64,000 nucleotides of DNA. Source: Escherichia coli (GTDB taxonomy: Bacteria; Pseudomonadota; Gammaproteobacteria; Enterobacterales; Enterobacteriaceae). Below, piece by piece: positions 1-64,000 of this stretch. The position numbers and the translations under genes were made by a program. The DNA is taken from NCBI RefSeq assembly GCF_009931435.1, contig NZ_CP043414.1; one strand, 5' to 3'. Below the pieces are notes generated by a model. The model was not told the origin of the DNA. It saw only the letters and a list, made by a program, of their open reading frames with translations, and searched no databases. Within the stretch, counting starts at the first letter, position 1, and the number at the start of each line of letters is the position of its first letter.

Positions 1-296
1 GTCTGCTGCCAGTCCTCCTTGCTGAGCTGATCGGTCGCGCCCATGCGCAAAATTCCCGCCGCATTGACCAGCACGTCCAGTCGCTCCGTTTGCGCTAACA
101 GTCGCTGACACACTTGCGCCACCTGCGCAGCGTCGGCTACATCCATTACTTCGGTCGCAAAGGGATATTGCTCCAGAGTGAACGCTTGATCAAAACCTGT
201 AACTTTCGCTCCGGCCTCAACAAATGCCAGCGCCGTGGCGTAGCCAATACCTTTCCCCGCGCCGGTTACCCAGACATTTTTGCCGCTGAAATCCAT
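1..296 (-). CDS. entA: 2,3-dihydro-2,3-dihydroxybenzoate dehydrogenase EntA, N-terminal part only (gene continues beyond the window start)
   Basis: Reverse-strand translation from the ATG at 296-294 gives MDFSGKNVWVTGAGKGIGY...AGILRMGATDQLSKEDWQQT; the start overlaps the entB stop (ATGA). Confidence 0.9.
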   Translation of the reverse strand, partial: MDFSGKNVWVTGAGKGIGYATALAFVEAGAKVTGFDQAFTLEQYPFATEVMDVADAAQVAQVCQRLLAQTERLDVLVNAAGILRMGATDQLSKEDWQQ

Positions 297-1153
297 CATT
301 TCACCTCGCGGGAGAGTAGCTTCCACCAGGCGTCGATGGTCGGATTTTTCGCCAGCATGACAAAATCGATATCGCCATGCACTTTGCGCCAGCGCGCCGC
401 CAGCGCCATCATGCGCACCGAATCCAGACCGTAATCAATTAGGTTGTCGTCATCGAAGGGTTCATCGGACTCGTCCAGCAACGGCAGGATCACCTCACGC
501 AGCGCCGATTTGCTGGCGGGGATAGGTGCTGGCAGCAATTCTTCGGTCATCACCACCCGGCCAGAACGTCCGGCCACATATTTCAGCGACATCAAATGCT
601 CGTCACGGCTGAAATCGGCCAGCGCATCTGCCACCATAAACGGTTTAATATCGCGCATAAATGCGTCGGTTGCGGTGGTCATACAGCCAATGTGGGCGTA
701 CACCCCGGTTATAATCAGTTGGTTACGTCCACTCTCTTTGAGCATTTGTTCCAGCGGAGAACGATGAAACGCGCTGTAGCGCCACTTCACCAACACCGTG
801 TCGTCGGCATCTGGCGTCAGGCGATCCACCACCTTTTGCTGTTCCGGTGAACGGGTCAGGCCCGGTCCCCACATATCATTCAACAGCGCCCGATCTTCAT
901 CGCTCTGCTCTTTCGGCTGGGCGGTGTAATAAACCGGAATATTGTGCTGTTTGCAGTAGTCGCGTAGTGCCGCAATATTCGCGATCACCTGCTCCATCAT
1001 CGGGCAGTTCTCGCCCCAGAAGCTAACAAAATAGTCCTGCATATCATGGATTAACAACGCGGCACGTTGCGGCTCAAAGGCCCAGTTGACTTTATTGTGC
1101 GGAATATCGTGAGACTCCGGCAGTGCGTAAGCCTGTAATTTTGGAATAGCCAT
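296..1153 (-). CDS. entB: Isochorismatase / aryl carrier protein EntB
   Basis: 285-aa ORF MAIPKLQAYALPESHDIPHNKVNW... recognised as EntB; position between entE and entA. Confidence 0.95.
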   Translation of the reverse strand: MAIPKLQAYALPESHDIPHNKVNWAFEPQRAALLIHDMQDYFVSFWGENCPMMEQVIANIAALRDYCKQHNIPVYYTAQPKEQSDEDRALLNDMWGPGLTRSPEQQKVVDRLTPDADDTVLVKWRYSAFHRSPLEQMLKESGRNQLIITGVYAHIGCMTTATDAFMRDIKPFMVADALADFSRDEHLMSLKYVAGRSGRVVMTEELLPAPIPASKSALREVILPLLDESDEPFDDDNLIDYGLDSVRMMALAARWRKVHGDIDFVMLAKNPTIDAWWKLLSREVK

Positions 1154-1166
1154 CGTGTTCTCTCCT

Positions 1167-2777
1167 TCAGGCTGATGCGCGTGACGCCAGCCACTGACGT
1201 AATTGTTTTTTATCGACTTTCCCGACCGCCGTCAGCGGAAGTGAATCTACACACTCCACGCGATCCGGTAATTTAAATTCGGCAATACCCTGTTCACGCA
1301 GGAAACGACGCACCTGTACCGCACGCAGTGGTTCTTTTACCACCAGATAAGCACAGCTTTTTTCGCCCATCAGCTCATCTTCCATGCTCACCAGTGCGGC
1401 GTAGATCACTGCCGGATGGCGCAGTAACAGGTTTTCGATCTCTTCGGCAGCGATCTTCTCGCCGCCACGGTTGATCTGATCTTTCTCGCGCCCCTGCACG
1501 GTGATGTACCCCTCTGGATCAATAGAGATCAGATCGCCGGAACAGTAAAAACCGTTGGCATCAAAGGCGCTGGCATTGTGCTGTGGACTTTTGTAATAGC
1601 CGCGGAAGGTGTACGGCCCGCGCGTCATCAGGCGTCCAACCTCCCCTTGCGGCAGTGGATTTCCGTCAGCATCGGCAACCCACACTTCATCATCCGGACA
1701 CATTGGATAGCCCTGGGTATGGATAATTTTTTCCGCGCTATCATCAAGACGGGTGTAGTTCACCAGCCCTTCCGCCATGCCGAATACCTGCTGTAACTGG
1801 CAGCCAATCTCTGCGGGAATACGCGCCGCAAGCGTGGCAGAAAGACGTGCGCCACCGACCTGTAACAGTTTCAGCGAGGCAAGCTGCGCCCGGCTTTCGC
1901 CTTCAGCCAGTGCCTGCAACCACAGGCTGACTGCTGGCGGCACCAGCGCGGTGACGTTCACCTGATGTTTTTCAATCAATGGGAAACAAAGCGTGGCGCT
2001 GGGGTCGGCAGCCAGAACGACAGTGCCGCCAGCGAGAAATACCCCCAACGATCCCGGCGAACTCATGGCGTAGTTATGAGCCGCCGGGATCGCGCACAGG
2101 TAGCGCGTTTGTTGCGTGAACTGACAAATCTCGACGCTACGACGCACGCTGTAGTAGTAGTCGTTATGAGTGCGCGGGATCAGTTTCGGTGTGCCGGTGG
2201 TGCCGCCGGAAAGCTGGAAATAGGCCACTTCATCAGCAGGAGATGGCGTGGCAGTAAAATCCTCAGCCGGATGGTTAATCGCATCCTGCAAGTTATGCTC
2301 ACCGCTGTCGTTCAGCAGTTGCACCACGCGAATGGAAGAATGCTCTGCAACAAATGTGTTGAGGAAATCATCCCCGCTAAACAGCGCATGTTGGCGATCG
2401 GCAATCAGTAACGCCGGTTCAATCTGGCTGGCATAGGCGTTCAGTTCACTACGCTGATGGCTGAACAGCGCCAGCACCGGCGCAACGCCCAGTTTCAGCA
2501 GCGCGAAAAAGGTAATATACAATTCAGCGACGTTACCCAGTTGTACCAGTGCGGTTTCACCGGGTTTAATGCCCTGACGACGCAAGCTACAGGCGAGATT
2601 ATCCGCCGCCTGATTCAGTTCCCGGTAACTCAACTGACGCTCGCCGTCGATGACCGCGATGCTGTCGCTCGCGGCATGACGGGTCAGAATGTCGGTCAGC
2701 GGCAAATCCTGCCAGTAGCCTTTTTCCCGATAGCGACGGGCAAACTCTTCCGGCCAGCGGGTGAATGGAATGCTCAT
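1167..2777 (-). CDS. entE: 2,3-dihydroxybenzoate-AMP ligase EntE
   Basis: 536-aa ORF with adenylation-domain motifs ([14 protein letters not shown]); operon context. Confidence 0.95.
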
Positions 2778-2786
2778 CCTCGCTCC

Positions 2787-3962
<1,176 letters not shown>

Positions 3963-3976
3963 ATCATCCTCCACAA

Positions 3977-4010
3977 AATGATAAAGGCTTTAATAATGAT
4001 TATCATTTAT
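3977..4010. promoter_or_regulatory. Fur box in the divergent entCEBA / fepB promoter region
   Basis: Sequence aatgataaaggctttaataatgattatcatttat contains a near-consensus Fur site (ATAATGATTATCATT); a second weaker match (acaatgaaaatgagaagcattaac) lies at about 4100-4126. Confidence 0.6.
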
Positions 4011-4150
4011 ATTTTCGGTCGCTAACCTAAAAGCAAACGAGCACTATGTCAACTCTTGAGGTAACGCAATCTGCAAGTCGGGGTTGCATCTGCTTGTGGT
4101 TACAATGAAAATGAGAAGCATTAACTTCATTAATAACAGGAAGCTGATTT

Positions 4151-5107
4151 GTGAGACTCGCCCCGCTCTACCGCAACGCCCTTCTTTTAACCGGACTTTT
4201 GCTTTCAGGAATATCTGCAGTTCAGGCTGCCGACTGGCCGCGTCAGATTACTGACAGTCGTGGTACTCATACCCTGGAAAGCCAGCCGCAGCGTATTGTT
4301 TCCACCAGCGTCACCCTGACCGGCTCACTGCTGGCGATTGATGCACCAGTGATCGCTAGCGGCGCGACCACGCCGAATAACCGCGTAGCGGATGACCAGG
4401 GTTTTTTACGCCAGTGGAGCAAGGTGGCGAAAGAACGCAAACTGCAACGGCTCTATATCGGTGAACCAAGTGCCGAAGCGGTGGCCGCGCAAATGCCGGA
4501 TCTGATTTTAATTAGCGCAACCGGCGGTGATTCGGCGCTGGCGCTATACGATCAGCTTTCCACTATCGCACCAACGTTAATCATCAATTACGACGATAAA
4601 AGCTGGCAGTCGCTGTTAACGCAACTTGGCGAAATTACCGGGCATGAGAAACAAGCGGCAGAGCGGATCGCGCAGTTTGATAAGCAACTGACGGCGGCGA
4701 AAGAGCAAATCAAATTACCGCCGCAGCCGGTCACTGCCATTGTCTATACCGCCGCCGCGCACAGTGCCAATCTCTGGACAGCTGAATCAGCACAAGGGCA
4801 GATGCTGGAACAACTCGGCTTTACGCTGGCCAGGTTGCCCGCAGGCTTAAACGCCAGCCAAAGCCAGGGCAAACGCCATGACATCATTCAGCTTGGTGGG
4901 GAAAATCTGGCGGCAGGGTTAAATGGCGAGTCGCTATTCCTGTTCGCCGGTGATCAGAAAGACGCCGATGCGATTTATGCCAATCCACTGCTCGCGCACC
5001 TGCCTGCAGTACAAAACAAGCAGGTTTATGCGCTGGGAACCGAGACGTTCCGACTGGATTACTACAGCGCCATGCAAGTGCTGGATCGGCTTAAGGCGCT
5101 GTTCTAA
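4151..5107 (+). CDS. fepB: Ferric enterobactin periplasmic binding protein FepB
   Basis: 318-aa [23 protein letters not shown]... with GTG start and signal peptide; recognised as FepB. Confidence 0.92.
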
Positions 5108-5110
5108 GCA

Positions 5111-6361
5111 TTAACTGTCAGACGCTGTCACCTGCGGCGGCGTCTGGCGAAAACGACGCAACTCCACCAGTACCAGCAACAACAACACGCCGATAATCAA
5201 CAAACCAAAACCACTCGCGCTTGCGGAGGCCACCGGCGTCATCATCGCTCCCAGACCGCCCAACAGCGCTGCGCCTATAGCATCGCCCGTCACGTTTTGT
5301 GCCGTCCACAAACCGTTAATCCGCCCTAACATCGCTTCCGGGGTTTGCGTTTGCAGCATTGTGTATTGCAGCAACGAACTAACCGCGCTCAACCAGCCGA
5401 ACAGCGCCAGACAAACCACGCCTAAAATCCACATCGGCATCAGGCCAAACAAACCAATGGCGAGGAACGATCCCAGAGTGGAGAGCAGCATCAATAACCC
5501 TGGTCGCGCACTATGTGCCAGCTTCCCGCTGGTTAACGCGCCAATAGCTGCACCGAGCGGGATCGCCGCATAGAGAAAACCAATCTGTGCCGCCGACATC
5601 TGCCAGTTGTCAGCCAGCGCCGGATACAGTACCCGTACCGCGCTCGCCATCGTCAATAATCCCCCCAGCAGTGCAATCCCTCCCACCAGCGGGCTGGCGA
5701 GCAGAAAACGAAATCCTGCCAGTAATGATTTCAACGGATGCTCACGCGGTTGCGGTGGCGGAGGTAGCGCCGGAAGGCTTAACAACGGTAGCAAGGTAAT
5801 AAACGTGCCCGCCGCCGCCAGCCCGTAGTTCCAGGCTACGCCGCCAGTCGCCAGCAGTAAGCCGCCAATCATGGGCGAAATTACCGATCCCAGCCGCACG
5901 GTCAACATGGTGATTGCCCCGGCCTGCATTAAATTTTCACGCCCAACTAATGCCGGAGTCGCCGCCAGAAGCGCCGTAACGCCAAGTGACGCGAAAAAGC
6001 CATCCCATAATCCGAGTAAATAGATTGCCAGCAAAGACGGCTCCGGCAGCAACGCGTTCAGGCACAGACCAATGAAGCCAATGCCACAGGTGCCGCGCGC
6101 CAGCAAAATCACTTTTTTGCGCTCATAGCGATCCGCCAGCACACCGCCGACCATCAAGCCGACAAACATCGCCCCGCCGGTCAGCGTCACCGAAAGCCCC
6201 ACCTGCCAGGTAGAATGCGTCATCATCTGGATCTGCACTGGCACCGCGACGCCGAGCAAACCCAGAGAAACAATAGAGATAAAACGAGCGAGGAATACTG
6301 CGCGAAACGCCGGGTGCGTTTTCAACAGGCTGAGGTTAAGCAGCCAGGATTGTTTATTCAT
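5111..6361 (-). CDS. entS: Enterobactin exporter EntS (MFS transporter)
   Basis: 416-aa hydrophobic multi-pass [30 protein letters not shown]...; locus context. Confidence 0.92.
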
Positions 6362-6434
6362 TACAATGCCTTGCCATCAAATATTTTAAATACCTATTCT
6401 TAGGCTGCACATGCTAACATATCCAAATAAGATC

Positions 6435-6459
6435 GATAACGATAATTAATTTCATTATC
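6435..6459. promoter_or_regulatory. Fur box in the divergent entS / fepDGC promoter region
   Basis: gataacgataattaatttcattatc resembles the Fur consensus GATAATGATAATCATTATC. Confidence 0.6.
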
Positions 6460-6471
6460 ATGGAAGTTCGT

Positions 6472-7476
6472 ATGTCTGGTTCTGTTGCCGTGACACGCGC
6501 CATTGCCGTGCCCGGATTGCTGTTATTACTGATTATCGCGACGGCATTAAGCCTGCTCATTGGGGCAAAATCACTCCCCGCTTCCGTAGTACTGGAGGCC
6601 CTCTCCGGCACCTGCCAGAGCGCCGACTGCACCATCGTGCTCGACGCGCGACTGCCGCGCACCCTTGCCGGTTTACTGGCAGGCGGCGCGCTTGGGCTTG
6701 CCGGGGCGTTAATGCAAACCCTCACCCGAAACCCACTTGCCGACCCCGGCTTGCTTGGCGTGAACGCCGGGGCCAGCTTTGCCATTGTGCTGGGCGCGGC
6801 GCTGTTTGGTTACTCATCCGCGCAGGAACAACTGGCGATGGCCTTCGCCGGGGCGCTGGTGGCCTCGTTGATTGTTGCCTTTACTGGCAGCCAGGGCGGT
6901 GGGCAGTTAAGTCCGGTGCGTTTAACTCTGGCGGGCGTGGCGCTGGCGGCAGTGCTGGAAGGGCTGACCAGCGGCATCGCCCTGCTTAATCCCGACGTCT
7001 ACGATCAACTGCGTTTCTGGCAAGCCGGTTCGCTGGATATTCGTAATTTACACACCTTAAAAGTAGTGCTGATCCCGGTGCTGATCGCTGGAGCAACTGC
7101 ACTATTACTGAGCCGCGCGCTGAACAGTTTAAGCCTCGGCAGTGACACCGCGACGGCGCTGGGCAGTCGCGTAGCACGCACGCAGTTGATTGGCCTACTG
7201 GCGATTACCGTGCTTTGTGGTAGTGCGACGGCGGTAGTTGGCCCGATTGCCTTTATTGGCCTGATGATGCCGCATATGGCGCGCTGGCTGGTAGGTGCCG
7301 ATCATCGCTGGTCGCTGCCCGTCACGCTGCTCGCCACACCTGCCCTGCTGCTGTTTGCCGATATTATCGGGCGGGTGATTGTTCCCGGCGAACTGCGCGT
7401 TTCTGTAGTCAGTGCCTTTATTGGCGCACCAGTGCTGATCTTCCTTGTACGACGTAAAACGCGAGGTGGCGCATGA
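6472..7476 (+). CDS. fepD: Ferric enterobactin ABC transporter permease FepD
   Basis: ORF containing MSGSVAVTRAIAVPGLLLLLIIATALS...; start placed at the internal ATG at 6472; stop overlaps the fepG start. Confidence 0.9.
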   Translation: MSGSVAVTRAIAVPGLLLLLIIATALSLLIGAKSLPASVVLEALSGTCQSADCTIVLDARLPRTLAGLLAGGALGLAGALMQTLTRNPLADPGLLGVNAGASFAIVLGAALFGYSSAQEQLAMAFAGALVASLIVAFTGSQGGGQLSPVRLTLAGVALAAVLEGLTSGIALLNPDVYDQLRFWQAGSLDIRNLHTLKVVLIPVLIAGATALLLSRALNSLSLGSDTATALGSRVARTQLIGLLAITVLCGSATAVVGPIAFIGLMMPHMARWLVGADHRWSLPVTLLATPALLLFADIIGRVIVPGELRVSVVSAFIGAPVLIFLVRRKTRGGA

Positions 7477-8465
7477 TTTACGTCTCTCGTCGATTAATTA
7501 TCACCTGTCTGCTGTTGCTAATAGCTTGTGTGATGGCAAGCGTGTGGGGATTACGCAGCGGTGCCGTCACGCTGGAAACCTCTCAGGTATTTGCCGCGCT
7601 GATGGGTGACGCACCGCGCAGTATGACAATGGTGGTCACCGAATGGCGTTTACCGCGGGTACTAATGGCACTGTTGATTGGTGCGGCACTGGGCGTCAGC
7701 GGCGCGATTTTTCAGTCGTTGATGCGTAACCCACTCGGCAGCCCTGACGTAATGGGCTTTAACACCGGAGCGTGGAGCGGCGTGCTGGTAGCGATGGTGC
7801 TGTTTGGTCAGGACCTGACGGCTATCGCACTGGCAGCAATGGCGGGCGGCATTGTCACTTCGCTGTTAGTCTGGCTGCTTGCCTGGCGTAACGGTATCGA
7901 CACTTTTCGGTTGATTATTATCGGCATCGGTGTTCGCGCCATGCTGGTGGCCTTTAATACCTGGCTGTTGCTGAAAGCGTCATTAGAAACGGCGCTAACA
8001 GCGGGTTTGTGGAATGCCGGATCGCTCAATGGCCTGACGTGGGCAAAAACCTCGCCCTCCGCGCCCATCATTATATTGATGCTAATTGCCGCCGCCTTAC
8101 TGGTAAGGCGGATGCGCTTGCTGGAGATGGGTGATGACACCGCGTGTGCGTTAGGCGTCAGCGTCGAACGTTCACGGCTGTTAATGATGCTGGTCGCCGT
8201 AGTACTTACCGCAGCTGCCACTGCCCTGGCGGGGCCGATTTCCTTTATTGCTTTAGTCGCGCCACACATTGCCCGCCGTATCAGCGGCACCGCTCGCTGG
8301 GGTCTAACCCAGGCAGCGCTGTGCGGTGCGCTGTTACTGCTGGCAGCCGATCTCTGTGCTCAACAACTGTTTATGCCGTATCAACTTCCGGTTGGCGTTG
8401 TTACCGTCAGCCTCGGCGGTATTTACCTTATCGTCTTGTTAATTCAGGAGTCTCGCAAAAAATGA
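7473..8465 (+). CDS. fepG: Ferric enterobactin ABC transporter permease FepG
   Basis: 330-aa ORF; ATGA overlap with the fepD stop and the fepC start. Confidence 0.92.
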   Translation: MIYVSRRLIITCLLLLIACVMASVWGLRSGAVTLETSQVFAALMGDAPRSMTMVVTEWRLPRVLMALLIGAALGVSGAIFQSLMRNPLGSPDVMGFNTGAWSGVLVAMVLFGQDLTAIALAAMAGGIVTSLLVWLLAWRNGIDTFRLIIIGIGVRAMLVAFNTWLLLKASLETALTAGLWNAGSLNGLTWAKTSPSAPIIILMLIAAALLVRRMRLLEMGDDTACALGVSVERSRLLMMLVAVVLTAAATALAGPISFIALVAPHIARRISGTARWGLTQAALCGALLLLAADLCAQQLFMPYQLPVGVVTVSLGGIYLIVLLIQESRKK

Positions 8466-9277
8466 CCGAATCAGTAGCCCGTTTGCGCGGCGAACAGTTA
8501 ACCCTCGGATATGGCAAATATACCGTTGCGGAAAATCTGACTGTAGAAATTCCTGATGGTCACTTCACAGCGATTATCGGGCCAAATGGCTGCGGTAAAT
8601 CCACGTTACTGCGTACCTTAAGCCGCCTGATGACGCCTGCTCACGGGCATGTCTGGCTGGATGGCGAGCACATTCAACATTACGCCAGTAAAGAGGTCGC
8701 ACGCCGGATTGGTTTACTGGCGCAAAACGCCACCACGCCGGGAGATATCACCGTGCAGGAGTTAGTAGCGCGCGGGCGTTACCCGCATCAACCGCTGTTT
8801 ACCCGCTGGCGTAAAGAAGATGAAGAAGCGGTAACGAAAGCGATGCAGGCCACAGGAATAACTCATCTGGCAAATCAAAGCGTTGATACCCTCTCCGGTG
8901 GGCAACGTCAGCGAGCGTGGATCGCGATGGTGCTGGCCCAGGAAACGGCAATTATGCTACTCGACGAACCCACCACCTGGCTGGATATCAGTCATCAGAT
9001 TGATTTGCTGGAATTGTTAAGCGAACTGAACCGCGAGAAAGGCTATACCCTGGCGGCGGTACTGCACGATCTTAATCAGGCCTGTCGGTACGCTAGCCAT
9101 TTGATTGCATTACGTGAAGGGAAAATTGTCGCTCAAGGAGCACCAAAAGAAATAGTCACTGCTGAACTGATTGAGCGTATTTATGGTTTGCGTTGCATGA
9201 TCATTGACGATCCGGTAGCCGGAACTCCGCTTGTGGTGCCGCTCGGACGAACGGCACCTTCAACCGCGAAGATTTAA
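8462..9277 (+). CDS. fepC: Ferric enterobactin ABC transporter ATPase FepC
   Basis: Internal ATG at 8462 gives MTESVARLRGEQLTLGYGKYTV... with Walker A GPNGCGKST and signature LSGGQRQR; the longer 8144 ORF start was rejected because it lies inside fepG. Confidence 0.92.
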   Translation: MTESVARLRGEQLTLGYGKYTVAENLTVEIPDGHFTAIIGPNGCGKSTLLRTLSRLMTPAHGHVWLDGEHIQHYASKEVARRIGLLAQNATTPGDITVQELVARGRYPHQPLFTRWRKEDEEAVTKAMQATGITHLANQSVDTLSGGQRQRAWIAMVLAQETAIMLLDEPTTWLDISHQIDLLELLSELNREKGYTLAAVLHDLNQACRYASHLIALREGKIVAQGAPKEIVTAELIERIYGLRCMIIDDPVAGTPLVVPLGRTAPSTAKI

Positions 9278-10407
9278 ACTAAGTGGTCTGCCATCATGGC
9301 ATCCTGTTTTCTGGATGCCATGGCATGGCGCAACAGCACGCTACCACAAGCCACCATACCGCCGATCAACGCAGAAAGGATCACGATAATCGCCTTACCC
9401 GGACCATCTTTTTTTACCGGTAATGACGGACGCAACTGATATTTAAACGGCGTAAAATTCACATCGTTGACATTTGTTTTTGTTAATTGCTCGACTAGAT
9501 ACTGACGATTACGTAATTCACCATTCAGCTCCGCAACGTCAGTGACCGCTTTTTCAATTTCCAGTTTACGTTCAATACCGTCTGCGCCGAGAGAAATAGA
9601 AAAGTCGGGGTCATCTTTAACTGCCTGACCATTGCTATAAACGGGCTTTTTAATTCCTGCCGCGTTGGCAATGTCGAGTGAATAATTGAGGCGCTGAATG
9701 TTTGCATCAAGTTGGTTTTTCGTTTTAATGCGATCCTGAGCCAGTTTTTCTTTTTCAAACTGGGTTTTGATTTCCAGTTTATTACGGACGTTTTCTAGCG
9801 ACTCTTTCACCACCAACGCAGAGATATAATCGATATACCCGCTCAAAACGGTCTGCGCCTCTTCACTGGTTGGCGCGGTGAAACTTAGCGTCCAGGAGGC
9901 ATACAGTGACGGTTCATCTTTTTTCTTACTGGCATTGTCATCAACCGCTTTCATTTTTTCGCTCAATGCGACGATAGCGCGATGCAAATCCAGTTCGTCG
10001 ATTTTCGCCTCTTTTAATTGGTCCATCACATAAGGTGATGAGCGCAGGTACTCTTCCAGTAAGCTAACAGACTGAAACTTCTTGATAAACAGGTTAAATG
10101 CTTCTGTACGATCAATTTTGATATCCAGATCCAGCACACGAAGCTTAGTGAATGTTTTCTCAAGCGCCTGCCACTGAACAGGTTCTGGAGGCGTGACAAC
10201 CGCCGCGCTGGTCCATTTTTGCGGCAGGATGAAAGAGATCAGTAAACCTGCGCAGGCAAACGCAAAAACGACCGCCATGACCGTTTTTTTGGCCCGCCAT
10301 AAAACTTCAATTAGATTAAGTAAATCAATTTCATTATTACTGGGCGACGCCAGAGGATACTCGGGAAAATGAGCGTCACTTCCCTGTTTAATATTCAGTG
10401 ATGACAT
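9274..10407 (-). CDS. fepE: Polysaccharide co-polymerase family protein FepE
   Basis: ORF containing MSSLNIKQGSDAHFPEYPLASPSNNEIDLLNLIEVLW...; start at the ATG at 10407-10405; convergent 4-nt overlap with the fepC stop. Confidence 0.88.
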   Translation of the reverse strand: MSSLNIKQGSDAHFPEYPLASPSNNEIDLLNLIEVLWRAKKTVMAVVFAFACAGLLISFILPQKWTSAAVVTPPEPVQWQALEKTFTKLRVLDLDIKIDRTEAFNLFIKKFQSVSLLEEYLRSSPYVMDQLKEAKIDELDLHRAIVALSEKMKAVDDNASKKKDEPSLYASWTLSFTAPTSEEAQTVLSGYIDYISALVVKESLENVRNKLEIKTQFEKEKLAQDRIKTKNQLDANIQRLNYSLDIANAAGIKKPVYSNGQAVKDDPDFSISLGADGIERKLEIEKAVTDVAELNGELRNRQYLVEQLTKTNVNDVNFTPFKYQLRPSLPVKKDGPGKAIIVILSALIGGMVACGSVLLRHAMASRKQDAMMADHLV

Positions 10408-10571
10408 GCGGTATAACCTGAAATGGGTCCAATAAGAGTAAATCTCCACGGCCCCCACTTTACCAGTTGGTGAGATTTATCCGAAGCTGAAGTTTGTAAA
10501 TTCCTCCCACTGAATGCAACATTCACTCTATTTCAGAGAAATATCCGTTAAATTGATAAATTAAATAAATA

Positions 10572-10608
10572 ATAAACCCATAATCATTTATTGTAATTAT
10601 GGGTTTAT
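10572..10608 (-). terminator. Perfect 13-bp inverted repeat hairpin downstream of entF (candidate intrinsic terminator)
   Basis: ataaacccataat (10572-10584) and attatgggtttat (10596-10608) are exact reverse complements with an 11-nt loop, in an AT-rich spacer immediately after the entF stop. Confidence 0.5.
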
Positions 10609-10621
10609 AGATAATATAAAT

Positions 10622-13600
10622 TTACTTATTTAGCGCCGCACGAATAATTGGCCCTATTTTTTCAAACGCCATCGGCGAGATAATATCCACATGCGCGCAA
10701 TCATGACGATAGATATCCAGCTCCGCAATCCATGGTGCCCAGGCCCGTTCGGGAGTCATCCCCTCCTGAAGCGTGCGTTCGGCAACAAACAGCGTCGCTT
10801 TTCCATCAAACGGAACACTATGGGCAGTGGTCAACAAGCGCACTGCATCAGCGTAGTTGCCTTCAATGGTGGTAAACAGCTCCGTTGAAGTATTTCCCTG
10901 CTGTGCCGCCAGGAAAGCTTCACGTTCGCGGTTAATCTCCGCCAACACTTCCGGGTCCAGACCATTAGCTTCTTTTTCCTGCCAGTTCTGCGTTTCTGGC
11001 GGCCAGGTATCCAGCAAGCCAAGAAATGCCACCTGTTCGCCACGGGCACGCAGCCGTGCCGCAATCCCCTGCGCCAGCGTACCGCCCAGCGAATACCCCA
11101 GCAGGTAATAAGGGCCGTGCGGTTGTTGTTCAAGTAACGTTGCCAGATGCGCTTCGCAGACTTCATCCAGGTTTGCCGCCGTCTGCATGGGGCCATGAGG
11201 GCGCGGAGACTGGATGCCAATAATCGACCATTGAGGATCGAGATAACGCGAGAGCACGCTAAACTGCCAGGCAAAACCAGATGCTGGATGGAAACAAAAC
11301 AGCGTCGGGCCATTACCTTCACGCAACGGCAGGATGGTTTCAAATCCCATGCGCTGGGTGCTGTCTTCTTCACCATCAATAACCGTTGCCAGTTTGGCGA
11401 CGGTTGACGCGACCATCACCTGCCCCGGCGTCACCTGACGGGCAAACTGTCGACTGAGTTGTGCTGCCAGTTTCATTGCCAGTAGCGAATGACCGCCAAG
11501 CGCGAAGAAATCAGCGTCAGCATCCTGCACGTCACAACCCAGTAATGACGAGAACGCCGCGGCGATAATCGTTTCACTGCCCGCTTTCGGCGCACGCCCC
11601 GACGCTTGTGCCTTCAGTTCCGGCAACGGTAAGGCTTTGCGATCCAGCTTACCGTTGGCGCTAAGTGGTAACTGCGGCAGTTGCAGCAGAACCACGGGCA
11701 CCATATGCGGTGGCAATTTTTCGCGAAGCTGCGCCTGCAATGCGCTGGTATCCAGCGGCAGGCCCGATTGCGACACCAGATAGCCCACCAATTGACGCGC
11801 ATCCCCTCCGGTGGCTGCCGCCTGATTAATCACACAAGCGTGGGTAACTGCTTGCTCGACATCCGGCAGCGCCTGCATCACACGATCGATTTCGCCCAGT
11901 TCAATCCGCTGACCACGAATTTTTAGCTGATCATCACTACGCCCGAGATACTCCGCCGCGCCGTTATCCAGCCAGCGGGCAACATCTCCGGTACGGTACA
12001 TGCGTTCACCGGGCGCGAAAGGATCGGCAATAAAGCGGCTGGCGGTCAGATCGGGTCGTCCAAGATACCCCTGCGCCAGTTGAATACCGGTGAGATAGAG
12101 ATCGCCTGCCACACCCGGCGGCACCGGATGCATCATCGCATCGAGAATGCGCAGGCCCGTGTTCCACACCGGGTAGCCAATCGGCACACTGCTGCCGCGT
12201 ACCGCTGCAAGTTCAGCACCAAAGGCTGGATACCAGCTCACATCCACCGCCGCTTCCGTCGGGCCATAAAGATTATGTAACGGCGCGCCGGTTAACTGCT
12301 GCCATTCGCGACATAAATCGGCTGGTAAGGCTTCTCCGCTACAGAAAACCTGTTTCAACGTCGCGCAACTCTGGCGAGCGGTTTCCGACGTCAGCGAAGC
12401 AACAAACGCCGCCAGCATCGACGGCACAAAATGCGTGGTCGTTACGCCATATTCGGCAAAGAATTGTTGCATAGCGAGCGGATCGCGGTGCGCTTCCGGT
12501 TCAGCCATCACCAGTTTCGCCCCAGCAATAAACGGCCAGAAAAACTCCCACACCGAGACATCAAAACTGCACGGCGTTTTTTGGGCAACAACATCTTCGC
12601 CTGTGAGCGGGTAGTGGTTTTGCATCCATAACAGGCGGTTAACGATAGCCGTCTGCCCGACCATCACCCCTTTCGGCCTGCCGGTGGAACCGGAGGTAAA
12701 GATGATATAAGCCGTGTGGTGCGGTTGTGAAAGTTGCAGCGGCGCACTGCCCTGCGGTGTAAGCGGGGCGTTATAGCAAAGACTGGTTAAATTGGGGATA
12801 TCGCTAAAGCGCGGCAGTTGATCATCGGTGGTGATTAACAGTGACGGACGCGCATCTTCCAGCATCATTTTCAGGCGATCGTCCGGATAGCCCGTATCCA
12901 GCGGTAGCCAGGCCGCACCTGCTTCAACTATCGCATGTAGCGCCATAGTCAAAAAGACCGAGCGCGGTAGTGCCACCGCTACGCTGTCGCCAGGTTTAAC
13001 GCCGCGCTCACGCAGCAGATTCGCCAGCGCCACCACCTGCTCGCGCATTTCCCGATAGCTAAACTGGTAACGCGCATCTGCCAGCGCCGGAGCATCCGGT
13101 GTTTTTGCCGCTTGTTCTGCCACCAGCGCGCTAAGCGTAGTTTCTGGAATCTCAACCTGAGTGGCGTTGATCTGCGCCAGCTGTGCATACTCTTCTGGCA
13201 GCAGAATATCGACATCGCCGCACAACCGCGCCGGATCCGCGGCAAACTGCGCCGTCAGCATTTTCAGCCGTTCAGCATGCTTGATTAACGTTGGCTCATC
13301 GTAACGCTGTTTATTGGCGAGGATCTCAATACTCAAATCACCGTTTTCATCCGGGAAAAGGGCCAGTTCAAGGTCATTAACCGGACCGGTTGCCAGGGTA
13401 TGGGTTTGCGTCTGTACCCCCGGAATATCTAACTGATAATCAAATACTTTAATATTGAGCACCGGACCGAACAGCGGTTCCTCTCCCGCCGCGCGCCCGC
13501 TGTCACGGACAATTTGTTCGGCATCGTAACGTTGATGACGACGCATTTTTTTCAGTTGAGCGGCCAGTCGGGATGCCAGTTGCGGCAATGTTTCTTGTGC

Positions 13601-14503
13601 CTCAATGTGAATACCCAACGGCAACACGTTGAGCACAGGTCCGGTAGCCGTCAGCGCAGCTGAGCCCAGTCGACGCATAAAGATAAATCCGGCGGCATAG
13701 TCCATGTGGTTGCACAATCGCCCCAGCCACAAAGCCGCCAGCGCAAGGGCTATATCGGTACGTTGTACACCTGAAAGTTGCGTAGCCAACTGGCGGAATT
13801 CCCCGCCGTTAAATTCCAGTTTCAGACGCAAAATATCTGCCGAGGCGCTGCGCCCAGGTAAAGGGGCTGGAGAAAGTGACGCGGGCGGTGGTAGTTGACG
13901 ACGTTGCTCCGCCCAGAATGCCGCATCACGCTGCCAGGCTTCGCTTTCGCGATACTGCTGGTACTCTTCCACGACATCAGCGAAAGGCGTAAACGGCGAA
14001 GCCGGTGTTGGTTCGCCACGCATCCATGCACAGTAAATGTTGGCGATCTGGCGGGTAATGACCGGGAAACTGAAGCCATCGACCAGCAAATGGTGGTAAC
14101 GCTGATACCAGTACCAGCGGTTATCTGCCACCTGTATCAGTTGATGAAAAACCAGAGGTTTACCGCTATCGACGCGCAGATCTTGTTGCAAATCCGCCTG
14201 CATTAATGCCTGCGCAATACCGTGCGGATCAATGTTAGTTCGCAGGTCGATAATTTCTGGCAGTTCGAACGTCAGCGCATCATCGACCCATTGCCAGACT
14301 TCGCCGTTATCTTCCGTAAAACGCATCCGCAGCGTATCTGCTTGCGCTAATCCGGCAACCACCGCGCGAGCCAGTAATGGCGCATCAACATCTCCGGTTA
14401 ACTCAACGTAATGCGCCACGCTCCAGGCGGAGGGTAAATCCGACAGTTTTTCTGCCATCCAGATGCCGGGCTGTGCGGCAACTAAAGGTAAATGCTGGCT
14501 CAT
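10622..14503 (-). CDS. entF: Enterobactin synthase component F (NRPS: C-A-PCP-TE)
   Basis: 1293-aa product from the ATG at 14503-14501 (MSQHLPLVAAQPGIWMAEKL...); adenylation motifs (FTSGSTGRPKG), PCP (GGHSLLA) and thioesterase (GYSLGG); the ORF extension to 14641 was rejected. Confidence 0.95.
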   Translation of the reverse strand: MSQHLPLVAAQPGIWMAEKLSDLPSAWSVAHYVELTGDVDAPLLARAVVAGLAQADTLRMRFTEDNGEVWQWVDDALTFELPEIIDLRTNIDPHGIAQALMQADLQQDLRVDSGKPLVFHQLIQVADNRWYWYQRYHHLLVDGFSFPVITRQIANIYCAWMRGEPTPASPFTPFADVVEEYQQYRESEAWQRDAAFWAEQRRQLPPPASLSPAPLPGRSASADILRLKLEFNGGEFRQLATQLSGVQRTDIALALAALWLGRLCNHMDYAAGFIFMRRLGSAALTATGPVLNVLPLGIHIEAQETLPQLASRLAAQLKKMRRHQRYDAEQIVRDSGRAAGEEPLFGPVLNIKVFDYQLDIPGVQTQTHTLATGPVNDLELALFPDENGDLSIEILANKQRYDEPTLIKHAERLKMLTAQFAADPARLCGDVDILLPEEYAQLAQINATQVEIPETTLSALVAEQAAKTPDAPALADARYQFSYREMREQVVALANLLRERGVKPGDSVAVALPRSVFLTMALHAIVEAGAAWLPLDTGYPDDRLKMMLEDARPSLLITTDDQLPRFSDIPNLTSLCYNAPLTPQGSAPLQLSQPHHTAYIIFTSGSTGRPKGVMVGQTAIVNRLLWMQNHYPLTGEDVVAQKTPCSFDVSVWEFFWPFIAGAKLVMAEPEAHRDPLAMQQFFAEYGVTTTHFVPSMLAAFVASLTSETARQSCATLKQVFCSGEALPADLCREWQQLTGAPLHNLYGPTEAAVDVSWYPAFGAELAAVRGSSVPIGYPVWNTGLRILDAMMHPVPPGVAGDLYLTGIQLAQGYLGRPDLTASRFIADPFAPGERMYRTGDVARWLDNGAAEYLGRSDDQLKIRGQRIELGEIDRVMQALPDVEQAVTHACVINQAAATGGDARQLVGYLVSQSGLPLDTSALQAQLREKLPPHMVPVVLLQLPQLPLSANGKLDRKALPLPELKAQASGRAPKAGSETIIAAAFSSLLGCDVQDADADFFALGGHSLLAMKLAAQLSRQFARQVTPGQVMVASTVAKLATVIDGEEDSTQRMGFETILPLREGNGPTLFCFHPASGFAWQFSVLSRYLDPQWSIIGIQSPRPHGPMQTAANLDEVCEAHLATLLEQQPHGPYYLLGYSLGGTLAQGIAARLRARGEQVAFLGLLDTWPPETQNWQEKEANGLDPEVLAEINREREAFLAAQQGNTSTELFTTIEGNYADAVRLLTTAHSVPFDGKATLFVAERTLQEGMTPERAWAPWIAELDIYRHDCAHVDIISPMAFEKIGPIIRAALNK

Positions 14504-14718
14504 TGCGCCTCCTGCTGCTGGATGAAATTCGCCGGTGTCAGAGTACGCCAGTGGGCGTCCAGCCACTGCTGGCAGGACGCCTGTGACTGCGGCTGACACA
14601 CAACATCCCAGCCTGCCGGTAAGGCGCACTGTTGCGGCCACAGACTGAATTGCCCCTGCGCATTGCGTAAAATGTAAAACACGCCCTGCGGATCATCGAA
14701 GGGATTACTGAATGCCAT
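14500..14718 (-). CDS. ybdZ: MbtH-like protein YbdZ
   Basis: 72-aa MAFSNPFDDPQGVFYILRNAQGQFSLWP... from the ATG at 14718; the stop overlaps the entF start (ATGA). Confidence 0.9.
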   Translation of the reverse strand: MAFSNPFDDPQGVFYILRNAQGQFSLWPQQCALPAGWDVVCQPQSQASCQQWLDAHWRTLTPANFIQQQEAQ

Positions 14719-14720
14719 AT

Positions 14721-15923
14721 TCAACTCCTGTCATGGAAAAGTGGTTGCCAGAGGTCGATTAGCCCCTGCATCAAGCCACCGCGCCAACAAAGCGCATCAT
14801 GTCCGCCGTCAACCTGACGCCAGAAAATGGATTCTTTTAGGGGGGGTAATTGCGCATACAGCGCCTGATTGGCCCGCATAATCATCGGCTCGCGAAGACC
14901 CGCTTCCAGCACAATGCGCAGACCTTCGGCGCTAACTTCACCAGCTTTGAGCTGTTCAAGTAACATGCCCTCTTGCTGACCGCTCCGGTGCGGCCACCAG
15001 TACGATCCCGACTGGCTTAATACACAGCCAAAGCGTTCAGGCCAGTGCAGTCCGGCATACAGCGCGGAAAGCCCACCAAAACTCTGCCCGGCGACCACAG
15101 TACGATCGGCGCGATCGCTAAAGGGGGCGATAGTTTTCACCTGGGGTAATAACTCTTGCTGTACTGCCAGCCAGAAATCCGCATTACATGGCAGTTCGTG
15201 GGCACGTTGCGTGGTGTCGATAGCGTCGATCAACACGTACACGGCGGGAGGAAGTTGCTGACGATGGGTCAACGAAGTCAGCGCAGGCCAGACGGGCATA
15301 CTCTGCGCCCAAAATTCGCCATCAAGTAAAACTGCCAGCGGACGTTCTTCTGCTGTTGCATCGCCGGTGGTAAAAATCCATACACGGCGTGAATTTTTCA
15401 ACCGTTCACTTTTCCAGATAATTTCTTTGGCAGGCGTTTCTGGCGCTTGCGGACAATCCCATCCTGGTTGCAGGGGCGCTTGCGGCATTTCGAGTGCAGA
15501 AACAGCGTGCCCTCGCCCGCCTTTCCAGCTTTGTGGATTCAGCGGATCGGCTATCGCCAGGGGTAATAGTTTTCGCCAGCCTTCGCGCAATTCGAGGCGA
15601 TCAGGTGATGGAGCAGAAAAAATGTCATCACGTTCGGTAGGAATAAAACAGTAGCTGCCGCGCCAGTTGGCATTGAGTTGTGTCGTCCACTGCCAGACAT
15701 CGGTCCCTGCAATTCGCTGCATCGACTGGGGCTGGCTGTTCTGATGGTGATCGGTCACGCCAGTGATATAGACCCATACGCGCTTTATCGTCGAGTGGTC
15801 TTCAGAACCTTGTGGATCACGCCACCAGAAAGTGACCTGATACATTTCGTCATTCAGACGCTGACATTCCGGGCCATGTTTCGACTGCCACCAGCTCTCA
15901 CTTCCTACTTTTAACGCCGTCAC
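14721..15923 (-). CDS. fes: Enterochelin esterase Fes
   Basis: 400-aa ORF MTALKVGSESWWQSKHGPE... with serine hydrolase motif GQSFGG; directly upstream of ybdZ-entF. Confidence 0.92.
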   Translation of the reverse strand: MTALKVGSESWWQSKHGPECQRLNDEMYQVTFWWRDPQGSEDHSTIKRVWVYITGVTDHHQNSQPQSMQRIAGTDVWQWTTQLNANWRGSYCFIPTERDDIFSAPSPDRLELREGWRKLLPLAIADPLNPQSWKGGRGHAVSALEMPQAPLQPGWDCPQAPETPAKEIIWKSERLKNSRRVWIFTTGDATAEERPLAVLLDGEFWAQSMPVWPALTSLTHRQQLPPAVYVLIDAIDTTQRAHELPCNADFWLAVQQELLPQVKTIAPFSDRADRTVVAGQSFGGLSALYAGLHWPERFGCVLSQSGSYWWPHRSGQQEGMLLEQLKAGEVSAEGLRIVLEAGLREPMIMRANQALYAQLPPLKESIFWRQVDGGHDALCWRGGLMQGLIDLWQPLFHDRS

Positions 15924-15967
15924 ACCATAACCCCATGTTTACTGTGCAATTTTTCATTGATTGCAGA

Positions 15968-16004
15968 AATATATTGATAATATTATTGATAACTATTTGC
16001 ATTT
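15968..16004. promoter_or_regulatory. Fur box(es) in the divergent fes / fepA promoter region
   Basis: atattgataatattattgataactatttgc contains overlapping GATAAT hexamer repeats typical of Fur operators. Confidence 0.6.
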
Positions 16005-16165
16005 GCAATAGCGTAATGGCGCGCCGTGGGAAGCGCGGACATTAATTAACCAACTGCACTGCGTGTCTTTCAGGATCAAAGGTTTTCGCGGTAGCGGGAT
16101 ACGTCGTATTGATGACGACTACGCCCGACAGTTGCAATTCGTGGCAAAAATGCAGGAATAAAACA

Positions 16166-18406
16166 ATGAACAAGAAGATTCATTCCCTGGCCTTGTTGGT
16201 CAATCTGGGGATTTATGGGGTAGCGCAGGCACAAGAGCCAACCGATACTCCTGTTTCACATGACGATACTATTGTCGTTACCGCCGCCGAGCAGAACTTG
16301 CAGGCGCCAGGCGTTTCGACCATCACCGCAGATGAAATCCGCAAAAACCCGGTTGCCCGCGATGTATCGGAGATCATTCGTACCATGCCTGGCGTTAACC
16401 TGACAGGTAACTCCACTAGTGGTCAGCGTGGTAATAACCGCCAGATTGATATTCGCGGCATGGGTCCGGAAAACACGCTGATTTTGATTGACGGTAAGCC
16501 TGTCAGCAGCCGTAACTCGGTGCGTCAGGGCTGGCGTGGCGAGCGTGATACCCGTGGTGATACCTCCTGGGTGCCGCCTGAAATGATTGAACGTATTGAA
16601 GTTCTGCGTGGTCCGGCAGCTGCGCGTTATGGCAACGGCGCGGCGGGCGGCGTGGTTAACATCATTACCAAAAAAGGCAGCGGCGAGTGGCACGGCTCCT
16701 GGGATGCTTATTTCAATGCGCCAGAGCATAAAGAGGAAGGTGCCACCAAACGCACCAATTTCAGCTTGACCGGTCCGCTGGGCGACCAATTCAGCTTCCG
16801 TTTATATGGCAACCTCGACAAAACTCAGGCTGATGCGTGGGATATTAACCAGGGCCATCAGTCAGCGCGTGCCGGAACGTATGCCACGACGTTACCAGCC
16901 GGGCGCGAAGGGGTGATCAACAAAGATATCAATGGCGTGGTGCGTTGGGACTTCGCCCCTATGCAATCACTCGAACTTGAAGCGGGCTACAGCCGCCAGG
17001 GTAACCTGTATGCAGGTGATACCCAAAACACCAACTCCGATTCCTATACGCGCTCGAAATATGGCGATGAAACCAACCGCCTGTATCGCCAGAACTACTC
17101 GCTGACCTGGAACGGTGGCTGGGATAACGGCGTGACCACCAGCAATTGGGTGCAGTACGAACACACCCGTAACTCGCGTATACCGGAAGGTTTGGCGGGC
17201 GGCACCGAAGGGAAATTTAACGAAAAAGCGACACAAGATTTCGTCGATATCGATCTTGATGACGTGATGTTGCACAGCGAAGTTAACCTGCCGATTGATT
17301 TCCTCGTTAACCAGACGCTGACGCTGGGGACTGAGTGGAATCAGCAGCGGATGAAGGACTTAAGTTCCAACACCCAGGCGCTGACCGGAACGAATACCGG
17401 CGGTGCTATTGATGGTGTGAGTGCCACCGACCGTAGCCCATATTCAAAGGCAGAAATTTTCTCGCTATTTGCCGAAAACAACATGGAGCTGACTGACAGC
17501 ACCATCGTAACGCCGGGGCTGCGTTTCGATCATCACAGCATTGTCGGCAATAACTGGAGTCCGGCGCTGAATATATCGCAAGGTTTAGGCGATGACTTCA
17601 CGCTGAAAATGGGCATCGCCCGTGCTTATAAAGCGCCGAGCCTGTACCAGACTAACCCGAACTACATTCTCTACAGTAAAGGTCAGGGCTGCTATGCCAG
17701 CGCGGGCGGCTGCTATTTGCAGGGTAACGACGACCTGAAAGCGGAAACCAGTATCAACAAAGAGATTGGGCTGGAGTTCAAACGCGACGGCTGGCTGGCT
17801 GGCGTCACCTGGTTCCGTAACGATTATCGCAATAAGATTGAAGCGGGCTATGTGGCTGTAGGGCAAAACGCAGTCGGCACCGATCTCTATCAGTGGGATA
17901 ACGTGCCGAAAGCGGTGGTTGAAGGTCTGGAAGGATCGTTAAACGTACCGGTTAGCGAAACGGTGATGTGGACCAACAACATCACTTATATGCTGAAGAG
18001 TGAAAACAAAACTACGGGCGACCGTTTATCGATCATCCCGGAATATACGTTGAACTCAACGCTGAGCTGGCAGGCACGGGAAGATTTGTCGATGCAAACG
18101 ACCTTCACCTGGTACGGCAAGCAGCAGCCGAAGAAGTACAACTATAAAGGTCAGCCAGCGGTTGGCCCGGAAACCAAAGAAATCAGTCCGTACAGCATTG
18201 TGGGTCTGAGCGCGACCTGGGATGTGACGAAGAATGTCAGTCTGACCGGCGGCGTGGACAACCTGTTCGACAAACGTTTGTGGCGTGCGGGTAATGCCCA
18301 GACCACGGGCGATCTGGCAGGAGCCAACTATATCGCCGGTGCCGGGGCGTATACCTATAACGAGCCGGGACGTACATGGTATATGAGCATTAATACGCAC
18401 TTCTGA
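16166..18406 (+). CDS. fepA: TonB-dependent ferric enterobactin outer membrane receptor FepA
   Basis: 746-aa product from the ATG at 16166 (MNKKIHSLALLVNLGIYGVAQAQEP...), TonB box DTIVVTA, C-terminal ...TWYMSINTHF. Confidence 0.95.
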   Translation: MNKKIHSLALLVNLGIYGVAQAQEPTDTPVSHDDTIVVTAAEQNLQAPGVSTITADEIRKNPVARDVSEIIRTMPGVNLTGNSTSGQRGNNRQIDIRGMGPENTLILIDGKPVSSRNSVRQGWRGERDTRGDTSWVPPEMIERIEVLRGPAAARYGNGAAGGVVNIITKKGSGEWHGSWDAYFNAPEHKEEGATKRTNFSLTGPLGDQFSFRLYGNLDKTQADAWDINQGHQSARAGTYATTLPAGREGVINKDINGVVRWDFAPMQSLELEAGYSRQGNLYAGDTQNTNSDSYTRSKYGDETNRLYRQNYSLTWNGGWDNGVTTSNWVQYEHTRNSRIPEGLAGGTEGKFNEKATQDFVDIDLDDVMLHSEVNLPIDFLVNQTLTLGTEWNQQRMKDLSSNTQALTGTNTGGAIDGVSATDRSPYSKAEIFSLFAENNMELTDSTIVTPGLRFDHHSIVGNNWSPALNISQGLGDDFTLKMGIARAYKAPSLYQTNPNYILYSKGQGCYASAGGCYLQGNDDLKAETSINKEIGLEFKRDGWLAGVTWFRNDYRNKIEAGYVAVGQNAVGTDLYQWDNVPKAVVEGLEGSLNVPVSETVMWTNNITYMLKSENKTTGDRLSIIPEYTLNSTLSWQAREDLSMQTTFTWYGKQQPKKYNYKGQPAVGPETKEISPYSIVGLSATWDVTKNVSLTGGVDNLFDKRLWRAGNAQTTGDLAGANYIAGAGAYTYNEPGRTWYMSINTHF

Positions 18407-18443
18407 TGCTAACGTCAGATTGTTGACAAAGTGCGCGTCGTTC

Positions 18444-18545
18444 ATGCCGGATGCGGCGTGAACGCCTTATCCGGCCTACAAAAATTTTGCCAATTCAATA
18501 TATTGCAGGATAGTGTAGGCCTGATAAGCGTAGCGCATCAGGCAG
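18444..18545. repeat. BIME: two inversely oriented REP palindromic units between fepA and entD
   Basis: gccggatgcggcgtgaacgccttatccggcctaca followed by taggcctgataagcgtagcgcatcaggc; REP consensus recognised by eye. Confidence 0.7.
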
Positions 18546-18580
18546 TTTTGCGTTTGTCATCAGTCTCTAATATGGTCGAC

Positions 18581-19201
18581 ATGAAAACTACGCATACCTC
18601 CCTCCCCTTTGCCGGACATACGCTGCATTTTGTTGAGTTCGATCCGGTGAGTTTTCGCGAGCAGGATTTACTCTGGCTGCCACACTACGCACAACTGCAA
18701 CACGCTGGACGTAAACGTAAAACAGAGCATTTAGCCGGACGGATCGCTGCTGTTTACGCCTTGCGGGAATATGGCTATAAATGTGTGCCCGCAATCGGCG
18801 AGCTACGCCAACCTGTGTGGCCTGCGGAGGTATACGGCAGTATTAGCCACTGCGGGACTACGGCATTAGCCGTGGTATCTCGTCAACCGATTGGCATTGA
18901 TATCGAAGAGATTTTCTCTGTACAAACCGCAAGAGAATTGACAGACAACATTATTACACCAGCAGAACACGAGCGACTCGCAGAATGCGGTTTAACCTTT
19001 TCTCTGGCGCTGACACTGGCATTTTCCGCCAAAGAGAGCGCATTTAAGGCAAGCAAGATACAGGCCGCTCAAGGTTTTCTGGATTATCAGATAATTAGCT
19101 GGAATAAACAGCAGATCATCATTCGACTAGAGGATGAGCAGTTTGCTGTGCACTGGCAGATAAAAGAAAAAATAGTCATAACGCTGTGCCAACACGATTA
19201 A
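18581..19201 (+). CDS. entD: Enterobactin synthase 4'-phosphopantetheinyl transferase EntD
   Basis: 206-aa product from the ATG at 18581 (MKTTHTSLPFAGHTLHFVEFDP...). Confidence 0.9.
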   Translation: MKTTHTSLPFAGHTLHFVEFDPVSFREQDLLWLPHYAQLQHAGRKRKTEHLAGRIAAVYALREYGYKCVPAIGELRQPVWPAEVYGSISHCGTTALAVVSRQPIGIDIEEIFSVQTARELTDNIITPAEHERLAECGLTFSLALTLAFSAKESAFKASKIQAAQGFLDYQIISWNKQQIIIRLEDEQFAVHWQIKEKIVITLCQHD

Positions 19202-19322
19202 TTGACAACATCTGGTACGATTCGCCCGCAGCCATCACTGACCACGGGCGAAAGTGTAAAGCAGGTGCCTTACCATCCTGACCTGACAACCGGATATGCG
19301 GGGATTGCTCCCCGCACAACGG

Positions 19323-19475
19323 CTACTTCTTCGGTTCGTAAGCGAGAACAGCCCTGAACTCAATATTACGTTCCTTTACGGTGAACTCACACAGCGAGTC
19401 GCCGACCAGAAGCGTAAATCCCAGCACTGTCAAACACAGCACTATGACTGCCACAAGGGCATATTTCGTCAGCAT
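19323..19475 (-). CDS. hokE: Hok family toxin, copy 1 (entD-proximal)
   Basis: [50 protein letters not shown] (50 aa); a 1-nt deletion upstream breaks the in-frame mok-like extension seen in copies 2 and 3. Confidence 0.8.
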
Positions 19476-19554
19476 GTTTATATTGCCTCCATGCGAAGAA
19501 GGGACTACCATCCAAATTGTCTGGTTTGGAGTGGCGGCCCCAGGGTTGATAGAA

Positions 19555-19618
19555 ATATCTCCTGGGGCTTCATCTTTCCAGACCTCAGAGTTAACCGGAA
19601 AGCTTCAGGCACCCGCCG
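19555..19618 (+). ncRNA. sokE: Putative Sok antisense RNA, copy 1 (position inferred from plasmid R1 hok/sok architecture)
   Basis: Antisense to the mok start and ribosome-binding region; boundaries are approximate and not verified. Confidence 0.25.
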
Positions 19619-19817
19619 TTATCTTACCCTTCCTTAGCAAAATGGCTGTTTATTTATACAGTAAATCCTGTTCCGGACTTTTCATTGGTATTATCGCCCA
19701 TGCCAGTTAAACGAAATCGCCCGCAGCCATTGCTGACCGCGGGCGAAAATGTAAAGCAGGAGCCTTACCATCCTGACCTGACAACCGGATATGCGGGGAT
19801 TACTCCCCGCACAACGG

Positions 19818-19970
19818 CTACTTCTTCGGTTCGTAAGCGAGAACAGCCCTGAACTCAATATTACGTTCCTTTACGGTAAACTCACACAGCGAGTCGCCGA
19901 CCAGAAGTGTAAATCCCAGCACCGTTAAACACAGCACTATGACTGCCACAAGGGCATATTTCGTCAGCAT
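19818..19970 (-). CDS. hokE: Hok family toxin, copy 2, with in-frame mok-like leader ORF extending to 20069
   Basis: Same 50-aa Hok sequence (R at residue 41); the 83-aa in-frame ORF starts [33 protein letters not shown]. Confidence 0.8.
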
Positions 19971-20050
19971 GTTTATATTGCCTCCATGCGAAGAAGGGAC
20001 TACCATCCGAGTTGTTGAGGTTCGGAGTGGCAGCCCCAGGGTTGATAGAA

Positions 20051-20114
20051 ATATCTCCTGGGGCTTCATCTTTCCAGACCTCAGAGTAAACCTGAAACAG
20101 GAAAGCTTCAGGCA
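20051..20114 (+). ncRNA. sokE: Putative Sok antisense RNA, copy 2 (inferred)
   Basis: Same reasoning as copy 1; approximate. Confidence 0.25.
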
Positions 20115-20320
20115 CCCGCCGTTATCTTACCCTTCCTTAGCGAAATAGCTGTTTATTTATACAGTGAGTCCTGTTTCGGACTTCTGTTGGCAAAACTGAT
20201 CATTGCCCTTAAAACGACATCGCCCGCAGCCATCACTGACCGCGGGCGAAAGTGTAAAACAGGTGCCTTACCACCCTGACCTGACAACCGGATATGCGGG
20301 AATTACTCCCCGCACAACGG

Positions 20321-20473
20321 CTACTTCTTCGGTTCGTAAGCGAGAACAGCCTTAAACTCAATATTACGTTCCTTCACCGTAAACTCACACAGCGAGTCTC
20401 CGACCAGAAGCGTAAATCCCAGCACCGTCAAACACAGCACTATGACTGCCACAAGGGCATATTTCGTCAGCAT
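20321..20473 (-). CDS. hokE: Hok family toxin, copy 3 (ybdK-proximal), with in-frame mok-like leader ORF extending to 20572
   Basis: [50 protein letters not shown]; this copy matches my recollection of K-12 HokE (K at residue 41). Confidence 0.85.
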
Positions 20474-20553
20474 GTTTATATTGCCTCCATGCGAAGAAGG
20501 GACTACCATCCAAATTGTTCGGGTTTGGAGTGGCAGCCCCAGGGTTGATAGAA

Positions 20554-20617
20554 ATATCTCCTGGGGCTTCATCTTTCCAGACCTCAGAGTAAACCTGAAA
20601 CCGGAAAGCTTCAGGCA
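20554..20617 (+). ncRNA. sokE: Putative Sok antisense RNA, copy 3 (inferred)
   Basis: Same reasoning as copy 1; approximate. Confidence 0.25.
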
Positions 20618-20911
20618 CCCGCAGTCATCTTACCCTTCCTTAGCAAAATAGCTGTTTATTTATACAGTTGGTCTTATTTCGGACTTCTCACTACGCATTA
20701 GATCAACCGAAACTAAGCCAGTTTTTCCTTCGCCCCTCAATCATCAAAATTCTCCGCCGCCAGCCAGCTCTGCCATAACCTGGCACATTGCAAAGTAGCC
20801 AAACTTCTTCAGTCACAATCAGTTCACCATCACCAAAAAAAAACATTCCAGAACTTCCGCATCTCGCCCAGTCGCTCCCACTTCTATACTCAAATGAAAA
20901 CGCCAACATAA

Positions 20912-22039
<1,128 letters not shown>

Positions 22040-22104
22040 GTCGGGAATTGCCTTACAGAAGAATATCCCTGACAATGGTGTTTTAACTTACATTTAACAA
22101 TGTT

Positions 22105-22353
22105 ATGAAACACCCTTTAGAAACCTTAACCACCGCAGCAGGCATTTTGCTGATGGCTTTCCTCTCTTGCCTGCTGCTGCCCGCCCCCGCACTGGGGCTG
22201 ACGCTGGCACAAAAACTGGTGAGCACGTTCCATCTGATGGATCTTAGCCAGCTTTACACTTTATTGTTTTGCCTGTGGTTTTTAGTGCTGGGCGCAATTG
22301 AGTATTTTGTTCTGCGCTTTATCTGGCGACGCTGGTTCTCGCTGGCGGATTAA
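22105..22353 (+). CDS. ybdJ: Small inner membrane protein YbdJ
   Basis: 82-aa hydrophobic [32 protein letters not shown]... Confidence 0.8.
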
Positions 22354-22417
22354 ACGTCGATTATCGCCGTACTTCACGGCATACTTTGCTTATTCTCCTT
22401 CGCCTAAAGGAACGTTT

Positions 22418-22786
22418 ATGGATAAGCAATCACTGCACGAAACGGCGAAACGCCTGGCCCTTGAGTTACCCTTTGTCGAGCTTTGCTGGCCTTTTGGCCC
22501 GGAGTTCGATGTTTTTAAAATTGGCGGCAAGATTTTTATGCTGTCGTCGGAGCTGCGCGGCGTCCCCTTTATCAATTTGAAGTCCGATCCACAAAAATCC
22601 CTGTTAAATCAGCAGATATACCCGAGCATTAAGCCAGGATATCACATGAATAAGAAGCACTGGATTTCAGTGTATCCAGGCGATGAGATCTCCGAAGCGT
22701 TACTGCGCGATCTTATCGATGATTCATGGAATTTAGTGGTTGATGGCTTATCTAAACGCGATCAAAAAAGATTGCGCCCAGACTAA
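22418..22786 (+). CDS. ybdF: Uncharacterised protein YbdF
   Basis: 122-aa product from the ATG at 22418 ([34 protein letters not shown]...); the longer ORF start overlaps ybdJ. Confidence 0.8.
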
Positions 22787-22880
22787 AAGCGAAAATCTAT
22801 AGCGCATTTTTCTCGCTTACCATTTCTCGTTGAACCTTGTAATCTGCTGGCACGCAAAATTACTTACACATGGAGTCTTT

Positions 22881-23534
22881 ATGGATATCATTTCTGTCGC
22901 CTTAAAGCGTCATTCCACTAAGGCATTTGATGCCAGCAAAAAACTTACCCCGGAACAGGCCGAGCAGATCAAAACGCTGCTGCAATACAGCCCATCCAGC
23001 ACCAACTCCCAGCCATGGCATTTTATTGTTGCCAGCACGGAAGAAGGCAAAGCGCGTGTTGCCAAATCCGCTGCCGGTAATTACGTGTTCAACGAGCGCA
23101 AAATGCTTGATGCCTCGCACGTCGTGGTGTTCTGCGCGAAAACCGCGATGGACGATGCCTGGCTGAAACAGGTTGTTGACCAGGAAGATGCCGATGGCCG
23201 CTTTGCCACGCCGGAAGCGAAAGCCGCGAACGATAAAGGCCGCAAATTCTTCGCCGATATGCACCGTAAAGATCTGCATGATGATGCTGAGTGGATGGCA
23301 AAACAGGTTTACCTCAATGTCGGTAACTTCCTGCTGGGCGTTGCGGCGCTGGGTCTGGACGCGGTGCCAATCGAAGGTTTTGACGCAGCAATCCTCGATG
23401 AAGAATTTGGTCTGAAAGAGAAAGGCTACACCAGCCTGGTGGTTGTTCCGGTAGGTCATCACAGCGTCGAAGATTTCAACGCTACACTGCCGAAATCCCG
23501 TCTGCCGCAAGACATCACCATAACTGAAGTGTAA
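22881..23534 (+). CDS. nfsB: Oxygen-insensitive NAD(P)H nitroreductase NfsB
   Basis: 217-aa product from the ATG at 22881 ([31 protein letters not shown]...). Confidence 0.92.
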
Positions 23535-23593
23535 TTCTCCTTTGCCGGGCATCCGCCCGGCTATTTCCCCTCAGATTATCCTGATTTGCATAA

Positions 23594-24889
<1,296 letters not shown>

Positions 24890-24896
24890 TTAAAAA

Positions 24897-24927
24897 ATCC
24901 GCTCTCATCGAATGGATGAGAGCGGAT
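24897..24927 (-). terminator. Perfect 13-bp stem hairpin between convergent ybdG and pheP (intrinsic terminator; the U-tract is on the pheP strand)
   Basis: atccgctctcatc (24897-24909), loop gaatg, gatgagagcggat (24915-24927); preceded on the plus strand by aaaaaa, giving a T-run on the minus strand. Confidence 0.6.
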
Positions 24928-24947
24928 TCAGATGGTTGACTTCGTTT

Positions 24948-24978
24948 TGTCGGATGCGGCGTGAACGCCTTATTTCCG
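24948..24978. repeat. REP-like palindromic unit overlapping the pheP stop
   Basis: tgtcggatgcggcgtgaacgccttatttccgac resembles the REP consensus. Confidence 0.5.
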
Positions 24979-26346
24979 ACGCAGCGTTTTAAACGCCACA
25001 AACAGGAATACAATCCACACCGGCAGCAAAATTGCCGACAAGCGCATATCATCCAACGTGCACATCAGCAGCAAAATCATGCCGAGGAAGGCAATGCAGA
25101 GATAGTTGCCGAACGGATAGAGCAGCGCTTTAAACTGTGTTTCTCGTCCCTGACGTCGCATCGCCGCGCGAAAACGCAGATGCGCCAGACAGATCATAAT
25201 CCAGTTCAACAGCAACGTTGCCACCACCAGCGCCATCAGCAGACCAAATGCTTTTTGCGGCAGCAGATAGTTGATCAACACCACCAGCGAAGTGATAGCC
25301 CCGGAAAGCATCAGCGAGTTAATCGGCACGCCGCGACGGCTGACGCGAGTCAAAAATTTCGGTGCATTACCCTGCACAGAAAGACCAAACAGCATCCGGC
25401 TGTTGGAGTAAACCCCACTGTTGTATACCGATAATGATGCTACCAGAATGACGAAATTCAGCGCAGAAGCCACCACATTGCTGTCGAGATTATGGAAAAT
25501 CATCACAAACGGGCTACTGTTAGATTTCACTTCCACCCACGGATAGAGCGCCAGTAAAACCACCAGTGAACCGATATAAAACAGCAGGATGCGATAAACC
25601 ACCTGATTTACCGCTTTTGGAATACTTTTTTCCGGATCGCGCGCTTCAGCGGCAGTAATCCCAATCAGCTCCAGACCGCCGAAGGAAAACATGATCACCG
25701 CCAGCGACAAAATCAGCCCATTCCAGCCCGTGGCGAAGAAACCACCGTAGCGCCAGAGGTTGTCGATACTGGCTTTCTCGCCGCCGTGACCAGAAAACAG
25801 CAGCCACAGGCCAAAGCCGATCATGCCGATGATCGCCAGCACTTTAATCAGCGCAAACCAGAACTCGGTTTCGCCATATAAGCGCACGTTCACCAGGTTA
25901 ACGGCGTTGATGATAATAAAGAAGGCGGCAGCCCAAATCCACGTTGGAACATCCGGGAACCAGTACTGCATATAGATGCCCGCAGCGGTCAGCTCAGCCA
26001 TCCCCACCAGTACGAACATCACCCAGTAGTTCCAGCCTGAGAGAAAGCCCGCAAACGGTCCCCAGTATTTATAGGCAAAGTGGGCAAACGAACCGGATAC
26101 CGGCTCCTCAACCACCATCTCGCCAAGCTGGCGCATAATCAGGAAAGCAATGATCCCGGCGACGCCGTAGCCCAACAATACAGCCGGACCTGCCATCTGA
26201 ATCGCCGGGCCAATGCCAAGAAACAGACCAGTACCAATAGCGCCACCCAGCGCAATCAGTTGAATATGACGGTTATGTAATCCGCGATGAAGCGTCGGCT
26301 CTTTATTCGACGCAGTATCTTCCGATACGGTTGACGCGTTTTTCAC
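24970..26346 (-). CDS. pheP: Phenylalanine-specific permease PheP (APC family)
   Basis: 458-aa product from the GTG at 26346 (MKNASTVSEDTASNKEPTLHRGLHNRHIQLIALGGAIGTGLF...). Confidence 0.92.
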   Translation of the reverse strand: MKNASTVSEDTASNKEPTLHRGLHNRHIQLIALGGAIGTGLFLGIGPAIQMAGPAVLLGYGVAGIIAFLIMRQLGEMVVEEPVSGSFAHFAYKYWGPFAGFLSGWNYWVMFVLVGMAELTAAGIYMQYWFPDVPTWIWAAAFFIIINAVNLVNVRLYGETEFWFALIKVLAIIGMIGFGLWLLFSGHGGEKASIDNLWRYGGFFATGWNGLILSLAVIMFSFGGLELIGITAAEARDPEKSIPKAVNQVVYRILLFYIGSLVVLLALYPWVEVKSNSSPFVMIFHNLDSNVVASALNFVILVASLSVYNSGVYSNSRMLFGLSVQGNAPKFLTRVSRRGVPINSLMLSGAITSLVVLINYLLPQKAFGLLMALVVATLLLNWIMICLAHLRFRAAMRRQGRETQFKALLYPFGNYLCIAFLGMILLLMCTLDDMRLSAILLPVWIVFLFVAFKTLRRK

Positions 26347-26447
26347 GCCTTTCCCCTGTGTGACTTTTTTGTTGAGGGGCACCTTTTAACATTTAGTGCC
26401 CATCGTCGCAAGACACAATCCACGCGGTTAAACCGGGTATCCTGCTT

Positions 26448-29400
26448 TTATTTCCGTACCCGGTGTCGGTGCAGCCACATCAGCTTATACGCCGCCGGAA
26501 TAATAAACAGCGACAGCAAAGGTGCGGTGATCATGCCGCCAATCATCGGCGCGGCAATCCGGCTCATCACCTCTGAACCTGCCCCCGTTCCCCACAAAAT
26601 CGGCAGCAGACCCGCGATAATCACCGCCACCGTCATCGCTTTCGGGCGCACGCGCAGTACCGCGCCGTGATATAACGCTTCATCCAGCTTCTGCTCGCTG
26701 AATGTTTGCGGATTATCCAGGGATGGATCTGCCTCTATGGCGTGACGTAAATACATCAACATCACCACGCCAAATTCGGCGGCGACCCCGGCGAGGGCGA
26801 TAAAGCCAGTGCCCGTCGCCACGGAAAGATGAAAGCCCATCCACCACAGCAACCAGATGCCGCCCACCAGCGCAAACGGTACGCTGCTGATAATCAGCAA
26901 CGCTTCGCCCACGCGACGGAACGCCAGATACAACAGCACGAAGATGATCATCAACGTCATCGGCACCATGAGTTTCAGCTTATGGTTGGCGCGCTCCAGT
27001 AGCTCGAACTGCCCGGAGAATGCCACGCTGGTGCCCGGTTTTAACTGCACTTTCCCGGCAATCGCTTTTTGCAAATCGTGAACCACCGACACCATGTCAC
27101 GATCGCGGGCATCGATATAAATCCAGCTTGTCGGGCGCGCATTCTCGGTTTTCAGCATCGACGGTCCGGTAGAGACTTTAACGTCGGCCACGTCTGCCAG
27201 GGTAATTTGCTGCTTCATTGGCGTCAGGATCGGCAGCTGGCGCAGCGCCTGTGGGCTATCGCGCCAGCTTTGCGGATAACGCAGATTAATTGGATAACGG
27301 GCAATCCCTTCCACCGTTTCACCAACCATCGCACCGCCCACCGCAGAAGTCACAAACAACTGCACATCCGCCACCGTCATACCGTAACGGGCGGCTTTTT
27401 CACGGTTGATCTCAACGTTGATATAGCGCCCACCTTCCAGACGTTCAGCAAGGGCAGAAGCCACGCCTGGCACCGTTCGCGCCACTTCTTCAATTTGCTC
27501 CGCCATCGCGTCGATATCCGCCAGCACAGTGCCGGAAACTTTAATGCCGATGGGGCTTTTAATGCCGGTCGAGAGCATATCGATACGGTTACGGATTGGC
27601 GGCACCCACAGATTCGCCAGCCCCGGCAGACGCACGGTGTTGTCCAGTTCCTCAATGATTTTGTCCATCGTCATGCCTGGCCGCCACTGATCCTGTGGCT
27701 TAAGCTGGATGGTCGTTTCTACCATCTCCAGCGGTGCGGAGTCGGTGGCGGTTTCCGCTTTCCCGGTTTTGCCAAACACCCGCGCCACTTCCGGCACGCT
27801 CATAATCAGCTTGTCGGTTTTTTGCAGCATACTCGCCGCCTCTGCTGCGGAAATCCCCGGCAGCGTCGATGGCATATACAACAAGTCGCCTTCATTGATC
27901 TGCGGTAAAAATTCCCCGCCAACTTTATTGAGCGGCCAGAGAACCGTAAGCACCGAAAGCGCTGCCACCAGCAGCGTGGTTTTCGGCCAGTGTAGTACTT
28001 TCAGCAACAGCGGATGATAAACACGAATCAAAAAGCGATTGAGCGGGTTACTGCTTTCTGGCGGAATTTTGCCACGGATCCAGTAGCCCATCAGGATGGG
28101 GATCACCACGATCGCCAGCAGCGCCGCGCCCGCCATCGCATACGTTTTGGTGAACGCCAGCGGGCCAAACAGACGCCCTTCCTGCCCTTCCAGGGTGAAG
28201 ATCGGGATAAACGACAGCGTGATAATCAGCAGACTGATAAACAGCGCCGGACCTACTTCAACAGATGCATCGGTGATCACCTGCCAGCGCGTTTTATTAT
28301 CCAGCGTGGCGTCAGGATGCTGGTGCTGCCACTCTTCCAGCCGTTTATGCGCATTCTCGATCATGACGATAGCGGCATCGACCATCGCCCCGACGGCAAT
28401 CGCAATACCGCCCAGCGACATAATATTGGCATTCAGTCCCTGGAAGTGCATGACAATAAAAGCAATACACAACCCCAGCGGCAACGAAATAATCGCCACC
28501 AGTGCCGAGCGCACATGCCAGAGAAACAGCGCGCAGACCATCGCCACCACAATAAACTCTTCCAGCAACTTGCCGCTGAGGTTGTCGATGGCGCGGTCAA
28601 TAAGCTGGCTGCGATCGTATGTTGTAACTATCTCCACGCCTTCCGGCAGACTGCTTTTCAGCGTTTCCAGTTTGTCCTTCACGGCGGCGATCACTTCACG
28701 GGCGTTTTTGCCGGAACGCAGGATCACCACCCCACCCGCCACTTCTCCTTCGCCATTCAGTTCGGCAATGCCCCGGCGCATTTCCGGGCCAACCTGGACC
28801 TTCGCAACATCACGCAGATAAACGGGCACGCCATTTTCACTGGCTTTTAAAACGATGTGATTAAAGTCGTCGAGCGTTTGCAGATAGCCGCTGGCGCGCA
28901 CCATATATTCCGCTTCCGCCAGTTCGATCGACGAACCGCCCGCTTCCTGGTTTGAAGCATCCAGCGCGCTTTTTACTTCGGCGAGACTGATGCCATATTG
29001 CGCCAGGCGCTGGGGATCGATAACCACCTGATACTCTTTCACCACACCACCTACCGACGCCACTTCCGCAACGTCAGGGATAGTTTTTAACTCATATTTG
29101 AGAAACCAGTCCTGCAATGAGCGTAAATCGGCCAGATCGTGCTTACCGCTGCGATCCACCAGTGCATATTCATAGATCCAGCCAACACCTGTGGCATCTG
29201 GTCCCAGCTCGGCGCTGACTCCCGCAGGCAGCTTACCCTGTACCTGGTTGAGGTACTCCAGCACCCGCGAGCGCGCCCAGTACGGATCGGTGCCATCTTC
29301 GAAAATGACATATACATAAGAGTCGCCAAACTGCGAGAAACCGCGCACAGTCTTCGCGCCAGGTACTGACAACATGGTGGTGGTTAGCGGATAAGTCACC

Positions 29401-29591
29401 TGATTTTCAACGATTTGCGGTGCCTGACCGGGATAGCTGGTTTTAATAATCACCTGCACATCGGAGAGATCCGGCAGCGCATCCACTGGCGTGTTAATGA
29501 TAGTCCAGGTGCCCCAGATACTCAGAAACAACGCGCCGATCAGCACCAGAAAACGGTTCGCCACCGAGCGACGAATAATCCATTCAATCAT
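26448..29591 (-). CDS. cusA: Copper/silver efflux RND transporter CusA
   Basis: 1047-aa [50 protein letters not shown]... Confidence 0.95.
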
Positions 29592-29602
29592 TGGTTATTC
29601 CC

Positions 29603-30826
29603 TCAATGCGCATGGGTAGCACTTTCAGAGCGCATCCGCTCCAGTGCGCCAGAAATATTGGCTTCAGAATCAATCAGGAACAGGCCGCTGGAAACCACCT
29701 TTTCACCTTCCGCCAGACCAGAACGTAGCGCGGTGACGCCTTGCGACGCCTGGAAAACAGCAACGCGTTTCGGTACAAAGCGCCCGTCGGCATCAACGGT
29801 AATCACCCGCTGTTCGTTACCAGTATCAATCAGTGCCTGTGACGGAATGAGCAGCATCGGTTCGCTGGCGGTGTTGAGTTGCAACCAGGCGTTCATTCCC
29901 GGTTTTAGCGCCTCGTCGGCGTTGTCGACTTCCAGACGCAGTTGCAGCGTGCGGGTCGCGGCATCCACGCCGGGTAGAAGGGTCCATTTGCGGATGCTGA
30001 GCGTTTTATCCGGTCGCGCCGGAACGGTGAGCGTAAACTGCGAGGCATCTTTCACCAGCCAGGCGATGGACTCCGGGATCGCAGCAGTGACCCACACCGG
30101 GTCCATACCCTGAATTTTCGCGACCACGTTATCTTTGGCGATATTCATTCCCGCGCGCAGATCAAACGCGGTGATCACGCCATCAATGGGCGCTTTGAGC
30201 GTAAAGCGAGTCTGGATTTTTTGCGTGGCGATCAGGCGGCGAATATCGGCCTCCGGCATTCCCGCCAGCCGCAGGCGTTCAAGAATACCGTCGGTCTGGG
30301 TCGCCGTCCCGCCGGTTTCGCGCAGCAGTAAATACTCACTCTGCGCTTCCACCCAGTCGGGAATGGTCAGGTCGAGAAGCGGTGTGCCCTTTTGCACTTT
30401 ATCGCCTACGGTAAGCGGATACACCTTGTCGATAAACCCGGCTGCGCGGGCCTGCACAATGGCAAACTGATACTCGTTGTAACTCACATTCGCTGGGAAA
30501 CTCTGGGCAAAAGTCAGCGGCCCGCGCGTGACGGTCGCCGTTTTCACCCCCAGATTTTGCGTCTGGGTCGGGTCAATGCGCACACCAGACGCAGAAGTCT
30601 CTTCATCGGCATATTTCGGCACCAGATCCATATCCATAAACGGCGATTTACCTGGTTTATCGAACCGCGTATTGGGATACATCGGGTCGTACCAGAATAA
30701 TATTTTACGTTCTGCGGTCGACGTTTTTTCTGCGGGCGGTTCAGCCTTTGCAAACCAGGTAAAACCTGCCGCAGAAATAATACCGCCCGCGATCATGCTG
30801 CCGATAATAAGCGCGATTTTTTTCAT
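29603..30826 (-). CDS. cusB: Copper/silver efflux membrane fusion protein CusB
   Basis: 407-aa ORF MKKIALIIGSMIAGGIISAAGFTWF...; operon context. Confidence 0.93.
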   Translation of the reverse strand: MKKIALIIGSMIAGGIISAAGFTWFAKAEPPAEKTSTAERKILFWYDPMYPNTRFDKPGKSPFMDMDLVPKYADEETSASGVRIDPTQTQNLGVKTATVTRGPLTFAQSFPANVSYNEYQFAIVQARAAGFIDKVYPLTVGDKVQKGTPLLDLTIPDWVEAQSEYLLLRETGGTATQTDGILERLRLAGMPEADIRRLIATQKIQTRFTLKAPIDGVITAFDLRAGMNIAKDNVVAKIQGMDPVWVTAAIPESIAWLVKDASQFTLTVPARPDKTLSIRKWTLLPGVDAATRTLQLRLEVDNADEALKPGMNAWLQLNTASEPMLLIPSQALIDTGNEQRVITVDADGRFVPKRVAVFQASQGVTALRSGLAEGEKVVSSGLFLIDSEANISGALERMRSESATHAH

Positions 30827-30841
30827 CTCATTAAACCTGGG

Positions 30842-31174
30842 TTACTGGCTGACTTTAATATCCTGTAATAAAGAAAGGTTGCCCTGCTGGACAAAATTAA
30901 ACGCTACTTTGTCGCCAGTTTTAATTTCACTCATTTTCGTCTGCGGGGTGATGGTAAAGCGCATGGTCATCTCCGGCCAGTTCACGGCGGCAATCGGATC
31001 GTGGTGGATGGTGATTTTTTTGCTTTCCAGATCAATACTTTTTACCACACCGGTGGCACTAATGACCTGCGGTTGTGCTTCGTTCATGGTTTCATGATGA
31101 TGTTCGTTAGCCTGGGCATTAAAGCCAATAACGGTAAACAGACTGAACATTACGACTTGCAGTGCTTTTTTCAT
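30842..31174 (-). CDS. cusF: Periplasmic copper/silver chaperone CusF
   Basis: 110-aa ORF MKKALQVVMFSLFTVIGFNAQANEHHHETMNEAQPQV... Confidence 0.93.
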   Translation of the reverse strand: MKKALQVVMFSLFTVIGFNAQANEHHHETMNEAQPQVISATGVVKSIDLESKKITIHHDPIAAVNWPEMTMRFTITPQTKMSEIKTGDKVAFNFVQQGNLSLLQDIKVSQ

Positions 31175-31197
31175 TTATTCTCTCCTGGAGTTAAAAT

Positions 31198-32580
31198 TTA
31201 TTGCTGCCAACCGCCACCCAGGGCGGTATATAAGGAAACTTCGTTAACCTGACGGGCATAATTCAGGTCGAGTAAAGTTTGTCGGGTTGCAAATAAGGAA
31301 CGCTCGGCATCCAGCACTTCCAGATAACTTACCGCGCCGTGCTGATATAATGCCCGCGCCCGTTGCAAAGTAATTTGCAGCGACGCCAGATAACGCTGCT
31401 GGGCGCTGATTTGATCGTTCAGGCTTTGACGTAATGCAAGCGCATCTGCCACTTCTTTAAAGGCGTTCTGGATTTTCTGTTCATAATTCACCACCGACTG
31501 CTGCTGGCGAATTTCGGCGATATCCAGATTGGCCTGGTTGCGTCCGGCATTAAAAATGGGGATCTCAATTTTGGGAATAAAATTCCACATCCCGCTGCTG
31601 GCGTTAAATAATGATGACAGATCGCTGCTGGCGGTTGATATTCCACTGGTCAGGCTTATAGACGGGAAAAATGCCGCACGCGCAGCACCAATATTGGCAT
31701 TAGCCGCCATTAACGCGTGTTCAGCTTCCATAATATCCGGGCGCTGCAACAAGATTTGCGAAGACAAGCCCGCCGGTAATTTAACGCTTTGCAGGCTGTC
31801 GCTGTTTACTGTCTGCGCTTGCGGCAGTTTGCCGTAGTTTCCCAATAACAGTTGCAATGCATTATTCGCCTGCGCCAGTTCCCCCTGACGTTTAGCGATA
31901 TCACTGCGGGTACTTTCTATCACCCCGCGAGCCTGTTCCAGCGCCAGAACATTGCTGCTACCGGTCAACAGTTGTTTTTCAACAAACGCATATGACTGCT
32001 GATAATTACGCAGCGTTTCTTCGGCTATTTGTAATTGCGCATAAGCCAGTTGCTGATTGAAATAGCTTTGCGCGACATTAGAAACCAGCAGAATATGCAC
32101 CGCGCGCTGAGCTTCCTCAGTAGCTAAATAATTTTGTCGCTCGGCTTCGCTCATATTCTTTAAGCGACCGAAAAAATCGAGATCAAAGCTGGCGTTAAGG
32201 CCAGTCGAGAACTCCCGCGTCGTGGCGGTATTCCCTTTAAGATTGCCGCTCCAGCTGCCGCTACCCTCGCCATTGAGCTGTGGGTAGCGGTCGGCATCGG
32301 TCAGACGATATTGCGCCCGCGCTTCCTGCACTTTCAGCGTCGCCATGCGCAAATCCCGGTTATTCACCAGCGCCTCGCTAATCAGCGTCTTCACCTGATT
32401 ATCAACAAAAAAGGTGCGCCAGCCCGCGTTCTGGTAGTTATCTACCGCGTTAACCAGGCCGTTCTGGCTGAGTGAGAACTGCTGCGGCACGGGCATTGCC
32501 GGACGCTGATAATCCGGTGCCAGTGAACAACCGGTTAGCGCAAGGGCCACACAAAATGGCAGAAGTTTACAAGGAGACAT
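31198..32580 (-). CDS. cusC: Copper/silver efflux outer membrane factor CusC
   Basis: ORF containing MSPCKLLPFCVALALTGCSLAP... (lipoprotein signal with Cys); start taken at the ATG at 32580-32578, exact start uncertain by a few codons. Confidence 0.9.
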   Translation of the reverse strand: MSPCKLLPFCVALALTGCSLAPDYQRPAMPVPQQFSLSQNGLVNAVDNYQNAGWRTFFVDNQVKTLISEALVNNRDLRMATLKVQEARAQYRLTDADRYPQLNGEGSGSWSGNLKGNTATTREFSTGLNASFDLDFFGRLKNMSEAERQNYLATEEAQRAVHILLVSNVAQSYFNQQLAYAQLQIAEETLRNYQQSYAFVEKQLLTGSSNVLALEQARGVIESTRSDIAKRQGELAQANNALQLLLGNYGKLPQAQTVNSDSLQSVKLPAGLSSQILLQRPDIMEAEHALMAANANIGAARAAFFPSISLTSGISTASSDLSSLFNASSGMWNFIPKIEIPIFNAGRNQANLDIAEIRQQQSVVNYEQKIQNAFKEVADALALRQSLNDQISAQQRYLASLQITLQRARALYQHGAVSYLEVLDAERSLFATRQTLLDLNYARQVNEVSLYTALGGGWQQ

Positions 32581-32649
32581 AGGCACATAATTTCTGGTGA
32601 TTTTATGCCGCCAACTTTACACGCCAGGCTCTGATTTTCCGGTGACAGG

Positions 32650-32671
32650 AAAATGACAAAATTGTCATTTT
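32650..32671. promoter_or_regulatory. CusR-box palindrome in the cusC / cusR divergent promoter region
   Basis: aaaatgacaaaattgtcatttt is a perfect inverted repeat (AAAATGACAA / TTGTCATTTT) matching the CusR binding site as I recall it. Confidence 0.75.
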
Positions 32672-32736
32672 GCCAATAAGCGATTGCCATCTGATCCCGC
32701 TACTCTAGAATTGCCCGGGCAACATGCGGAGGAAAT

Positions 32737-33420
32737 ATGAAACTGTTGATTGTCGAAGATGAAAAGAAAACCGGCGAATACTTAACCAAAGGGTTAACCG
32801 AGGCCGGTTTTGTGGTTGATTTGGCCGATAACGGGCTGAATGGATATCATCTGGCGATGACAGGTGATTATGACCTGATAATCCTCGATATTATGCTGCC
32901 GGACGTGAACGGCTGGGATATTGTGCGCATGTTGCGTTCCGCCAATAAAGGGATGCCGATTCTGTTGCTTACCGCGCTTGGCACCATTGAACATCGCGTC
33001 AAGGGGCTGGAGCTGGGAGCGGATGACTATCTGGTGAAGCCGTTCGCTTTTGCTGAACTGCTGGCACGGGTGCGCACTCTACTGCGGCGCGGGGCGGCGG
33101 TAATTATCGAAAGTCAGTTTCAGGTTGCCGATTTAATGGTTGATCTGGTCAGCCGCAAAGTCACCCGCAGCGGCACGCGCATCACTTTGACCAGTAAAGA
33201 ATTTACTCTGCTGGAGTTTTTCCTCCGCCATCAGGGTGAAGTGCTGCCCCGCTCGCTTATCGCCTCGCAGGTGTGGGACATGAATTTCGACAGCGACACT
33301 AACGCTATTGATGTGGCGGTGAAGCGGCTACGCGGCAAAATCGACAATGATTTCGAGCCAAAGTTAATTCAGACCGTACGCGGCGTAGGTTACATGCTTG
33401 AGGTGCCGGATGGCCAGTAA
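32737..33420 (+). CDS. cusR: Copper-responsive response regulator CusR (OmpR family)
   Basis: 227-aa [31 protein letters not shown]... Confidence 0.93.
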
Positions 33421-34852
33421 GCCGTTTCAGCGCCCGTTTTCGCTGGCAACCCGCCTGACCTTTTTTATCAGCCTTGCCACCATTGCAGCGTTTTTCGTCT
33501 TTGCCTGGATCATGATCCACTCGGTAAAAGTGCATTTTGCCGAGCAGGATATTAATGATTTAAAAGAGATTAGCGCCACATTCAAGCGCGTTCTTAATCA
33601 TCCCGAAGAGACACAAGCCCGACGCTTAATGACGCTGGAAGATATCGTCAGTGGTTATTCCAACGTGTTGATTTCTCTGGCAGATAGCCACGGTAAAACG
33701 GTGTATCACTCCCCCGGTGCGCCGGATATCCGCGAGTTTGCACGTGATGCCATACCCGATAAAGACGCTCGGAGCGGCGAGGTGTATCTCCTTTCCGGCC
33801 CGACAATGATGATGCCAGGCCACGGTCACGGGCATATGGAACACAGCAACTGGCGGATGATTAACTTGCCGGTTGGCCCGTTGGTGGACGGCAAACCGAT
33901 TTATACGCTCTACATCGCGCTGTCTATCGATTTTCATCTTCATTACATTAATGATTTGATGAATAAACTTATTATGACCGCATCGATCATCAGCATCCTG
34001 ATCGTCTTTATCGTGCTGCTGGCGGTACATAAAGGCCACGCGCCAATTCGCAGCGTCAGCCGTCAAATCCAGAACATTACCTCGAAAGATCTCGACGTTC
34101 GCCTCGATCCACAGACCGTGCCCATTGAACTCGAACAACTGGTGCTGTCGTTCAACCATATGATCGAGCGTATCGAGGATGTCTTTACCCGCCAGTCCAA
34201 TTTCTCAGCGGATATCGCCCACGAAATTCGCACGCCGATTACGAATCTTATAACGCAAACGGAAATCGCCCTCAGCCAGTCGCGCAGCCAGAAGGAGCTG
34301 GAAGATGTGCTCTACTCTAATCTCGAAGAGCTGACGCGAATGGCGAAAATGGTCAGCGATATGCTGTTTCTCGCTCAGGCCGATAACAACCAGTTAATCC
34401 CCGAAAAGAAAATGCTCAACCTGGCGGATGAAGTCGGCAAAGTGTTCGATTTTTTCGAGGCGTTAGCGGAAGATCGCGGCGTGGAGTTGCGGTTTGTTGG
34501 TGACGAGTGTCAGGTTGCGGGCGATCCGCTGATGTTGCGTCGGGCGTTAAGCAACCTGCTTTCTAACGCCCTGCGTTATACGCCGCCCGGAGAGGCAATT
34601 GTAGTGCGCTGCCAGACGGTCGATCACCAGGTGCAAGTTACCGTCGAAAACCCCGGTACGCCCATTGCGCCCGAGCATTTACCGCGTTTGTTTGACCGTT
34701 TCTACCGCGTTGATCCTTCCCGCCAGCGAAAAGGTGAAGGTAGCGGTATTGGGCTGGCGATAGTGAAATCGATTGTTGTCGCGCATAAAGGCACGGTTGC
34801 GGTAACGTCAGATGCGCGGGGAACAAGGTTTGTTATCATATTACCCGCTTAA
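33410..34852 (+). CDS. cusS: Copper-sensing histidine kinase CusS
   Basis: 480-aa product from the ATG at 33410 ([29 protein letters not shown]...), H-box [10 protein letters not shown]; start overlaps the cusR stop. Confidence 0.92.
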
Positions 34853-35001
34853 TCCTTCAGCAATCGGCAACTTTTATAACCAGTGTAAAAATAACGTGCC
34901 GCAATAATCCTACCTATTAATGATAAAAAGCTGTCACAATTCATAAAAAACTTTAATATACGCCACCCTAAACATAACCAGCGTTAATGTAAGGTTTTTG
35001 T

Positions 35002-37239
35002 GTGGACTGGCTTCTTGATGTTTTTGCAACCTGGCTATATGGCTTAAAAGTAATCGCGATAACGTTAGCGGTCATCATGTTCATCAGCGGGCTGGACGAT
35101 TTTTTTATTGATGTCGTCTACTGGGTACGCCGCATTAAACGCAAGTTGAGTGTTTATCGCCGCTACCCGCGAATGAGTTACCGCGAACTGTATAAACCAG
35201 ATGAAAAACCGTTAGCGATTATGGTTCCGGCGTGGAATGAAACGGGCGTCATCGGCAATATGGCCGAGCTGGCGGCGACCACGCTCGACTATGAAAACTA
35301 TCATATCTTTGTTGGCACCTACCCCAACGACCCCGATACTCAGCGTGATGTTGACGAAGTGTGCGCTCGCTTCCCAAACGTGCATAAGGTAGTCTGCGCT
35401 CGTCCTGGCCCCACCAGCAAAGCCGACTGCCTGAACAACGTGCTGGACGCCATCACCCAGTTTGAGCGTAGCGCCAATTTCGCTTTTGCTGGTTTTATTC
35501 TGCATGACGCCGAAGACGTAATTTCACCGATGGAATTGCGTCTGTTCAACTATCTGGTCGAGCGTAAAGATCTGATTCAGATCCCGGTATACCCATTCGA
35601 ACGCGAATGGACGCACTTCACCAGCATGACTTACATTGATGAGTTTTCAGAACTGCATGGCAAAGATGTTCCGGTGCGTGAAGCCCTCGCCGGACAGGTG
35701 CCCAGCGCAGGCGTCGGTACTTGTTTCAGCCGCCGCGCCGTGACCGCACTGTTAGCTGACGGTGACGGTATTGCTTTCGACGTGCAGAGTCTTACTGAAG
35801 ATTACGACATTGGTTTCCGCCTGAAAGAAAAAGGTATGACGGAAATTTTTGTCCGTTTTCCGGTGGTGGACGAAGCCAAAGAACGCGAGCAGCGTAAATT
35901 TTTACAGCACGCGCGGACGTCAAACATGATCTGCGTGCGCGAATATTTCCCCGATACCTTTTCGACGGCGGTTCGACAAAAGTCTCGCTGGATCATCGGC
36001 ATTGTTTTCCAGGGCTTTAAAACCCATAAATGGACCTCCAGCCTGACACTCAACTACTTTCTCTGGCGCGACCGCAAAGGGGCAATCAGTAACTTTGTCA
36101 GCTTCCTCGCGATGCTGGTGATGATCCAGCTTTTGCTGTTACTGGCGTATGAAAGTTTGTGGCCCGATGCCTGGCATTTCCTTTCTATTTTCAGCGGCAG
36201 CACATGGTTAATGACCCTGCTGTGGCTAAACTTTGGTTTGATGGTTAACCGCATCGTGCAGCGGGTGATTTTTGTCACTGGCTACTACGGTCTGACGCAG
36301 GGGCTGCTATCTGTCCTGCGTCTTTTCTGGGGCAACCTGATTAACTTCATGGCCAACTGGCGCGCGTTAAAACAGGTGCTTCAACACGGCGATCCACGTC
36401 GCGTCGCGTGGGATAAAACAACGCATGACTTCCCCAGCGTCACTGGCGATACCCGCTCGTTGCGCCCGTTAGGTCAAATTCTGCTGGAAAATCAGGTCAT
36501 CACTGAAGAACAACTCGATACGGCACTGCGTAATCGTGTCGAAGGTCTACGCCTGGGCGGTTCAATGCTGATGCAGGGGCTGATTAGCGCCGAACAGCTG
36601 GCACAGGCACTGGCAGAGCAAAACGGCGTGGCGTGGGAGTCCATCGATGCCTGGCAGATCCCTTCTTCGCTGATTGCCGCGATGCCGGCCTCCGTGGCGC
36701 TGCATTATGCGGTGCTACCGCTGCGTCTGGAAAATGATGAGTTAATTGTCGGCAGTGAAGATGGTATTGACCCGGTTTCGCTGGCAGCCCTGACGCGTAA
36801 AGTTGGACGCAAAGTGCGTTACGTCATTGTTCTGCGAGGACAAATTGTCACCGGATTACGTCACTGGTATGCACGTCGACGCGGTCACGATCCACGGGCA
36901 ATGTTGTACAATGCGGTTCAGCATCAGTGGCTCACGGAACAACAGGCCGGTGAAATCTGGCGGCAATATGTGCCGCATCAGTTCCTGTTCGCCGAAATAC
37001 TGACCACGCTCGGTCATATTAATCGTTCAGCAATTAACGTGTTGTTATTGCGCCATGAACGCAGTTCTCTGCCGCTCGGCAAGTTTTTGGTCACCGAAGG
37101 CGTTATCAGCCAGGAAACGTTGGATCGCGTCCTGACAATTCAGCGCGAATTACAAGTTTCGATGCAATCACTATTACTCAAAGCAGGTTTAAACACAGAA
37201 CAGGTTGCGCAACTGGAGTCCGAAAATGAAGGAGAATAA
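35002..37239 (+). CDS. nfrB: Phage N4 adsorption protein NfrB (inner membrane glycosyltransferase-like)
   Basis: 745-aa ORF with GTG start, MDWLLDVFATWLYGLKVIAITLAVIMF... Confidence 0.9.
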   Translation: MDWLLDVFATWLYGLKVIAITLAVIMFISGLDDFFIDVVYWVRRIKRKLSVYRRYPRMSYRELYKPDEKPLAIMVPAWNETGVIGNMAELAATTLDYENYHIFVGTYPNDPDTQRDVDEVCARFPNVHKVVCARPGPTSKADCLNNVLDAITQFERSANFAFAGFILHDAEDVISPMELRLFNYLVERKDLIQIPVYPFEREWTHFTSMTYIDEFSELHGKDVPVREALAGQVPSAGVGTCFSRRAVTALLADGDGIAFDVQSLTEDYDIGFRLKEKGMTEIFVRFPVVDEAKEREQRKFLQHARTSNMICVREYFPDTFSTAVRQKSRWIIGIVFQGFKTHKWTSSLTLNYFLWRDRKGAISNFVSFLAMLVMIQLLLLLAYESLWPDAWHFLSIFSGSTWLMTLLWLNFGLMVNRIVQRVIFVTGYYGLTQGLLSVLRLFWGNLINFMANWRALKQVLQHGDPRRVAWDKTTHDFPSVTGDTRSLRPLGQILLENQVITEEQLDTALRNRVEGLRLGGSMLMQGLISAEQLAQALAEQNGVAWESIDAWQIPSSLIAAMPASVALHYAVLPLRLENDELIVGSEDGIDPVSLAALTRKVGRKVRYVIVLRGQIVTGLRHWYARRRGHDPRAMLYNAVQHQWLTEQQAGEIWRQYVPHQFLFAEILTTLGHINRSAINVLLLRHERSSLPLGKFLVTEGVISQETLDRVLTIQRELQVSMQSLLLKAGLNTEQVAQLESENEGE

Positions 37240-40198
37240 CCTTAATCGCGTCATCGGATGGTCTGGTTTACTGCTGACGTCTTTATTGAGTACCAGCGCA
37301 CTCGCAGACAATATCGGCACCAGCGCAGAAGAGCTGGGGCTGAGCGATTATCGCCATTTTGTTATTTATCCCCGTCTCGATAAGGCGCTGAAGGCACAGA
37401 AAAATAACGACGAAGCAACCGCCATCCGCGAATTTGAATATATACACCAGCAGGTGCCGGATAATATTCCGCTGACTTTATACCTTGCGGAAGCCTATCG
37501 CCATTTTGGTCATGATGACCGGGCGCGGCTGTTGCTTGAGGATCAACTGAAACGTCACCCAGGAGATGCCCGACTTGAGCGCAGTCTGGCGGCTATTCCA
37601 GTTGAAGTGAAAAGCGTTACGACTGTTGAAGAACTGCTTGCCCAGCAAAAAGCGTGCGACGCTGCGCCGACCCTGCGTTGTCGCAGTGAAGTCGGGCAGA
37701 ATGCCCTGCGGCTGGCACAATTACCTGTCGCCAGAGCGCAACTGAACGATGCGACGTTTGCTGCATCGCCGGAAGGAAAAACGCTGCGAACCGATCTGCT
37801 GCAACGCGCAATCTACCTGAAACAATGGTCCCAGGCAGATACGCTATACAATGAAGCACGCCAGCAGAACACATTAAGCGCGGCAGAACGCCGTCAGTGG
37901 TTTGACGTGCTTCTTGCCGGGCAGCTGGATGATCGGATCCTGGCGCTGCAATCACAGGGGATCTTCACCGATCCGCAGTCATATATTACTTACGCGACCG
38001 CGCTGGCTTATCGTGGCGAGAAAGCACGCCTCCAGCATTATCTCATTGAAAATAAGCCGCTGTTTACCACGGACGCACAAGAGAAAAGTTGGCTCTATCT
38101 GTTATCTAAATACAGCGCCAACCCCGTTCAGGCGTTGGCGAATTATACGGTACAGTTTGCCGATAACCGCCAGTATGTTGTTGGCGCGACGCTACCGGTG
38201 CTGTTAAAAGAAGGTCAGTACGACGCAGCGCAAAAACTGCTCGCCACCCTCCCCGCCAATGAAATGCTTGAGGAGCGTTATACCGTCAGCGTGGCGACTC
38301 ATAACAAGGCTGAAGCTCTGCGTCTGGCACGATTGCTGTATCAGCAAGAACCGACAAATCTTACCCGCCTGGATCAACTGACCTGGCAACTGATGCAGAA
38401 CGAGCAGTCACGCGAAGCTGCCGATTTGTTGCTGCAACGCTATCCCTTCCAGGGCGATGCGCGCGTCAGCCAGACTTTAATGACGCGACTAGCGTCTCTG
38501 CTGGAAAGTCATCCTTACCTGGCAACTCCGGCGAAGGTGGCGATTTTATCGAAACCCTTACCGCTGGCGGAGCAACGTCAGTGGCAAAGTCAGTTGCCGG
38601 GTATTGCAGATAATTGCCCAGCAATCGTTCGCTTGCTGGGCGATATGTCGCCTTCCTACGATGCCGCCGCCTGGAACCGTCTGGCAAAGTGTTATCGGGA
38701 CACGCTACCCGGTGTGGCGTTGTATGCATGGCTTCAGGCCGAACAACGGCAACCGAACGCCTGGCAACATCGTGCGGTAGCCTATCAGGCGTATCAGGTT
38801 GAGGATTACGCCACCGCACTGGCGGCCTGGCAGAAAATCAGTCTTCACGACATGAGCAATGAGGATCTGCTTGCTGCTGCCAATACCGCCCAGGCGGCAG
38901 GAAATGGTGCGGCTCGCGATCGCTGGCTTCAGCAGGCAGAACAACGTGGGCTGGGAAACAATGCCCTCTACTGGTGGCTGCATGCGCAACGTTACATTCC
39001 TGGTCAGCCGGAACTCGCACTGAACGATCTCACGCGCTCAATCAATATTGCGCCTTCTGCCAACGCTTACGTTGCGCGGGCGACAATTTATCGCCAACGT
39101 CATAATGTCCCGGCGGCGGTGAGTGATTTGCGCGCCGCTCTGGAACTGGAACCGAATAATAGCAACACCCAGGCAGCGCTCGGTTACGCCTTGTGGGATA
39201 GCGGTGATATCGCACAGTCGCGGGAAATGCTCGAACAGGCGCATAAAGGGCTACCGGACGATCCGGCACTTATCCGACAACTGGCCTACGTGAACCAGCG
39301 TCTGGATGATATGCCTGCGACGCAGCACTACGCCCGTCTGGTGATTGATGACATTGATAATCAGGCGCTGATAACCCCACTGACCCCAGAGCAAAATCAG
39401 CAACGCTTCAATTTCCGCCGTCTGCATGAGGAGGTCGGTCGCCGCTGGACGTTCAGTTTCGATTCTTCTATCGGCTTGCGTTCCGGCGCAATGAGTACCG
39501 CTAACAATAATGTTGGCGGCGCAGCGCCAGGGAAAAGCTATCGTAGCTACGGGCAACTGGAAGCCGAGTACCGCATCGGACGCAATATGCTGCTGGAAGG
39601 CGACCTGCTCTCGGTTTACAGCCGTGTATTTGCCGATACCGGAGAAAACGGGGTGATGATGCCGGTGAAAAATCCGATGTCCGGCACCGGTCTGCGCTGG
39701 AAGCCGCTGCGCGATCAGATCTTTTTCCTCGCCGTCGAACAGCAATTGCCGCTGAACGGACAAAACGGCGCATCCGATACCATGCTGCGCGCCAGCGCCT
39801 CATTCTTTAATGGCGGCAAATACAGCGACGAATGGCACCCGAACGGTTCAGGCTGGTTTGCCCAAAACCTGTACCTCGATGCGGCGCAATATGTCCGCCA
39901 GGATATTCAGGCGTGGACGGCAGATTATCGCTTAAGCTGGCATCAGAAGGTGGCGAACGGACAGACTATTGAGCCTTACGCTCACGTTCAGGACAACGGT
40001 TATCGTGATAAAGGCACTCAGGGCGCGCAGCTTGGCGGTGTCGGGGTCCGCTGGAATATCTGGACCGGCGAGACGCACTACGACGCCTGGCCGCACAAAG
40101 TCAGTCTCGGCGTCGAATATCAACATACCTTTAAGGCGATTAATCAACGTAACGGAGAGCGCAACAACGCGTTTCTCACCATTGGAGTGCACTGGTAA
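37226..40198 (+). CDS. nfrA: Phage N4 adsorption outer membrane protein NfrA
   Basis: 990-aa product from the ATG at 37226 (MKENNLNRVIGWSGLLLTSLLSTSALA...); overlaps the nfrB 3' end. Confidence 0.9.
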   Translation: MKENNLNRVIGWSGLLLTSLLSTSALADNIGTSAEELGLSDYRHFVIYPRLDKALKAQKNNDEATAIREFEYIHQQVPDNIPLTLYLAEAYRHFGHDDRARLLLEDQLKRHPGDARLERSLAAIPVEVKSVTTVEELLAQQKACDAAPTLRCRSEVGQNALRLAQLPVARAQLNDATFAASPEGKTLRTDLLQRAIYLKQWSQADTLYNEARQQNTLSAAERRQWFDVLLAGQLDDRILALQSQGIFTDPQSYITYATALAYRGEKARLQHYLIENKPLFTTDAQEKSWLYLLSKYSANPVQALANYTVQFADNRQYVVGATLPVLLKEGQYDAAQKLLATLPANEMLEERYTVSVATHNKAEALRLARLLYQQEPTNLTRLDQLTWQLMQNEQSREAADLLLQRYPFQGDARVSQTLMTRLASLLESHPYLATPAKVAILSKPLPLAEQRQWQSQLPGIADNCPAIVRLLGDMSPSYDAAAWNRLAKCYRDTLPGVALYAWLQAEQRQPNAWQHRAVAYQAYQVEDYATALAAWQKISLHDMSNEDLLAAANTAQAAGNGAARDRWLQQAEQRGLGNNALYWWLHAQRYIPGQPELALNDLTRSINIAPSANAYVARATIYRQRHNVPAAVSDLRAALELEPNNSNTQAALGYALWDSGDIAQSREMLEQAHKGLPDDPALIRQLAYVNQRLDDMPATQHYARLVIDDIDNQALITPLTPEQNQQRFNFRRLHEEVGRRWTFSFDSSIGLRSGAMSTANNNVGGAAPGKSYRSYGQLEAEYRIGRNMLLEGDLLSVYSRVFADTGENGVMMPVKNPMSGTGLRWKPLRDQIFFLAVEQQLPLNGQNGASDTMLRASASFFNGGKYSDEWHPNGSGWFAQNLYLDAAQYVRQDIQAWTADYRLSWHQKVANGQTIEPYAHVQDNGYRDKGTQGAQLGGVGVRWNIWTGETHYDAWPHKVSLGVEYQHTFKAINQRNGERNNAFLTIGVHW

Positions 40199-41089
40199 AT
40201 GCGTAAGTTCATTTTCGTATTGCTGACACTGCTTTTGGTCAGCCCTTTTTCCTTTGCGATGAAAGGTATTATCTGGCAACCACAAAACCGTGATAGTCAG
40301 GTTACCGATACCCAGTGGCAGGGGCTGATGAGTCAGTTACGTTTGCAAGGCTTCGATACCCTGGTTTTGCAATGGACCCGTTACGGCGATGCATTCACCC
40401 AGCCAGAACAGCGCGCGTTATTGTTTAAGCGTGCCGCAGCTGCGCAACAGGCTGGCCTGAAGCTGATTGTCGGGCTGAATGCCGATCCGGAATTTTTTAT
40501 GCACCAGAAACAGTCATCCGCGGCGCTGGAAAGCTATCTTAATCGCCTGCTGGCTGCCGATCTCCAGCAAGCCAGATTATGGAGCGCCGTACCTGGCGTA
40601 ACGCCGGATGGCTGGTACATCAGCGCGGAAATTGACGACCTGAACTGGCGCAGCGAAGCCGCCCGTCAGCCTTTGCTGACATGGTTAAACAACGCGCAGC
40701 GGTTGATTAGCGATGTTTCAGCAAAACCGGTTTATATCAGTAGTTTTTTCGCCGGAAACATGTCGCCCGATGGCTATCGCCAACTGCTGGAACACGTTAA
40801 AGCAACCGGCGTTAATGTCTGGGTACAGGATGGCAGCGGCGTGGATAAACTTACTGCTGAACAGCGTGAACGTTATCTACAGGCCAGCGCCGATTGCCAA
40901 AGCTCCGCCCCAGCAAGCGGCATTGTTTATGAACTGTTTGTCGCCGGCAAAGGCAAAACCTTTACAGCGAAACCGAAACCGGATGCAGAGATCGCCTCGC
41001 TGTTAGCGAAACGTTCCTCTTGTGGTAAAGACACGCTCTATTTCTCTCTGCGCTATTTGCCCGTCGCGCACGGCATTCTCGAGTATTAA
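40199..41089 (+). CDS. ybcH: Uncharacterised protein YbcH
   Basis: 296-aa ORF MRKFIFVLLTLLLVSPFSFAMKGIIWQPQNRDSQ... starting directly after the nfrA stop. Confidence 0.85.
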   Translation: MRKFIFVLLTLLLVSPFSFAMKGIIWQPQNRDSQVTDTQWQGLMSQLRLQGFDTLVLQWTRYGDAFTQPEQRALLFKRAAAAQQAGLKLIVGLNADPEFFMHQKQSSAALESYLNRLLAADLQQARLWSAVPGVTPDGWYISAEIDDLNWRSEAARQPLLTWLNNAQRLISDVSAKPVYISSFFAGNMSPDGYRQLLEHVKATGVNVWVQDGSGVDKLTAEQRERYLQASADCQSSAPASGIVYELFVAGKGKTFTAKPKPDAEIASLLAKRSSCGKDTLYFSLRYLPVAHGILEY

Positions 41090-41271
41090 ATCTCCTCCAG
41101 GTAAGTCGGGTACGACCTGGCTTACCTCTTTCGCTCTCGTCAGAATTCCATCAAGATTAATTGCTAAAAAGCGTGCTAAAGAAAGAAGATCGTTATCGGC
41201 GAACGGGCCGATCACTCATGCAGGAAGCATAGATCCTTTGAGCGGAGTTTCTGATATCTGAGGAGTGCGAA

Positions 41272-42033
41272 ATGCAATTGAGCAGCAGTGAACCTTGCGT
41301 GGTGATCCTGACCGAAAAAGAGGTAGAGGTAAGCGTCAATAACCATGCCACGTTTACCCTTCCGAAAAATTACCTGGCCGCCTTCGCGTGCAACAATAAC
41401 GTCATTGAACTCTCAACGTTAAATCACGTATTAATCACCCACATCAACCGTAACATCATCAACGATTATCTGTTGTTTTTAAATAAGAACTTAACCTGTG
41501 TAAAGCCCTGGTCGCGGCTGGCTACCCCGGTTATCGCTTGTCATAGCCGTACACCGGAAGTGTTCCGGCTAGCCGCCAACCACAGCAAGCAGCAACCCAG
41601 CAAACCCTGCGAAGCGGAGTTGACGCGCGCATTGCTTTTTACCGTATTGTCTAACTTTCTTGAGCAATCGCGGTTTATTGCCCTACTGATGTATATCTTA
41701 CGCAGCAGCGTCCGCGACAGCGTCTGCCGCATTATTCAAAGCGATATTCAGCATTACTGGAATCTGCGAATTGTCGCCAGTTCGCTCTGTTTAAGCCCCA
41801 GCCTGCTCAAAAAGAAATTAAAAAACGAAAATACCAGCTATAGCCAGATTGTCACAGAGTGTCGTATGCGTTACGCCGTACAGATGTTATTGATGGATAA
41901 CAAAAATATCACTCAGGTGGCACAATTGTGTGGGTATAGCAGCACGTCGTACTTTATCTCTGTTTTTAAGGCGTTTTACGGCCTGACACCGTTGAATTAT
42001 CTCGCCAAACAGCGACAAAAAGTGATGTGGTGA
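41272..42033 (+). CDS. envY: AraC-family transcriptional regulator EnvY
   Basis: 253-aa ORF with C-terminal AraC helix-turn-helix (...VAQLCGYSSTSYFISVFKAFYGLTPLNY); AT-rich. Confidence 0.85.
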   Translation: MQLSSSEPCVVILTEKEVEVSVNNHATFTLPKNYLAAFACNNNVIELSTLNHVLITHINRNIINDYLLFLNKNLTCVKPWSRLATPVIACHSRTPEVFRLAANHSKQQPSKPCEAELTRALLFTVLSNFLEQSRFIALLMYILRSSVRDSVCRIIQSDIQHYWNLRIVASSLCLSPSLLKKKLKNENTSYSQIVTECRMRYAVQMLLMDNKNITQVAQLCGYSSTSYFISVFKAFYGLTPLNYLAKQRQKVMW

Positions 42034-42078
42034 AGGGCAAAGCGGAAACAGATAAGACTGGCATAAATGAAGAAGAAA

Positions 42079-42123
42079 TGGCGCGCCCTGCAGGATTCGA
42101 ACCTGCGGCCCACGACTTAGAAG
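42079..42123 (-). pseudogene. pauD: 3' fragment of tRNA-Arg(UCU) argU (pauD-like), the prophage attachment-site core (attR)
   Basis: Reverse complement CTTCTAAGTCGTGGGCCGCAGGTTCGAATCCTGCAGGGCGCGCCA matches the 3' 45 nt of argU as I recall it (anticodon loop through the acceptor CCA); the 5' half of the tRNA is absent. Confidence 0.8.
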
Positions 42124-42546
42124 TTCCTAGAACGACATTTTAAGTCAACAACTTACCGCGCCATCTCTGCGCTCACACGTCCCACTACCTCAAAACATGT
42201 AAAGCCTTGCAAGCCATTGCGAGGCCTTATGTGTCTCAGTTTTGTCCCTCTTTTTTGTACTAAAAAACATAGTAATTGAGGATAAACCTCATGCTATTTT
42301 CGCTTATATGCCTCTAAAGGCATGGCACTTAAATAGATAAAAGCACCACAAAAGCATAAAAAAACCACACAGTAAAACCGAAATATGAAACAATAACAGA
42401 TAATTAAACCAAAAACAGATAGCGCATTGTGATAATCATTCAATACTAAACAAAATATAAACAGTGGAGCAATATGTAATTGACTCATTAAGTTAGATAT
42501 AAAAAATACATATTCAATCATTAAAACGATTGAATGGAGAACTTTT

Positions 42547-43500
42547 ATGCGGGCGAAACTTCTGGGAATAGTCCTGACAACCCCTATTGCGATCAGCTCT
42601 TTTGCTTCTACCGAGACTTTATCGTTTACTCCTGACAACATAAATGCGGACATTAGTCTTGGAACTCTGAGCGGAAAAACAAAAGAGCGTGTTTATCTAG
42701 CCGAAGAAGGAGGCCGAAAAGTCAGTCAACTCGACTGGAAATTCAATAACGCTGCAATTATTAAAGGTGCAATTAATTGGGATTTGATGCCCCAGATATC
42801 TATCGGGGCTGCTGGCTGGACAACTCTCGGCAGCCGAGGTGGCAATATGGTCGATCAGGACTGGATGGATTCCAGTAACCCCGGAACCTGGACGGATGAA
42901 AGTAGACACCCTGATACACAACTCAATTATGCCAACGAATTTGATCTGAATATCAAAGGCTGGCTCCTCAACGAACCCAATTACCGCCTGGGACTCATGG
43001 CCGGATATCAGGAAAGCCGTTATAGCTTTACAGCCAGAGGTGGTTCCTATATCTACAGTTCTGAGGAGGGATTCAGAGATGATATCGGCTCCTTCCCGAA
43101 TGGAGAAAGAGCAATCGGCTACAAACAACGTTTTAAAATGCCCTACATTGGCTTGACTGGAAGTTATCGTTATGAAGATTTTGAACTCGGTGGCACATTT
43201 AAATACAGCGGCTGGGTGGAATCATCTGATAACGATGAACACTATGACCCGGGAAAAAGAATCACTTATCGCAGTAAGGTCAAAGACCAAAATTACTATT
43301 CTGTTGCAGTCAATGCAGGTTATTACGTCACACCTAACGCAAAAGTTTATGTTGAAGGCGCATGGAATCGGGTTACGAATAAAAAAGGTAATACTTCACT
43401 TTATGATCACAATAATAACACTTCAGACTACAGCAAAAATGGAGCAGGTATAGAAAACTATAACTTCATCACTACTGCTGGTCTTAAGTACACATTTTAA
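42547..43500 (+). CDS. ompT: Outer membrane protease OmpT (omptin)
   Basis: 317-aa ORF MRAKLLGIVLTTPIAISSFASTETLSFTPDNINADISLG... ending ...ITTAGLKYTF. Confidence 0.93.
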   Translation: MRAKLLGIVLTTPIAISSFASTETLSFTPDNINADISLGTLSGKTKERVYLAEEGGRKVSQLDWKFNNAAIIKGAINWDLMPQISIGAAGWTTLGSRGGNMVDQDWMDSSNPGTWTDESRHPDTQLNYANEFDLNIKGWLLNEPNYRLGLMAGYQESRYSFTARGGSYIYSSEEGFRDDIGSFPNGERAIGYKQRFKMPYIGLTGSYRYEDFELGGTFKYSGWVESSDNDEHYDPGKRITYRSKVKDQNYYSVAVNAGYYVTPNAKVYVEGAWNRVTNKKGNTSLYDHNNNTSDYSKNGAGIENYNFITTAGLKYTF

Positions 43501-43749
43501 GAACGCCAACTAAAATTTCCCCGAGGTGAAAATCGCCCCGGGGAATAACTAGCCATTTCAATGTAACAATTAACCCTTAAAATAAACCCAGAAGGTTATT
43601 AACTAAATCACATAGAAAACCATCAATTATAGTATGTATAAAATAGGCGACAGCAACCCAATTACAAATTAATGGTTCCAGAATATCACATCAAAAAAAA
43701 CGCTGTATAATATTATAATTAACATGTAGACAACTTGTAATAAACATTA

Positions 43750-44499
43750 TCAGTCAATTGTTTTGTTTATTCCATCTGTGACGCCGATTATTTTCTCAAA
43801 ATAATGAGATGGCGTGACACCATAATAATCTTTAAATGCACATATGAAATATGAAGTACTGTTATAGCCACATTTCTGGGCTACGACATTGATAGAATAA
43901 GAGTTTGAAGTTATGAGTTTTTTTGCATACCTCATCCTAGTATCTCTCAATATTTCAGTAAATGACGTTCCTTCATCCCTTAATCTTTTTTTTATTAAAC
44001 TTTCACTCGTATAAATCAATTCCGCAATATCTTTTAAATGCCATTGCCGCTCAATATTAAAACTGATTATTCCAGTAATTTTACAGGTAAATGTATTTAT
44101 ATTTGTTAGTATAAATGAATTTACACTTTCGCGTTTTTTGAACATGGCAAGTAAGGATATACATAGTCTTTCTTTTAACCAAAGGGAGTGTGAGTCTGCT
44201 ATTTTAATCCCTTCAAACAGAGAAAAAACAAGCGATAATGGAGGTTCCTCTTCAGCAATATAGCCATTCTTATCAAGAGTAAATTTGCCAGGCAGCTCAT
44301 TATTCACGTCGATAAAAAAGGATAAACATGTTTTCTTATCTATATCAACAATTCTTAGTTTAGAGGGGCATACTGGTAACTCCCTTCTAATTTTGTCGCT
44401 TACAATAAACAATGAATTTTTTTTGAACGAGATAACTCTCCTGTTTATAATTAAATCAAATGATTGACAGATGAAAACTACGGAGCAAACATAATCCAT
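43750..44499 (-). CDS. appY: AraC-family transcriptional regulator AppY
   Basis: 249-aa [36 protein letters not shown]...; very AT-rich, with a long AT-rich upstream region (44500-45100). Confidence 0.88.
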
Positions 44500-45058
44500 C
44501 TTGCACCTATCATAAAATTAAAACAAGTTGATAGTAGTCAAATAACAACCAATTAAATACACAATCATAATCAGGATGATGTGCATTTATATTTTTATAC
44601 ACAAAATTATAGTTTGCAAATTTTAATAAATTTCATTTAAGATTAAATTATTATATGTATGTTGTTTTTTATTCTAACTTATTTCAAAGTTACATTTTTC
44701 AACGCTTACTATGCTTTTTATTAACATAAACTCACTACAACGCACCTGAAACCTCTTGCTATATATATGTCAACCGTTTGAATTTAAAATAAAAAGAGTA
44801 TCATTTTTACTTGCATTTCTTATCAAGTCACATTCAACAACAGTAAAAAAACATTATTAGAACCATTCAATTAACAAAAAACCAACATCCAGCTTGCTTA
44901 ATTTTTCTTTATTAAACGATATTGAAAATCAATTGATAAAATACATCTAAACAACCTTTTGGGGCGCAAAAGCATAACATCAAACAAACAAATAACACAC
45001 CGAAAAAACTCACAATTAATAACCTATGATATACATACTGTTTATTATGGTTGAATAA

Positions 45059-45200
45059 GCCACTCGATATCTGGTGCTACGGAAGTGTCCACACGGTTTA
45101 GCAGCACCCGATACTTTTTTCAGGCTTCCAGCAACGATCTTTCTTCCTCCGTTGCGATTTCCAGATCTACAGCATCCTGCAGTGGCGCAATATACTCACT
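45059..45200. repeat. Direct repeat copy A of the tfa 3'-end segment (partner at 46119-46260)
   Basis: About 140 bp at roughly 85-90 percent identity to 46119-46260, by manual alignment. Confidence 0.7.
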
Positions 45201-45305
45201 GAATTCCTGGATGTAGAACTGTGTAGTGACGGTCTTCCAGCCATTCGGCTCCTGCTGTATTGAAGCATACCAGGCTATTTCAATATCGCTATGCTGCGGC
45301 AGCAT
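45120..45305 (-). pseudogene. tfaX: Tail fibre assembly protein C-terminal remnant (tfaX-like)
   Basis: 61-aa ORF ending ...[23 protein letters not shown], homologous only to the C-terminal part of the intact Tfa at 46095-46679; lies in a duplicated roughly 140-bp segment. Confidence 0.7.
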
Positions 45306-45443
45306 TTAACCCCTTGTAATTCATTGCCATAATTGATTTAATTCACAAATAAAACTATAACATGGTGAAATTAATAAAAAAACACAGATGATGGGGCTAG
45401 AATTTACACACCACTTACCCTAAAGCTTTATGACTGGTGGGTT

Positions 45444-46040
45444 TTGGGAGTATCAAATCGGCTTGCATGGGGATGTCCTACAAAGGAACACCTTCTTCCA
45501 CACCTTCTTCCACACTTTCTGGAACATTTAGGTAACAACCATCTGGATATTGGTGTTGGAACTGGGTTTTACCTTACTCACGTACCTGAGAGTAGTCTGA
45601 TATCTTTAATGGATTTGAACGAAGCTAGCCTGAACGCGGCATCTACAAGGGCTGGGGAATCAAAAATTAAACATAAAATTAGCCATGATGTTTTTGAACC
45701 TTATCCCGCGGCGTTACATGGTCAATTTGATTCCATTTCCATGTCTTACCTTCTTCACTGCCTGCCTGGAAATATATCTACAAAAAGCTGTGTAATACGC
45801 AATGCGGCGCAGGCCTTAACTGACGATGGAACTCTATACGGAGCCACAATTCTTGGCGATGGAGTTGTGCACAATAGCTTCGGTCAAAAACTGATGCGCA
45901 TTTACAATCAGAAAGGCATCTTTTCAAACACAAAAGATTCCGAAGAAGGCTTAACACATATACTCTCAGAGCATTTCGAGAATGTTAAAACCAAGGTTCA
46001 AGGTACTGTAGTAATGTTTTCCGCTTCAGGAAAAAAATAG
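45444..46040 (+). CDS. ybcY: Putative class I SAM-dependent methyltransferase (YbcY-like), possibly N-terminally truncated or a pseudogene
   Basis: 198-aa ORF with glycine-rich motif I (LDIGVGTGFY); the only in-frame start is a TTG, with no upstream ATG or GTG before the stop at 45375. Confidence 0.55.
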   Translation: MGVSNRLAWGCPTKEHLLPHLLPHFLEHLGNNHLDIGVGTGFYLTHVPESSLISLMDLNEASLNAASTRAGESKIKHKISHDVFEPYPAALHGQFDSISMSYLLHCLPGNISTKSCVIRNAAQALTDDGTLYGATILGDGVVHNSFGQKLMRIYNQKGIFSNTKDSEEGLTHILSEHFENVKTKVQGTVVMFSASGKK

Positions 46041-46094
46041 CATCCAACCGCAGCATGTTCTTGCTTAAGACGTGCTGCGGCATAATCCCAATGA

Positions 46095-46679
46095 TTACTC
46101 CCTGACAGGGTTCGTAGGCCACTCAATATCAGGTGCAGTTGATGTATCAACACGGTTCAGCAACACCCGATATTTTTTCCAGGCTTCCAGCAATGAGGTT
46201 TCTTCCTCCGTTGCGATTTCCAGATCTACAGCATCCTGAAGTGGCGCAATATGCTCACTGGCTACCTGCATCAGGCTGTTTTTTGTTTCTTCCGCCTCCC
46301 GAATCCGGAACAGTTTTTCTGCTTCTGCATCTTTCACCCAGGCTGTACCGTTCCACTTCTGAAACTCCCCTTCCGGCGATAACCAGGTAACATTTTCCGG
46401 TAACGGACCGAGTTCAGAAATAAATAACGCGTCCCCTGACGCTACGTCATAAACCGTTTTACCCCGATGATCTTCAACGAGATGCCACGATGACTCATCA
46501 CTGTTGAAAACAGCCACGAAGCCAGCTGGAATATCTGGCGGTGCAATGTCGGTACTGTTTGCTGGCAGACCTGTATGAGGCGGAATATATGCGTCACCTT
46601 CACCAATAAATTCATTAGTTCCGGCCAGCAGATTATAAATTGTTATGGTCCGTGGTTGTTCACTCATTCTGAATGCCAT
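46095..46679 (-). CDS. tfa: Tail fibre assembly protein Tfa
   Basis: 194-aa [56 protein letters not shown]...; start overlaps the stf stop. Confidence 0.9.
46119..46260. repeat. Direct repeat copy B of the tfa 3'-end segment (inside the intact tfa)
   Basis: Partner of 45059-45200. Confidence 0.7.
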
Positions 46680-49600
46680 TATGCAAGCCTCACAATATAG
46701 TTAAATGCGATGTTTTTGACGGTGTTTTCCGCGTTACCAGCAGCGTTAACGGTGATGGTGTGTCCATGTGAGCCAATCGCAACCGAGTGCGTATGAGCAC
46801 CAATACCGACAGTATGTGCGTGTGCACCTGCGCTTGCTGCAGTGCCGGACAGTGAGTGGGTATGAGCACCATCTGATGATGTCTTCCCTGCATTACGAGT
46901 CTGGCCACTACCGCTTGTTGTGCTCATAATCCCCGCGCTTGGATTTGAAATCGCGGTATAACCATTAGGGAAAATGCTCGTGTTCGTGCCACCAAATGCA
47001 CCGGAACTCTTGTGTTGGTGCGCACCGGCACTATTTGCGGTCCCGCTAATACTATGGGTATGCGCCCCGGTGTTATTCGTGGATTTGGTTCCGTAATCAA
47101 ACGACGATGTGGTTTTCGTCCCCAAATCCGTACTGGATGCGCTGGCGCTGTGGGTATGCGATTTAATGCCGTCCTGTTCCTGAGACAATACGGCCCGACC
47201 ACTGGCAGGTTTGCCCTTAATCGTCCAGCCACGCATATCAGGGATCACGCCTGACGGATAAGCCGCTGCAAGTTTCGGGTAGGCAGATTTGTCAAAAGCC
47301 TGCCCCTGCATCAGGGCATAGCCAGACGGAACGGTATCTGATGGCCACGGGATTGGTGCGCCGACTGGGTAGCTTTCTGGTGGAAGATTTTTCGAGGTAT
47401 AAACTTCTGCCCAGTCTTCCTCAAAACCATAGCCATCTCTTGAGGAACGGTAGAACAGACCTCCATTTCTGTAATGCGCCTTCATCTGCAGGGTCCGGCA
47501 ACTTCCGACTCCGGTATAGAAGTTAACCAGAATATAGCTGTCGCCAGAGCGGGTGACATTGTAAGCGCCTGATTCGGCATTCCAGGGAACGCCACCATCC
47601 GCATCGGCATATGTATCCGTTGCCCTTCTGGCAAAAGCAGCCACATGCGCGGCGGTTAAAGTAATATCTTTGGAACCATCAAACTCAACACCAGAAACCA
47701 GTCTTGGCGTTTGCAGCTTTGTTGCTGTTAATGCATTACCGTTCAGACTTGCGGACAGTTTGGTTCCAATAATCAGTTCGCCGGTTGCGTTATCAATAGC
47801 AAACGGTCTTAATGTATTCCAGCCACCATAAACATCACCTTGATTGGTAAGCAGCAGGTAAGTTTTAGCGCCATCATTACGCCATAATGCACCATACTCC
47901 CCACCTATCATTCGAATCTGATTACCACCACGCGCTACAATTTCGTCTGTGGCAAAAAGTTTTTTGCACGACAAGTTATCGTTAACGATTAACGAATGAG
48001 ACTCATAAAAACCACGCCCACTCTTAAAATCAAGGATAACGTCCGCCGCGATACATTCAGTCGCCGGATTTGTTGCCCCAAACTTATAGGTCGTATCATT
48101 AACAACGAGATCAGCACCAGGTGCGGATATTGACAGGCCATCTTCGATAAACGCAAAAACAGGGAAAGCAGCGCCATCAACATAGAACACAGAGCGCAAA
48201 TCATCGCCCTTATTACTCATCATTATTGAGTGGATGGCTCGTTCATTGTTTTGATATTGCCAGAACATTCCATAAGCATAACGCCCCCTGTCAGTCCAGC
48301 CACCAGGCATAACAAATCCGTTAAACTCGCAGTTATTCATCGGATCGCCTGCGGTTCGCGTTGCCGTGGTGATAATGACCCTTGATGCCAGTTCGCTTAC
48401 TGAGCCAGCAGAACGCATAACAACAACAGGGTAATATTTTCCAGATGTTGCACCTGCAGGAGCGTTAACCCGCACATAACGCATACCACGCTTATCAGCA
48501 AAGTCTGTTTTACTGACCGCGTTAATGTTGTTCAGGAAGCGTCCCTTATCGGGTATATCAGCGCCGTTCTGGTCTTTCTGCAGACGTTTCTCTGCATTGT
48601 CATAGGCTGATTTTACTGCCTTTGGCGTTGCCGCCAGCGTTTCAGACGTACTGTTGGTCGCACTGCTGAGCTGTACTACCCCCTTTTTCGTCGTGCTCGC
48701 ATCCTCAAGCGCCACGGCGGATGCAATATCCTCTGCCCGTTTTGCCGCTGTCTCGGCGCGCGTTGCCGCGGATTCCGCCGTACTTTTGCTCTGAGCTGCC
48801 GCCGTCGCACTGCCAGCTGCCTCTGTCGCCTTCGTGGATGCCGTCGTGGCGCTGCTCTTCGCTGCTGACGCTTGTCTGGTCGCCTCATCTTTTGAAGCAG
48901 ACGCAGATGATGCCGATGACGCCGCCGAACTGGCTGACGATGCGGCAGCCGTTTTTGAGGATTCTGCGCTGGTTTCCGACGCTTTCGCGTTCGTTTCGGA
49001 TGTCTTCGCTGCGGAAGCAGAACTCGCTGCTGCGCTGGCCTGTTCAGTGGCTTCGCCAGCCTTCGTTGTGGCTGTTGAAGCAGACGATGCGGCACTTTCT
49101 GCCGACTTTCCGGCAGCGGTGGCACTGGCTGAGGCCTGCCCGGCACTTGTTGACGCGGCGCTGGCAGATGATGCAGCCGCTGTTTTTGAGTCTGCTGCTG
49201 CGGAGGCACTCTGTTCCGCTGCCGTCTCAGAAGACTTAGCGTTCGTCTCGGACGTTTTTGCCGCCTTCGCGGAATTTCCTGCCGCCGTTGCCGAGGAAGC
49301 TGCGCTACTGGCGCTCGAGGATGCGTTCGTTTCTGATGATTTCGCTGCCTCTTTTGAGGCCGCCGCATCCCTGGCTGAGGTGGCAGCTTCTGACGCTTTC
49401 CTGGTCGCGGTGGATGCAGAAGTGGCTGCTGATTGTTGTGACGCTGCGGCATTCGTTTCTGACGTTTTCGCCGCACCGGCACTGGTGGCCGCCGCGCTTT
49501 TTGAGGACTCTGCAGCGGCAGCACTTTTTTCCGCTTCAGTGGCCTTTGCTGATGCCGTTCCTGCGCTGGAAGATGCTGACTGAGCCGACGACGCGGCCTG

Positions 49601-50086
49601 TCCGGCTGACGTGCTGGCTGCGCGTGCTGAGCCTGCAGCATCAGTCGCATGGGTTGCCGCCTCACTGGCAGATGTGCTGGCATCGCCGGCTGACTTCTTC
49701 GCGGCTGCCGTGTTTTGTGCCACCGCGGACGCGTTACGCGCCACCTCTTCCACCATCAGTTCAAAACGGCGCAGAGCCTCCGGACGGGCATCATCCTCCG
49801 TCATGGCACCGAGAAAATCATTCAGCGTACCGGGTCGGGAATCTTCATACACGGTGATGGTCCCGGCATGTGACGGCGGGAATCCTTCCACCAACAGAAT
49901 AACGCTGTACTGACCGTACTCAACGTCCATGCTGTAACGCCCGGCTTCATCCGGATTTTCTGAGGCCAGCGTGTTCACCACCACCGCGGTGCTGTTACGT
50001 TTTGCTTTCAGCTGGATTGTGCAGTTCTGTACCGGTTTTCCTGTGCCGTCTTTCAGTACACCTGAAATCTTTACTGCCATATTCAC
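46679..50086 (-). CDS. stf: Side tail fibre protein Stf (lambda Stf / StfR-like)
   Basis: 1135-aa [40 protein letters not shown]...; long Ala/Ser/Thr-rich repetitive shaft; C-terminal His-rich GAHTHS-type motifs and ...[13 protein letters not shown]. Confidence 0.9.
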
Positions 50087-50096
50087 CCCACAAAAA

Positions 50097-50118
50097 AGCC
50101 CGCCTGAACAGGCGGGCT
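50097..50118 (-). terminator. Intrinsic terminator hairpin between lom and stf
   Basis: agcccgcct / aggcgggct stem with a 4-nt loop, preceded on the plus strand by aaaaaa (a U-tract on the minus-strand transcript). Confidence 0.6.
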
Positions 50119-50144
50119 GTCATAACACTGTGTTACCTGGCTAA

Positions 50145-50744
50145 TCAGAACTTATAACCGACACCCACGATGAAACCGTCAGTGCGCCAGTCGCCACTGC
50201 CGGAGCCTTCATAAGCAATATCAATGGCCACGGATTCGGTCGGGTTAAACTACACGCCAGCTCCCCACGCCAGAGACGTGTTGCTGTGGCGACCGTCATC
50301 ACTTCCGGTCAGCACGTCGTGCGTTTTCCCCTTGTTGTCAGTTACGCGGAGATAATCCCCGGAGAAAGTCGACACACGGCTGTAAGCCATACCCGCCATC
50401 GCATACGCGCTGAACCATTCATTCACGCGCACAGACGGCCCCACCATCACGCTGAACCAGCGGTTACGCACGGAATCTTCATGCCAGCGGGTATTGCTGT
50501 AACGGGTAAGCTGGCGATTCTTGTCTCCTGCATAGCTGAATGACGTCACCAGCCCCAGTGTGTCCGTAAACTCATAACGGTATTTCACGTTAATCCCGTT
50601 AAGATCATCGCTGCCGGGAACGTTCGTCGAGGCATGAAGATACCCCGCGCTCAGCGTGGACTGATGTTCAGATGCCCATGCAGGCGCACCGGATACGGTC
50701 AGACAAATGGCTGCGGACAAAATGGCGGCATAAAGTTTACGCAT
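50145..50744 (-). pseudogene. lom: Lom-like outer membrane protein gene interrupted by an in-frame amber codon
   Basis: 164-aa ORF MRKLYAAILSAAICLTVSGAPAWASEHQSTLSAGY... stops at TAG (50252-50250); the same frame continues FNPTESVAIDIAYEGSGSGDWRTDGFIVGVGYKF to a TGA at 50147-50145, with Q expected at the TAG position. Confidence 0.75.
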
Positions 50745-50813
50745 AATTACCTCTCGCTTTTCTGCAATAAAAAAGGCACCATTTCTGGTGCCCTTATATG
50801 GGTTATAACAATT

Positions 50814-53800
50814 TCAACGAATACTGATGCCGGAAGCGGCTTTTTTGGTCACAATCACCGTACAGTCGGTGATATTACCTGCCCACTGATTGCCTTTATG
50901 GAAAACCTTAAACTCCAGAGTGACGCTTCCCCTGCCACTCGGCATATCAATAACCGCACTGTAGCTACCGGGAATGGCCCCTTTAGTTTCTCTGGATGCG
51001 ATTAATACACCGTTTTTGCGAACTTCAAAACCATAACCCGTGTATCTTGTACCTCCCGGGTTATTACCACTTCCCGGATCGCTATACGCTATTCCGTTAA
51101 AGATAATGGGCGGAATAATGATTTGACGGTCAAAGTTATGATCATCGCTGATGGTGACTGTAACCGTCCCGTTTGGTGTTTCCGTGTTACCCCACGTACC
51201 AGCCTGTTTCGGAAATGATTTGGATACAGCTTTAACGAAGTCACCTCTGACCTGAGTCGCCTCCAGCATGCCCTTAATTGTACAGTTTTCATTTACCGTG
51301 ACATTGTTGAGCGTCCCGGCGTTCGCATTCACACTGCCACTGATATCCGCATTTTTAGCGGTCAGCTTTCCGTCTGATGTCAGGGAAAATACCGGTGGAT
51401 TTCCACCGCTGGTAATGGTGGGGGCCGTCAGGCGCTTCAGGAACACGTCGTTCATGAATATCTGGTTGCCCTGCGCCACAAACATCGGCGTTTCATTCCC
51501 GTTTGCCGGGTCAATAAACGCGATACGATTGGCGGCAACCAGAAACTGGCTCAGCTTGCCTTCCTCCGTGTCCTCCATGCTGAGGCCAATACCCGCGACA
51601 TAATGTTTGCCGTCTTTGGTCTGCTCAATTTTGACGCCCCACATCGCATTCCATTTATCGTTAGCGTCCTTCCACTCTTTCGAAAACTCATCCAGTCTGC
51701 TGGCGTTATCCTCCGTCAGATCAACTTTTTCCAGCAGCTCTTTACCGAGATGGGATTCGGTTATCTTGCCTTTGAAAAAATCCAGGTAACCTTCCGCATC
51801 ATCGCTCGCCCGACCAACAGCCTCCACGAATGCCGATTTGCCAACGGTGTTCACACTGCGAACGTAAAAATAATAATCATGGCCCGGTTTGATATTGATA
51901 CTGGCGGCTATCCAGTACAGTGCCGTACCAAGATAACGCGCGCTGGTTTCAACCTGCCTGATATCCGCAATCCGTTTTTCCGAGAACCAGAACTCAAACT
52001 GTACCGTCGGGTCATAAACCGCAAGATGCGGCGTGGCGGTTATCTGAAAATAGCCCGGCGTCAGCTCAATCCGCGACGGCGCTGCCGGTGCGGCAATCCG
52101 GAACGATACCGACGCCGGATCGCCCTGCTGTCCCCACGCATTTACCGCCCGGACTGTCAGCGTGTACCGTCCCAGCGCCAGTTGCGTGAAGCGGTATGTG
52201 GTTTCCGTCGTCCGGGCCGTGCTGACCAGCCGCTCACTGCCGTCATCCGCTGTTACGGTCAGACGGAGCAGGAAGCTCACGCCCTTCACCACCTTCGGCG
52301 TGTCCCAGCGCGCCAGCACCTGATATTCCCCGCTGTCTGCGGTGACTTCGGCAGTCAGGTGCTGCACCGCTGGCGGCGTGACACCATTCACCGTGCCGCT
52401 CTGGTCGCCGTCAAAGTGCGCCCCGTTATCCACGATGGCTTCTTTTTCCGGTACATGCTGCACGGCGGTGATGGCATACGTGCCGTCGTCGTTCTCACGG
52501 ATACTCACGCAGCGGAACAGGCGCTGGCGCAGCGTCGGCAGCTTCAGCCCCCACACGCTGTATTCAGCAACGCCGTCAGGAACACGGCTCACTTTCACCT
52601 TCACGCCGTCGGTGACGGACTGAACCTCCACGCTGACCGGATTGCCACTTCCGTCAACCAGGCTTATCAGCGTGGTACCGGAGGATGGCAGCGTGATTTC
52701 ACGGTCGAGCGTCAGCGTCCGGGTCTGGCTGTTTACCGCCAGCACGCGCCCGCCGGTGCTGATACCGGCATAGTCATCATCACAGATTTCAATGACATCG
52801 CCCGGCACATGGCGAAGCCCTTCTGCGCCCACGCTGAAGTCCACGGTCTGCGTTTCCAGCAGTTCTGTTTTAATCAGCCATAGCCCGGCGCGATGTGCCT
52901 GCCCCCGGCTGGTACAGCCAAAGGCATCCATCTTCGTGACGTTACGACCGTAACGGGCAATGGCCTGCGTGTCCTCCACAAGCTCTGTCGCCGTCTCCCA
53001 GCCGTTATTCGGGTCAATCCAGTTCACCTCAACGGCATTATGGCGGTCCTTCAGGGCGCTGAAGCTGTAGCGGAACGGCGCGCCATCATCCGGCATCACC
53101 ACATTACTGCGGTTATAGGTCCACACCTTATCCGATGGTCGGTCCTGCACGAACGTCAGCGTCTGCCCGTTCCATACCGGCATACAGCGCATCGCCGAGC
53201 AGAAATCACTGAGCACATCCCACGCCTTGCGCTGTGTGGTCAGGTACGCATTACAGGTGATGCGCGGCTCCGTGCCGCCAAAGCCGTCCGGCACTGACTG
53301 GTCGCAGTACTGGCCGATGACATACAGCGCCCATTTATCCACATCCGCCGCACCAAGACGTTTCCCCATGCCGTAGCGCGGATGGGTCAGCATATCCCAC
53401 AGACACCAGGCCATGTTGTTGCTGTATGCCGGTTTAAACGTTCCGTCCCAGATACCGCTGTATTGCCGCGTCTGCGGGTTATAGTTCGACGGCACCTGCA
53501 GAATGCGCCCGCGCAGATGATAATTACGGCTCACCTGCTGGCTGCCGAACTGCTCCGAATCCACCTGCACGCCGACCAGTGCCGTGTTCGGGTAGCCCTG
53601 TTTCACATCGATGATTTCGGTGTATGACGACCAGAGCGTTTTGTTCTGCAGCTGGTCTGTGGTGCTGTCCGGCGTCATCCTGCGCATCCGGATATTGAAC
53701 GGGCGCGGCGGCAGGTTACCCACCACCACCGAGGCCAGATACTGCGAGGTGGTTTTGCCCTTAATGGTGATGTCTTTTTCCGTCACCCAGCCACCATTAC

Positions 53801-54227
53801 GCTGGATCTGAACCAGCAGGCGGACTTCCGACGGATTCCTGTCCCCCTTTGAGGTGGTTTCCACCAGTGCCTGCACGCCGAAGGTAAAACGCAGTCGGTC
53901 AATGTTTGCCGACGTGATGGTCCGGGTGATCGGCGTGTCGTATTTCACTTCCGTACCCAGCACCGTCTCGGAGCCGGAGGATTCAAATCCCTCCGGCGGT
54001 GTCTGCTCCTGCTCACCGGCCCGGAACACCACCGTGACGCCGGAGATATTGGTATTCCCCTCACTGTCCAGCACTGGCGTACTGTTCAGCAGCACGCTTT
54101 TTAATCCATCCACCGGACCTTCAACCGGCCCTTCGCTGATGGCATCGATCACACTCAGCAACTGCGTGGACTTCAGGTTGTCCTTCGCTTCGCGCGGAGT
54201 ATGCCCCTTACTGCTGCCTTTACCCAT
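50814..54227 (-). CDS. J: Tail tip / host specificity protein J
   Basis: 1137-aa [57 protein letters not shown]..., lambda J-like over most of its length with a diverged C-terminus. Confidence 0.93.
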
Positions 54228-54286
54228 TCCTCACGCTCCATAAACGACAAAACCGCCCGGAGGCGGTTTCACATAAACGTTTTTCA

Positions 54287-54958
54287 TCAGCGACCAATCA
54301 CCACAACCTGACCACCATCCCCTTCGTCTGCCGTGCTGATCTCCTGAGAGACCACCCGCGACCCCACGCGCATTTCACCGTACAGAACCGGCAGAACATT
54401 GCCCTGGGCAACCATGTTATCCAGTGAGGAGAAATAGGTGTTCTGTTTGCCGTTATCCGTTGTCTGTGTACGGGGAGTTCTGGCTTTCGGTGCCAGCATC
54501 TGCGCCACACCACCGAGCACCATACTGGCACCGAGAGAAAACAGGATGCCGGTCATACCACCGGCCCCAATGGCTGCCCCCCATGCTGCAAGGGTGGCCC
54601 CGGCGGTAAAGAATGATCCGGCAATGGCGGCAGCCCCCAGGACAATCTGGAATACGCCACCTGACTTGGCCCCGGCGACTCTGGGAACAATATGAATCAC
54701 AGCGCCATCAGGTAGAGTCTCATGTAACTGCGCCGTTAATCCGGACGTGCTGACATCCTGCCCGGCAATCCGTACCTGATACCAGCCGTCGCTCAGTTTC
54801 TGACGAAACGCCGGGAGCTGTGTGGCCAGCGCCCGAATGGCTTCAGCCCCCGTTTTCACACGAAGGTCGATGCGGCGGCCAAATCGTTGCAAATCCCCGT
54901 AAAGGCAGATGCGCGCCATGCCCGGTGACGCCAGAGGGAGTGTGTGCGTCGCTGCCAT
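54287..54958 (-). CDS. I: Tail tip assembly protein I
   Basis: 223-aa ORF MAATHTLPLASPGMARICLYGDLQRFGRRIDLRV... (lambda gpI-like). Confidence 0.9.
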   Translation of the reverse strand: MAATHTLPLASPGMARICLYGDLQRFGRRIDLRVKTGAEAIRALATQLPAFRQKLSDGWYQVRIAGQDVSTSGLTAQLHETLPDGAVIHIVPRVAGAKSGGVFQIVLGAAAIAGSFFTAGATLAAWGAAIGAGGMTGILFSLGASMVLGGVAQMLAPKARTPRTQTTDNGKQNTYFSSLDNMVAQGNVLPVLYGEMRVGSRVVSQEISTADEGDGGQVVVIGR

Positions 54959-55599
54959 TTGTCGGTATACCTCTCTCGTTTGCTCAGTTGTTCAGGAATA
55001 TGGTGCAGCAGCTCGCCATCACCACAGTAAATGGCGGCATGATTCGGCACCGATGAACCAAAACAGCACAGCAGCACATCGCCCGGTTGTGCTGATGACA
55101 ACGGCACCTGATACAGCCCTGTGGCCTCCAGATTATCCAGATAGAGATTCTGACCGTGACGCCACCAGTCATCCTCGCGATGAAAATCCGGCATCTCAAT
55201 CCCCGCCAGATGATAAGCATCCCGGAATAGCGTGTAACAGTCCGTCACCCCGTGTTCAAAGCGCCGCCCGGTGAGATGCGGCACACAGCGGAACTTATGA
55301 ATCGTCCCCCGGCAGACCAGCCACCACGGCAAATCACTCTGCACCTGCAGCCGCCGGTCAGCCTCACTCAGCCAGGGCAGACCACCGGGGTGGCTGTGGA
55401 CCAGCGCCACAATCTCACCCTGCATCTCTGCCCGCAGCCAGTCCTCCGGCGACATCCGGAAATACTCCTCCGGCTCACCGGAGATATTCACGCAGGGAAA
55501 ATATCTTTCCCCTTCCGGCGTTCTCACCACGAAGCCGCACGACTCCGCTGGCGCACATCGCCGGGCGTGCGCCAGAATCGCTGATTCTGTCTCTGTCAT
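54856..55599 (-). CDS. K: Tail tip assembly protein K (JAMM/MPN plus NlpC/P60 domains); 3' boundary relative to lambda K uncertain
   Basis: 247-aa ORF MTETESAILAHARRCAPAESCGFVV... with HSHP motif; starts 5 nt after the L stop and overlaps I by 103 nt. Confidence 0.8.
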   Translation of the reverse strand: MTETESAILAHARRCAPAESCGFVVRTPEGERYFPCVNISGEPEEYFRMSPEDWLRAEMQGEIVALVHSHPGGLPWLSEADRRLQVQSDLPWWLVCRGTIHKFRCVPHLTGRRFEHGVTDCYTLFRDAYHLAGIEMPDFHREDDWWRHGQNLYLDNLEATGLYQVPLSSAQPGDVLLCCFGSSVPNHAAIYCGDGELLHHIPEQLSKRERYTDKWQRRTHSLWRHRAWRASAFTGICNDLAAASTFV

Positions 55600-55604
55600 G
55601 GGAT

Positions 55605-56303
55605 TTACTGCGAAAGTTTGTTAATGGAAAGGAAGCCGCCAAAGTTGCCGACATTATTGCGGAACTTACAGCCACTCAGGCATTTGCTGCATTTATCCTT
55701 CGTGATATCGGACGTCGGCTGATCATATTCATCCGCGACAGCCGGACCTTGATAACCGCACTCATCACCGCGATAGGTCCAGGTGCAGGTATTAGCCAGC
55801 ATGATGCGCCCCGGAAAAACGGCACCATCCGTTTCCGTCGGTGTGGACAACACAAAGGAGGCACTGACCGCACTCAGTTCGCTGCACTGCTCGATGCGCC
55901 AGCGGCTGATCACCTCCTGCTCCGGATCGGCGTCGCTGTTTCCGTTGACGAAGTTCACCGCATCCAGAAAACGGGCGTAAACCTTACGCCTGACCACCGT
56001 TCCGCCGACCAGACTCTGCAGGTCTTCCGCCATCCCCGTGACCATGCCGTGCAGGTTAGAAACCGTCAGTATCGGACGGGCAGCACTGCCCTTGCCGTTC
56101 AGTTCAAATCCCGTCCCCTGAATGGGGTATGCCTGATACTGCCGCCCCTGCCAGGTAACCGGCTCACCTTTTTCGTTTTGCTCATTACAGAAAAAATAAC
56201 GTTCTCCACCGACCTCTGTCAGGTCGATTTCCCAGAGCACCACGCTGGCCGACTGCTCCGCACGGGTGCATTCATTCAGTGTTTCCTGCCGGATATCCTG
56301 CAT
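55605..56303 (-). CDS. L: Tail tip assembly protein L
   Basis: 232-aa ORF MQDIRQETLNECTRAEQSASVVLWEIDLTEVGGERYFFCNEQ... Confidence 0.9.
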   Translation of the reverse strand: MQDIRQETLNECTRAEQSASVVLWEIDLTEVGGERYFFCNEQNEKGEPVTWQGRQYQAYPIQGTGFELNGKGSAARPILTVSNLHGMVTGMAEDLQSLVGGTVVRRKVYARFLDAVNFVNGNSDADPEQEVISRWRIEQCSELSAVSASFVLSTPTETDGAVFPGRIMLANTCTWTYRGDECGYQGPAVADEYDQPTSDITKDKCSKCLSGCKFRNNVGNFGGFLSINKLSQ

Positions 56304-56632
56304 CAGTTCACCACCTGTTCAAACTCTGCGCTGAACTCAACACGCAGCATACTGACCCGCGACGACCATTTTGCGCAGGTCACCTTTATCTGCCGCCACT
56401 CATAAGGCGGCGTCCACAGAAAGGATTTCCAGCCCCCGTGCTCTTCCAGAAACGACTCCAGTACCGTGGCCTCCTCACGGGGGACAGAAAGCGTCACGCT
56501 GTACGTTTTCAGGTTGGCATTCAGCCCGGCAGGCGCTCGCTGGGAATAGCCATCACCAAAGCGCACCTTTCTTACAGAAGGGACCGAAGCCACATCCATA
56601 CCGGGTTTCACTTTCCAGCGGAAGGTCTTCAT
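56303..56632 (-). CDS. M: Tail tip assembly protein M
   Basis: 109-aa ORF MKTFRWKVKPGMDVASVPSVRKVRFGDGYSQRAPAG... Confidence 0.9.
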   Translation of the reverse strand: MKTFRWKVKPGMDVASVPSVRKVRFGDGYSQRAPAGLNANLKTYSVTLSVPREEATVLESFLEEHGGWKSFLWTPPYEWRQIKVTCAKWSSRVSMLRVEFSAEFEQVVN

Positions 56633-59208
56633 CGTCCACCTCCGGAGAACAGGCCACCATCACGCATCTGTGTCTGAATTTCATCACGGGCACCCTTGCG
56701 GGCCATGTCATACACTGCTTTCATCATCTGTGGACCTGGCAGACCATTCGTACCGTCGTTCTGAATCACCACGTTGTTGTTCTGCTCAAACCTGATACCC
56801 TCTGAACGCCGCATTTGCGCCGGACTTCCGGTGCCACCGACATAACCGCCGGTGGCATAGCCGCGCATCAGCCGGTAGAGATTTCCCACGCCAATCCGGC
56901 TGGTTGCCTCCTTCGTGAAGACAAATTCACCACGGTGAACAATCCCCGCTGGCTCATATTTGCCGCCGGTTCCCGTAAATCCTCCGGTTGCAAAATGGAA
57001 TTTCGCCGCAGCGGCCTGAATGGCTGTGCCGCCTGACGCGGATGCGCCGCCACCAACAGCCCCGCCAATGGCGCTGCCGATACTCCCGACAATCCCCACC
57101 ATTGCCTGCTTAAGCAGAATTTCTGTCATCATGGACAGCACGGAGCGGGTGAAGCTGCGCCAGTTCTGCTCACTGCCGGTCAGCATCGCCGCCATATTCT
57201 GTGCAATACCATCAAAGGTCTGCGTGGCTGCACTTTTTACCTGCGACATACTGTCCGTGGCGCTCTCTTCCCACTCACTCCAGCCGGACTTCAGGCCTGC
57301 CATCCAGCTCCCGCGAAGCTGGTCTTCAGCCGCCCAGGTCTTTTTCTGCTCTGACATGACGTTATTCAGCGCCAGCGGATTATCGCCATACTGTTCCTTC
57401 AGGCGCTGTTCCGTGGCTTCCCGTTCTGCCTGCCGGTCAGTCAGCCCCCGGCTTTTCGCATCAATGGCGGCCCGTTTTGCCCGTTGCTGCTGTGCGAATT
57501 TATCCGCCTGCTGCGCCAGCGCGTTCAGGCGCTCCTGATACGTAACCTTGTCGCCAAGTGCAGCCAGCTGGCGTTTGTACTCCATCGTCTCATCTTTATG
57601 CGCCAGCAGGGATTTCTCCTGTGCGGACAGCTGGCGACGTTGTGCCGCCTCCTCCAGTACCGCGAACTGACTTTCTGCCTTCCACAAATCCCGGCGCTGC
57701 TGGCTGATTTTCTCATTTGCTCCGGCATGCTTCTCCAGCGTCCGGAGTTCAGCCTGAAGCGTCAGCAGGGCAGCATGAGCACTGTCTTCCTGACGATCGC
57801 CCGCAGACACCTTCACGCCGGACTGTTTCGGCTTTTTCAGCGTCGCTTCATAATCCTTTTTCGCCGCCGCCATCAGCGTGTTGTAATCCGCCTGCAGGAT
57901 TTTCCCGTCTTTCAGTGCCTTATTCAGTTCTTCCTGACGGGCGGTATATTTCTCCAGCGGCGTCTGCAGGCGTTCGTAAGCCTTCTGCGCCTCTTCGGTA
58001 TATTTCAGCCGTGATGCCTCAGACTCGACCCAGTCCTTTGCTGCCATCTCTCTGGCCTTTTCAAGATCGGCCTGCAACGTGGCGGCTGAAAGCCCAAGTT
58101 GCGCATTCGCTCTGTCCTCCCATGCTCCCCGGAGATTGGCAAGAAATGCTGAGGTTTTACCGCGCCGGTGGCTCCGGCTCTGATACCACTGCCATTTTTT
58201 GTCCGCCTCATCAAAAGCCTTTTCTGCTTTCTCCAGCATTCCCTGGGCAGTGTCCGGGCGACCAATATCCAGCACCGAATCCCACATGGATTTGAATGCC
58301 CGTGCTGTCCTGTCTGCCCAGGTCTCCAGCGTGCCCATGTTCTCTTTCAGGCGGCGGGTCTGGTCATCAAACCCTTTCGTTGCGGCCTCGTTCGCCGCCT
58401 GCAATGCCCCGGCTTCATCGCCGGAACGCTGCAACTGAGCAACATACGCAATCTGCTCCGCCGTCACGTTATGGAACTGGCGTGCCATCGCCGTCAGCCC
58501 CGACGTCGGGTCTGTGGTCAGCTTCCCGAAGGCTTCAGCGACCTTGTCCACCTCCACGCCGGATGCAGAGGAGAAACGCGCCACACTCTGGCTGATGGAC
58601 GCAATCTGAGCCTCACCGCTTACCCCCGCCTTAACCAGTGCGCTGAGTGACTCGCTGGTCTGGTTAAACGTCAGCCCTGCCGCCTGCCCGGCTCTGGACA
58701 GGACCAGCATGCGATCTGCCGTCAGACCCGACTGATTGCCGGAAAGGACCAGCGTTTTGTTGAAATCGGACAGGGTTGAGTTGCCCTGATACCAGGCATA
58801 CGCCAGCGCACCGGTCGCCACCGCCAGCGAGGTGGCCCCGACCATCGGCAGGGTGATCGCACCGGCAAGCCCCCTGAACATGGGGATCATCCCGCCGAAG
58901 GAGTCCTTAACCTGACCACCCTGTTGCAGCAGGATCAGCCACGGACTTTGCCCGCCTGCAAACTGCGTGGCCACGTCGGTGAACTGTGCAGGCAGCATAC
59001 GCATGGCGGCTTTATACTGCCCGACGGAAATCCCCGCTTTCTGTGCAGCCAGCGCCTGTCGGCTCAGCGACTGTTCAACGACTGCCGCTGTTTTTTTCGC
59101 ATCAGTTTCCGTACCGGAAAAATGACGCCTGACTCTGGCCATCTGCTCGTCAAATCTGGCCGCATCCAGACTTAAATCAACGACCAGATCGCCTACCGGT
59201 TCAGCCAT
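56629..59208 (-). CDS. H: Tail tape measure protein H
   Basis: 859-aa ORF MAEPVGDLVVDLSLDAARFDEQMARVRRHFSGTETDAKK... Confidence 0.93.
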   Translation of the reverse strand: MAEPVGDLVVDLSLDAARFDEQMARVRRHFSGTETDAKKTAAVVEQSLSRQALAAQKAGISVGQYKAAMRMLPAQFTDVATQFAGGQSPWLILLQQGGQVKDSFGGMIPMFRGLAGAITLPMVGATSLAVATGALAYAWYQGNSTLSDFNKTLVLSGNQSGLTADRMLVLSRAGQAAGLTFNQTSESLSALVKAGVSGEAQIASISQSVARFSSASGVEVDKVAEAFGKLTTDPTSGLTAMARQFHNVTAEQIAYVAQLQRSGDEAGALQAANEAATKGFDDQTRRLKENMGTLETWADRTARAFKSMWDSVLDIGRPDTAQGMLEKAEKAFDEADKKWQWYQSRSHRRGKTSAFLANLRGAWEDRANAQLGLSAATLQADLEKAREMAAKDWVESEASRLKYTEEAQKAYERLQTPLEKYTARQEELNKALKDGKILQADYNTLMAAAKKDYEATLKKPKQSGVKVSAGDRQEDSAHAALLTLQAELRTLEKHAGANEKISQQRRDLWKAESQFAVLEEAAQRRQLSAQEKSLLAHKDETMEYKRQLAALGDKVTYQERLNALAQQADKFAQQQRAKRAAIDAKSRGLTDRQAEREATEQRLKEQYGDNPLALNNVMSEQKKTWAAEDQLRGSWMAGLKSGWSEWEESATDSMSQVKSAATQTFDGIAQNMAAMLTGSEQNWRSFTRSVLSMMTEILLKQAMVGIVGSIGSAIGGAVGGGASASGGTAIQAAAAKFHFATGGFTGTGGKYEPAGIVHRGEFVFTKEATSRIGVGNLYRLMRGYATGGYVGGTGSPAQMRRSEGIRFEQNNNVVIQNDGTNGLPGPQMMKAVYDMARKGARDEIQTQMRDGGLFSGGGR

Positions 59209-59641
59209 ACCGGACTCCTCCTGCGATCCCTTCTGATACTGTCATCAGCATTACGTCATCCTCCGTCATGTCCGCCACATCCGGGGAAGCGGGGATAACT
59301 TCATTCCCGTCCGGGCCAAAGCGGACACCTCCGGCAAGCCCTGCCGCTTTCTGCATCAGCACATCATCTTCAGGCTCTTCGTCAGCCTCGCGCCGGTTAA
59401 GCAGACTGAAATCCAGCGGATGCATATCCGGATCGCTGAAAAACAGGCTGAGCACGGTGTACGTCAGCCCGGAAAAGTGCATATCCAGCAGAACATCATG
59501 AAAATAATGGGTACTGTAAAAGCGGTGCCAGTCGGCATACTCCGTGGATGACATCCCGGCAAGCATGGCACGCCAGTCGGGTCGCCCCATCTCACGCGCC
59601 AGTTTCAGGGCAAAACTCAGCTCACCGTCGAACACTTTCCC
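59201..59641 (-). CDS. T: Tail assembly chaperone T segment, expressed as a G-T fusion by -1 programmed ribosomal frameshift
   Basis: ORF in the -1 frame relative to G, beginning at the slippery site; no independent ribosome-binding site or ATG is expected. Confidence 0.8.
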   Translation of the reverse strand, partial: GKVFDGELSFALKLAREMGRPDWRAMLAGMSSTEYADWHRFYSTHYFHDVLLDMHFSGLTYTVLSLFFSDPDMHPLDFSLLNRREADEEPEDDVLMQKAAGLAGGVRFGPDGNEVIPASPDVADMTEDDVMLMTVSEGIAGGVRYG

Positions 59642-60039
59642 GCAGAAACAGGCTCTGCAGGCCCGGCGTCCTCTGTCTGTTCAGGGGTATTATTCACAAC
59701 AAACTCATACATTCCGGACAGCCGGTACACCACGTTTTCAGCATGAGAAATTGCCTCTGTGGGCCAGGTGGTAAGCACTTCCTGTTCAATCTGTTTAACG
59801 GCTTCATTCATGGACGGCATCTGCGTCTTCTTCGGATGGTTATGCCACAGGGACATCGCCACCACACAAGCACCGGTTCTGATGACGTCTTCCACAGTAA
59901 CCTGCCGGTTGCTGTCTGACTCCGCCTGTTCTGCCTGCCGTTTCATCAGGGCGAGATGCTCAATACGCTGCAGGGCTGACAGTTCAGAAAGCGTGACGGT
60001 CACGCCGTTATGTTCAAATGATTCGGTTTTCAGGAACAT
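59617..60039 (-). CDS. G: Tail assembly chaperone G
   Basis: 140-aa ORF MFLKTESFEHNGVTVTLSELSALQRIEHLALMKRQAEQ... ending ...SAGKCSTVS. Confidence 0.9.
   Translation of the reverse strand: MFLKTESFEHNGVTVTLSELSALQRIEHLALMKRQAEQAESDSNRQVTVEDVIRTGACVVAMSLWHNHPKKTQMPSMNEAVKQIEQEVLTTWPTEAISHAENVVYRLSGMYEFVVNNTPEQTEDAGPAEPVSAGKCSTVS
59635..59641 (-). other. Slippery heptamer G GGA AAG for the G/GT -1 frameshift
   Basis: Minus-strand reading GCG GGA AAG in the G frame, with the T frame reading GGG AAA GTG; identical in form to the canonical lambda G-T slip site. Confidence 0.8.
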
Positions 60040-60054
60040 CGCTGACTCTCCGGA

Positions 60055-60795
60055 TTAACTGGCGGTGACGGTGATTTCTGCAACCGCAGCAAACTCACCA
60101 TTACCGGATACGACCGGAATGTTGACCTTACCTGCAGCAACGCCATTCACGGTGATGGTCATACCACTGACCGACACGGTGGCTTTTGTTTTATCCGCTG
60201 ACACCGCACGGAAGCTCTTGTCGGTTGCGCCTTCCGGCTGGAATGCCACGGTCAGCGTGGTGCTCTGCCCTTTCACCACCGAGGTGCTGGCAGGCGTCAC
60301 AGTCATGCCGGTTGTCGCCGTCACCGTGCTGCGATCTTCTGCCATCGACGGACGGCCCACATTGGTGACCTTCACCGTGCGGGTGATCACTTCCTTCGCC
60401 GTCACCGCCTTACCGATACTGCTGACCCAGCCGCGGAACACATCGACCGTGCCGTTCGGGAAGCGGATTTTATAGGCTCGGGTATCCCCTTCATTAAACC
60501 ACGCCAGCAGCGCCTGCTGCCCCTGCTCTCCGGGCATCCACGCCAGCGTGAAGCTGGTATCTCCGGCAGATTTCTGCCCCTGTCCGGTCGCGGTCCAGTC
60601 CGCATCTTCATCATCGAGATAACTGTCGTCATAGGACTCAGCGGTCAGTTCGCCGGGCGTCAGGTCTTTAACTTTAGCCAGACGCGACCAGTCAACGTCT
60701 GAAAGCGGGTTCGCATAAGGGTCACCGTTCCCCTTATAAACCCACAGTGTGGTCCCGGCCCCTTTCACCGGTGCCAGAGGATTTGGTGTTGGCAT
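60055..60795 (-). CDS. V: Major tail tube protein V
   Basis: 246-aa product from the ATG at 60795 ([34 protein letters not shown]...); C-terminal Ig-like region. Confidence 0.92.
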
Positions 60796-60802
60796 ATCGT
60801 CC

Positions 60803-61198
60803 TCACATTTCATAGGTAATGACATAAGTCAGATCGGCTGAACTCCACAGGCCCGCATCATCGTCGCGCCGGTAGTCATAGCCACTGGCCACCATACTGG
60901 TGATCAAATCTGACAGTGCCGGGATATCGCTCATCACCGGATAAATCCGGGACTCCATCCACGAATCCAGCTCTGAATCCGGCACCTGAGCAGGCAGGAA
61001 AACTTCAATATGCAGCTCCGCCTGCCAGGTATCGCTGTCCAGCTCTTCGCCCGTGTATTCAGCGCCGGTGAGATAAACGGCAACTGCCGGAAAATCCGCC
61101 TCATCAAAAACAGCGGGGCGACCATCAAAAAACGTCGCCCCGGTGTCATGCTTCTCCAGTGCATCCAGTACGGCTGCACGGAGTTCAGTATGTTTCAT
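60803..61198 (-). CDS. U: Tail terminator protein U
   Basis: 131-aa [39 protein letters not shown]... Confidence 0.9.
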
Positions 61199-61773
61199 CG
61201 CTTTATTACCATCCTCAGTTGATGCTGCAGCGCATAGCCCAGCTCTTTCGGAAGACGCTCACGCCGTATCCGCTCAATATTCTGTTTAAACGCCGTGGTC
61301 AGCGGCACCGCCATCGGAATTTTCACCACATCAATGGGGTAACGATTTTTCCCGGCCACACGCTGCATAACATGCCAGCGGCCATTTTTCAGTTGCTGAA
61401 TAAACGCGCCGGGAATACGACGGTTTCCCACCACAAGCACGCTGCCGCCACCTTTCAGGGCTGAACGCTGCCCCTTTTTACGACGCCTGCGTCGGGACAG
61501 GACAATCCGCGCGTTACCCAGCTTTATTACGGGCAAATCCCCCCGGTTAACCTTGATTCTGGCCTGCGGATTTTTGACCGTGGCCCTTTTCAGCCTGGCC
61601 CTTTCCTTTACCAGTTTCCGGCGTACCTTTGTCTCACGGGCAACCTGTGACGCCGACTGCGATATCGCGGATGAAGCAACGCGGTTAATGGCCATTGCGG
61701 CGGCACCGGGCACCGCCGTTCTGCTGATACGGCTGAGGTTTTCAACGGCCTGCTCAAGACCTTTTATGGCCAT
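61195..61773 (-). CDS. Z: Tail completion protein Z
   Basis: 192-aa ORF MAIKGLEQAVENLSRISRTAVPGAAAMAINRVASS... Confidence 0.9.
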   Translation of the reverse strand: MAIKGLEQAVENLSRISRTAVPGAAAMAINRVASSAISQSASQVARETKVRRKLVKERARLKRATVKNPQARIKVNRGDLPVIKLGNARIVLSRRRRRKKGQRSALKGGGSVLVVGNRRIPGAFIQQLKNGRWHVMQRVAGKNRYPIDVVKIPMAVPLTTAFKQNIERIRRERLPKELGYALQHQLRMVIKR

Positions 61774-61784
61774 ACATCCCCCTT

Positions 61785-62138
61785 TCAGCGGCGACGGTTA
61801 ACGGCAGGCGGTACGCCCCGCCCAAGCCAGAGATGACAGCTTCCGCCATCATCCGGCGAAATCCGGTCTATCCAGAAGTTTTCCTCACCGATGGTCAGCG
61901 TGTCGCCGCGCCGCAGCTGCCGCACATCATCAGTCCGGACAAACAGGAACGGGCTGGAGCCTTCAACGCGCACGCCCTGTCCGGCATAGCTGATATTTTC
62001 AGGATCATCAAAAACACCACGTATCACAGCACCGGACTGCTCACCGGATGTCATGGTGGCTGACGTTCCCATGTACCCGCGTATCGTTTCATCGGCGCGG
62101 GCAATGGCAGCATCGAACAGGTTATCGAAATCAGCCAC
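61785..62138 (-). CDS. FII: Head-tail joining protein FII
   Basis: 117-aa ORF MADFDNLFDAAIARADETIRGYMGTSATMTSGEQ... Confidence 0.9.
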   Translation of the reverse strand: MADFDNLFDAAIARADETIRGYMGTSATMTSGEQSGAVIRGVFDDPENISYAGQGVRVEGSSPFLFVRTDDVRQLRRGDTLTIGEENFWIDRISPDDGGSCHLWLGRGVPPAVNRRR

Positions 62139-62149
62139 AGCGCCTCCCG

Positions 62150-62545
62150 TTATTGCATTCTGGCCAGGCCGCGCTCTGTCATTTCAGCTGCCACACCGGC
62201 AGAGACACGGAACGCCGTTCCCGGCAGCACAAATGCCACAGCCTCATCCCGCGTGGCGTGAAGTGCATCAGTATGCAGCGTCACCAGTGCCACAACCGTG
62301 ACCAGATCAGCCGTATCAGTCACGGTATCCGGCTGCGCTGATACAACCTCATTTTCATGTCCGGTCAGCGCATTTTCCGGGCTGACAGATGTGTCCTGAC
62401 CAGCAGCGTCATCCGTGTCATCAAGCTCCTCTTCCAGCTCTGCCACACGGAGTGCCAGTTCTTCTTTCGTCCCCGTCAGGCTGACATCACGGTTCAGTTG
62501 CTCACCCAGCACCTGAAGACGGGCAATCAGTTCATCTTTCGTCAT
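62150..62545 (-). CDS. FI: DNA packaging / head assembly protein FI
   Basis: Start taken at the internal ATG at 62545 (MTKDELIARLQVLGEQLNRDVSLTGTKEELALRVAEL...), giving 131 aa; the longer ORF start at 62584 was rejected. Confidence 0.85.
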   Translation of the reverse strand: MTKDELIARLQVLGEQLNRDVSLTGTKEELALRVAELEEELDDTDDAAGQDTSVSPENALTGHENEVVSAQPDTVTDTADLVTVVALVTLHTDALHATRDEAVAFVLPGTAFRVSAGVAAEMTERGLARMQ

Positions 62546-62586
62546 GGACTCCTCCACAGAGAGAAAATGGCCCCGAAGGGCCATGA

Positions 62587-63612
62587 TTACGCCAGTTGTA
62601 CGGACACGAACGCATCAGGATCAGCCAGCAGCATCAGCGGTGCTGACTGAATCATGGTGAACTCACGCGCCGGATCGCCGGTGGTCACCCAGTTTTTCGG
62701 GTAGCGGGCAGAGGCGTTAATACCTTCGCGCTGTGCGTCCGCATCCTGAATGCAGCCATAGGTGCGCAGACCGCGTGCCTGAGTGTTCCCCAGCACCATC
62801 GTGTTGTCCGGCAGGAAGTTCTTTTTGACGTCGTTTTCCACGTACTGTCCGGAATACACGACGATCGCCGTATCGCCATACATCCCCTTATAGGACACCG
62901 CTTCGCCCAGATCTTTTACCGCTGTCTCCAGCTCGGAATGAGAGCCGCGACGGGTATCCAGCTTCTCCTTGACGGCTTTGAAGGAACGGAACAGCGCCCA
63001 GCCTTTCGGATCAAACACGATGATATTCACCACACCGCTGGCGTTCAGCGCGTAGGCTTCGATATCGTCGGTCGGGTCATACGTGGACTTGTCACGCTTG
63101 CTCCACTCCGTACCGCCGGACTGCGTGATGTTGTTCGCCACACTGCGGCCCATATCCACTTCAACCGGATCGAAGGCTTCACCGGTCATGGTATATTTGC
63201 CCTTAAGCACGGCAGAAACGGCCTGCATCTCTTCGACCTGAGCAATGGCCAGCTCTTCGTCTCGCATGTTCTGCAGAATGATGCGACGGCGGCGGTAAGC
63301 CGGGTCCGCCAGATTCTGTGGATCTTCATCCGGCAGGCGACGCAGGGTCATCTGCGGATTCACCTCATGCTTCGGCTTGACATATCCCGGTGTAAATTCA
63401 GAGGTGGAGCCGCCACGGGAGCGGATAACCTCACCGGAAACAATCGGCGAAACGTACAGCGCCATGTTTACCAGTCCCGGAATTTGTGAGAGATAGACTT
63501 TCTCCGTGGTGAAGGGATAGCTCTCACGGAAAAAGAGACGCAGAAACAGCGGATCAAACTTAAATTTCTTCTCATTTGCCGCCAGCAGCTGGGCGGTTGT
63601 GTACATCGACAT
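62587..63612 (-). CDS. E: Major capsid protein E
   Basis: 341-aa product from the ATG at 63612 (MSMYTTAQLLAANEKKFKFDPLFLRLFFRESYPFTTEKVYL...). Confidence 0.93.
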   Translation of the reverse strand: MSMYTTAQLLAANEKKFKFDPLFLRLFFRESYPFTTEKVYLSQIPGLVNMALYVSPIVSGEVIRSRGGSTSEFTPGYVKPKHEVNPQMTLRRLPDEDPQNLADPAYRRRRIILQNMRDEELAIAQVEEMQAVSAVLKGKYTMTGEAFDPVEVDMGRSVANNITQSGGTEWSKRDKSTYDPTDDIEAYALNASGVVNIIVFDPKGWALFRSFKAVKEKLDTRRGSHSELETAVKDLGEAVSYKGMYGDTAIVVYSGQYVENDVKKNFLPDNTMVLGNTQARGLRTYGCIQDADAQREGINASARYPKNWVTTGDPAREFTMIQSAPLMLLADPDAFVSVQLA

Positions 63613-63667
63613 AAAAAAATCCCGTAAAAAAAGCCGCACAGGCGGCCTTTAGTGATGAAGGGTAAGG

Positions 63668-64000
63668 TTAAACGATGCTGATTGCCGTTCCGGCAAACGC
63701 GGTCCGTTTTTTCGTCTCGTCGCTGGCAGCCTCCGGCCAGAGCACATCCTCATAACGGAACGTGCCGGACTTGTAGAACGTCAGCGTGGTGCTGGTCTGG
63801 TCAGCAGCAACCGCCAGAATGCCAACGGCAGCACCGTCGGTGGTGCCATCCCACACAACCAGCTTACGGGTGGAGGTGTCCAGCATCAGCGGGGTCATTG
63901 CAGGCGCTTTCGCACTCAATCCGCCGGGCGCGGTTGCCGTATGTGCCGGGTCACTGTTGCCCAGCGGCTGGTAATGGGTAAAGGTTTCTTTGCTCGTCAT
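63668..64000 (-). CDS. D: Head decoration protein D
   Basis: 110-aa [55 protein letters not shown]...; the ATG is the last three bases of the window. Confidence 0.92.

Follow-up and report, generated by a model that had tools for sequence, protein, structure and literature searches.

Duplicated tfa 3' ends around a decayed methyltransferase gene at the tfaD–ybcY–tfaX corner of a DLP12-type prophage in Escherichia coli

In phages such as lambda (stf/tfa), P2 (H/G) and Mu (S/U), tail-fibre specificity cassettes are mosaic and are exchanged through conserved flanks. The invertible tail-fibre segments of Mu (G), P1 (C) and e14 (P) have inverted crossover sites and an adjacent serine invertase. 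Lambdoid phages also carry morons, autonomous promoter-gene-terminator cargo units of which lom and bor are examples. DLP12 has been described as the most prevalent prophage of E. coli (PMC10057817). The tail fibre assembly protein Tfa binds the fibre through a variable N-domain and trimerises through a conserved C-terminal helical domain (PMC9608196).

We analyzed a stretch of 64,000 nucleotides of E. coli DNA (contig NZ_CP043414.1, assembly GCF_009931435.1), hereafter the window, in which a tfa-related remnant and an intact tfa gene lie on either side of an oppositely oriented methyltransferase-like frame (Table 1). The locus is the annotated tfaD–ybcY–tfaX corner of the DLP12 prophage and as such is already known; from 44400 to 46533 the window is 99.4% identical to the K-12 locus. 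It is probably a decayed relic, located where a lambdoid prophage of the DLP12 type carries its cargo, with stf and tfa still intact.

Table 1. Positions in the window of genes, pseudogene parts, repeats and lesions at the tfa–ybcY–tfaX locus.
Feature	Position	Strand	Basis and remarks
appY, cargo gene on the outer side of tfaX	43750-44499	-	ORF list; related loci
tfaX pseudogene, 86-codon frame	45045-45305	-	phrog_2341, RefSeq, ORF list
Direct repeat copy A, Tfa C-domain part of tfaX	45056-45212	-	Repeat search, alignment
tfaX 3' part from a second, appY-linked tfa scar	45059-45128	-	Divergence pattern
tfaX non-Tfa leader, 31 codons	45213-45305	-	No Tfa similarity
Promoter-like region of ybcY	45306-45361	+	Promoter scan, published RpoD site
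ybcY pseudogene (class I SAM-dependent methyltransferase)	45362-46040	+	Extent per RefSeq for the identical K-12 allele
Lesion 1, 2-bp deletion in ybcY	45373-45383	+	AAT+A7+C vs A-ATG-A8-C of intact alleles; deletion between 45375 and 45376
Residual 198-codon frame from TTG	45444-46040	+	ORF list
Lesion 2, 12-nt tandem duplication, ACCTTCTTCCAC twice	45490-45513	+	Inserts LLPH upstream of motif I
Lesion 3, T to C, F121S	45745	+	Also in K-12; at least 90% conservation across the family at this position
Hairpin between the convergent stops of ybcY (46040) and tfa (46095)	46048-46080		RNA fold
tfa, intact (tail fibre assembly protein, 194 aa)	46095-46679	-	ORF list; next to stf, immediately on its downstream side
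Direct repeat copy B, 3' end of intact tfa, conserved C-terminal helical domain	46115-46271	-	Repeat search, blastn
Match to Rfam RF02111 'IS009', in sense within the tfa ORF	46138-46336	-	227.8 bits, gathering score 117 (cmscan)
stf, side tail fibre gene, 1135 aa	46679-50086	-	ORF list; served by the intact tfa; 'phage tail protein' in related loci

A repeat search identified one two-copy direct family, copies A and B, with a length of 157 nt, 85% identity and a spacing of 1059. Pairwise alignment shows that identity collapses outside these limits (blastn E ∼3e-47). The initial annotation had noticed a direct duplication of roughly 140 bp at this place, which is confirmed here, although its limits (45059-45200 and 46119-46260) were slightly short and one base off register. 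Both copies read as Tfa on the minus strand and encode the conserved C-terminal domain, their peptides containing SE(H/Y), differing further at (T/R) and (T/V) and ending in APDIEW. The copies differ at 18 of 141 nucleotides, with 12.5 synonymous against 4.5 non-synonymous differences (pN/pS 0.11, p 7e-6), and because the differences are mostly synonymous the two appear to have diverged as working alleles. In L004 and L006, prophages at the ompW locus, the duplicated unit is longer and corresponds to window positions 46046-46271 (227 nt, 89%), the hairpin included.

The gene that ends in copy B is a full-length, two-domain Tfa of the lambda type that adjoins stf on its downstream side. Its residues 1-192 match phrog_105 ('tail fiber assembly', E 3e-101), and the annotation of the near-identical GPEC1446 locus lists it as intact ('tail fiber assembly protein').

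The gene that contains copy A has a more composite structure. The frame of tfaX matches phrog_2341 (88 aa, E 4e-42) but is cut by a TGA at 45120-45122 where intact copies have TGG, and RefSeq describes it as 'internal stop; incomplete; missing N-terminus'. Similarity to Tfa begins only at tfaX residue ∼27-32, equivalent to Tfa residue ∼132, so that the N-terminal fibre-binding domain is absent; the C-domain has 78% identity to Tfa over 60 aa and is interrupted by the TGA here, but is uninterrupted in many other loci. The leader matches only the small ORF families phrog_2341 and phrog_3893. A proposed homology of the leader to the middle of the Tfa of Salmonella phage SEN1 was discarded, the similarity being weak and gapped. 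The junction between leader and Tfa-derived part, 45212/45213, is common to every tfaX copy examined (74 plus 7 IMG/VR loci, and the related loci L001-L004, L007 and L008). The Tfa-derived part is itself not uniform: compared with tfaX of the ompW type, the window differs by 27% in 45059-45128 and by 2.8% in the rest (Fisher p 7e-8), and the same 45059-45128 segment matches, but for one difference, the scar found ahead of appY in loci of the L100 type. tfaX is therefore a mosaic of two Tfa-derived scars. The left copy had been described as a tfaX remnant; it is a remnant of a tfa gene, but the non-Tfa leader, the nonsense codon and the mosaic structure do not fit a simple truncation.

Between the copies, on the opposite strand, the ORF list confirms the 198-aa frame with the DIGVGTG motif and no ATG or GTG start that had been reported before. 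The TTG at which it opens corresponds to Leu25 of the intact protein, and no in-frame ATG or GTG occurs upstream of this TTG before the TAA at 45375-45377. A Shine-Dalgarno-like GGTGG lies 3 nt before the TTG. The initial annotation had named an intact upstream start as a finding against its reading and a search for an upstream-extended intact homologue as a check, and such homologues do exist: intact members, among them the 218-aa alleles WP_000239881.1 and WP_000742375.1, have 218-222 aa and start with an ATG 20-24 codons further upstream, the family norm being 218 aa counted from the second ATG. Alignment with three intact alleles shows that the window carries a 2-bp deletion (AATGAAAAAAAAC to AATAAAAAAAC), which removes the conserved ATG, shifts the frame and leaves the upstream ATG (45362) out of frame with the methyltransferase. 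Among the scorable IMG/VR loci, 58 of 60 have the ATG followed by A8, one has the allele of the window and one has ATG followed by A7. With a 50-nt blastn query the deletion allele was matched exactly in 379 of 3826 E. coli records with this region, so that ∼90% of the records differ from it, and those sampled among the latter are 2 nt longer at this site; an earlier 40-nt megablast query for the deletion allele had found nothing, being too short or masked.

Two more lesions add to the deletion. The 12-nt tandem duplication occurs only in the window, the best match in 3839 E. coli genomes (98.5%) having a 12-nt gap in its place; apart from this insertion ybcY is that of K-12, F121S included. 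The TTG product would lack the invariant residues Y12, P14, L17, Y20, D21, W22, W23 and V24, and the window thus has neither an open frame from the family start nor the YxPxxLxxYDWWVL segment of a functional gene. RefSeq flags the same ybcY allele as 'frameshifted' in K-12 and in GPEC1446. The TTG frame is a residue of the K-12 'ybcY' pseudogene and not a gene with an odd start. Since ybcY and tfaX have both decayed by lesions, the window would be expected to produce neither a functional methyltransferase from the TTG frame nor a chaperone from tfaX. The earlier question of whether the TTG start is used is thereby answered as far as the status of the gene is concerned; the lack of expression is what the sequence suggests.

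The intact homologue matches the Pfam families Methyltransf_12, 23, 25 and 11 (E 6e-9 to 6e-5) and, over residues 5-222, phrog_2132 (length 218, E 8e-157), and the LDIGVGTG in the frame of the window agrees with the D/E-x-G-x-G-x-G signature of Rossmann-type class I SAM-dependent methyltransferases. Only sub-threshold matches (CpaM, RquA) were obtained with NCBIfam, and no specific NCBIfam or Pfam subfamily was found. An AF2 model of the intact homologue (pLDDT 90) has an alternating beta/alpha core, and its Foldseek matches (E 1e-9 to 7e-12, TM 0.55-0.69) place the predicted fold with a bacterial PE N-methyltransferase (8ys9), JHAMT (7ec0), PfPMT and UbiG, although identity to these small-molecule and lipid class I methyltransferases is only 13-21%. 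At the sequence level there are weak matches to UbiG and JHAMT, and a PDB sequence search reached only E ∼1e-3. Judged by its fold neighbours, which are generic small-molecule methyltransferases, the protein is not a DNA methyltransferase. In Enterobacter and Yersinia the gene stands alone on the chromosome, and window positions 45312-46011 align with the chromosomal Enterobacter gene at 68%, including 62 nt upstream of the start; these homologies support a probable chromosomal origin for the cargo.

The spacer between ybcY and tfaX contains two promoter-like elements detected by scanning, TTAACC-16-CATAAT (45306-45333) and TTGATT-17-TATAAC (45333-45361). The second is exactly the site in the K-12 ybcY<>tfaX spacer that was recovered by SELEX with RpoD holoenzyme, with H-NS (Shimada et al. 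2014, PMC3946193). At the other end of the gene, the hairpin has a folding energy of −22.1 kcal/mol (z −4.3) on the plus strand and −22.7 (z −2.9) on the minus strand. It was not among the calls of a search for canonical intrinsic terminators, and since it has no canonical T-tract a role as terminator is only putative.

Related loci show where exchange has occurred. In 33 of 71 informative loci the right-hand homology with the window ends inside the repeat (46189, 46214, 46240), and in 4 of 71 it ends at the hairpin; further right, the stf N-terminus is conserved again. ybcY and tfaX behave as one unit behind various fibre modules, including in phage records from ECOR strains, and in phage PhiR68_2 they stand together behind a different tfa-pin-ynaE module. 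Downstream of tfa, relatives carry the methyltransferase, a pin recombinase, or a reverse transcriptase with a SLATT pair.

From these data we infer the following order and mechanism of events. A gene for a small-molecule-type class I methyltransferase would have been acquired, with its own promoter region, from an enterobacterial chromosome, and would have settled downstream of tfa as a self-contained moron, convergent with the late operon and with the hairpin between the stops. A single illegitimate join would then have linked the upstream flank of the methyltransferase gene to the 3'-terminal ∼160-180 nt, with the hairpin, of another tfa allele; tfaX, and hence the direct repeat, would be its product. 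Because the repeat codes for the conserved trimerisation domain, it is common to otherwise different tfa alleles, and homologous crossovers would recur in it. Those on the right side would exchange the specificity cassette (stf C-terminus and tfa N-domain), and those on the left side the downstream cargo (appY-ompT, hydrolase-ompT or ompW-locus remnants). Decay would have followed in the K-12 lineage, to which the allele of the window belongs; ybcY was hit by the 2-bp deletion and by F121S, tfaX by the TGG to TGA change, and the 12-nt tandem duplication, confined to the window, was probably the last step. The initial proposal of a module-exchange scar with a trapped cargo gene thus holds for exchange at the conserved tfa 3' end and for a cargo of chromosomal origin, but the gene was not trapped by the present tfa.

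An alternative origin of the repeat is an insertion-duplication in situ, in which circular or misaligned DNA with the methyltransferase gene and a piece of the same tfa was integrated through one crossover, of the Campbell type or by unequal exchange, doubling the tfa 3' end and hairpin, and the outer copy then decayed. The ompW-locus unit, a clean 227 nt with the hairpin that reaches to within a few bases of the ybcY stop codon, has such a single-crossover architecture, and a search of IMG/VR with two exact 26-mers found no intact tfa whose 3' end is of the tfaX type, only more tfaX copies or shorter scars. We nonetheless consider this origin unlikely: the copies are 13-15% different with a pN/pS of 0.11, whereas neutral decay should be mostly non-synonymous, and the intact tfa alleles of other loci are far closer to one another here than to tfaX. 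Since the donor allele is unsampled, an old duplication in situ with both copies under selection retains a small probability. One may also ask whether tfaX, where it is intact, is a genuine 'mini-Tfa' of 88-89 aa, consisting of the trimerisation domain only, read through from the late operon and modulating or poisoning fibre assembly. An open frame of 85-89 aa with the natural Tfa C-terminus is present in ∼50 of 74 IMG/VR loci, the family has its own PHROG (phrog_2341), AAGGGG lies 4 nt before the tfaX ATG, and tfaX is found in phage genome records from ECOR strains, phages of the PhiR30_1 type having an intact copy for 89 aa. In 13 loci, however, the last ∼10 residues of the domain are replaced by 26 unrelated residues, ∼9 loci have nonsense or frameshift changes, and PGAP treats all tfaX copies as fragments; the non-synonymous to synonymous ratio of the leader, ∼0.5, is indistinguishable from neutrality, in counts with low diversity that are inflated by one aberrant haplotype. 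We therefore hold a mini-Tfa to be quite improbable, and it would in any case be inoperative in the window, whose tfaX has the stop codon. Extended further, the idea would make the intact 88-89-codon tfaX a real late gene whose product forms mixed trimers with full-length Tfa, tuning assembly or acting against the fibres of lambdoid phages that are co-resident or superinfecting, and the C-domain segments on either side of ybcY would be kept for two uses, as coding sequence and as handles for exchanging cargo by recombination; this is speculative, and we give it little credence.

Residual expression of ybcY in this strain, either from the TTG or from the ATG at 45362 with the frame restored in the A7 run by a +1 shift or by transcriptional slippage, would yield MVKLIKKNTDDG... 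or an M/L-GVSNR... terminus. The 198 open codons with motif I intact, the GGTGG before the TTG, the A7 run between the ATG and the main frame and the RpoD-binding site in the spacer would all be in keeping with it, and because the K-12 spacer binds RNA polymerase in vitro and the GGTGG is present, a trace of truncated YbcY product is conceivable. But the TTG product would be without the invariant YxPxxLxxYDWWV and further damaged by F121S and the four-residue insertion, and H-NS binding has been noted at the spacer. The ATG at 45362 is ACG in intact alleles of the Nissle type, and since the predicted −10 element ends at 45361, transcripts are expected to start after this ATG, which would fall outside them. 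Runs of A7 are, moreover, short for efficient slippage, and we judge expression of ybcY very unlikely. Just as improbable is a reading of the repeat copies as genes for the sRNA 'IS009'. The match inside tfa scores well above the gathering threshold of RF02111, and a second one on tfaX (45079-45282, 111.3 bits) falls just below it, but both lie in sense within tfa coding sequence, the divergence between the copies is codon-structured, and of the few base pairs in the model several are disrupted in copy A. All that the score tells us is that the sequence behind the RF02111 model came from tfa, and there is no sign of an independent RNA gene. Duplicated tfa ends beside a fibre gene, and the pin recombinase found in this position in relatives, also bring to mind the inversion switches for tail fibres known from Mu (G), P1 (C) and e14 (P). 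The repeats are direct and not inverted, which already refutes an invertible segment; no recombinase gene lies between stf and appY (ORF list, 44500-50100), and no significant inverted repeats were found, so that such a switch has next to no probability. A 30-nt inverted repeat bracketing appY (43618-43647 and 45023-45052) was at chance level, 31 of 100 composition-preserving shuffles giving an equal one.

The site just downstream of tfa is a cargo hot spot, and the locus offers a worked example of the conserved Tfa C-domain as a recombination handle that leaves stacked scars. The apparent non-canonical TTG gene should not be taken further as a candidate, the real gene having 218 aa and being intact in ∼90% of the E. 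coli genomes in which it occurs.

The closest described system is K-12 tfaD'-ybcY'-tfaX', near appY, ompT and envY, which shares with the window the gene order, the 2-bp deletion, F121S and the tfaX TGA. It differs in that tfaD is truncated at the equivalent of window position 46533 by a deletion that fuses it to the terminase gene, whereas tfa and stf of the window are full length, and in that K-12 ybcY is without the 12-nt tandem duplication. As a candidate moron, ybcY is one non-phage gene, set at the end of the late operon, that has a putative promoter region of its own, would be transcribed independently and has ordinary chromosomal homologues elsewhere; unlike a typical moron, it is inactivated in this strain, and the hairpin that it shares with tfa, a part of the tfa-derived duplicated unit and apparently not brought along by the gene, is its putative terminator. 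As in mosaic tail-fibre cassettes, the stf N-terminus and the tfa C-terminus are conserved around a variable middle, but at this locus a 3' fragment has been left behind in direct orientation, with cargo between the copies, and has been re-used as a crossover site.

The locus lies at the right-hand, cargo-bearing end of an E. coli lambdoid prophage of the DLP12 type and runs in the orientation opposite to the K-12 map. The initial annotation had described a direct repeat flanking a methyltransferase-like ORF with a TTG start, and had read the arrangement as the scar of a tail fiber module exchange around a cargo gene. The repeat was confirmed, with slightly wider limits, as two 157-nt copies (45056-45212 in tfaX and 46115-46271 at the 3′ end of tfa) at 85% identity and a spacing of 1059 nt (blastn E ∼3e-47); both lie on the minus strand and, in Tfa sense, specify the C-terminal ∼50 residues of the protein. 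Also confirmed were the 198-codon frame (45444-46040, +) with its TTG start and LDIGVGTG motif, and the lack of an in-frame ATG or GTG upstream of 45444, back to the stop at 45375-45377. However, intact, upstream-extended homologs of 218 to 222 aa occur in other E. coli, and the ORF is the residue of a pseudogene, ybcY, and not a TTG-initiated gene.

Genes and promoter-like sites around the repeat
Feature	Coordinates	Strand	Sequence
envY	41272-42033	+	
ompT	42547-43500	+	
appY	43750-44499	-	
tfaX	45045-45305	-	
second promoter-like site	45306-45333		TTAACC-16-CATAAT
promoter-like site, ybcY upstream	45333-45361		TTGATT-17-TATAAC
ybcY	45362-46040	+	
tfa	46095-46679	-	
stf (side tail fiber gene)	46679-50086	-	

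Intact ybcY in other E. coli encodes 222 aa, beginning MVKLMKKNTDDGAKIYTPLTLKLYDWWVLG; in alleles such as that of Nissle 1917, ACG replaces the first ATG, giving a protein of 218 aa that starts MKKNTDDG. The true start is likely the second ATG, since PHROG phrog_2132 and most homologs in Salmonella, Citrobacter, Enterobacter, Klebsiella, Yersinia, Erwinia, and Pantoea are also 218 aa long. This codon is destroyed by a 2-bp deletion between 45375 and 45376 (in the alignment, the window, K-12 and strain GPEC1446, near-identical at this locus, read AAT--AAAAAAAC and three intact alleles read AATGAAAAAAAAC), which also shifts the upstream ATG (45362) out of frame, leaving it a reading frame that ends after 9 codons. 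F121S (T-to-C at 45745), common to the window and K-12, changes a residue that at least 90% of family members share, and a 12-nt tandem duplication (ACCTTCTTCCAC twice, at 45490-45513) adds LLPH in frame. The duplication was not found in K-12, GPEC1446, or any of 3839 E. coli genomes carrying ybcY, the best of which reaches 98.5% identity over 45300-46100, exactly the 12-nt gap; it represents either strain-specific slippage or an assembly artifact.

The TTG corresponds to Leu25 of intact YbcY, and a product begun there would miss Y12, P14, L17, Y20, D21, W22, W23, and V24, which are invariant in 20 family members down to 56% identity. That a useful protein is still expressed, from the TTG or via slippage on the A7 run, is unlikely, because this N-terminal motif is missing, further lesions are present and, with the predicted -10 element reaching to 45361, transcripts would begin downstream of the ATG at 45362.

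Among 60 scorable prophage contigs from IMG/VR, ATG followed by A8 is present in 58, with a complete 218-codon frame in 53 of these, and the K-12-type deletion and ATG followed by A7 occur in one contig each. The region is present in 3821/5426 RefSeq complete E. coli genomes; 379 records, many of them K-12 laboratory derivatives, match the window's 50-nt allele exactly, and the remaining E. coli records, as sampled, have an aligned stretch 2 nt longer. The 2-bp deletion is a minority, lineage-specific lesion adjoining a homopolymer run. Some E. coli carry in-frame ybcY variants (proteins P0001, P0014, P0015, and P0017): one allele, of 265 aa, contains an internal tandem duplication of 47 residues, and others lack 24 internal residues, in one case including motif I. 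Repeat-mediated indels thus seem to arise readily in ybcY, which fits weak constraint in E. coli.

Pfam assigns an intact homolog to generic class I domains only (Methyltransf_12, 23, 25, and 11), and NCBIfam and PDB sequence searches returned nothing specific. An AlphaFold2 model of the intact enzyme (mean pLDDT 90) has as its best Foldseek neighbors small-molecule or lipid methyltransferases (TM-scores 0.55-0.69, identity 13-21%), including a bacterial phosphatidylethanolamine N-methyltransferase (8ys9), juvenile hormone acid methyltransferase, Plasmodium phosphoethanolamine methyltransferase, SgvM, CysG, and UbiG, so the predicted fold does not appear DNA-methylase-like. Enterobacter hormaechei and Yersinia carry the ortholog on the chromosome as a solitary gene with non-phage neighbors. 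Window 45312-46011 aligns with the Enterobacter gene at 68% from 62 nt upstream of the start, which suggests that ybcY was captured along with its promoter region. In K-12, the ybcY<>tfaX spacer holds an RpoD-holoenzyme SELEX site with exactly the TTGATT-17-TATAAC of this region and is also listed for H-NS binding (Shimada et al. 2014, PMC3946193). With 24-27% G+C, the appY upstream region beside the tfaX stop (44500-45050) is strongly AT-rich, in keeping with reports of H-NS binding in this neighborhood.

The tfaX frame spans 86 codons and is broken by a TGA at 45120-45122; intact copies elsewhere have TGG at that codon and ORFs of 88-89 aa (phrog_2341, 88 aa, E 4e-42). Resemblance to Tfa begins only at residue ∼27-32 (78% identity over 60 aa), and no Tfa counterpart was found for the first ∼31 codons (45213-45305). 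Tfa consists of a variable N-terminal fiber-binding domain and a conserved C-terminal helical trimerization domain (PMC9608196); what tfaX retains, and thus what the repeat contains, is the conserved domain alone. Compared with tfaX of the ompW-locus type, the window copy differs at 5/177 nt in the 5′ part and 19/70 nt in the 3′ part (Fisher p 7e-8), and one base, the TGA, separates the 3′ part from the shorter tfa scar that other prophages of DLP12 type carry (L100, L102, L106, L109, and L098), where appY-ompT is joined directly to a different fiber module at window 45155. These loci carry other fiber genes with ∼90-aa putative chaperones; they have kept no more than ∼100 nt of the tfa scar, in which TGG is intact, and lack ybcY. 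The comparison shows tfaX to be a mosaic, and the outer repeat a composite of two scars. C-terminal tails also differ among tfaX copies (PANPVRE, PTSPAE, PVAPQ, PEL, PEEPDTM, and LIQP), and 13 loci in which a hydrolase gene stands in for appY have an unrelated 26-residue tail. In one IMG/VR contig (L093, ∼11410-12496) the terminase large subunit frame continues in frame into tfaX at '...AWYASIQQEPNG', a large deletion from the packaging genes through to ybcY that is more extreme than the K-12 DLP12 deletion.

The 5′ junction of tfaX (45212/45213) is identical in every copy examined (74 IMG/VR loci retrieved with a junction 24-mer, a further 7 retrieved by means of an internal 26-mer, and loci L001-L004, L007, and L008 from RefSeq and phage genomes), which indicates one founding event. 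Within the window, the repeat copies differ at 18/141 nt over 47 shared codons, with 12.5 synonymous and 4.5 non-synonymous differences (pN/pS 0.11; binomial p against neutrality 7e-6). This low ratio indicates that most of the divergence arose while both sequences encoded working protein, and the pattern fits two different tfa alleles recombined together. An in situ insertion-duplication would accord with our finding no intact tfa allele with tfaX-type 3′ sequence in exact 26-mer scans of IMG/VR, but the synonymous-biased divergence does not fit a duplicate decaying in place, and we consider such an origin improbable.

Prophages integrated at ompW, comprising L004, L006, and the majority of the IMG/VR loci, have a longer duplicated unit of 227 nt, equivalent to window 46046-46271, which takes in the complete tfa end and the hairpin after it (46048-46080; -22 kcal/mol, with z-scores of -4.3 and -2.9 for the two strands). 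Rightwards from ybcY, in 71 loci (3/74 were left out, their homology running off the contig end), homology ends inside the repeat at 46189, 46214, or 46240 in 33, at the hairpin (46080) in 4, at 46884 in the stf C-terminus in 20, and at scattered other sites in the remainder; similarity returns at the stf N-terminus (∼49731-50100). The breakpoints form the classical mosaic pattern, in which a variable specificity cassette (stf C-terminus and tfa N-domain) is swapped via conserved flanks, the repeat being one of them. In phage PhiR68_2, the interval from stf to ybcY holds another tfa together with a pin recombinase and ynaE, with ybcY, hairpin, and tfaX unchanged; the methyltransferase and tfaX thus travel as a unit, around which fiber modules are replaced on one side and cargo on the other. 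The reading as a module-exchange scar was broadly right, with the cargo now seen as a probable captured chromosomal gene with its own promoter, dead in this lineage, and the repeat as probably persisting because the conserved Tfa domain serves as a crossover handle.

An invertible switch was excluded by the direct orientation of the repeat and the lack of a recombinase, and a 30-nt inverted repeat on either side of appY is no better than expected by chance. Both copies of the direct repeat score against Rfam RF02111 ('IS009') (46138-46336, -, 227.8 bits; 45079-45282, -, 111.3 bits; gathering 117); the matches are tfa coding sequence in sense and are unlikely to be RNA genes, and the family appears to be modeled on the 3′ part of that sequence. 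A 45-codon GTG ORF (45985-46122, -) overlapping the 3′ ends of ybcY and tfa, labeled 'nucleocapsid protein' (WP_071592174.1) or 'hypothetical protein' by RefSeq in related genomes, is in all likelihood a false gene call across the hairpin region. Several long spurious ORFs also arise in other frames of the stf interior (48600-49850, -), a long Ala/Ser/Thr-rich quasi-repetitive stretch with ∼60-62% G+C and strongly negative AT skew. The site just downstream of tfa holds varied cargo in other prophages, namely a SLATT-domain protein with a reverse transcriptase (a retron-like defense pair), pinQ, or pin with ynaE (L018 1012-2911; L017 2300-2890; L007 3588-4761), and looks like a cargo or defense hot spot. 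In the ECOR-derived phage records PhiR68_2 (L007) and PhiR30_1 (L008), ybcY, tfaX, appY (or an alpha/beta hydrolase), and ompT lie inside the deposited genome; if the ends of these records match the actual ends of the phages, ompT would be cargo that the phage carries.

Standard annotation already covers these genes, their status as pseudogenes, and their place in DLP12. RefSeq labels tfaX in K-12 and GPEC1446 'tail fiber assembly protein, internal stop; incomplete; missing N-terminus' and ybcY 'class I SAM-dependent methyltransferase, frameshifted', and both are treated as DLP12 genes in the literature, where DLP12 has been called the most prevalent prophage of E. coli (PMC10057817). The lesion map, allele frequencies, and stacked-scar history are refinements, not discoveries. 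The window is 99.4% identical to K-12 MG1655 over 44400-46533 and 99.1% identical to GPEC1446 over 44400-47000; tfa is truncated in K-12 only, whereas in the window and GPEC1446 it is full length, as is stf.

What the first reader, a model, noticed from the sequence alone, without database searches (positions are those of the whole stretch)
46682..47130. His-rich repeated motifs at the Stf C-terminal tip
The last roughly 150 residues contain repeated HxH motifs ([63 protein letters not shown]). Similar motifs in long tail fibre tips coordinate metal ions in a trimeric beta-helix. This is the part of the fibre most likely to determine receptor specificity and to be chaperoned by the downstream Tfa.
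Basis: partly seen in the sequence, partly recalled or inferred. Interest (0 to 1): 0.3.

Follow-up and report, generated by a model that had tools for sequence, protein, structure and literature searches.

The report
Prophage tail-fibre tip, T4 gp37-like
The paired histidines are real and mark the end of a prophage side tail fibre that closely matches the crystallised receptor-binding needle of phage T4, a well-described structure found in most E. coli genomes, so the finding is correct but ordinary.

Summary
The minus-strand gene 46679..50086 is a lambda-type side tail fibre (Stf) of 1133-1135 aa. It carries seven HxH motifs, and all 14 histidines of its last 232 residues sit in them. None of 20,000 shuffles reached seven. 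The first motif (SHTHS, nt 47150-47158) lies just outside the stated range.

The last 232 residues match the crystal structure of the T4 gp37 receptor-binding tip (PDB 2XGF, E = 3.6e-83). All seven HxH motifs align with the seven iron-binding sites of gp37.

The whole protein is 95% identical to K-12 Rac StfR. The downstream gene is a Tfa chaperone, 94% identical to lambda-type Tfa and 29% to T4 gp38.

One refinement: the HxH motifs are an invariant scaffold, not the specificity determinant. Variability is confined to a 49-residue cassette between motifs 3 and 4 (residues 1026-1074, nt 46865-47011). This cassette corresponds to the gp37 head domain.

Across the family, the ascending and descending arms of the needle change length together.

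The module family is already published. This exact cassette occurs in 994 of 5426 complete E. coli genomes. Structure prediction failed here and adds nothing.

Verdict: already known, low interest.

The parts
46679..50086 (-). stf, the side tail fibre gene. The ORF lister starts it at GTG 50086 (1135 aa). The likely true start is ATG 50080 (1133 aa, MAVKISG...). The stop codon TAA is at 46679-46681.
   Evidence: 95% identity over the full length to K-12 StfR, starting at MAVKISG; phrog_295 tail fiber, E = 4e-241.
49679..50080 (-). N-terminal tail-attachment domain (residues 3-136; Pfam phage_tail_N).
   Evidence: PF08400, E = 3.2e-71.
47795..48094 (-). Shaft domain resembling the T4 gp34 trimerisation domain (residues 665-764).
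   Evidence: PF21446, E = 3.4e-27.
46682..47377 (-). gp37-type receptor-binding tip module (residues 904-1135), made of collar, needle and head. It is homologous to T4 gp37 residues 811-1026.
   Evidence: 2xgf_A, E = 3.6e-83, covering query 19-250. Collar PF07484 at residues 909-956 (nt 47219-47362).
47150..47158 (-). HxH motif 1 (H977/H979, SHTHS).
   Evidence: invariant column.
47054..47062 (-). HxH motif 2 (H1009/H1011), corresponding to gp37 H915/H917.
   Evidence: invariant.
47012..47020 (-). HxH motif 3 (H1023/H1025, AHQHK), corresponding to gp37 H929/H931. It is the last rung of the ascending arm.
   Evidence: H929/H931 are iron ligands and are essential.
46865..47011 (-). Hypervariable head cassette (residues 1026-1074, KSSGAFGG...TSSDGA). 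It is the equivalent of the gp37 tip subdomain 932-965 and is the predicted receptor-contact surface.
   Evidence: entropy peak. (the main divergent block versus StfR). (18-29% identity to other cassettes, against 94-100% for the flanking scaffold in the closest lambdoid relatives). (DNA identity falls to 27-53%)..
46856..46864 (-). HxH motif 4 (H1075/H1077), corresponding to gp37 H966/H968. It is the first rung of the descending arm.
46814..46822 (-). HxH motif 5 (H1089/H1091), corresponding to gp37 H980/H982.
   Evidence: invariant.
46787..46795 (-). HxH motif 6 (H1098/H1100), corresponding to gp37 H989/H991.
   Evidence: invariant.
46760..46768 (-). HxH motif 7 (H1107/H1109), corresponding to gp37 H998/H1000.
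   Evidence: invariant.
46682..46732 (-). Invariant C-terminal strand (...[16 protein letters not shown]) that returns into the collar. It is equivalent to gp37 1010-1026.
46095..46679 (-). tfa, the tail fibre assembly chaperone (194 aa). Its ATG shares one base with the stf stop codon (TAATG).
   Evidence: (Caudo_TAP, E = 3.2e-45), and (phrog_105, E = 3e-101).

Best explanation
The region is the C-terminal receptor-binding module of a lambda-type prophage side tail fibre (Stf). It belongs to the same family as the phage T4 gp37 tip.

By homology, three chains intertwine. Each chain leaves a collar domain (residues 904-975) and runs up a thin needle (976-1025). It then forms a small head at the far end (1026-1074), runs back down (1075-1118), and finishes in the collar (1119-1135).

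Each HxH motif contributes two histidines per chain. The trimer therefore forms seven stacked six-histidine metal sites on the needle axis: three from the ascending arm and four from the descending arm. The metal is iron in gp37. These sites rivet the needle together and are structural.

Receptor choice lies in the 49-residue head cassette. It is exchanged as a block between fibres, using the conserved flanks as homology arms.

The overlapping downstream gene tfa encodes the chaperone that drives trimerisation.

What is shown: the homology, the motif alignment, the conservation pattern, the mosaic boundaries and the gene order. What is inferred: the trimer, the metal identity, receptor binding by the head, and which receptor it binds.
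For: - Homology to a solved structure. phmmer against the PDB hits 2XGF (T4 gp37 tip) at E = 3.6e-83 over 232 residues, with all seven HxH motifs aligned.
- Published gp37 biology. The needle holds seven His-coordinated iron atoms. H929/H931 and several tip residues between 933 and 949 are essential (PMC6957217). Domain limits come from the same source.
- Pfam domains. phage_tail_N, Gp34_trimer and Collar in Stf; Caudo_TAP in the next gene.
- Close relatives. The full length is 95% identical to K-12 StfR, with the main divergent block in the head. Tfa is 94% identical to lambda-type Tfa and 29% to gp38.
- Conservation. HxH 1, 2, 5, 6 and 7 are invariant and HxH 4 is at least 90% conserved across 21 diverse fibres. 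HxH 3 and 4 are missing only in the short-needle variants. The head is unalignable.
- DNA mosaic. Identity to Rac stfR is 96-100% on both sides and 27-53% across about 46866-47090.
- Hairpin geometry. In 226 family members the two arms change length together. (Up, down) arm lengths were (46,32), (32,18), (42,27), (56,41) and (52,36). Pearson r = 0.93 among the 116 representative clusters.
- Gene order is J-lom-stf-tfa, as in lambda.
- Literature. Ur-lambda Stf is structurally homologous to gp37 and binds OmpC (PMC12617516). The family, with conserved flanks, a variable core of 30-70 aa and an adjacent chaperone, is already described (PMC9659904).
Against:
- Both AlphaFold2 attempts failed. The monomer had mean pLDDT 50.5 and the glycine-linked trimer 36.2. 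Foldseek's only hit, 2xgf_A, has TM 0.26.
- The head cassette is only 18-29% identical to the T4, lambda and Rac cassettes, so its receptor cannot be inferred.
- Whether this prophage still expresses the fibre was not tested.
Confidence: 0.9

Rival explanations
1. The histidine-bound metal is itself the ligand that the host recognises. This is the 'Ferrojan/Trojan horse' idea, in which iron in the fibre is taken for siderophore iron. On this reading the HxH motifs would determine specificity.
For: The hypothesis is discussed in the literature for HxH-bearing fibres (PMC11705849).
Against: The HxH columns are invariant or nearly so across fibres that carry at least 60 unrelated head cassettes. 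Those fibres come from phages with different known receptors, namely OmpC and/or LPS for T4 and lambda. In gp37 the histidines are described as metal ligands critical for folding and structure, and receptor-binding mutations map to the tip.
Confidence: 0.03
2. Tfa is more than a folding chaperone. It stays on the mature fibre tip and contributes to host binding, as reported for Mu and Ur-lambda. Specificity would then be shared between the head cassette and Tfa.
For: A review passage states that the chaperones of Ur-lambda and Mu are present in mature particles, and that Mu TFA contributes to receptor recognition (PMC9608196). The tfa gene is translationally coupled to stf.
Against: Tfa stays 94-98% identical among lambdoid loci whose head cassettes are unrelated (18-29% identity). 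It therefore does not co-vary with the specificity cassette. The T4 homologue gp38 is absent from virions.
Confidence: 0.3
3. The gene is an inert remnant of a decaying prophage. The motifs are preserved only by recent descent, and the tip is not made or used.
For: The locus is the DLP12 site (envY-ompT-appY next to tfa'/ybcY), which is cryptic in K-12. Other strains carry a Nu1::stf-tip deletion fusion at this site.
Against: The ORF is uninterrupted over 1133 codons and lacks the frameshift reported for laboratory lambda (seen in HK630). J, lom and the tape-measure gene are intact upstream. A free phage, ev099, carries a 99.2% identical tip.
Confidence: 0.15
4. The sites bind zinc or another divalent metal rather than iron.
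For: The metal was not determined here, and the collar fold is shared with T4 gp12. From my own knowledge, not tested here, gp12 coordinates zinc through histidines.
Against: The direct homologue gp37, 64.5% identical over the tip, was modelled with seven iron atoms.
Confidence: 0.2

Closest known systems
Phage T4 long tail fibre distal subunit gp37, receptor-binding tip (PDB 2XGF)
   Same: The collar, needle, seven HxH motifs and C-terminal ...[15 protein letters not shown] align over 232 residues (E = 3.6e-83; 64.5% identity by tblastn). A gp38/Tfa-type chaperone gene lies immediately downstream.
   Different: The head cassette is 49 residues here against 34 in T4, and only 18% identical. 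The rest of the fibre is unrelated: a lambda-type N-terminus on a siphovirus tail rather than a T4 baseplate fibre.
E. coli K-12 Rac prophage StfR/TfaR
   Same: 95% identity over the full length. The domain order, the seven HxH motifs and the downstream Tfa are the same.
   Different: The head cassette is replaced (36 against 49 residues, 29% identity). The chromosomal site differs (Rac against the DLP12 site), and Rac has pinR after tfaR.
Ur-lambda Stf/Tfa (represented here by HK630)
   Same: J-lom-stf-tfa gene order. Tfa is 94% identical and the tip scaffold is 80-81% identical. The published Ur-lambda fibre model is gp37-like and binds OmpC.
   Different: Lambda has eight HxH motifs plus one extra FDYGTK repeat, giving a longer needle. 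Its head cassette is different, and its shaft upstream of the collar is unrelated at the DNA level.
Escherichia phage ev099 (Radostvirus) tail fibre
   Same: The last 250 residues are 99.2% identical, including the same head cassette.
   Different: It is a free phage genome. The fibre is annotated as two shorter CDSs.
The 'T4- and lambda-based RBP family' of Magaziner and Salmond 2022 (PMC9659904)
   Same: Conserved flanks (gp37 812-931 and 966-1026), a unique core of 30-70 aa, and an assembly gene always directly downstream. This is exactly the architecture found here.
   Different: None of substance. This locus is one more member.

Membership tests
gp37-type receptor-binding tip (2XGF family) | Significant sequence homology across the collar, needle and C-terminus of the crystallised tip. 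| tested here: met
   E = 3.6e-83, query 19-250 against chain 27-242.
gp37-type receptor-binding tip (2XGF family) | HxH motifs at the positions of the seven metal sites. | tested here: met
   All seven align. H1023/H1025 correspond to H929/H931, which are named as iron ligands.
gp37-type receptor-binding tip (2XGF family) | Phage tail collar domain (Pfam PF07484) preceding the needle. | tested here: met
   E = 1.5e-11, 44.5 bits against a cut-off of 24.
gp37-type receptor-binding tip (2XGF family) | Variable head segment flanked by conserved arms. | tested here: met
gp37-type receptor-binding tip (2XGF family) | Interwoven homotrimer with six-histidine (His6) metal sites. | not testable with these tools
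   The AF2 models were of low confidence and no coordinates or metals are available. The arm-length coupling supports a hairpin needle only indirectly.
   Foldseek's only PDB hit is 2xgf_A (E = 3.4e-11), but TM is 0.26 from a model with pLDDT 50.
Lambda-type side tail fibre Stf | N-terminal prophage tail fibre domain (PF08400). | tested here: met
   E = 3.2e-71.
Lambda-type side tail fibre Stf | Position after J and lom, followed by tfa. | tested here: met
   J domains; Ail_Lom, E = 1e-94; Caudo_TAP.
Lambda-type side tail fibre Stf | Binds OmpC and accelerates adsorption. | not testable with these tools
   This is known for Ur-lambda. The head cassette here is only 26.5% identical to lambda's.
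Tfa / gp38-type tail fibre assembly chaperone (downstream gene) | Caudo_TAP domain, homology to lambda Tfa and T4 gp38, and a position directly downstream. | tested here: met

The most novel reading that the evidence does not exclude
The 49-residue head cassette carried here is present in 994 of 5426 complete E. coli genomes and in phage ev099. It may recognise a surface receptor different from the OmpC/LPS known for the lambda and T4 cassettes.

Separately, the strict pairing of 10-residue xDYGTK units on the ascending arm with 9-residue IGxHxHxV units on the descending arm may be an undescribed rule for how this needle grows or shrinks one metal rung at a time.
Probability: 0.3. Interest if true: 0.25.

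Novelty: already known. Interest (0 to 1): 0.1.

Why it matters
This adds little new biology. The gp37/Stf tip, its iron-binding HxH motifs, its variable receptor core and its adjacent chaperone are all published. The sequence itself is common in E. coli.

Its practical value is for annotation. It marks an intact side-fibre module at the DLP12 site, where K-12 retains only remnants. It also delimits precisely the block (nt 46865-47011) that would need to be swapped to retarget the fibre. That is relevant to host-range engineering of lambda-based particles.

Tried and rejected
- **AlphaFold2 monomer.** The 232-residue tip was predicted with a 21-sequence alignment. Mean pLDDT was 50.5 and pTM 0.19, which is unusable.
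- **AlphaFold2 linked trimer.** Three copies were joined by (GGGGS)5 linkers with an 11-sequence concatenated alignment. Mean pLDDT was 36.2, worse than the monomer. The tool returns no coordinates, so His-His geometry could not be measured in any case.
- **Foldseek with the monomer model.** It returned only 2xgf_A, but with TM 0.26. The hit is driven by sequence-like signal and is not independent structural evidence.
- **Tandem Repeats Finder on the whole gene.** It found no arrays. The Ala/Ser-rich shaft and the HxH units are not DNA tandem repeats.
- **Hin/Gin/Pin-type crossover site.** I looked for one (AAACCNNGGTTT, one mismatch) that might explain the chimeric database proteins joined at MRGW. 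None lies in stf, and the count was at chance level (4 found against 2.1 expected).
- **Bartual et al. 2010 (PMC2996694).** The paper is not held, so the gp37 structural facts are cited through papers that describe it.
- **First translations.** The plus strand and a wrong frame gave stop-filled output and were discarded.

Full report
**What is in the sequence**

The stated range lies inside a minus-strand ORF, 46679..50086. The ORF lister starts it at a GTG (1135 aa). The ATG two codons later gives MAVKISG..., which is the start of K-12 StfR. I use the 1135-aa numbering throughout.

There are seven HxH motifs, starting at residues 977, 1009, 1023, 1075, 1089, 1098 and 1107. All 14 histidines of the last 232 residues belong to them. 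The other 903 residues hold only six histidines.

In 20,000 composition-preserving shuffles the mean number of HxH motifs was 0.33 to 1.06, depending on the segment shuffled. The maximum was 5, and none reached 7.

These are trivial errors.

At the DNA level only the 13-18 nt stretches encoding G-A-H-T-H-S recur, and TRF finds no arrays.

**What it is**

Pfam finds the following in the ORF:
- phage_tail_N at residues 3-136
- a gp34-like trimerisation domain at 665-764
- the phage tail Collar domain at 909-956

The next gene (46095..46679) is a Caudo_TAP tail fibre assembly protein. Its ATG shares a base with the stf stop codon (TAATG).

Upstream lie lom, a full-length J and a lambda-type tape-measure gene. 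This is the lambda late-operon order. The flanking chromosomal genes (envY, ompT, appY) place it at the DLP12 prophage site.

The whole protein is 95% identical to K-12 Rac StfR.

A phmmer search of the PDB with the last 250 residues hits the crystal structure of the T4 gp37 receptor-binding tip. The hit is 2XGF at E = 3.6e-83 and covers 232 residues. Each of the seven HxH motifs aligns with a gp37 HxH motif, and the C-terminal ...[16 protein letters not shown] is identical.

**How it most likely works**

In gp37, domain D10 (the collar) is formed by residues 811-881 and 1010-1026. The needle D11 (882-1009) is an insertion into D10. Seven iron atoms are coordinated by histidines along the needle. 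H929/H931 and several tip residues between 933 and 949 are essential, and receptor-binding mutations map to the tip (PMC6957217). Other papers describe the HxH pairs as the iron ligands (PMC11705849). They describe the fold as a six-stranded antiparallel needle with an intertwined head (PMC9659904).

Transferring the alignment gives this map for the Stf here:

| Element | Stf residues | gp37 equivalent |
|---|---|---|
| Collar | 904-975 and 1119-1135 | 811-881 and 1010-1026 |
| Ascending arm (HxH 1-3) | 976-1025 | 882-931 |
| Head | 1026-1074 | 932-965 |
| Descending arm (HxH 4-7) | 1075-1118 | 966-1009 |

H1023/H1025 correspond to gp37 H929/H931.

By inference, a trimer forms seven stacked six-histidine (His6) metal sites that hold the needle together, and the head contacts the receptor.

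**Evidence from relatives**

The module is very common.
- 641 phage records match.
- At least 1754 database proteins match at E <= 1e-10.
- 2686 representative clusters at 50% identity match at E <= 1e-3.
- 5180 of 5426 complete E. coli genomes match, with a median of three places per genome.

In an alignment of 121 sequences, and in a curated set of 21 that includes T4-like, lambda-like and P2-like fibres, the HxH columns are invariant or nearly so. The segment between motifs 3 and 4 is unalignable.

Against Rac StfR, the up-arm scaffold is 97% identical, the down-arm 100% and the head 29%. Against T4 the figures are 77%, 77% and 18%.

At the DNA level, identity to Rac stfR is 96-100% on both sides and falls to 27-53% across about 46866-47090. 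This is a sharply bounded mosaic block. I infer cassette exchange by recombination in the conserved flanks.

Among 226 family members I counted 119 distinct head sequences, falling into about 66 groups. Their lengths ranged from 29 to 67 residues.

This particular cassette is present at 95% identity or more in 994 of 5426 complete E. coli genomes and in phage ev099.

**A family-wide regularity that supports the hairpin needle**

The spacing of the HxH motifs falls into a few classes. Listing the spacings in residues between successive motifs, with "head" for the variable segment:
- [32, 14, head, 14, 9, 9], the class of this Stf and of T4
- [42, 14, head, 14, 9, 9, 9], the lambda class
- [32, head, 9, 9]
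- [42, head, 9, 9, 9]
- [52, head, 9, 9, 9, 9]

Each extra 10-residue xDYGTK unit on the ascending arm is matched by an extra 9-residue IGxHxHxV unit on the descending arm. The 14-residue units appear or vanish on both arms together.

The (up, down) arm lengths are (46,32), (32,18), (42,27), (56,41) and (52,36). Pearson r = 0.93 among the 116 representative clusters. This is what an antiparallel needle requires, because its two arms must stay in register.

**The chaperone**

Tfa here is 94% identical to the lambda-type Tfa of HK630 and 29% identical (E = 6e-18) to T4 gp38.

The fibre gene is directly followed by such a gene in every annotated lambda-like and P2-like locus I opened, and in T4. 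In Yersinia phage 646 the tip-bearing CDS had no annotated assembly gene directly after it.

Published work cited reports that lambda Tfa can replace gp38.

Among six lambdoid loci carrying four unrelated head cassettes, Tfa stays 94-98% identical. It therefore does not track the specificity cassette. More likely it acts on the conserved scaffold. This inference rests on a small sample.

A review passage says the Ur-lambda and Mu chaperones remain in the virion. A contribution of Tfa to host binding is therefore not excluded.

**Modelling**

AF2 gave a mean pLDDT of 50.5 for the monomer and 36.2 for a glycine-linked trimer. Foldseek against the PDB returned only 2xgf_A, but with TM 0.26.

I give these results no weight. 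Tip identity of 64.5% to a crystallised homologue over 232 residues is sufficient for assigning the fold.

**Comparison with what is known, and novelty**

Homology of lambda Stf with the gp37 tip, and its binding to OmpC, are stated in PMC12617516.

The family architecture is laid out in PMC9659904: conserved flanks at gp37 812-931 and 966-1026, a unique core of 30-70 residues, and an assembly gene always downstream.

The sequence here is 100% identical over the tip to a database cluster of 333 member sequences.

The finding is therefore a correct reading of an already known and very common module. The points I add are these:
- The HxH motifs are scaffold rather than specificity determinant.
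- The cassette has exact limits (nt 46865-47011).
- Tfa does not co-vary with the cassette.
- The two arms of the needle change length together.

The receptor of this cassette remains unknown.

Noticed in passing
Family-wide (proteins P0001-P0264). In the window, nt 46760-47158.: The needle arms change length in lock-step across the family. Each extra 10-aa xDYGTK unit on the ascending arm comes with an extra 9-aa IGxHxHxV unit on the descending arm. The 14-aa units are gained or lost on both arms together (r = 0.93 among 116 representative clusters). I did not find this rule stated in the papers I read.
   Followed up: partly
L012/L013/L014 4001-5086 (protein P0030). Equivalent window position about 47234.: In other E. 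coli strains the same chromosomal site carries lysis genes, then a Nu1(terminase small)::stf-tip fusion ORF, then tfa, ybcY, tfa', appY and ompT. This is a deletion from Nu1 into stf, joined at ...SEY|[10 protein letters not shown] with ATAT microhomology (GAATAT|ATGCGT). It looks like an intermediate between the intact arrangement in this window and the K-12 DLP12 remnant.
   Followed up: partly
Database proteins P0053, P0061, P0062, P0049, P0050 and P0107.: Several further database proteins have an unrelated phage N-terminus (GpA terminase, J-like, Phage_fiber_2, Lom, portal) fused to the Stf tip. Three of them are joined at the same residue (|[10 protein letters not shown]) as P0030. It is unexplained whether these are real deletions, assembly chimeras at a repeat boundary, or a recombination hot spot.
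   Followed up: no
Window 45120-45305 (-) and 45444-46040 (+).: Downstream of tfa lie a class I SAM methyltransferase gene (ybcY-like; Pfam Methyltransf_12) and a 61-aa remnant of a second tfa (74% identical over 35 aa to Tfa residues 132-166). The free phage PhiR29_1 has the same stf-tfa-ybcY-tfa' order, so these are phage cargo rather than chromosomal genes.
   Followed up: partly
Window 50080-50086.: The mechanical ORF starts at GTG 50086 (MNMAVK...). The ATG at 50080 matches the annotated start of K-12 StfR (MAVKISG) and is the likelier start.
   Followed up: yes
Window 46677-46681.: The stf stop codon and the tfa start codon overlap by one base (TAATG), which suggests translational coupling. 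The same abutting arrangement is annotated in K-12 Rac, HK630, PhiR29_1, ev099 and the P2-like phages.
   Followed up: yes
Window about 48680-49680.: The Ala/Ser/Thr-rich shaft segment of Stf (residues about 137-470) produces long spurious ORFs in other frames and on the opposite strand (for example 48676..49683, 335 aa, and 48834..49583, 249 aa). TRF finds no DNA tandem repeat there despite the repetitive protein composition.
   Followed up: partly
Protein P0121.: One representative protein (938 aa) matches the tip profile in two separate stretches (E = 4e-188). It may be a fibre with two tip modules, or a read-through of two adjacent genes.
   Followed up: no
L011 6085-6675 (K-12 Rac), compared with window 45444-46040.: In K-12 Rac the stfR-tfaR pair is followed by the invertase gene pinR. 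Here it is followed by ybcY. No Hin/Gin-type crossover site was found in the window's stf.
   Followed up: partly

Follow-up and report, generated by a model that had tools for sequence, protein, structure and literature searches.

The alanine/serine/threonine-rich shaft of an Escherichia coli lambda-type side tail fibre gene, its overlapping open reading frames and its length variation

A known counterpart of the protein studied here is the side tail fibre protein (Stf) of Ur-lambda, which corresponds to orf-401 plus orf-314 in lambda PaPa. An alanine core is also known from E. coli Lpp-56, an alanine-zipper trimer that forms a parallel coiled coil with Ala at the a and d core positions, and in which the alanine-zipper segment is only short. 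Long open frames opposite a real gene are known from the ambigrammatic narnaviruses, where genuine full-length reverse ORFs are codon-aligned with the forward gene and are kept open by avoiding CUA, UUA and UCA. In Ur-lambda, residues 102-393 of gpStf form the proximal coiled-coil domain of a fibre containing three copies of the protein, as described by cryo-EM/AlphaFold3 (PMC12617516).

We analysed a 64,000-nt stretch of E. coli DNA (hereafter the window), in which the side tail fibre gene and its neighbours are arranged as follows:
46095..46679, - strand: tfa, tail fibre assembly, 194 aa, directly downstream of stf
46679..50080, - strand: stf, lambda-type side tail fibre, 1133 aa, from ORF, Pfam and PDB matches
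48692..49732, - strand: Ala/Ser/Thr-rich shaft, Stf residues ~117-463, from composition and heptad register
50097..50118, - strand: hairpin resembling a terminator, in the gap from lom to stf (9-pair stem with 7 G-C pairs, then TTTTTTG)
50250..50744, - strand: lom
50814..54227, - strand: J

The stf gene starts at the ATG at 50080, directly preceded by GGGGTGA, and not at the GTG at 50086 from which the ORF listing (46679..50086) begins. Residues 1-134 match the Pfam phage_tail_N domain over its full length (PF08400, E 3e-71), and sequence searches matched residues 1-94 to PDB 9e7m 'Tail fiber protein' and 9mgh (E 1e-50) and residues 902-1133 to the T4 gp37 tip (PDB 2xgf, E 1e-82); lambda-type side tail fibres are characterised by a C-terminal receptor-binding part that resembles this tip, with His-x-His repeats. 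Pfam further assigns residues 663-762 to Gp34_trimer and 907-954 to Collar. The gene order J-lom-stf-tfa, all on the - strand, is the same in lambda and in phage ev099, and in ev099, lambda and others the position homologous to tfa carries a tail fibre assembly annotation. By its N-terminal domain, synteny and C-terminal part, 46679..50080 is thus classified as a lambda-type side tail fibre gene. It is 97.9% identical to that of ev099 and, over the shared parts, 87.7% identical in DNA to lambda. With Ur-lambda Stf it has in common the N-terminal collar domain, the family of Ala/Ser-rich coiled-coil sequence, the T4 gp37 tip-like C-terminal part and the downstream tfa. Unlike lambda, the shaft is 338 rather than 233 aa between the same landmarks, and so longer by 105 residues (15 heptads), and the middle of the protein carries the T4 gp34-like trimerisation domain; megablast aligns only 39% of the stf studied here with that of lambda.

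An earlier note on this DNA had described an Ala/Ser/Thr-rich region at 48650..49730, and its composition bears this out (A133, S88 and T42 of 361 residues, 73%). The note had called the region imperfect repeats; repeats are present, but they are not the loose low complexity that this implied, since they follow a strict heptad pattern. The shaft comprises ~49 uninterrupted heptads of the register A-x-x-A-x-x-S, with Ala in 35/50 heptads at position 0 and in 47/50 at position 3, and Ser in 37/50 at position 6. The power of the Ala signal at a period of 3.5 residues was 41, as compared with 9.5 at the 99th percentile of shuffled sequences. An AlphaFold2 monomer model (mean pLDDT 69) is helical through residues ~98-504 except for two short breaks, and the shaft helix probably starts near residue 100, at about 49790. 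With its uninterrupted heptads and with a and d positions filled by small or apolar residues, the shaft is a coiled coil, and it is the counterpart of the fibre's proximal coiled-coil rod, a known feature that is real but ordinary. The Ala core is shared with Lpp-56, and here it runs over ~49 heptads.

By homology with Ur-lambda Stf, the shaft would be trimeric. Having Ala at both core positions and Ser at position g over ~49 consecutive heptads, three chains may coil together as a thin rod some 50 nm long, which would join the N-terminal collar domain, clamped on the tail tip, to the receptor-binding part at the far end. The reading that we favour, with a probability of about 0.93, is that the shaft is this coiled-coil rod, that the ORFs overlapping it are by-products of its composition, and that recombination changes its length.

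The overlapping ORFs reported in the earlier note, a 335-aa frame and frames of 172-249 aa on the opposite strand, were recovered at those sizes, four in all:
48676..49683, - strand: 335-aa Arg/Pro/Gln-rich ORF in the +1 frame of stf, spurious
48834..49583, + strand: 249-aa Ala/Asp/Val-rich antisense ORF in frame a1, spurious but coding-like
48721..49239, + strand: 172-aa Leu/Pro/Arg-rich antisense ORF in frame a2, spurious
49258..49857, + strand: 199-aa antisense ORF in frame a2, spurious

The 335-aa product (R89, P54 and Q53, pI 12) has no match in Pfam or PHROG, and its frame has a codon score of -0.40. The 249-aa ORF matches phrog_560 end to end (E 1e-119), and the first 77 aa of the 172-aa ORF match phrog_3324; the 199-aa ORF, parted from the 172-aa ORF by a single TAG, has no family match in Pfam or PHROG. 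A Pfam scan of the alternative-frame products returned nothing except one sub-threshold chance match.

Second codon positions of the Stf shaft are 67% C and 1% T, and because of this, protein-preserving synonymous shuffles reproduced the open alternative frames. Under three null models the +1 frame was open in every shuffle, and the a1 frame had 2 stops, as compared with 0.9-1.7 expected. A rod of this sequence needs mostly GCN, TCN and ACN codons, and these give second positions that are mainly C and almost never T, with TA dinucleotides nearly absent. Because T is scarce and TA nearly absent, stops are unable to form in the +1 sense frame of this sequence and are rare in two antisense frames, and the leftover ORFs of 172-335 codons would be ones whose translation no cell needs. 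The narnaviruses likewise have a long open frame opposite a real gene; unlike theirs, the codon-aligned antisense frame of the shaft is broken by 25 stops, each due to a TCA serine codon, and composition accounts for the frames that are open in the shaft.

In a set of 51 distinct homologous shafts with nucleotide identities of 85-99.9%, stops were found in 0/51 in the Stf frame, 11/51 in the +1 frame, 51/51 in a1 and 49/51 in a2. Mean amino-acid identity in the +1 frame was 0.84, as compared with a nucleotide identity of 0.935. Polymorphic sites were distributed 67/59/213 over Stf codon positions 1/2/3 (third positions, 213/336), and diversity at four-fold sites was higher in the shaft (0.149) than in the N-terminal domain (0.079), which gives no hint of a second constraint. 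The overlapping ORFs thus differ from functional overlapping genes in frame intactness, excess openness and reduced synonymous variation alike. For the shaft DNA, PGAP gives no annotation other than Stf in the E. coli genomes listed. A consensus scan, which is weak evidence, detected no promoter-like site on either strand of 48300..50200, and our literature search for expression of an antisense shaft product gave no relevant result. The shuffles, the stops among homologues and the polymorphism at Stf third positions together support the proposal of the earlier note that these ORFs are frame artefacts.

The same note had proposed codon usage as a way to tell the frames apart, a check that would mislead: a1 scored +0.114 bits per codon, as compared with +0.014 for Stf. 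We therefore rejected codon-usage scoring of the six frames, as it did not pick out Stf. Amino-acid conservation per frame was likewise uninformative for a1, whose wobble positions are shared with those of Stf. It is because of these shared positions that a1 both outscores Stf and reaches an amino-acid identity of 0.94 among the 51 homologues, and neither conservation nor codon usage can exclude a1.

These two values are among the points in favour of the 249-aa ORF being a real overlapping gene, which might encode an acidic, Ala-rich helical protein and could, in the manner of a moron gene, be expressed from the prophage. It is of the same frame type as lambda orf206b (NP_040603), which likewise lies antisense inside the shaft-coding part of stf and is annotated in the lambda RefSeq record, and in 51/51 homologues its frame is free of stops from Stf shaft codon 52 to codon 313. 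All of this, however, follows from geometry and composition, as GCN reads as GCN in antisense and the wobble positions coincide, and the openness of a1 is predicted by the shuffles. Transversion diversity is also lowered where a1 has a two-fold degenerate codon: at Stf four-fold sites it was 0.023 where a transversion alters the a1 product, as compared with 0.089 (permutation P 0.0012). Yet gene J, which has no such ORF, gave 0.047 vs 0.090 when used as a control (a first J control, on the gene tail only, had just 4 usable sequences), and the AC and AG classes of the shaft, which a coding a1 should leave unaffected, were low in diversity too. These observations point to sequence context rather than a1 coding as the source of the low transversion diversity, and with the same pattern in the J control we rejected the test as evidence for a1 coding.

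Other features also argue against a gene at a1, for which the same promoter scan found no candidate. There is no Shine-Dalgarno-like sequence ahead of its GTG at 48834, and large parts of it are lost where the shaft is shortened by 14 to 220 residues or joined to other C-terminal modules. A search of 5.8 billion clusters matched only 18 predicted proteins, with 10-78% query coverage and inconsistently called, and PGAP leaves the ORF uncalled in the E. coli genomes listed. CRISPRi found orf206b to be nonessential in lambda, yet stf is nonessential there too (PMC10695390). In the literature found, no function or expression of orf206b is reported, and its sole mention is as a nonessential 'hypothetical protein' (PMC10695390). 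A real a1 gene is thus very unlikely, and we treat the orf206b / phrog_560 family as an annotation artefact rather than a gene family. Were it real, it would be a gene hidden in the only antisense frame to share the stf wobble positions and would so escape conservation tests, and about three in four complete E. coli genomes, those with the shaft, would have it.

The length of the shaft varies among related phages, as the comparison of homologous Stf proteins suggested in the earlier note revealed. From landmark to landmark we found five classes of 338, 324, 233, 226 and 118 aa. The differences from the 338-aa shaft are 14, 105, 112 and 220 aa; three of these are whole heptads, and the 220-aa difference leaves a 4-residue stutter. 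A protein search with the N-terminal domain was unusable for lengths, as it returned only proteins of 113-233 aa, mostly labelled partial. Global DNA alignments placed breakpoints clearly for the 336-nt and 42-nt deletions and ambiguously for the lambda-type and 118-aa variants. The 336-nt deletion lies between two motifs coding for AAK[S/T]SETNA, its junction marked by an exact repeat of 8 nt, and the mapped breakpoints fall at similar dispersed motifs.

Slippage or recombination had both been named as the source of this variation. The existence of length variants could also suggest a contingency locus, in which slippage at tandem repeats switches fibre length or frame at high frequency. In line with this, an A6 run (Stf codon ~184) is one A shorter in phage mEp332, shifting the frame inside the shaft, and another homologue (L074) has a 1-nt insertion near codon 298, but sequencing error or mutation in the laboratory could account for both single-base frameshifts. 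The only tandem array that TRF found in the shaft DNA consists of 2.8 copies of a 9-nt unit; members of the repeat families lie scattered and are only 62-93% alike over 15-45 nt. Moreover, the same length of 338 aa occurs in 53 of the 63 comparable shafts, that is, those ending in the same terminal motif. A contingency locus is therefore highly improbable, and slippage was rejected because the shaft DNA lacks tandem repeats.

The variation fits recombination between dispersed in-register motifs, which is the half of the earlier proposal that stands. Since similar motifs recur in heptad register, occasional recombination would delete or add whole heptads. It may also join the conserved N-terminal half of the fibre to different C-terminal receptor-binding modules while leaving the coiled coil unbroken.

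In one respect the overlapping frames depart from the shuffles. Frame a2 contains 1 stop, as compared with 8-10 expected under the three nulls (P about 0.001). This deficit arises because codon junctions of the form NCT|A are avoided in the shaft (1/62 vs 29/169), with an odds ratio of 0.08 as compared with 0.76 in the other genes of the window. Of all T|A junctions, 4 were observed, 3 of which form no stop, as compared with 15.3 expected in all. Gene J of related phages has the same neighbour-base pattern (T at 7% before A vs 20% before G), with a transversion diversity of 0.036 vs 0.105 in this comparison. The a2 deficit thus traces to neighbour-base codon bias, which J shows as well.

Selection for translation of the antisense strand, or for a product encoded there, as the keeper of the 172-aa and 199-aa ORFs is close to untenable: beyond the deficit itself it has in its favour that T at third positions in the homologues occurs at 4/29 sites before A and 55/123 elsewhere (P 0.0026), but 49/51 homologues carry 1-4 a2 stops (0-4 per sequence over the whole set, at 17 different sites), amino-acid identity in a2 is 0.83, far under the nucleotide identity, the product is Leu/Pro/Arg/Trp-rich with a pI of 12, T|A junctions unable to form stops are likewise depleted, and J shares the bias of T before A.

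As composition by-products of a coiled-coil rod, these ORFs make the shaft a recurrent trap for gene callers, in which one antisense frame beats the true gene on codon usage. Products of this trap have entered reference resources as lambda orf206b, phrog_560 and phrog_3324, whose existence the high a1 codon score may explain, and the RefSeq record of ev099 holds three opposite-strand CDS from it. Shaft DNA was found at 6646 places in complete E. coli genomes; 4102/5426 of these genomes have it, some at as many as seven places. The rod itself is already known and leaves current understanding unchanged. Changes in its length mostly keep the heptad register, which suggests that the reach of the fibre could be tuned without disturbing its fold, and that the shaft could serve as a safe crossover zone for swaps of receptor-binding modules; such a zone could help in the engineering of lambdoid fibres. 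Within the window, 25 open runs of 150 codons or more occur in alternative frames; the shaft, with 1.7% of the length, accounts for 4 of them, and the longest such run (501 codons) sits within gene J, outside the shaft.

The stf gene lies on the minus strand among the late tail genes of a lambdoid prophage, in the order J-lom-stf-tfa, and is 97.9% identical over its full length to stf of phage ev099 and 87.7% identical to that of lambda across the shared 39%. The genes, the Stf domains and the ORFs overlapping the Ala/Ser/Thr-rich shaft are as follows.

50814..54227, minus strand: J
50250..50744, minus strand: lom
46679..50080, minus strand: stf, encoding the 1133-aa Stf protein
46095..46679, minus strand: tfa
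Stf residues 1-134: 'prophage tail fibre N-terminal' domain
Stf residues 663-762: T4 gp34-like trimerisation domain
Stf residues 907-954: Collar domain
48676..49683, minus strand: 335-aa ORF (frame +1)
48834..49583, plus strand: antisense 249-aa ORF (frame a1)
48721..49239 and 49258..49857, plus strand: antisense 172-aa and 199-aa ORFs (frame a2)

The residue bias reported in the earlier note held, with Ala, Ser and Thr making up 73% of the Stf sequence under 48650..49730 (133, 88 and 42 of 361). The imperfect repeats that it described are also present, but are better termed a strict heptad pattern, and no tandem DNA repeat was found in the shaft. Stf residues 117 to 463 (48692..49732) form ~49 heptads without interruption, carrying Ala at heptad position 0 (35/50) and position 3 (47/50) and Ser at position 6 (37/50); Ala periodicity has a power of 41 at period 3.5 (99th percentile of shuffled sequences, 9.5), and in the DNA repeat families many copies start a multiple of 21 nt apart. 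An AlphaFold2 monomer model (mean pLDDT 69) is helical throughout residues 95-520 except for two short breaks. By sequence, residues 1-94 match solved chain 9e7m and residues 902-1133 the T4 gp37 tip (2xgf); the same comparison with solved structures returned none for residues 119-440. The homologous residues 102-393 of Ur-lambda gpStf were described in a 2025 cryo-EM study as the proximal coiled-coil domain of a fibre made of three gpStf copies, with four fibres per virion (PMC12617516). The nature of the shaft is therefore already established; the domain is known, and the prophage protein carrying it is very common. A diverged second shaft lineage (proteins P0106 and P0116, N-terminal domain ~85% identical) has a differing sequence (…SAGDASESARQAAESAASAKQSEEASSS…) that retains the heptad pattern S-A-x-x-A-x-x.

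All four ORFs described in the earlier note were present at the sizes it had given, along with a fifth overlapping ORF of 199 aa. Its reading of the overlapping ORFs as frame artefacts was borne out by homologous shafts. Scanning viral contigs yielded 80 loci with Stf N-terminal domains at least 95% identical, from which 51 distinct shaft DNAs of equal length (85-99.9% mutual identity) were compared. Stops interrupted frame +1 in 11/51 of these, a1 in 51/51 and a2 in 49/51 (spread over 17 positions), and the Stf frame in 0/51; the ORFs are thus artefacts. Polymorphic sites were most numerous at third positions of Stf codons (213, against 67 at first and 59 at second positions), and four-fold-site diversity, at 0.149 in the shaft versus 0.079 in the N-terminal domain, gave no visible sign of a second layer of constraint.

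In the shaft, C occupies 67% of second positions in Stf codons and T 1%. Openness of the other frames was compared with three nulls, in which synonymous codons were shuffled inside the shaft, codon order was shuffled, or the same protein was re-encoded with codon frequencies taken from J and from stf outside the shaft. Frame +1 was open in essentially all replicates, and a1 contained 2 stops against 0.9-1.7 expected. Frame a2 contained 1 stop against 8-10 expected (P ~0.001). A stop can arise in this frame only where an NCT codon precedes a codon starting with A; NCT codons account for 1/62 codons preceding A in the shaft, versus 29/169 preceding other bases (odds ratio 0.08 in the shaft, 0.76 in the window's other genes). 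T|A junctions overall stand at 0.26 of expectation in the shaft, against ~0.9-1.0 elsewhere in stf and in the window's J. This strong avoidance of T-ending Ala/Ser/Thr codons before A recurs in weaker form at conserved four-fold sites in J of related phages. Across the window there are 25 open alternative-frame runs of at least 150 codons. The longest, 501 stop-free codons at 51378..52880 (plus strand; listed as a 426-aa ORF), occupies the codon-aligned antisense frame of J and exceeds every spurious ORF of the shaft in length.

The possibility that a1 is a real gene is very remote. Codon-usage scoring, which the earlier note had proposed for telling frames apart, misled here, since a1 (+0.114) outscored Stf (+0.014). 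Because GCN stays GCN when read in a1 and the wobble positions of a1 and Stf coincide, amino-acid identity among homologues reaches 0.94 in a1, next to 0.95 in Stf and 0.83 in other frames. Transversion diversity at Stf four-fold sites was 0.023 where the a1 residue would change and 0.089 otherwise (permutation P 0.0012). We rejected this contrast as evidence of a1 coding on two grounds: the AC and AG classes of the shaft, where a1 coding predicts no effect, are also low, and J of related phages shows a matching contrast (0.047 versus 0.090) with no such ORF at stake. The contrast therefore reflects neighbour-base context, an effect that also accounts for the a2 stop deficit and is stronger in the shaft than in J. 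In J of related phages, diversity is 0.036 before A and 0.105 before G, and T occupies 7% and 20% of third positions, respectively. No promoter-like site was found on either strand within 48300..50200.

Shaft length, taken as the distance between the landmark EEVARNAS and a second, 12-residue motif, was compared among homologous Stf proteins and fell into five classes: 338 aa (53 loci including the window's), 324 aa (one locus, 14 aa shorter), 233 aa (seven including lambda, 105 aa shorter), 226 aa (one, 112 aa shorter) and 118 aa (one, 220 aa shorter). The first three differences equal 2, 15 and 16 whole heptads; the last equals 31 heptads plus 3 residues and, as we read the aligned sequence, leaves an 11-residue segment, a classical stutter. 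The 336-nt deletion fuses two AAK[S/T]SETNA-coding motifs that match exactly over 8 nt where they meet. The length variation anticipated in the earlier note is thus real, if infrequent; of the two routes it named, recombination between in-register motifs fits, and slippage does not. In other fibre types, different C-terminal modules start directly after the AAK[S/T]SETNA motif and, by inspection, the position 6 serine is retained across the junction. Single-base frameshifts inside the shaft occur at two loci and may be mutations or sequencing errors: mEp332 (PV340541.1) lacks one A of an A6 run at codon ~184 (homologous to window ~49530), and L074, another viral locus, carries one extra nucleotide near codon 298. 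The mEp332 frameshift resembles the side-fibre loss of lambda PaPa, whose frameshift is elsewhere in the gene; in the mEp332 record, stf is split into two CDS separated by a gap.

Opposite-strand calls persist in databases. The lambda RefSeq record (NC_001416.1, 2707..3327) still lists orf206b, an a1-type ORF, inside orf-401, and in that of ev099 (NC_049953.1, 3543..4966) three opposite-strand 'hypothetical proteins', gp22-24, are annotated in place of the N-terminal domain and shaft, leaving the genuine stf unannotated over its N-terminal two thirds. The families phrog_560, which matches the 249-aa ORF end to end (E 1e-119), and phrog_3324, which matches the start of the 172-aa ORF, appear to derive from such calls. 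Among the E. coli records listed, PGAP calls only Stf at this DNA, and a large protein collection yielded only 18 predictions of the a1 product, scattered and partial. Shaft DNA is present in 4102/5426 complete E. coli genomes, at up to 7 places per genome. In a database search with the Stf N-terminal domain, the best 120 matches (P0001-P0120) are all 113-233 aa long and mostly labelled 'partial'; some clusters comprise hundreds to thousands of sequences, and several of those inspected stop inside the shaft. Such proteins are likely explained by draft assemblies breaking at a shaft common to several prophages per genome.

A strong terminator-like hairpin (50097..50118, minus strand; 9 pairs, then T6) separates lom from the start codon of stf, so stf expression presumably requires antiterminated late transcription. 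An in-frame TAG ends lom at codon 165 (~50250..50252; …LAWGAGV*FNPTESVAIDIAYEGSGSGDWRTDGFIVGVGYKF), and the remaining Lom sequence continues past it in the same frame; lambda Lom has Gln at this position, and the window's lom therefore looks like an amber pseudogene or truncated variant. Downstream of tfa are a 198-aa ORF (45444..46040, plus strand) and, by eye, what we take to be an OmpT-like omptin gene (42547..43500, plus strand) and an AraC-type regulator resembling EnvY (43750..44499, minus strand), which together suggest a prophage at a DLP12-like locus.

Follow-up and report, generated by a model that had tools for sequence, protein, structure and literature searches.

Lambda Lom (NP_040601.1; PDB 9wso) is the founder of the Pfam Ail/Lom family (PF06316) and is encoded between J and the side-tail-fibre gene, a J-lom-stf layout that is found in phages lambda, 434 and Perceval. 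Related in fold are OmpX (1QJ8/1QJ9) and Yersinia Ail (3QRA), eight-stranded β-barrel proteins of adhesion and serum resistance, whose genes are chromosomal. The gene lom is non-essential for plaque formation by lambda (PMC10695390), and the roles proposed for its product are accessory ones, namely adhesion to epithelial cells and, when the protein is over-expressed, protection against lambda-vir (PMC12366544). Bacterial outer-membrane proteins engage the BAM machinery through a β-signal that lies within their final strand and has the consensus zeta-x-G-x-x-aromatic-x-aromatic (PMC10945584). A close described relative of the gene that we analyze here encodes WP_001230375.1, a common 199-aa Ail/Lom protein of E. 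coli prophages that occurs in Perceval, CB9615 and H9Ecoli.

The DNA under study is a stretch of 64,000 nucleotides, to which we refer as the window, and it carries a gene of the same family in the same arrangement as lambda, 434 and Perceval. J, lom and stf all lie on the minus strand and lom is bracketed by two terminator-like hairpins, the layout of a lom "moron" locus. The features of this locus are listed below, with the basis for each given in parentheses where it is other than the coordinates themselves.

46679..50080, minus strand: Stf, side tail fibre, 1133 aa from the ATG at 50080, intact; downstream neighbour of lom (open reading frame list)
50097..50118, minus strand: terminator-like GC-rich hairpin with a T-run, just after lom and before stf (homologous terminator annotated in phage 434)
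50145..50744, minus strand: lom pseudogene from the ATG to the original TGA, 199 codons, with an internal TAG as codon 165
50145..50147, minus strand: original stop codon of lom, TGA (sequence)
50148..50249, minus strand: orphaned in-frame 3' segment of lom, codons 166-199 (translation and strands of the structural model)
50250..50252, minus strand: premature amber codon TAG, codon 165, ancestrally CAG = Gln (comparison with relatives)
50253..50744, minus strand: remaining lom open reading frame, codons 1-164, encoding the signal peptide and β1-β6 only
50673..50744, minus strand: probable Sec signal peptide, codons 1-24, MRKLYAAILSAAICLTVSGAPAWA, with cleavage before SEHQ (inspection only)
50750..50755, minus strand: Shine-Dalgarno-like GAGAGG, intact, 5 nt upstream of the lom ATG (sequence)
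50772..50795, minus strand: terminator-like hairpin between J and lom (homologous site is an annotated terminator in phage 434)
50814..54227, minus strand: J, tail tip and host-specificity protein, 1137 aa, intact; upstream neighbour of lom (open reading frame list)

Read on the minus strand, the frame consists of 164 sense codons (MRKLYAAI...SLAWGAGV) followed by a TAG, a further 34 sense codons (FNPTESVAIDIAYEGSGSGDWRTDGFIVGVGYKF) and a TGA, for a count of 164 + 1 + 34 = 199 codons. The initial annotation, which gave no strand, had described a 164-aa frame ending at TAG after SLAWGAGV and continuing for 34 codons to a TGA, and both this reading and its coordinates are confirmed. The plus strand reads CTA at 50250-50252, and the mutated base is the A at 50252, ancestrally a G. 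The ATG of lom is intact, and the 57 nt upstream of it are identical between the window and phage 434, in which a ribosome_binding_site is annotated just upstream of the lom start. By inspection, the N-terminus of the protein has a basic n-region (MRK), a hydrophobic core and an A-W-A motif before SEHQ; a structural model of the protein places a helix at residues 2-18, and the alignment with mature OmpX begins at residue 29.

To describe the protein that the gene would have encoded, we considered a restored sequence of 199 aa in which Gln is put back at codon 165. The match of the restored protein to Pfam Ail_Lom (PF06316) runs the whole length of the profile, from 1 to 199 of 199 positions (E = 1.6e-118), while the open reading frame as encoded spans positions 1-164 only. 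Against the PDB, the restored protein scores 5e-48 with lambda Lom (9wso_C) and about 1e-17 with OmpX and Ail. An AlphaFold model of it (15 homologues, mean pLDDT 76) shows a signal-peptide helix followed by eight β-strands, with β1-β6 at residues 29-35, 50-58, 63-81, 86-106, 111-135 and 141-166, β7 at 172-181 and β8 at 190-198, and the best fold matches of this model in the PDB are Yersinia Ail (3qra, 3qrc) and E. coli OmpX (1qj9). The assignment to the Lom/Ail/OmpX family that had been made from the sequence is upheld by the full-length Pfam match, by the match to lambda Lom and by these fold matches.

The likeness to the described proteins extends beyond the point of interruption. The C-terminal 30 residues of lambda Lom (DIAYEGSGSGDWRTDGFIVGVGYKF) are identical to the window frame, and a Gln of lambda Lom is aligned with the window stop; the two sequences differ in that their overall identity is 45%, lambda Lom has 206 aa and the restored protein 199, loop L1 is shorter in the window gene, and the window gene is interrupted at codon 165. 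OmpX and Ail have the same fold and strand order, and they share with the window gene both a G-A-G-x-Q-F-N-P motif at the end of β6 and the C-terminal G-Y-x-F, but they have shorter extracellular loops and are only about 27-31% identical to it. Intact homologues have a C-terminus identical to what the 34 codons beyond the stop encode, and the restored protein covers all 199 Pfam positions, which shows that the frame downstream of the stop is not a chance extension but the genuine C-terminus of the family, as had been expected. The product as encoded has β1-β6 only of the eight strands of the antiparallel OmpX/Ail-type barrel, and it ends in ...LAWGAGV where members of the family end in a C-terminal β-signal (...G-x-G-Y-x-F); the corresponding IVGVGYKF is present in the DNA at 50148-50171, downstream of the TAG. 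The gene is therefore a member of the Ail/Lom family by descent, and its encoded product fails the structural definition of that family.

We determined the ancestral state of codon 165 from closely related prophages. The exact J protein of the window (1137 aa) and its exact Stf protein (1133 aa) are each encoded on 23 or more further contigs, and through an exact match to one or the other we recovered 19 sister loci in 13 assemblies, which include GCA_009898965.1, GCA_021354335.1 and one Logan run assembly. In all 19 loci lom is called at its full length of 199 aa; 18 of them differ from the window at lom nt 493 alone, and the remaining one (L015) has one extra difference. Nucleotide 493 is C (CAG, Gln) in every sister locus and T in the window, and it is also C in phages Perceval and 434 and in strains H9Ecoli and CB9615, so that the single CAG to TAG change that had been suggested to explain the interruption is borne out by all of these comparisons. 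The orphaned 34 codons are identical to those of the intact sisters.

Compared with the gene for WP_001230375.1, to which it is identical at 597 of 600 nt, the window allele has three differences, all of them G:C-to-A:T and all non-synonymous (A16T, D84N and Q165*). An intact allele with T16 and N84, carried by the sister prophages (L007-L026), is identical to the window at 599 of 600 nt, leaving Q165* as private to the window; the flanks and terminators of both intact alleles are the same as those in the window. A16T and D84N are lineage polymorphisms that are common to the sisters and are also found in four complete E. coli genomes, and the intact sister allele is carried by a complete chromosome, CP055971.1. 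Three changes of the same type might have been taken for mutagenesis or relaxed selection acting on lom, an idea that we reject because the sisters with intact lom and the four complete genomes also carry A16T and D84N, and only Q165* is private. A donor for gene conversion within the window is likewise rejected, since the window holds a single copy of lom.

The age of the change can be judged from the surrounding DNA. Over the interval of about 17.8 kb from 40667 to about 58400, the window differs from every covering sister assembly (13/13) at a single base, position 50252, and the nearest sisters show 2-5 mismatches to the window per 8-12 kb. This small divergence implies that the Q165* mutation arose after the members of a very tight clone had diverged, and the earlier description of the gene as a recent pseudogene agrees with the TAG being the sole private base in this interval. 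All other private bases of the window lie beyond the interval: 18 of them, judged against the five sister assemblies that cover the stretch, are clustered at 58497-60004 (1.5 kb), within the tape-measure and tail-assembly-chaperone genes, and this cluster looks like a recombination (mosaic) patch rather than scattered point mutation.

We consider it highly probable that the window carries a very recent, strain-private C-to-T nonsense mutation (CAG to TAG at codon 165) in an otherwise intact prophage lom, and that the result is a null allele. The stop stands where intact orthologues have a sense codon, and homology continues in frame past it, which is the pattern that identifies a pseudogene. 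It is an ordinary nonsense pseudogene, of a kind that is already known and already flagged by annotation pipelines. The locus should accordingly be annotated as a lom pseudogene (internal stop) and not as a 164-aa outer-membrane protein.

Conservation at the site was assessed with the best 120 representatives of 90%-identity clusters from a collection of 5.8 billion proteins, 99 of which span the position. All 99 have Gln after the W-G-A-G-V motif, as do lambda Lom and OmpX at the aligned position, in agreement with the initial annotation, which had taken Gln to be the family residue and had raised the case of homologues that end naturally at the position of the stop; no representative (0/99) ends there. 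Gln was also found at the aligned position in 14 of 15 diverse full-length members, lambda Lom included. Among the homologues 199 aa is the modal length, and the largest single cluster counts 24,859 members.

Database entries of 161-170 aa were considered as candidates for natural early ends and were rejected, because they are either "partial" (at contig ends) or frameshifted, and none ends in ...WGAGV. Thousands of Lom entries of this length (e.g. P0063, P0099, P0116, P0109 and P0053) are "partial" and end at contig breaks that fall in the highly conserved 3' end of lom, a segment that is repeated across several prophages per genome; the number of lom copies per genome has a median of 2 and reaches 14. 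Such contig-broken entries mimic C-terminal truncations and could mislead a survey based on length. One further homologue of 199 aa (P0059) reads GLACSLTRPNPWY instead of GAGVQFNPTESVA at residues about 162-174, a segment that represents the same DNA translated in another frame between two compensating frameshifts and that spans the position of the window's stop.

The TAG allele itself is rare. A 61-mer centred on the TAG has an exact match in 1 of 4,096 records (10,387 places) from complete E. coli genomes and in none of 154 phage records; we found no match to the allele among GTDB species-representative genomes or among JGI metagenome contigs, and a very large collection of assemblies has no record of the exact 164-aa product. 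Among complete E. coli genomes, only that of JNE120393 shares the Q165* TAG (NZ_AP027246.1, 1873363-1873962, corresponding to L005:5539-6138); in it the gene (QUF33_RS09785) has the same CAG to TAG change at codon 165 and is annotated by PGAP as a pseudogene with an "internal stop". The JNE120393 gene occupies a different prophage site, next to ydfK; its 3' 245 nt are identical to those of the window and its 19 nt differences all fall in the 5' 355 nt. The occurrence in JNE120393 could reflect either an independent recurrence, which is the more probable, or a recombined 3' segment. Of the 1,791 single-base changes that are possible in lom, only 58 introduce a stop codon, 15 of them by transition, so that for the change to recur once in more than 10,000 copies is unremarkable.

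That the strain truly has CAG, and that the T is an artefact of consensus base calling or assembly, is an improbable explanation, although the least improbable of the alternatives. A single-base difference that is the sole private base in about 17.8 kb relative to 13 sisters has the look of an isolated error, and the failure to find the exact 164-aa product on record points in the same direction. However, the nearest sisters differ by 2-5 other real substitutions per 8-12 kb, from which private true SNPs are to be expected at about such a density, and in a polished assembly such SNPs are far more numerous than substitution errors. Systematic substitution errors in long reads usually arise at Dam, Dcm and EcoKI motifs and at homopolymers; position 50252 is in none of these motifs and in no homopolymer, and we reject the idea of a methylation-motif hotspot or systematic error site at this base. 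The same TAG is moreover present in the independent complete genome of JNE120393, which implies that the allele is biologically viable.

The consequence of the nonsense mutation may be described as follows. One C-to-T transition on the coding strand (G-to-A on the plus strand at 50252) turns codon 165 from CAG (Gln) into TAG, and translation would end after residue 164. In the model, the stop falls where β6 reaches its periplasmic end (residue 165), and it removes the periplasmic turn T3, β7, loop L4, β8 and the C-terminal β-signal (...IVGVGYKF), all of which are encoded by the orphaned 3' segment. In place of the full-length mature Lom of about 19 kDa, the mature fragment of 140 residues would have six of the eight β-strands and would lack the final strand with the BAM β-signal (...G-V-G-Y-K-F); the last eight residues of Lom fit the G, Y and F positions of the β-signal consensus. 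A six-strand fragment of this kind would be unable to close the barrel or to enter the outer membrane and would probably be degraded in the periplasm. We treat the allele as null because a fragment without β7, β8 and the β-signal is not expected to assemble, and the function of Lom should thus be lost, a prediction drawn from the topology and from general knowledge of outer-membrane protein assembly. Since Lom is the product of an accessory "moron" gene that is dispensable for the growth of lambda, its loss would be tolerated by prophage and host, and the gene would stand at the first step of prophage gene decay.

Beyond correct annotation the importance of the change is very little. It offers a clean and datable example of the first step in the decay of an accessory gene within an otherwise intact prophage tail module. 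The naturally occurring lom-null lysogen and its isogenic lom-intact sisters also form a pair that is usable for studying the proposed roles of Lom in adhesion or in the exclusion of lambda-like phages.

The nonsense mutation might also be real and positively selected rather than neutral, which we regard as very improbable. Lom is surface-exposed and affects infection by lambda-vir when over-expressed (PMC12366544), and its loss might bring an advantage by allowing escape from a phage or host factor that binds it, or by reducing the load on the envelope. A stronger form of this argument, in which the loss of Lom is both adaptive and recurrent, holds that Q165* arose independently on two alleles at two sites, in the window and in JNE120393, as an escape from pressure directed at Lom; that pressure could come from a Lom-binding phage or host factor, or from a cost of Lom-mediated exclusion. 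The identical change on a clearly different lom allele (19 differences within the 5' 355 nt) at another prophage site speaks for selection in either form, and we consider the recurrent form marginally less probable than positive selection as such. Two occurrences among more than 10,000 copies are what random recurrence predicts, given only 15 transition-type stop changes in lom, and lom is kept intact in 13/13 sister assemblies. We found no other sign of selection, and the finding was picked for being a stop codon, which is an ascertainment bias.

Least probable of all is readthrough of the TAG to yield a full-length functional Lom, whether through programmed recoding or because the host or a prophage supplies an amber-suppressor tRNA. 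With a supE-type suppressor the codon would again be read as Gln, giving back the exact wild-type protein; tRNA-Gln could also read UAG naturally at a low level and yield traces of that protein; and the 34 downstream codons are perfectly intact. Against this, the recency of the mutation fully explains that intactness, we found no tRNA gene within the 64-kb window, and the TAG is not conserved as programmed recoding would be (0/13 sister assemblies, 1 of 10,387 places, 0/154 phage records). Natural isolates rarely carry amber suppressors, which are laboratory alleles, and the background here is that of a non-K-12 natural isolate, with a chromosome that reaches at most 98.3% identity to complete E. 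coli genomes and an intact J-lom-stf prophage at the site, which makes suppression unlikely.

The wider context of the recently inactivated lom was read from the annotations of matching genomes and sister contigs and from the sizes of open reading frames. Positions 1 to about 44500 of the window are E. coli chromosome, with the gene order enterobactin ent/fep cluster (assigned by open reading frame sizes only), cusCFBA-cusRS, nfrBA, envY, ompT and appY. Positions from about 45400 to 64000 form the tail end of a lambdoid prophage at a DLP12-type site, next to appY-ompT-envY. The 98.3% maximum refers to the chromosomal backbone at 20000-44000 (cus, nfrBA, envY, ompT, appY) among 5,426 complete RefSeq E. 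coli genomes; near-identical copies of the backbone (99.96% over 12 kb) are found in draft assemblies only. The host lineage is poorly represented among complete genomes.

Two other regions of the prophage deserve mention for annotation. The Ala/Ser/Thr-rich repetitive part of stf (48600-49700) contains long stop-free shadow open reading frames in other frames and on the opposite strand, such as those at 48676-49683 (minus strand, 335 aa) and 48834-49583 (plus strand, 249 aa), and these could be mistaken for genes. Beside the tail-fibre assembly gene, an open reading frame of 198 aa at 45444-46040 on the plus strand matches phrog_2132 (unknown function) with E = 1.7e-134. Its counterparts in the sister prophages have 143, 208 or 212 aa, so that the length of this frame seems to vary between strains. 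An identification of the frame as a Pin-type invertase is wrong, given the match to phrog_2132 and the matches of some sister counterparts to SAM-methyltransferase Pfam families.

Follow-up and report, generated by a model that had tools for sequence, protein, structure and literature searches.

Gene J of an Escherichia coli prophage carries a 434-type C-terminal receptor-binding domain, most likely directed at OmpC

The prophage tail genes and their chromosomal setting

Tail genes of a lambdoid prophage occupy part of the window, the stretch of 64,000 nucleotides of Escherichia coli DNA (contig NZ_CP043414.1, assembly GCF_009931435.1) that was analysed. The main features are as follows.

50814–54227, minus strand: gene J (tail tip attachment/central tail fibre protein), 1137 aa, an intact ORF from the ORF list and its translation
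51259–54227, minus strand: lambda-like J backbone (hub, FNIII/Ig domains, helical shaft, beta-prism), codons 1 to about 989, 95.7% nucleotide identity to lambda
50820–51227, minus strand: receptor-binding domain of J, 434 type, codons 1001–1136, Pfam PF12421 Ig_GpJ_C (E = 2e-25)
50772–50795, minus strand: intrinsic-terminator-like hairpin and T-run directly past the J stop, from a terminator scan
50145–50744, minus strand: lom-like gene (Ail/Lom/OmpX family), 434 type, with NCBIfam Ail/OmpX-type matches and an amber codon at 50250–50252
46679–50086, minus strand: side tail fibre gene stf, 1135 aa, with homologues annotated stfR in related genomes
46095–46679, minus strand: tail fibre assembly gene tfa, 194 aa, 94% identical to lambda Tfa (orf-194)

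Profile, domain order and position all place J with the lambda-type tail tip attachment proteins J (NF049904). The NCBIfam model NF049904 lambda_TipJ covers residues 1–1137 with 2290.7 bits against a cutoff of 1950, and a series of Pfam matches (Phage-tail_3, FNIII-A_GpJ, Ig_J, Ig_J_second, Phage_Tail_Tip and Ig_GpJ_C) runs in the order PF24801, PF13550, PF24421, PF24489, PF09327 and PF12421, i.e., hub, FNIII/Ig domains, tail-tip fibre and C-terminal receptor-binding domain. By ORF order the gene sits in the tail operon downstream of M, L, K and I and upstream of lom and stf; the long ORFs that precede it on the same strand are taken by us to be the lambda tail genes H, M, L, K and I, assigned by eye from their lengths and order. 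The window is collinear with phage 434 at 95.7% from gene M to stf, and in 434 a terminator is annotated at the site equivalent to 50772–50795. The part of J at issue, 50817–51290 on the minus strand, holds codons 980–1137 (the last 158) of the 1137-codon ORF, and its translation ends in ...KAASGISIR.

The lom-like gene is 98% identical in nucleotide sequence to 434 lom and is part of a segment without lambda homology. At codon 165, CAG has become TAG; the beta-barrel thereby loses its last 35 residues, and the gene is therefore probably a pseudogene. The side tail fibre, at 1135 aa, is compared with 774 aa for the Stf of Ur-lambda. Its N-terminal 404 aa are 73% identical to lambda orf-401, and about 230 aa at its C terminus are 69% identical to lambda orf-314, the lambda Stf tip. 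The protein also has extra Ala/Ser-rich repeats with several successive matches to lambda orf-401.

Two further pieces separate the prophage tail genes from appY. One is the surviving C-terminal part of a second tail fibre assembly gene (45059–45212, minus strand, 84% to lambda tfa), and the other is a 198-codon ORF (45444–46040, plus strand) whose counterpart in a related genome carries the annotation of a SAM-dependent methyltransferase with a frameshift. Left of the prophage end (window about 26000–44500) are found appY, ompT, envY and ybcH, along with what are presumably nfrA/nfrB (the phage N4 adsorption genes) and the cus genes, assigned by ORF length and the K-12 map. This flank places the prophage at the locus that in K-12 holds DLP12, a defective prophage. 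The window itself ends inside apparent head genes, as judged from ORF lengths.

J might be a decaying relic in a defective prophage that has ceased to contribute to infectious particles, its specificity mattering only as a reservoir for recombination. The nonsense codon in the adjacent lom-like gene, the DLP12-side location and the fact that the window shows only tail genes and some head genes all lean this way. However, J is a full-length ORF, as long as 434 J, with a receptor domain identical to that of active phages, and the visible tail genes are all long ORFs in lambda order (by eye), with stf and tfa open. We consider a relic fairly improbable.

The exchanged C-terminal cassette of J

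The original prediction had J lambda-like over its first roughly 980 residues and unlike lambda over the last roughly 150, and both parts are borne out when the J proteins of the window, lambda (NC_001416) and phage 434 (OL657226) are aligned. Over residues 1–950 the window protein is identical to lambda J at 932 of 950 positions (98%), while the last four alignment bins hold 37/50, 21/50, 15/50 and 13/43 identical residues. For the last 159 aa BLASTP gives 38% identity with three gaps, which excludes an essentially lambda-like C terminus. So sharp a fall, from 98% to less than 40%, is far more than chance variation would give. Near-identity to lambda J over about residues 990–1132, including loops L1–L4, would indicate a receptor domain of the lambda (LamB-binding) class, and this was not found in the window protein. 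At the DNA level, homology to lambda (95.7%) stops at window position 51258, about codon 990 of J, comes back weakly as a 59-bp patch in lom (50605) and resumes properly from 50272. The block replaced relative to lambda thus begins near codon 990 of J and reaches into lom, a length of roughly 1 kb.

Against phage 434 the picture is one of continuity, with 47–50 identical residues in every 50 up to alignment column 1000 and 95% identity (151/159) over the last 159 aa. The part that diverges from lambda coincides with the match to PF12421, described as [quoted passage not shown]. When 50,697 phage records were searched in translation, 74 were at 93–100% identity to this C terminus, and the remainder fell below 47%. 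In sequence terms the 434-type C terminus is therefore a discrete class, with phage 434 J as its prototype, and the window domain belongs to it both by its 95% identity to 434 and by its gpJ receptor-domain fold (Ig-like/beta-sandwich).

The class is widespread. Phage Ayreon, many Stx1a- and Stx2c-converting phages and PhiR49_1_star share the last 159 aa at 100% identity, and the C-terminal DNA of Ayreon, the Stx1a/Stx2c phages (LC7278xx) and PhiR49_1_star is 99.6–99.8% identical to the window. Of 5426 complete E. coli genomes, 2110 (about 39%) contain the 487-nt segment, with 651 records at 99% identity or better, and E. albertii and Shigella sonnei likewise have homologues of the J C terminus. 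A large protein database search with the same C terminus returned mostly short partial proteins, which were used for alignment and not for class counts. The host-range module is common to commensal-type prophages and to the Stx1a- and Stx2c-converting phages of E. coli O157.

The 434-type host-range class was already recognised by genetics in the 1970s. The C terminus of the window J is this classical host-range cassette, which is already known, already sequenced and extremely common. The original prediction was right in reading the region as a host-range cassette and did not recognise it as the classical, already characterised 434 type. Given how common the domain is in E. coli prophages, the finding is real but ordinary.

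Movement of the cassette between phages can be seen directly in the Stx2c phages. In phage PV98-693, the N-terminal two-thirds of J are only 70–85% identical in nucleotide sequence to the window. Identity reaches 92–97% in the fibre region (from about window position 52400) and 99–100% across the receptor-domain codons. A cassette that is 99–100% identical in phages whose J N-terminal parts are at 70–85% is direct evidence of cassette exchange: one receptor domain sits on diverged J backbones. With the divergent part of J corresponding to the PF12421 domain and forming a discrete class, the earlier proposal of a mosaic swap of a host-range cassette is supported. The segment of about 1 kb, with the 3' end of J and lom, illustrates how such modules move between lambdoid backbones, Stx-converting phages included.

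Phage Ayreon offers a second view of J modularity. Its J has 1165 aa, and the alignment to the window J is gapped near the fibre region. The alignment breaks at window positions 51644–51730, upstream of the receptor domain. This suggests that Ayreon J carries an extra segment of about 28 aa in the fibre region. As far as these sequences go, fibre length in J varies independently of the receptor domain.

Predicted fold and hypervariable stretches of the receptor domain

Residues 959–1137 of J were modelled with AlphaFold as a single chain, and 26 J C termini from several classes were aligned. The model is mostly beta, with a mean pLDDT of 80.5. The best Foldseek matches are 9wcb (the A8 gpJ–OmpC complex), 9wca (A8, closed), 8xck (lambda, closed) and 8xcj (the lambda gpJ–LamB complex), the top ones at E about 1e-16 and TM 0.68–0.69. 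A PDB sequence search with the C terminus matched no chains other than J-type tail tips, namely A8 (9wca/9wcb), lambda (8xcj, 8iyk and 8jvm) and, more weakly, a "J tail tip" (9oik). The structure prediction that had been proposed as a check of the C-terminal domain therefore gives the fold of solved porin-binding gpJ receptor domains (9wcb and 8xcj).

Across J classes a set of framework motifs is kept, namely DDxxFDRQ, NG, DMPxGxG and KK..GISI. Across the alignment of J C-terminal classes, column entropy is highest in four stretches, which the model places largely outside beta strands.

51174–51206, minus strand: hypervariable stretch 1, aa 1008–1018 (11 aa), an entropy peak that is largely non-strand, with Q1008K and A1009V relative to 434
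51042–51092, minus strand: hypervariable stretch 2, aa 1046–1062 (17 aa), with a 6-residue insertion relative to lambda
50964–50993, minus strand: hypervariable stretch 3, aa 1079–1088 (10 aa), an entropy peak in a predicted loop
50874–50906, minus strand: hypervariable stretch 4, aa 1108–1118 (11 aa), an entropy peak in a predicted loop

In lambda J, four bottom loops of the receptor domain, L1–L4, have been reported to insert into LamB. By analogy, the four variable stretches of the window J probably correspond to these receptor-contact loops.

The window allele differs from 434 J at eight positions in the last 159 aa (E980Q, S1004A, Q1008K, A1009V, N1019D, S1049D, R1099G and W1115R, with the window residue given first) and at two positions just upstream (A970S and V978I, same convention). 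About six of the eight belong to the receptor-binding domain proper, mostly within or beside the variable stretches, and S1049D and W1115R alter charge or bulk. The same positions of the domain vary within the class as a whole. Among 434-class cluster representatives, positions 1004, 1008, 1009, 1019, 1049, 1050, 1097, 1099, 1108, 1110 and 1115 are recurrently polymorphic; position 1049 in stretch 2 is S, D, T or E among 434-class alleles, and 1108, 1110 and 1115 in stretch 4 are polymorphic inside the class. Tryptophan at 1115 is a minority state, present in 4 of 28 cluster representatives. Positions 959–993 of the polymorphism table were disregarded as noise from misaligned fragment ORFs.

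This pattern of polymorphism fits fine-tuning of receptor contacts within the 434 class. It is unlikely, if conceivable, that the sub-allele defined by W1115, S1049, Q1008/A1009 and R1099 is tuned to other OmpC alleles than those of 434, or to another porin. If it were, polymorphism in the variable stretches of a very common cassette would be a record of an arms race with porin variation in E. coli.

Receptor assignment and relation to known J proteins

According to two reviews, OmpC is the receptor of phage 434, and lambda whose J is replaced by the 434 gene binds OmpC; in these reviews, 434 and lambda h434 hybrids use OmpC rather than LamB. A 2025 paper likewise handles 434 J as OmpC-targeting. 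Together with the 434-type domain, these reports support the earlier suggestion that the phage uses a receptor other than LamB, and they sharpen it to a 434-type domain that most likely binds OmpC. For this exact allele, OmpC rather than LamB is the likely receptor, by analogy with phage 434. A literature search found no receptor data for Ayreon, mEp460, the PhiR phages or the Stx1a/Stx2c phages, and a search pairing "h434" with OmpC gave no match.

The side tail fibres need to be considered in this context. The hybrid lambda h434 imm21 (OM418627) contains 434 J, lom, stf and tfa in one block (record positions 15505–21236), so the OmpC specificity cannot be assigned to J alone from the hybrid. 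On that basis the OmpC dependence of 434 could reside in the side tail fibres, with the 434-type J domain binding some other receptor, and the literature does describe the Stf of Ur-lambda as itself binding OmpC. However, lambda side fibres have been found dispensable for plaque formation, making adsorption faster while leaving titre on ompC mutants unaffected; J binds the essential receptor, and an absolute need for OmpC should therefore lie with J. In addition, the distal part of the 434 Stf (437 aa) is unrelated to the window Stf, and the fold and position of the window domain match those of solved porin-binding J domains. A side-fibre origin of the OmpC requirement seems highly improbable. 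If the tip of the window Stf retains the OmpC specificity of lambda, both fibres of the phage would depend on OmpC.

Natural prophage J C termini grafted onto lambda provide a close experimental parallel. In the A8 and 1A2 gpJ chimeras (9wca and 9wcb), with the junction near residue 964, such a C terminus switches lambda to OmpC, and the two chimeras differ in the OmpC variants that they accept. The possibility that the window domain is that of A8 or 1A2 was rejected from their published sequences, which place both in other classes at about 49% identity. As members of different classes, they provide no direct receptor evidence for the window allele. The J of Gifsy-1, which uses OmpC, OmpX and BtuB in Salmonella, was also set aside as a relative, with Salmonella records (Fels-1) only 46% identical.

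The chimeras also bear on whether the window sub-allele (Q1008, A1009, S1049, R1099 and W1115) recognises a porin such as OmpF, PhoE or NmpC/OmpN, or a different subset of OmpC variants. The differing OmpC preferences of A8 and 1A2 would favour such a shift, as would the gain of OmpF by lambda J through a few point mutations, described in the literature, and the placement of most substitutions relative to 434 in or beside the hypervariable stretches, at positions that are recurrently polymorphic in the class. On the other hand, the domain is 95% identical to that of 434, and its loops have the same lengths and mostly the same residues. Phage Ayreon, whose domain is identical, was isolated and forms plaques on a derivative of E. 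coli K-12, the host background of 434. We judge a changed receptor to be rather unlikely.

The overall explanation that we favour, and regard as likely, is a lambda-type J with a C-terminal receptor-binding domain of the phage 434 ("h434") class that most likely binds OmpC. The N-terminal residues, about 990 of them, would build the tail-tip hub and the central fibre as they do in lambda, and the last 140 or so would form a trimeric beta-sandwich. The four variable stretches, probably equivalent to the four bottom loops of lambda, would dock into an outer-membrane porin, most likely OmpC. By analogy with lambda–LamB and A8 gpJ–OmpC, binding would then open the tip and trigger DNA ejection. The domain was acquired as a recombination cassette of about 1 kb, made up of the J 3' end and lom, which is in circulation among lambdoid prophages of E. 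coli.

For annotation, the gain is a prophage central fibre that can be labelled 434 type, with OmpC as the probable receptor, and not LamB type. If the prophage is inducible, this label helps to predict which strains it can infect.

Placed beside the known systems, the window J shares its domain order with lambda gpJ (P03749; PDB 8xcj, 8xck and 8iyk), the LamB binder, and its receptor domain has the same fold, with TM 0.68–0.69 and 42% identity in the structural alignment, a figure that includes conserved upstream fibre residues. It differs from lambda gpJ in the sequence of all four variable stretches, in the length of two or three of them and in the reported receptor. Phage 434 J (UMO75286, OL657226), the "h434" host-range determinant, is 1137 aa long like the window J and about 97% identical to it overall. 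Loop lengths are the same, including the 17-aa stretch with the insertion, and so are the downstream terminator and the lom type; the side fibre is different, with 437 aa in 434 vs 1135 aa, partly lambda-like, in the window. A8 gpJ, the best structural match to the window model, shares the fold with different loop sequences, as does 1A2. A8 and 1A2 reach OmpC with quite different loops, which indicates that loop sequence is no simple predictor of the receptor. Counting the 434 type, at least three unrelated loop sets on the gpJ fold have been reported or inferred to reach OmpC.

Follow-up and report, generated by a model that had tools for sequence, protein, structure and literature searches.

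The tail genes K and I of phage lambda and related phages are the closest described counterparts of the gene junction analyzed here. In the lambda RefSeq record (NC_001416), K is placed at 14276..14875 and I at 14773..15444, and the resulting 103-nt overlap has been part of the lambda annotation since 1982. Phage 21 (OL657228) likewise shows an overlap of 103 nt, with K at 14320..15063 (247 amino acids), I at 14961..15632 and a ribosome binding site annotated on the 5' side of the I ATG. Iyer, Burroughs and Aravind (2006; PMC1779556) described the N-terminus of I as a ThiS/MoaD-like ubiquitin-like domain and predicted that the JAB peptidase of K cleaves this domain off I at a conserved C-terminal glycine. 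Cryo-EM of lambda virions resolved only residues 134/135 to 223 of gpI, and gpK was not seen (PMC10721106, PMC12617516). The predicted cleavage would be consistent with virions that hold only the C-terminal part of gpI.

We analyzed a stretch of Escherichia coli DNA of 64,000 nt (the window), in which the minus-strand tail region of a prophage (45400-64000) begins near 45.4 kb. The ORFs at positions 1-44500 resemble in size those of the E. coli chromosomal genes cusCFBA/cusRS, nfrBA, ompT and appY, to which they may correspond, and no tRNA gene was found in the 64,000 nt of the window. The genes L, K, I and J are arranged in this order on a single strand and are highly similar to lambda at the nucleotide level, as in a lambda-type junction (Table 1). 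The ORF list of the window bore out the first-pass annotation in its description of the K and I frames: K consists of 247 codons from an ATG located 5 nt past the L stop to a stop at 54856, I starts at 54958, and the 103 nt from 54856 to 54958 are common to both ORFs, whose frames are one base apart. The ORF list gives MAATHTLPLASPGMARICLYGDL as the first residues of I, and I read from its most upstream ATG (ATG-1) opens with MAATHTLPLASPG.

Table 1 Features of the L-K-I-J region in the window
Feature	Position	Strand	Basis
Gene L, tail tip protein, 232 aa	55605..56303	-	ORF; syntenic with lambda L; 97-98% nucleotide match to lambdoid phages
Gene K, 247 aa	54856..55599	-	ORF; Pfam; same ORF in phage 21 and resequenced lambda
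K Prok-JAB/JAMM peptidase domain, residues 4-104	55288..55590	-	Pfam PF14464
K NlpC/P60 (C40) peptidase domain, residues 111-224	54928..55269	-	Pfam PF00877
K C-terminal tail, approximately residues 227-247	within 54856..55599	-	
Shine-Dalgarno-like GAGAGG for I, formed by K codons Glu-Arg (GAG AGG), 11 nt 5' of the I ATG	54970..54975	-	sequence
I ATG-1, formed by K codons AAA-TGG (Lys213-Trp214), classical lambda start	54956..54958	-	ATG conservation
Overlap, 5' part: I codons 1-13 against K residues 214-226 (conserved end of NlpC/P60 core)	54920..54958	-	substitution pattern
Second in-frame I ATG (Met14), alternative start giving a 210-aa I	54917..54919	-	aligns with starts of distant I homologs
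Overlap, 3' part: I codons 14-34 (beta1, beta2) against K C-terminal tail and TGA	54856..54919	-	substitution pattern; structure model
K stop TGA	54856..54858	-	
GTG on the K stop (GTGA, 54856-54859), candidate I start giving a 190-aa I	54857..54859	-	some annotations
Gene I, 223 aa	54287..54958	-	Pfam PF06805; 99% identity to lambda gpI
I MoaD/ThiS/SAMP-like beta-grasp (Lambda_tail_I) domain, residues 14-97	54668..54919	-	Pfam PF06805
I C-terminal domain, residues 134-223, part visible in lambda virions	54290..54559	-	cryo-EM of lambda
Gene J, central tail fibre, 1137 aa, 3' of I	50814..54227	-	ORF; synteny with lambda J

A region of 1.5 kb was 97-98% identical to phage 21, 434 and lambda-like phages. 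A three-way alignment of the window, lambda and phage 21 placed the I ATG and the K TGA at equal positions, and the window differs from lambda at only 2 of the 103 bases of the overlap (101/103 identical); both differences, at 54890 and 54878, are silent in I and alter K (Tyr to Cys and Val to Ala, respectively). The first-pass annotation had left a choice between the normal lambda arrangement and an anomaly, and had set an alignment to the lambda K-I junction as the test. Lambda K and I also overlap by 103 nt, with K ending at the TGA seen in the window, and the anomaly was thus refuted. With a 401-nt probe spanning the K-I junction, the junction was found in 4,350 of 5,426 complete E. coli genomes (approximately 80%), at 11,314 places. 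The K-I overlap of the window is the standard, already known arrangement of the lambda-type prophage tail operon, and it is present in most E. coli genomes.

Two features were observed beside these genes. The gap separating I from J contains a GC-rich hairpin, AAACCGCC-TCCG-GGCGGTTT, followed by TGTCGTTT (54250-54269, minus strand), and the phage 21 record carries an annotated terminator at the equivalent place. On the 3' side of J, uninterrupted ORFs of 1135 and 194 amino acids at 46095-50086 (minus strand) fit intact stf (side tail fibre) and tfa (assembly) genes by position and size; stf/tfa are disrupted in laboratory lambda.

The length of K had also been questioned in the first-pass annotation. 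This doubt was warranted in that the window K comprises 247 amino acids and the annotated lambda K 199, but the additional length is N-terminal and sits at the 5' end of the gene, outside the overlap. Lambda K is annotated at 199 amino acids because the 1982 lambda reference (J02459, NC_001416) lacks one G near position 14266 (approximately 55465 in the window), at which GGAGGC-TATTT in the reference aligns with GGAGGCGTATTT in phage 21 and with GGAGGAGTATTT in the window. K is thereby split in the reference: its frame is closed 5' of 14258, and a separate ORF of 76 amino acids (14133..14363) opens with MTQTESAILAHARRCAPAESCGFVV, which is the N-terminus of the window K. The extra G and an unbroken K ORF of 247 amino acids are present in four lambda-derived records, PV340536, OM418626 (lambda imm434), LC730321 (48,503 bp) and KT232076; OR474059 and OR974322 match the reference exactly and may derive from it. 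The normal full length of K is 247 amino acids. Our literature search found no published comment on the discrepancy in the lambda K reference.

Both peptidase domains of K were detected well above the Pfam cut-offs, with values of 3.4e-14 and 53.1 bits (cut-off of 25) for PF14464 (Prok-JAB) and of 5.6e-13 and 49.2 bits (cut-off of 23) for PF00877 (NLPC_P60). The motif HSHPGGLPWLSEAD at residues 68-81, together with Glu19, corresponds to the upstream Glu plus HxHx7Sx2D that characterizes JAB/JAMM (MPN+) peptidases, and assignment of the second domain to the NlpC/P60 (C40) family agrees with its Pfam score above the gathering value and with its conserved Cys and His. E19, H68, H70, S78, D81, C121, H187 and H199/H200 were invariant in a 14-member family alignment. 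From its sequence, K is predicted to be a two-peptidase (JAB/JAMM plus NlpC/P60) tail assembly protein with both domains and their catalytic motifs intact. Glu19 falls within the 48 residues missing from the 199-aa lambda annotation, so that expression or modeling of "lambda K" from J02459 or NC_001416 would provide an incomplete enzyme without the JAB catalytic Glu.

The window I is 99% identical to the lambda gpI chains in 8iyk and 9e7m. Pfam PF06805 (Lambda_tail_I) matched I with a value of 5.5e-28 and 97.6 bits (cut-off of 23.8), with residues 14-97 aligned to profile positions 2-83 of 83. In an AlphaFold model, residues ~11-98 had pLDDT values of 80-90, with beta1 at residues 14-19 and beta2 at 29-33, whereas residues 1-8 had values below 50 and residues 1-13 had no secondary structure and were predicted to be disordered. 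The top Foldseek matches of the model were SAMP1, MoaD, CysO, Urm1 and ubiquitin, with target TM-scores of 0.67-0.77. An alignment of 22 family members showed G21 and G101 to be invariant and L23, G27 and G96 nearly so. I is thus organized as an N-terminal beta-grasp domain, a Gly-rich hydrophobic linker and a C-terminal domain, and it belongs to the Lambda_tail_I/TAPI family by virtue of the Pfam match over the N-terminal domain and of the beta-grasp fold with a conserved Gly at the domain C-terminus. The literature search returned nothing on the gpI N-terminus.

For comparison of the junction among relatives, a first scan with the window I as query returned only loci of at least 98% identity, and the search was repeated with diverged I proteins for the constraint analysis. 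The survey of start codons covered 260 loci with both genes, from annotated phages and IMG/VR contigs. The exact lambda-type geometry, a 103-nt out-of-frame overlap between the lambda-aligned K TGA and I ATG, was found in 221 of these. It is this conservation, and not the size of the overlap, that leads us to regard the overlap as real: a chance overlap of such size would be unsurprising, given that approximately 21 and 13 extra open codons are easily obtained. More diverged relatives, with 46-63% I identity, have variants of 97 nt (18 loci) or 106 nt (8 loci), and an ATG is again present at the upstream end.

In each of the 221 loci of exact lambda-type geometry, the overlap opens with an ATG. 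Among 150 unique haplotypes, which are phylogenetically related so that counts do not represent independent events, just 5 of the 63 third positions of K codons from -149 to +39 were invariant: two in GAGAGG, the A of the I ATG, the third base of the Trp214 codon and one at +28. By comparison, 48 of the 50 upstream K third positions vary, whereas the K213 codon is AAA in 150/150 haplotypes. The third base of the Trp214 codon has no synonymous alternative; given that the T and G of ATG-1 are fixed by this codon, only the A of ATG-1 is informative. The 11-nt spacing between the Shine-Dalgarno-like element and the ATG is longer than optimal. On the basis of these sequence comparisons, both the Shine-Dalgarno-like element and ATG-1 appear to be under selection.

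Substitutions were counted by the Fitch method on a neighbour-joining tree (Table 2). The counts for I codons 14-33 follow the I frame, so that the final 60 nt of the overlap behave in evolution as sequence coding for I. A mainly K-coding pattern is retained in the first 39 nt, with K-synonymous change 2.5-fold lower than upstream. Deep splits between clades dominate a pairwise-diversity statistic, which for this reason departed in part from the tree counts over I codons 14-33, and the tree counts were relied on.

Table 2 Inferred substitutions (changes per site) by codon position in and around the overlap
Region	I position 3 = K position 2	I position 1 = K position 3	I position 2 = K position 1
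K-only upstream	0.72	6.28	1.98
Overlap, I codons 1-13	1.62	2.54	0.46
Overlap, I codons 14-33	4.50	1.35	0.85
I-only downstream	7.10	2.97	1.43

The best-conserved segment of the K tail, TGI(C/Y)NDL (TGICNDL in the window), is the out-of-frame reading of YGDLQRFG in I. Approximately 4.2% of I-synonymous mutations would generate a premature K stop, and for approximately 90 inferred changes at I third positions about 3.8 such stops were expected and none was observed, a rough estimate corresponding to a Poisson P of ~0.02. The K tail thus does not appear to be entirely free, in that its length seems, on this rough reckoning, to be kept.

Public annotations place the start of I at three positions, namely ATG-1, Met14 and the GTG on the K stop. 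ATG-1, which gives the 223-aa protein, is annotated in lambda and phage 21, and Tritos is also annotated with the classical ATG. It is the only start, preceded by a Shine-Dalgarno-like element, that is conserved clade-wide and apparently under selection, and dual reading of the 103-nt stretch with I starting at ATG-1 is therefore judged very probable. Initiation at Met14 instead would shorten the dual-coded stretch to 64 nt and leave the upstream 13 codons unread in the I frame. It would agree with the disorder predicted for residues 1-13 and the slight I-frame constraint on them, with the annotation of a 210-aa I in one cluster of 5,268 sequences, and with the distant I homologs (25-40% identity), whose start codon aligns exactly with Met14. 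Yet ATG, GTG and TTG are all missing at this position in 82 of the 221 lambda-type loci, with residue 14 being Leu or Val in several clades; no Shine-Dalgarno sequence lies upstream of Met14; and neither the invariance of the Shine-Dalgarno-like element and ATG-1 at K-synonymous sites nor the reduced K-synonymous change across codons 1-13 fits a start at Met14. We consider exclusive use of Met14 unlikely, although it may serve as the sole or an additional start in loci that have it, such as the window. Still less credible is a start at the GTG, which would reduce the overlap to 4 nt in the manner of classical stop-start coupling. Such a start, with a 190-aa I, is annotated in PV340536, KT232076 and the RefSeq record NZ_CP027105 (PGAP), and overlaps of 1-26 nt are usual in distant relatives; however, the GTG is missing from 50 of the 221 loci, codons 14-33 evolve with I-frame periodicity, and the Pfam domain of I begins at residue 14. 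We dismissed this start because beta1 and beta2 would be deleted, along with the conserved residues G21, L23 and G27, and its annotation is probably a systematic error. The junction is accordingly not one of ATGA/GTGA coupling: the GTGA is there, but the start within it is contradicted.

Two further explanations were considered. Loss of a stop codon in the window prophage, with extension of K into I, had been raised in the first-pass annotation, and the sole point in its favor is that the window K is longer than the annotated lambda protein. That length is accounted for by the single base missing from the lambda reference. The position of the K stop is shared to the nucleotide by lambda, phage 21, Tritos and the 221 loci, and none of these three phages or of the 150 haplotypes has an earlier K stop. 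Given that lambda carries the identical overlap and K stop, this reading is refuted, and we attach virtually no probability to it. A programmed -1 ribosomal frameshift in the overlap, comparable to that of lambda G/GT, might yield a K-I fusion protein; database ORFs do join NlpC/P60 and Lambda_tail_I domains, and rare fusions of TAPI to TAPK or TAPJ were noted by Iyer et al. (2006; PMC1779556). The fusion junctions, however, are scattered over many positions, some of them 5' of the overlap or accompanied by deletions, and almost all are singletons, for which reason we ascribe these ORFs to sporadic indels or to assembly or sequence errors. Inspection of the K frame of the overlap revealed no X XXY YYZ slippery heptamer, and the region is not unusually structured. 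With neither a conserved heptamer nor a defined fusion product, programmed frameshifting seems highly improbable here.

The best explanation, which we hold with strong confidence, is that this is the K-I junction of a lambda-type prophage tail operon in which I is initiated inside K and the shared stretch is read in two frames. The proposal that the 3' end of K is read in two frames, already made in the first-pass annotation, gains support from the comparative data. K and I would be translated from one late polycistronic mRNA, with I initiated independently at the internal GAGAGG and ATG-1; because I would initiate inside K, ribosomes would read the overlap in both frames. The first 39 nt are governed mainly by the end of the K core, with the 13-residue leader of I a loosely constrained passenger, and the last 64 nt by beta1 and beta2 of I, where the ~21-residue K tail is for the most part carried along, although its length is maintained. 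The overlap may serve to co-express a peptidase with its likely substrate, and the C-terminal domain of I becomes part of the tail tip. Coupling through RNA structure at the I start was rejected as a candidate, given that the 121-nt region examined for a structure sequestering this start folds no better than shuffled sequences (z = +1.22). In a consensus scan of the region for internal promoters or terminators, counts equaled the shuffle expectation.

Each gene may have gained a new terminal peptide by overprinting, the 13-residue leader of I having arisen over the K core and the ~21-residue K tail over beta1-beta2 of I. That these peptides represent a lambda-clade innovation, possibly with a function, is a tentative proposal that we regard as doubtful; alternatively, gene packing could have produced the arrangement as a neutral side effect. 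Under this proposal, the overprinted segments, and likewise the location of the I initiation site within K, could have a function; they might, for example, tune how much JAB peptidase is made relative to its ubiquitin-like substrate, with selection acting on the length of the K tail.

The discovery value of the overlap is small, and the by-products of the analysis are points of annotation, namely the missing base in the K reference and the placement of the I start. Automated pipelines frequently begin I at Met14 or at the GTG, of which the latter choice removes two strands from the ubiquitin-like domain; the comparison favors the upstream ATG. The junction is also a small, clean case of two frames constrained in complementary halves and might serve as a test case for the detection of overlapping genes.

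Among known systems, lambda shares with the window the L-K-I-J order, the out-of-frame overlap, the K TGA and the I ATG, with a nucleotide identity of approximately 97%, and differs in the K gene split in its reference, which is intact in the window and in the resequenced lambdas. Phage 21 and Tritos have a K of 247 amino acids, an I of 223 and 215 amino acids, respectively, and the same 103-nt overlap, and differ from the window by point substitutions only; the Tritos I is 76-77% identical and its locus has no GTG at the K stop. The T1-like, HK97-like, Neisseria, Serratia and Stenotrophomonas pairs (TAPK/TAPI; PMC1779556) have the same JAB plus NlpC/P60 protein, after which comes a ubiquitin-like I; the two genes are mostly neighbors with a slight overlap. 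In contrast to the window, their overlaps are short or absent, the I start corresponds to lambda Met14 and most K proteins end 4-10 residues past R224. Annotated K-I overlaps measure 1 nt in Enterobacter LAU1, 4 nt in Neisseria 2120, 8 nt in Serratia Carrot and Stenotrophomonas, 10 nt in Oekolampad, 20 and 26 nt in the T1-like BEC3 and VAC70, respectively, and 58 nt in mEp013; mEpX1 and Moraxella Mcat18 have none, with genes intervening between K and I. In distant relatives with 25-40% I identity, homology to K ends near K residue 226. Because overlaps in distant relatives span just 1-26 nt, reach 58 nt in a single phage or do not exist, an overlap of the length seen here is peculiar to the lambda-type clade. 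This long overlap is made up of the 13-residue extension of I, absent from distant I homologs, over the conserved end of K, and of the ~21-residue tail of K over beta1-beta2 of I. The K proteins of Neisseria 2120 (583-1338 of the locus) and Serratia Carrot (633-1508) also have a tail of about 20 residues past the conserved R224, with an overlap of only 4-8 nt; these tails are similar in length to those of lambda-type K, but sequence similarity is weak.

Other gene arrangements were observed in some relatives. The intervening genes are an extra 74-aa gene in mEpX1 (1215-1439 of the locus) and two opposite-strand genes in Moraxella Mcat18 (779-1401 of the locus), and in Cylindrospermopsis virus, a cyanophage, I-J is present with no adjacent K homolog.

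Overprinted phage genes such as lambda Rz/Rz1 and those of phiX174 likewise carry two frames in one stretch of DNA under asymmetric constraint. The K-I overlap differs from them in that it involves only the termini of adjacent genes on the same strand, with no embedded gene, and in that K-frame constraint prevails in one half of the overlap and I-frame constraint in the other.
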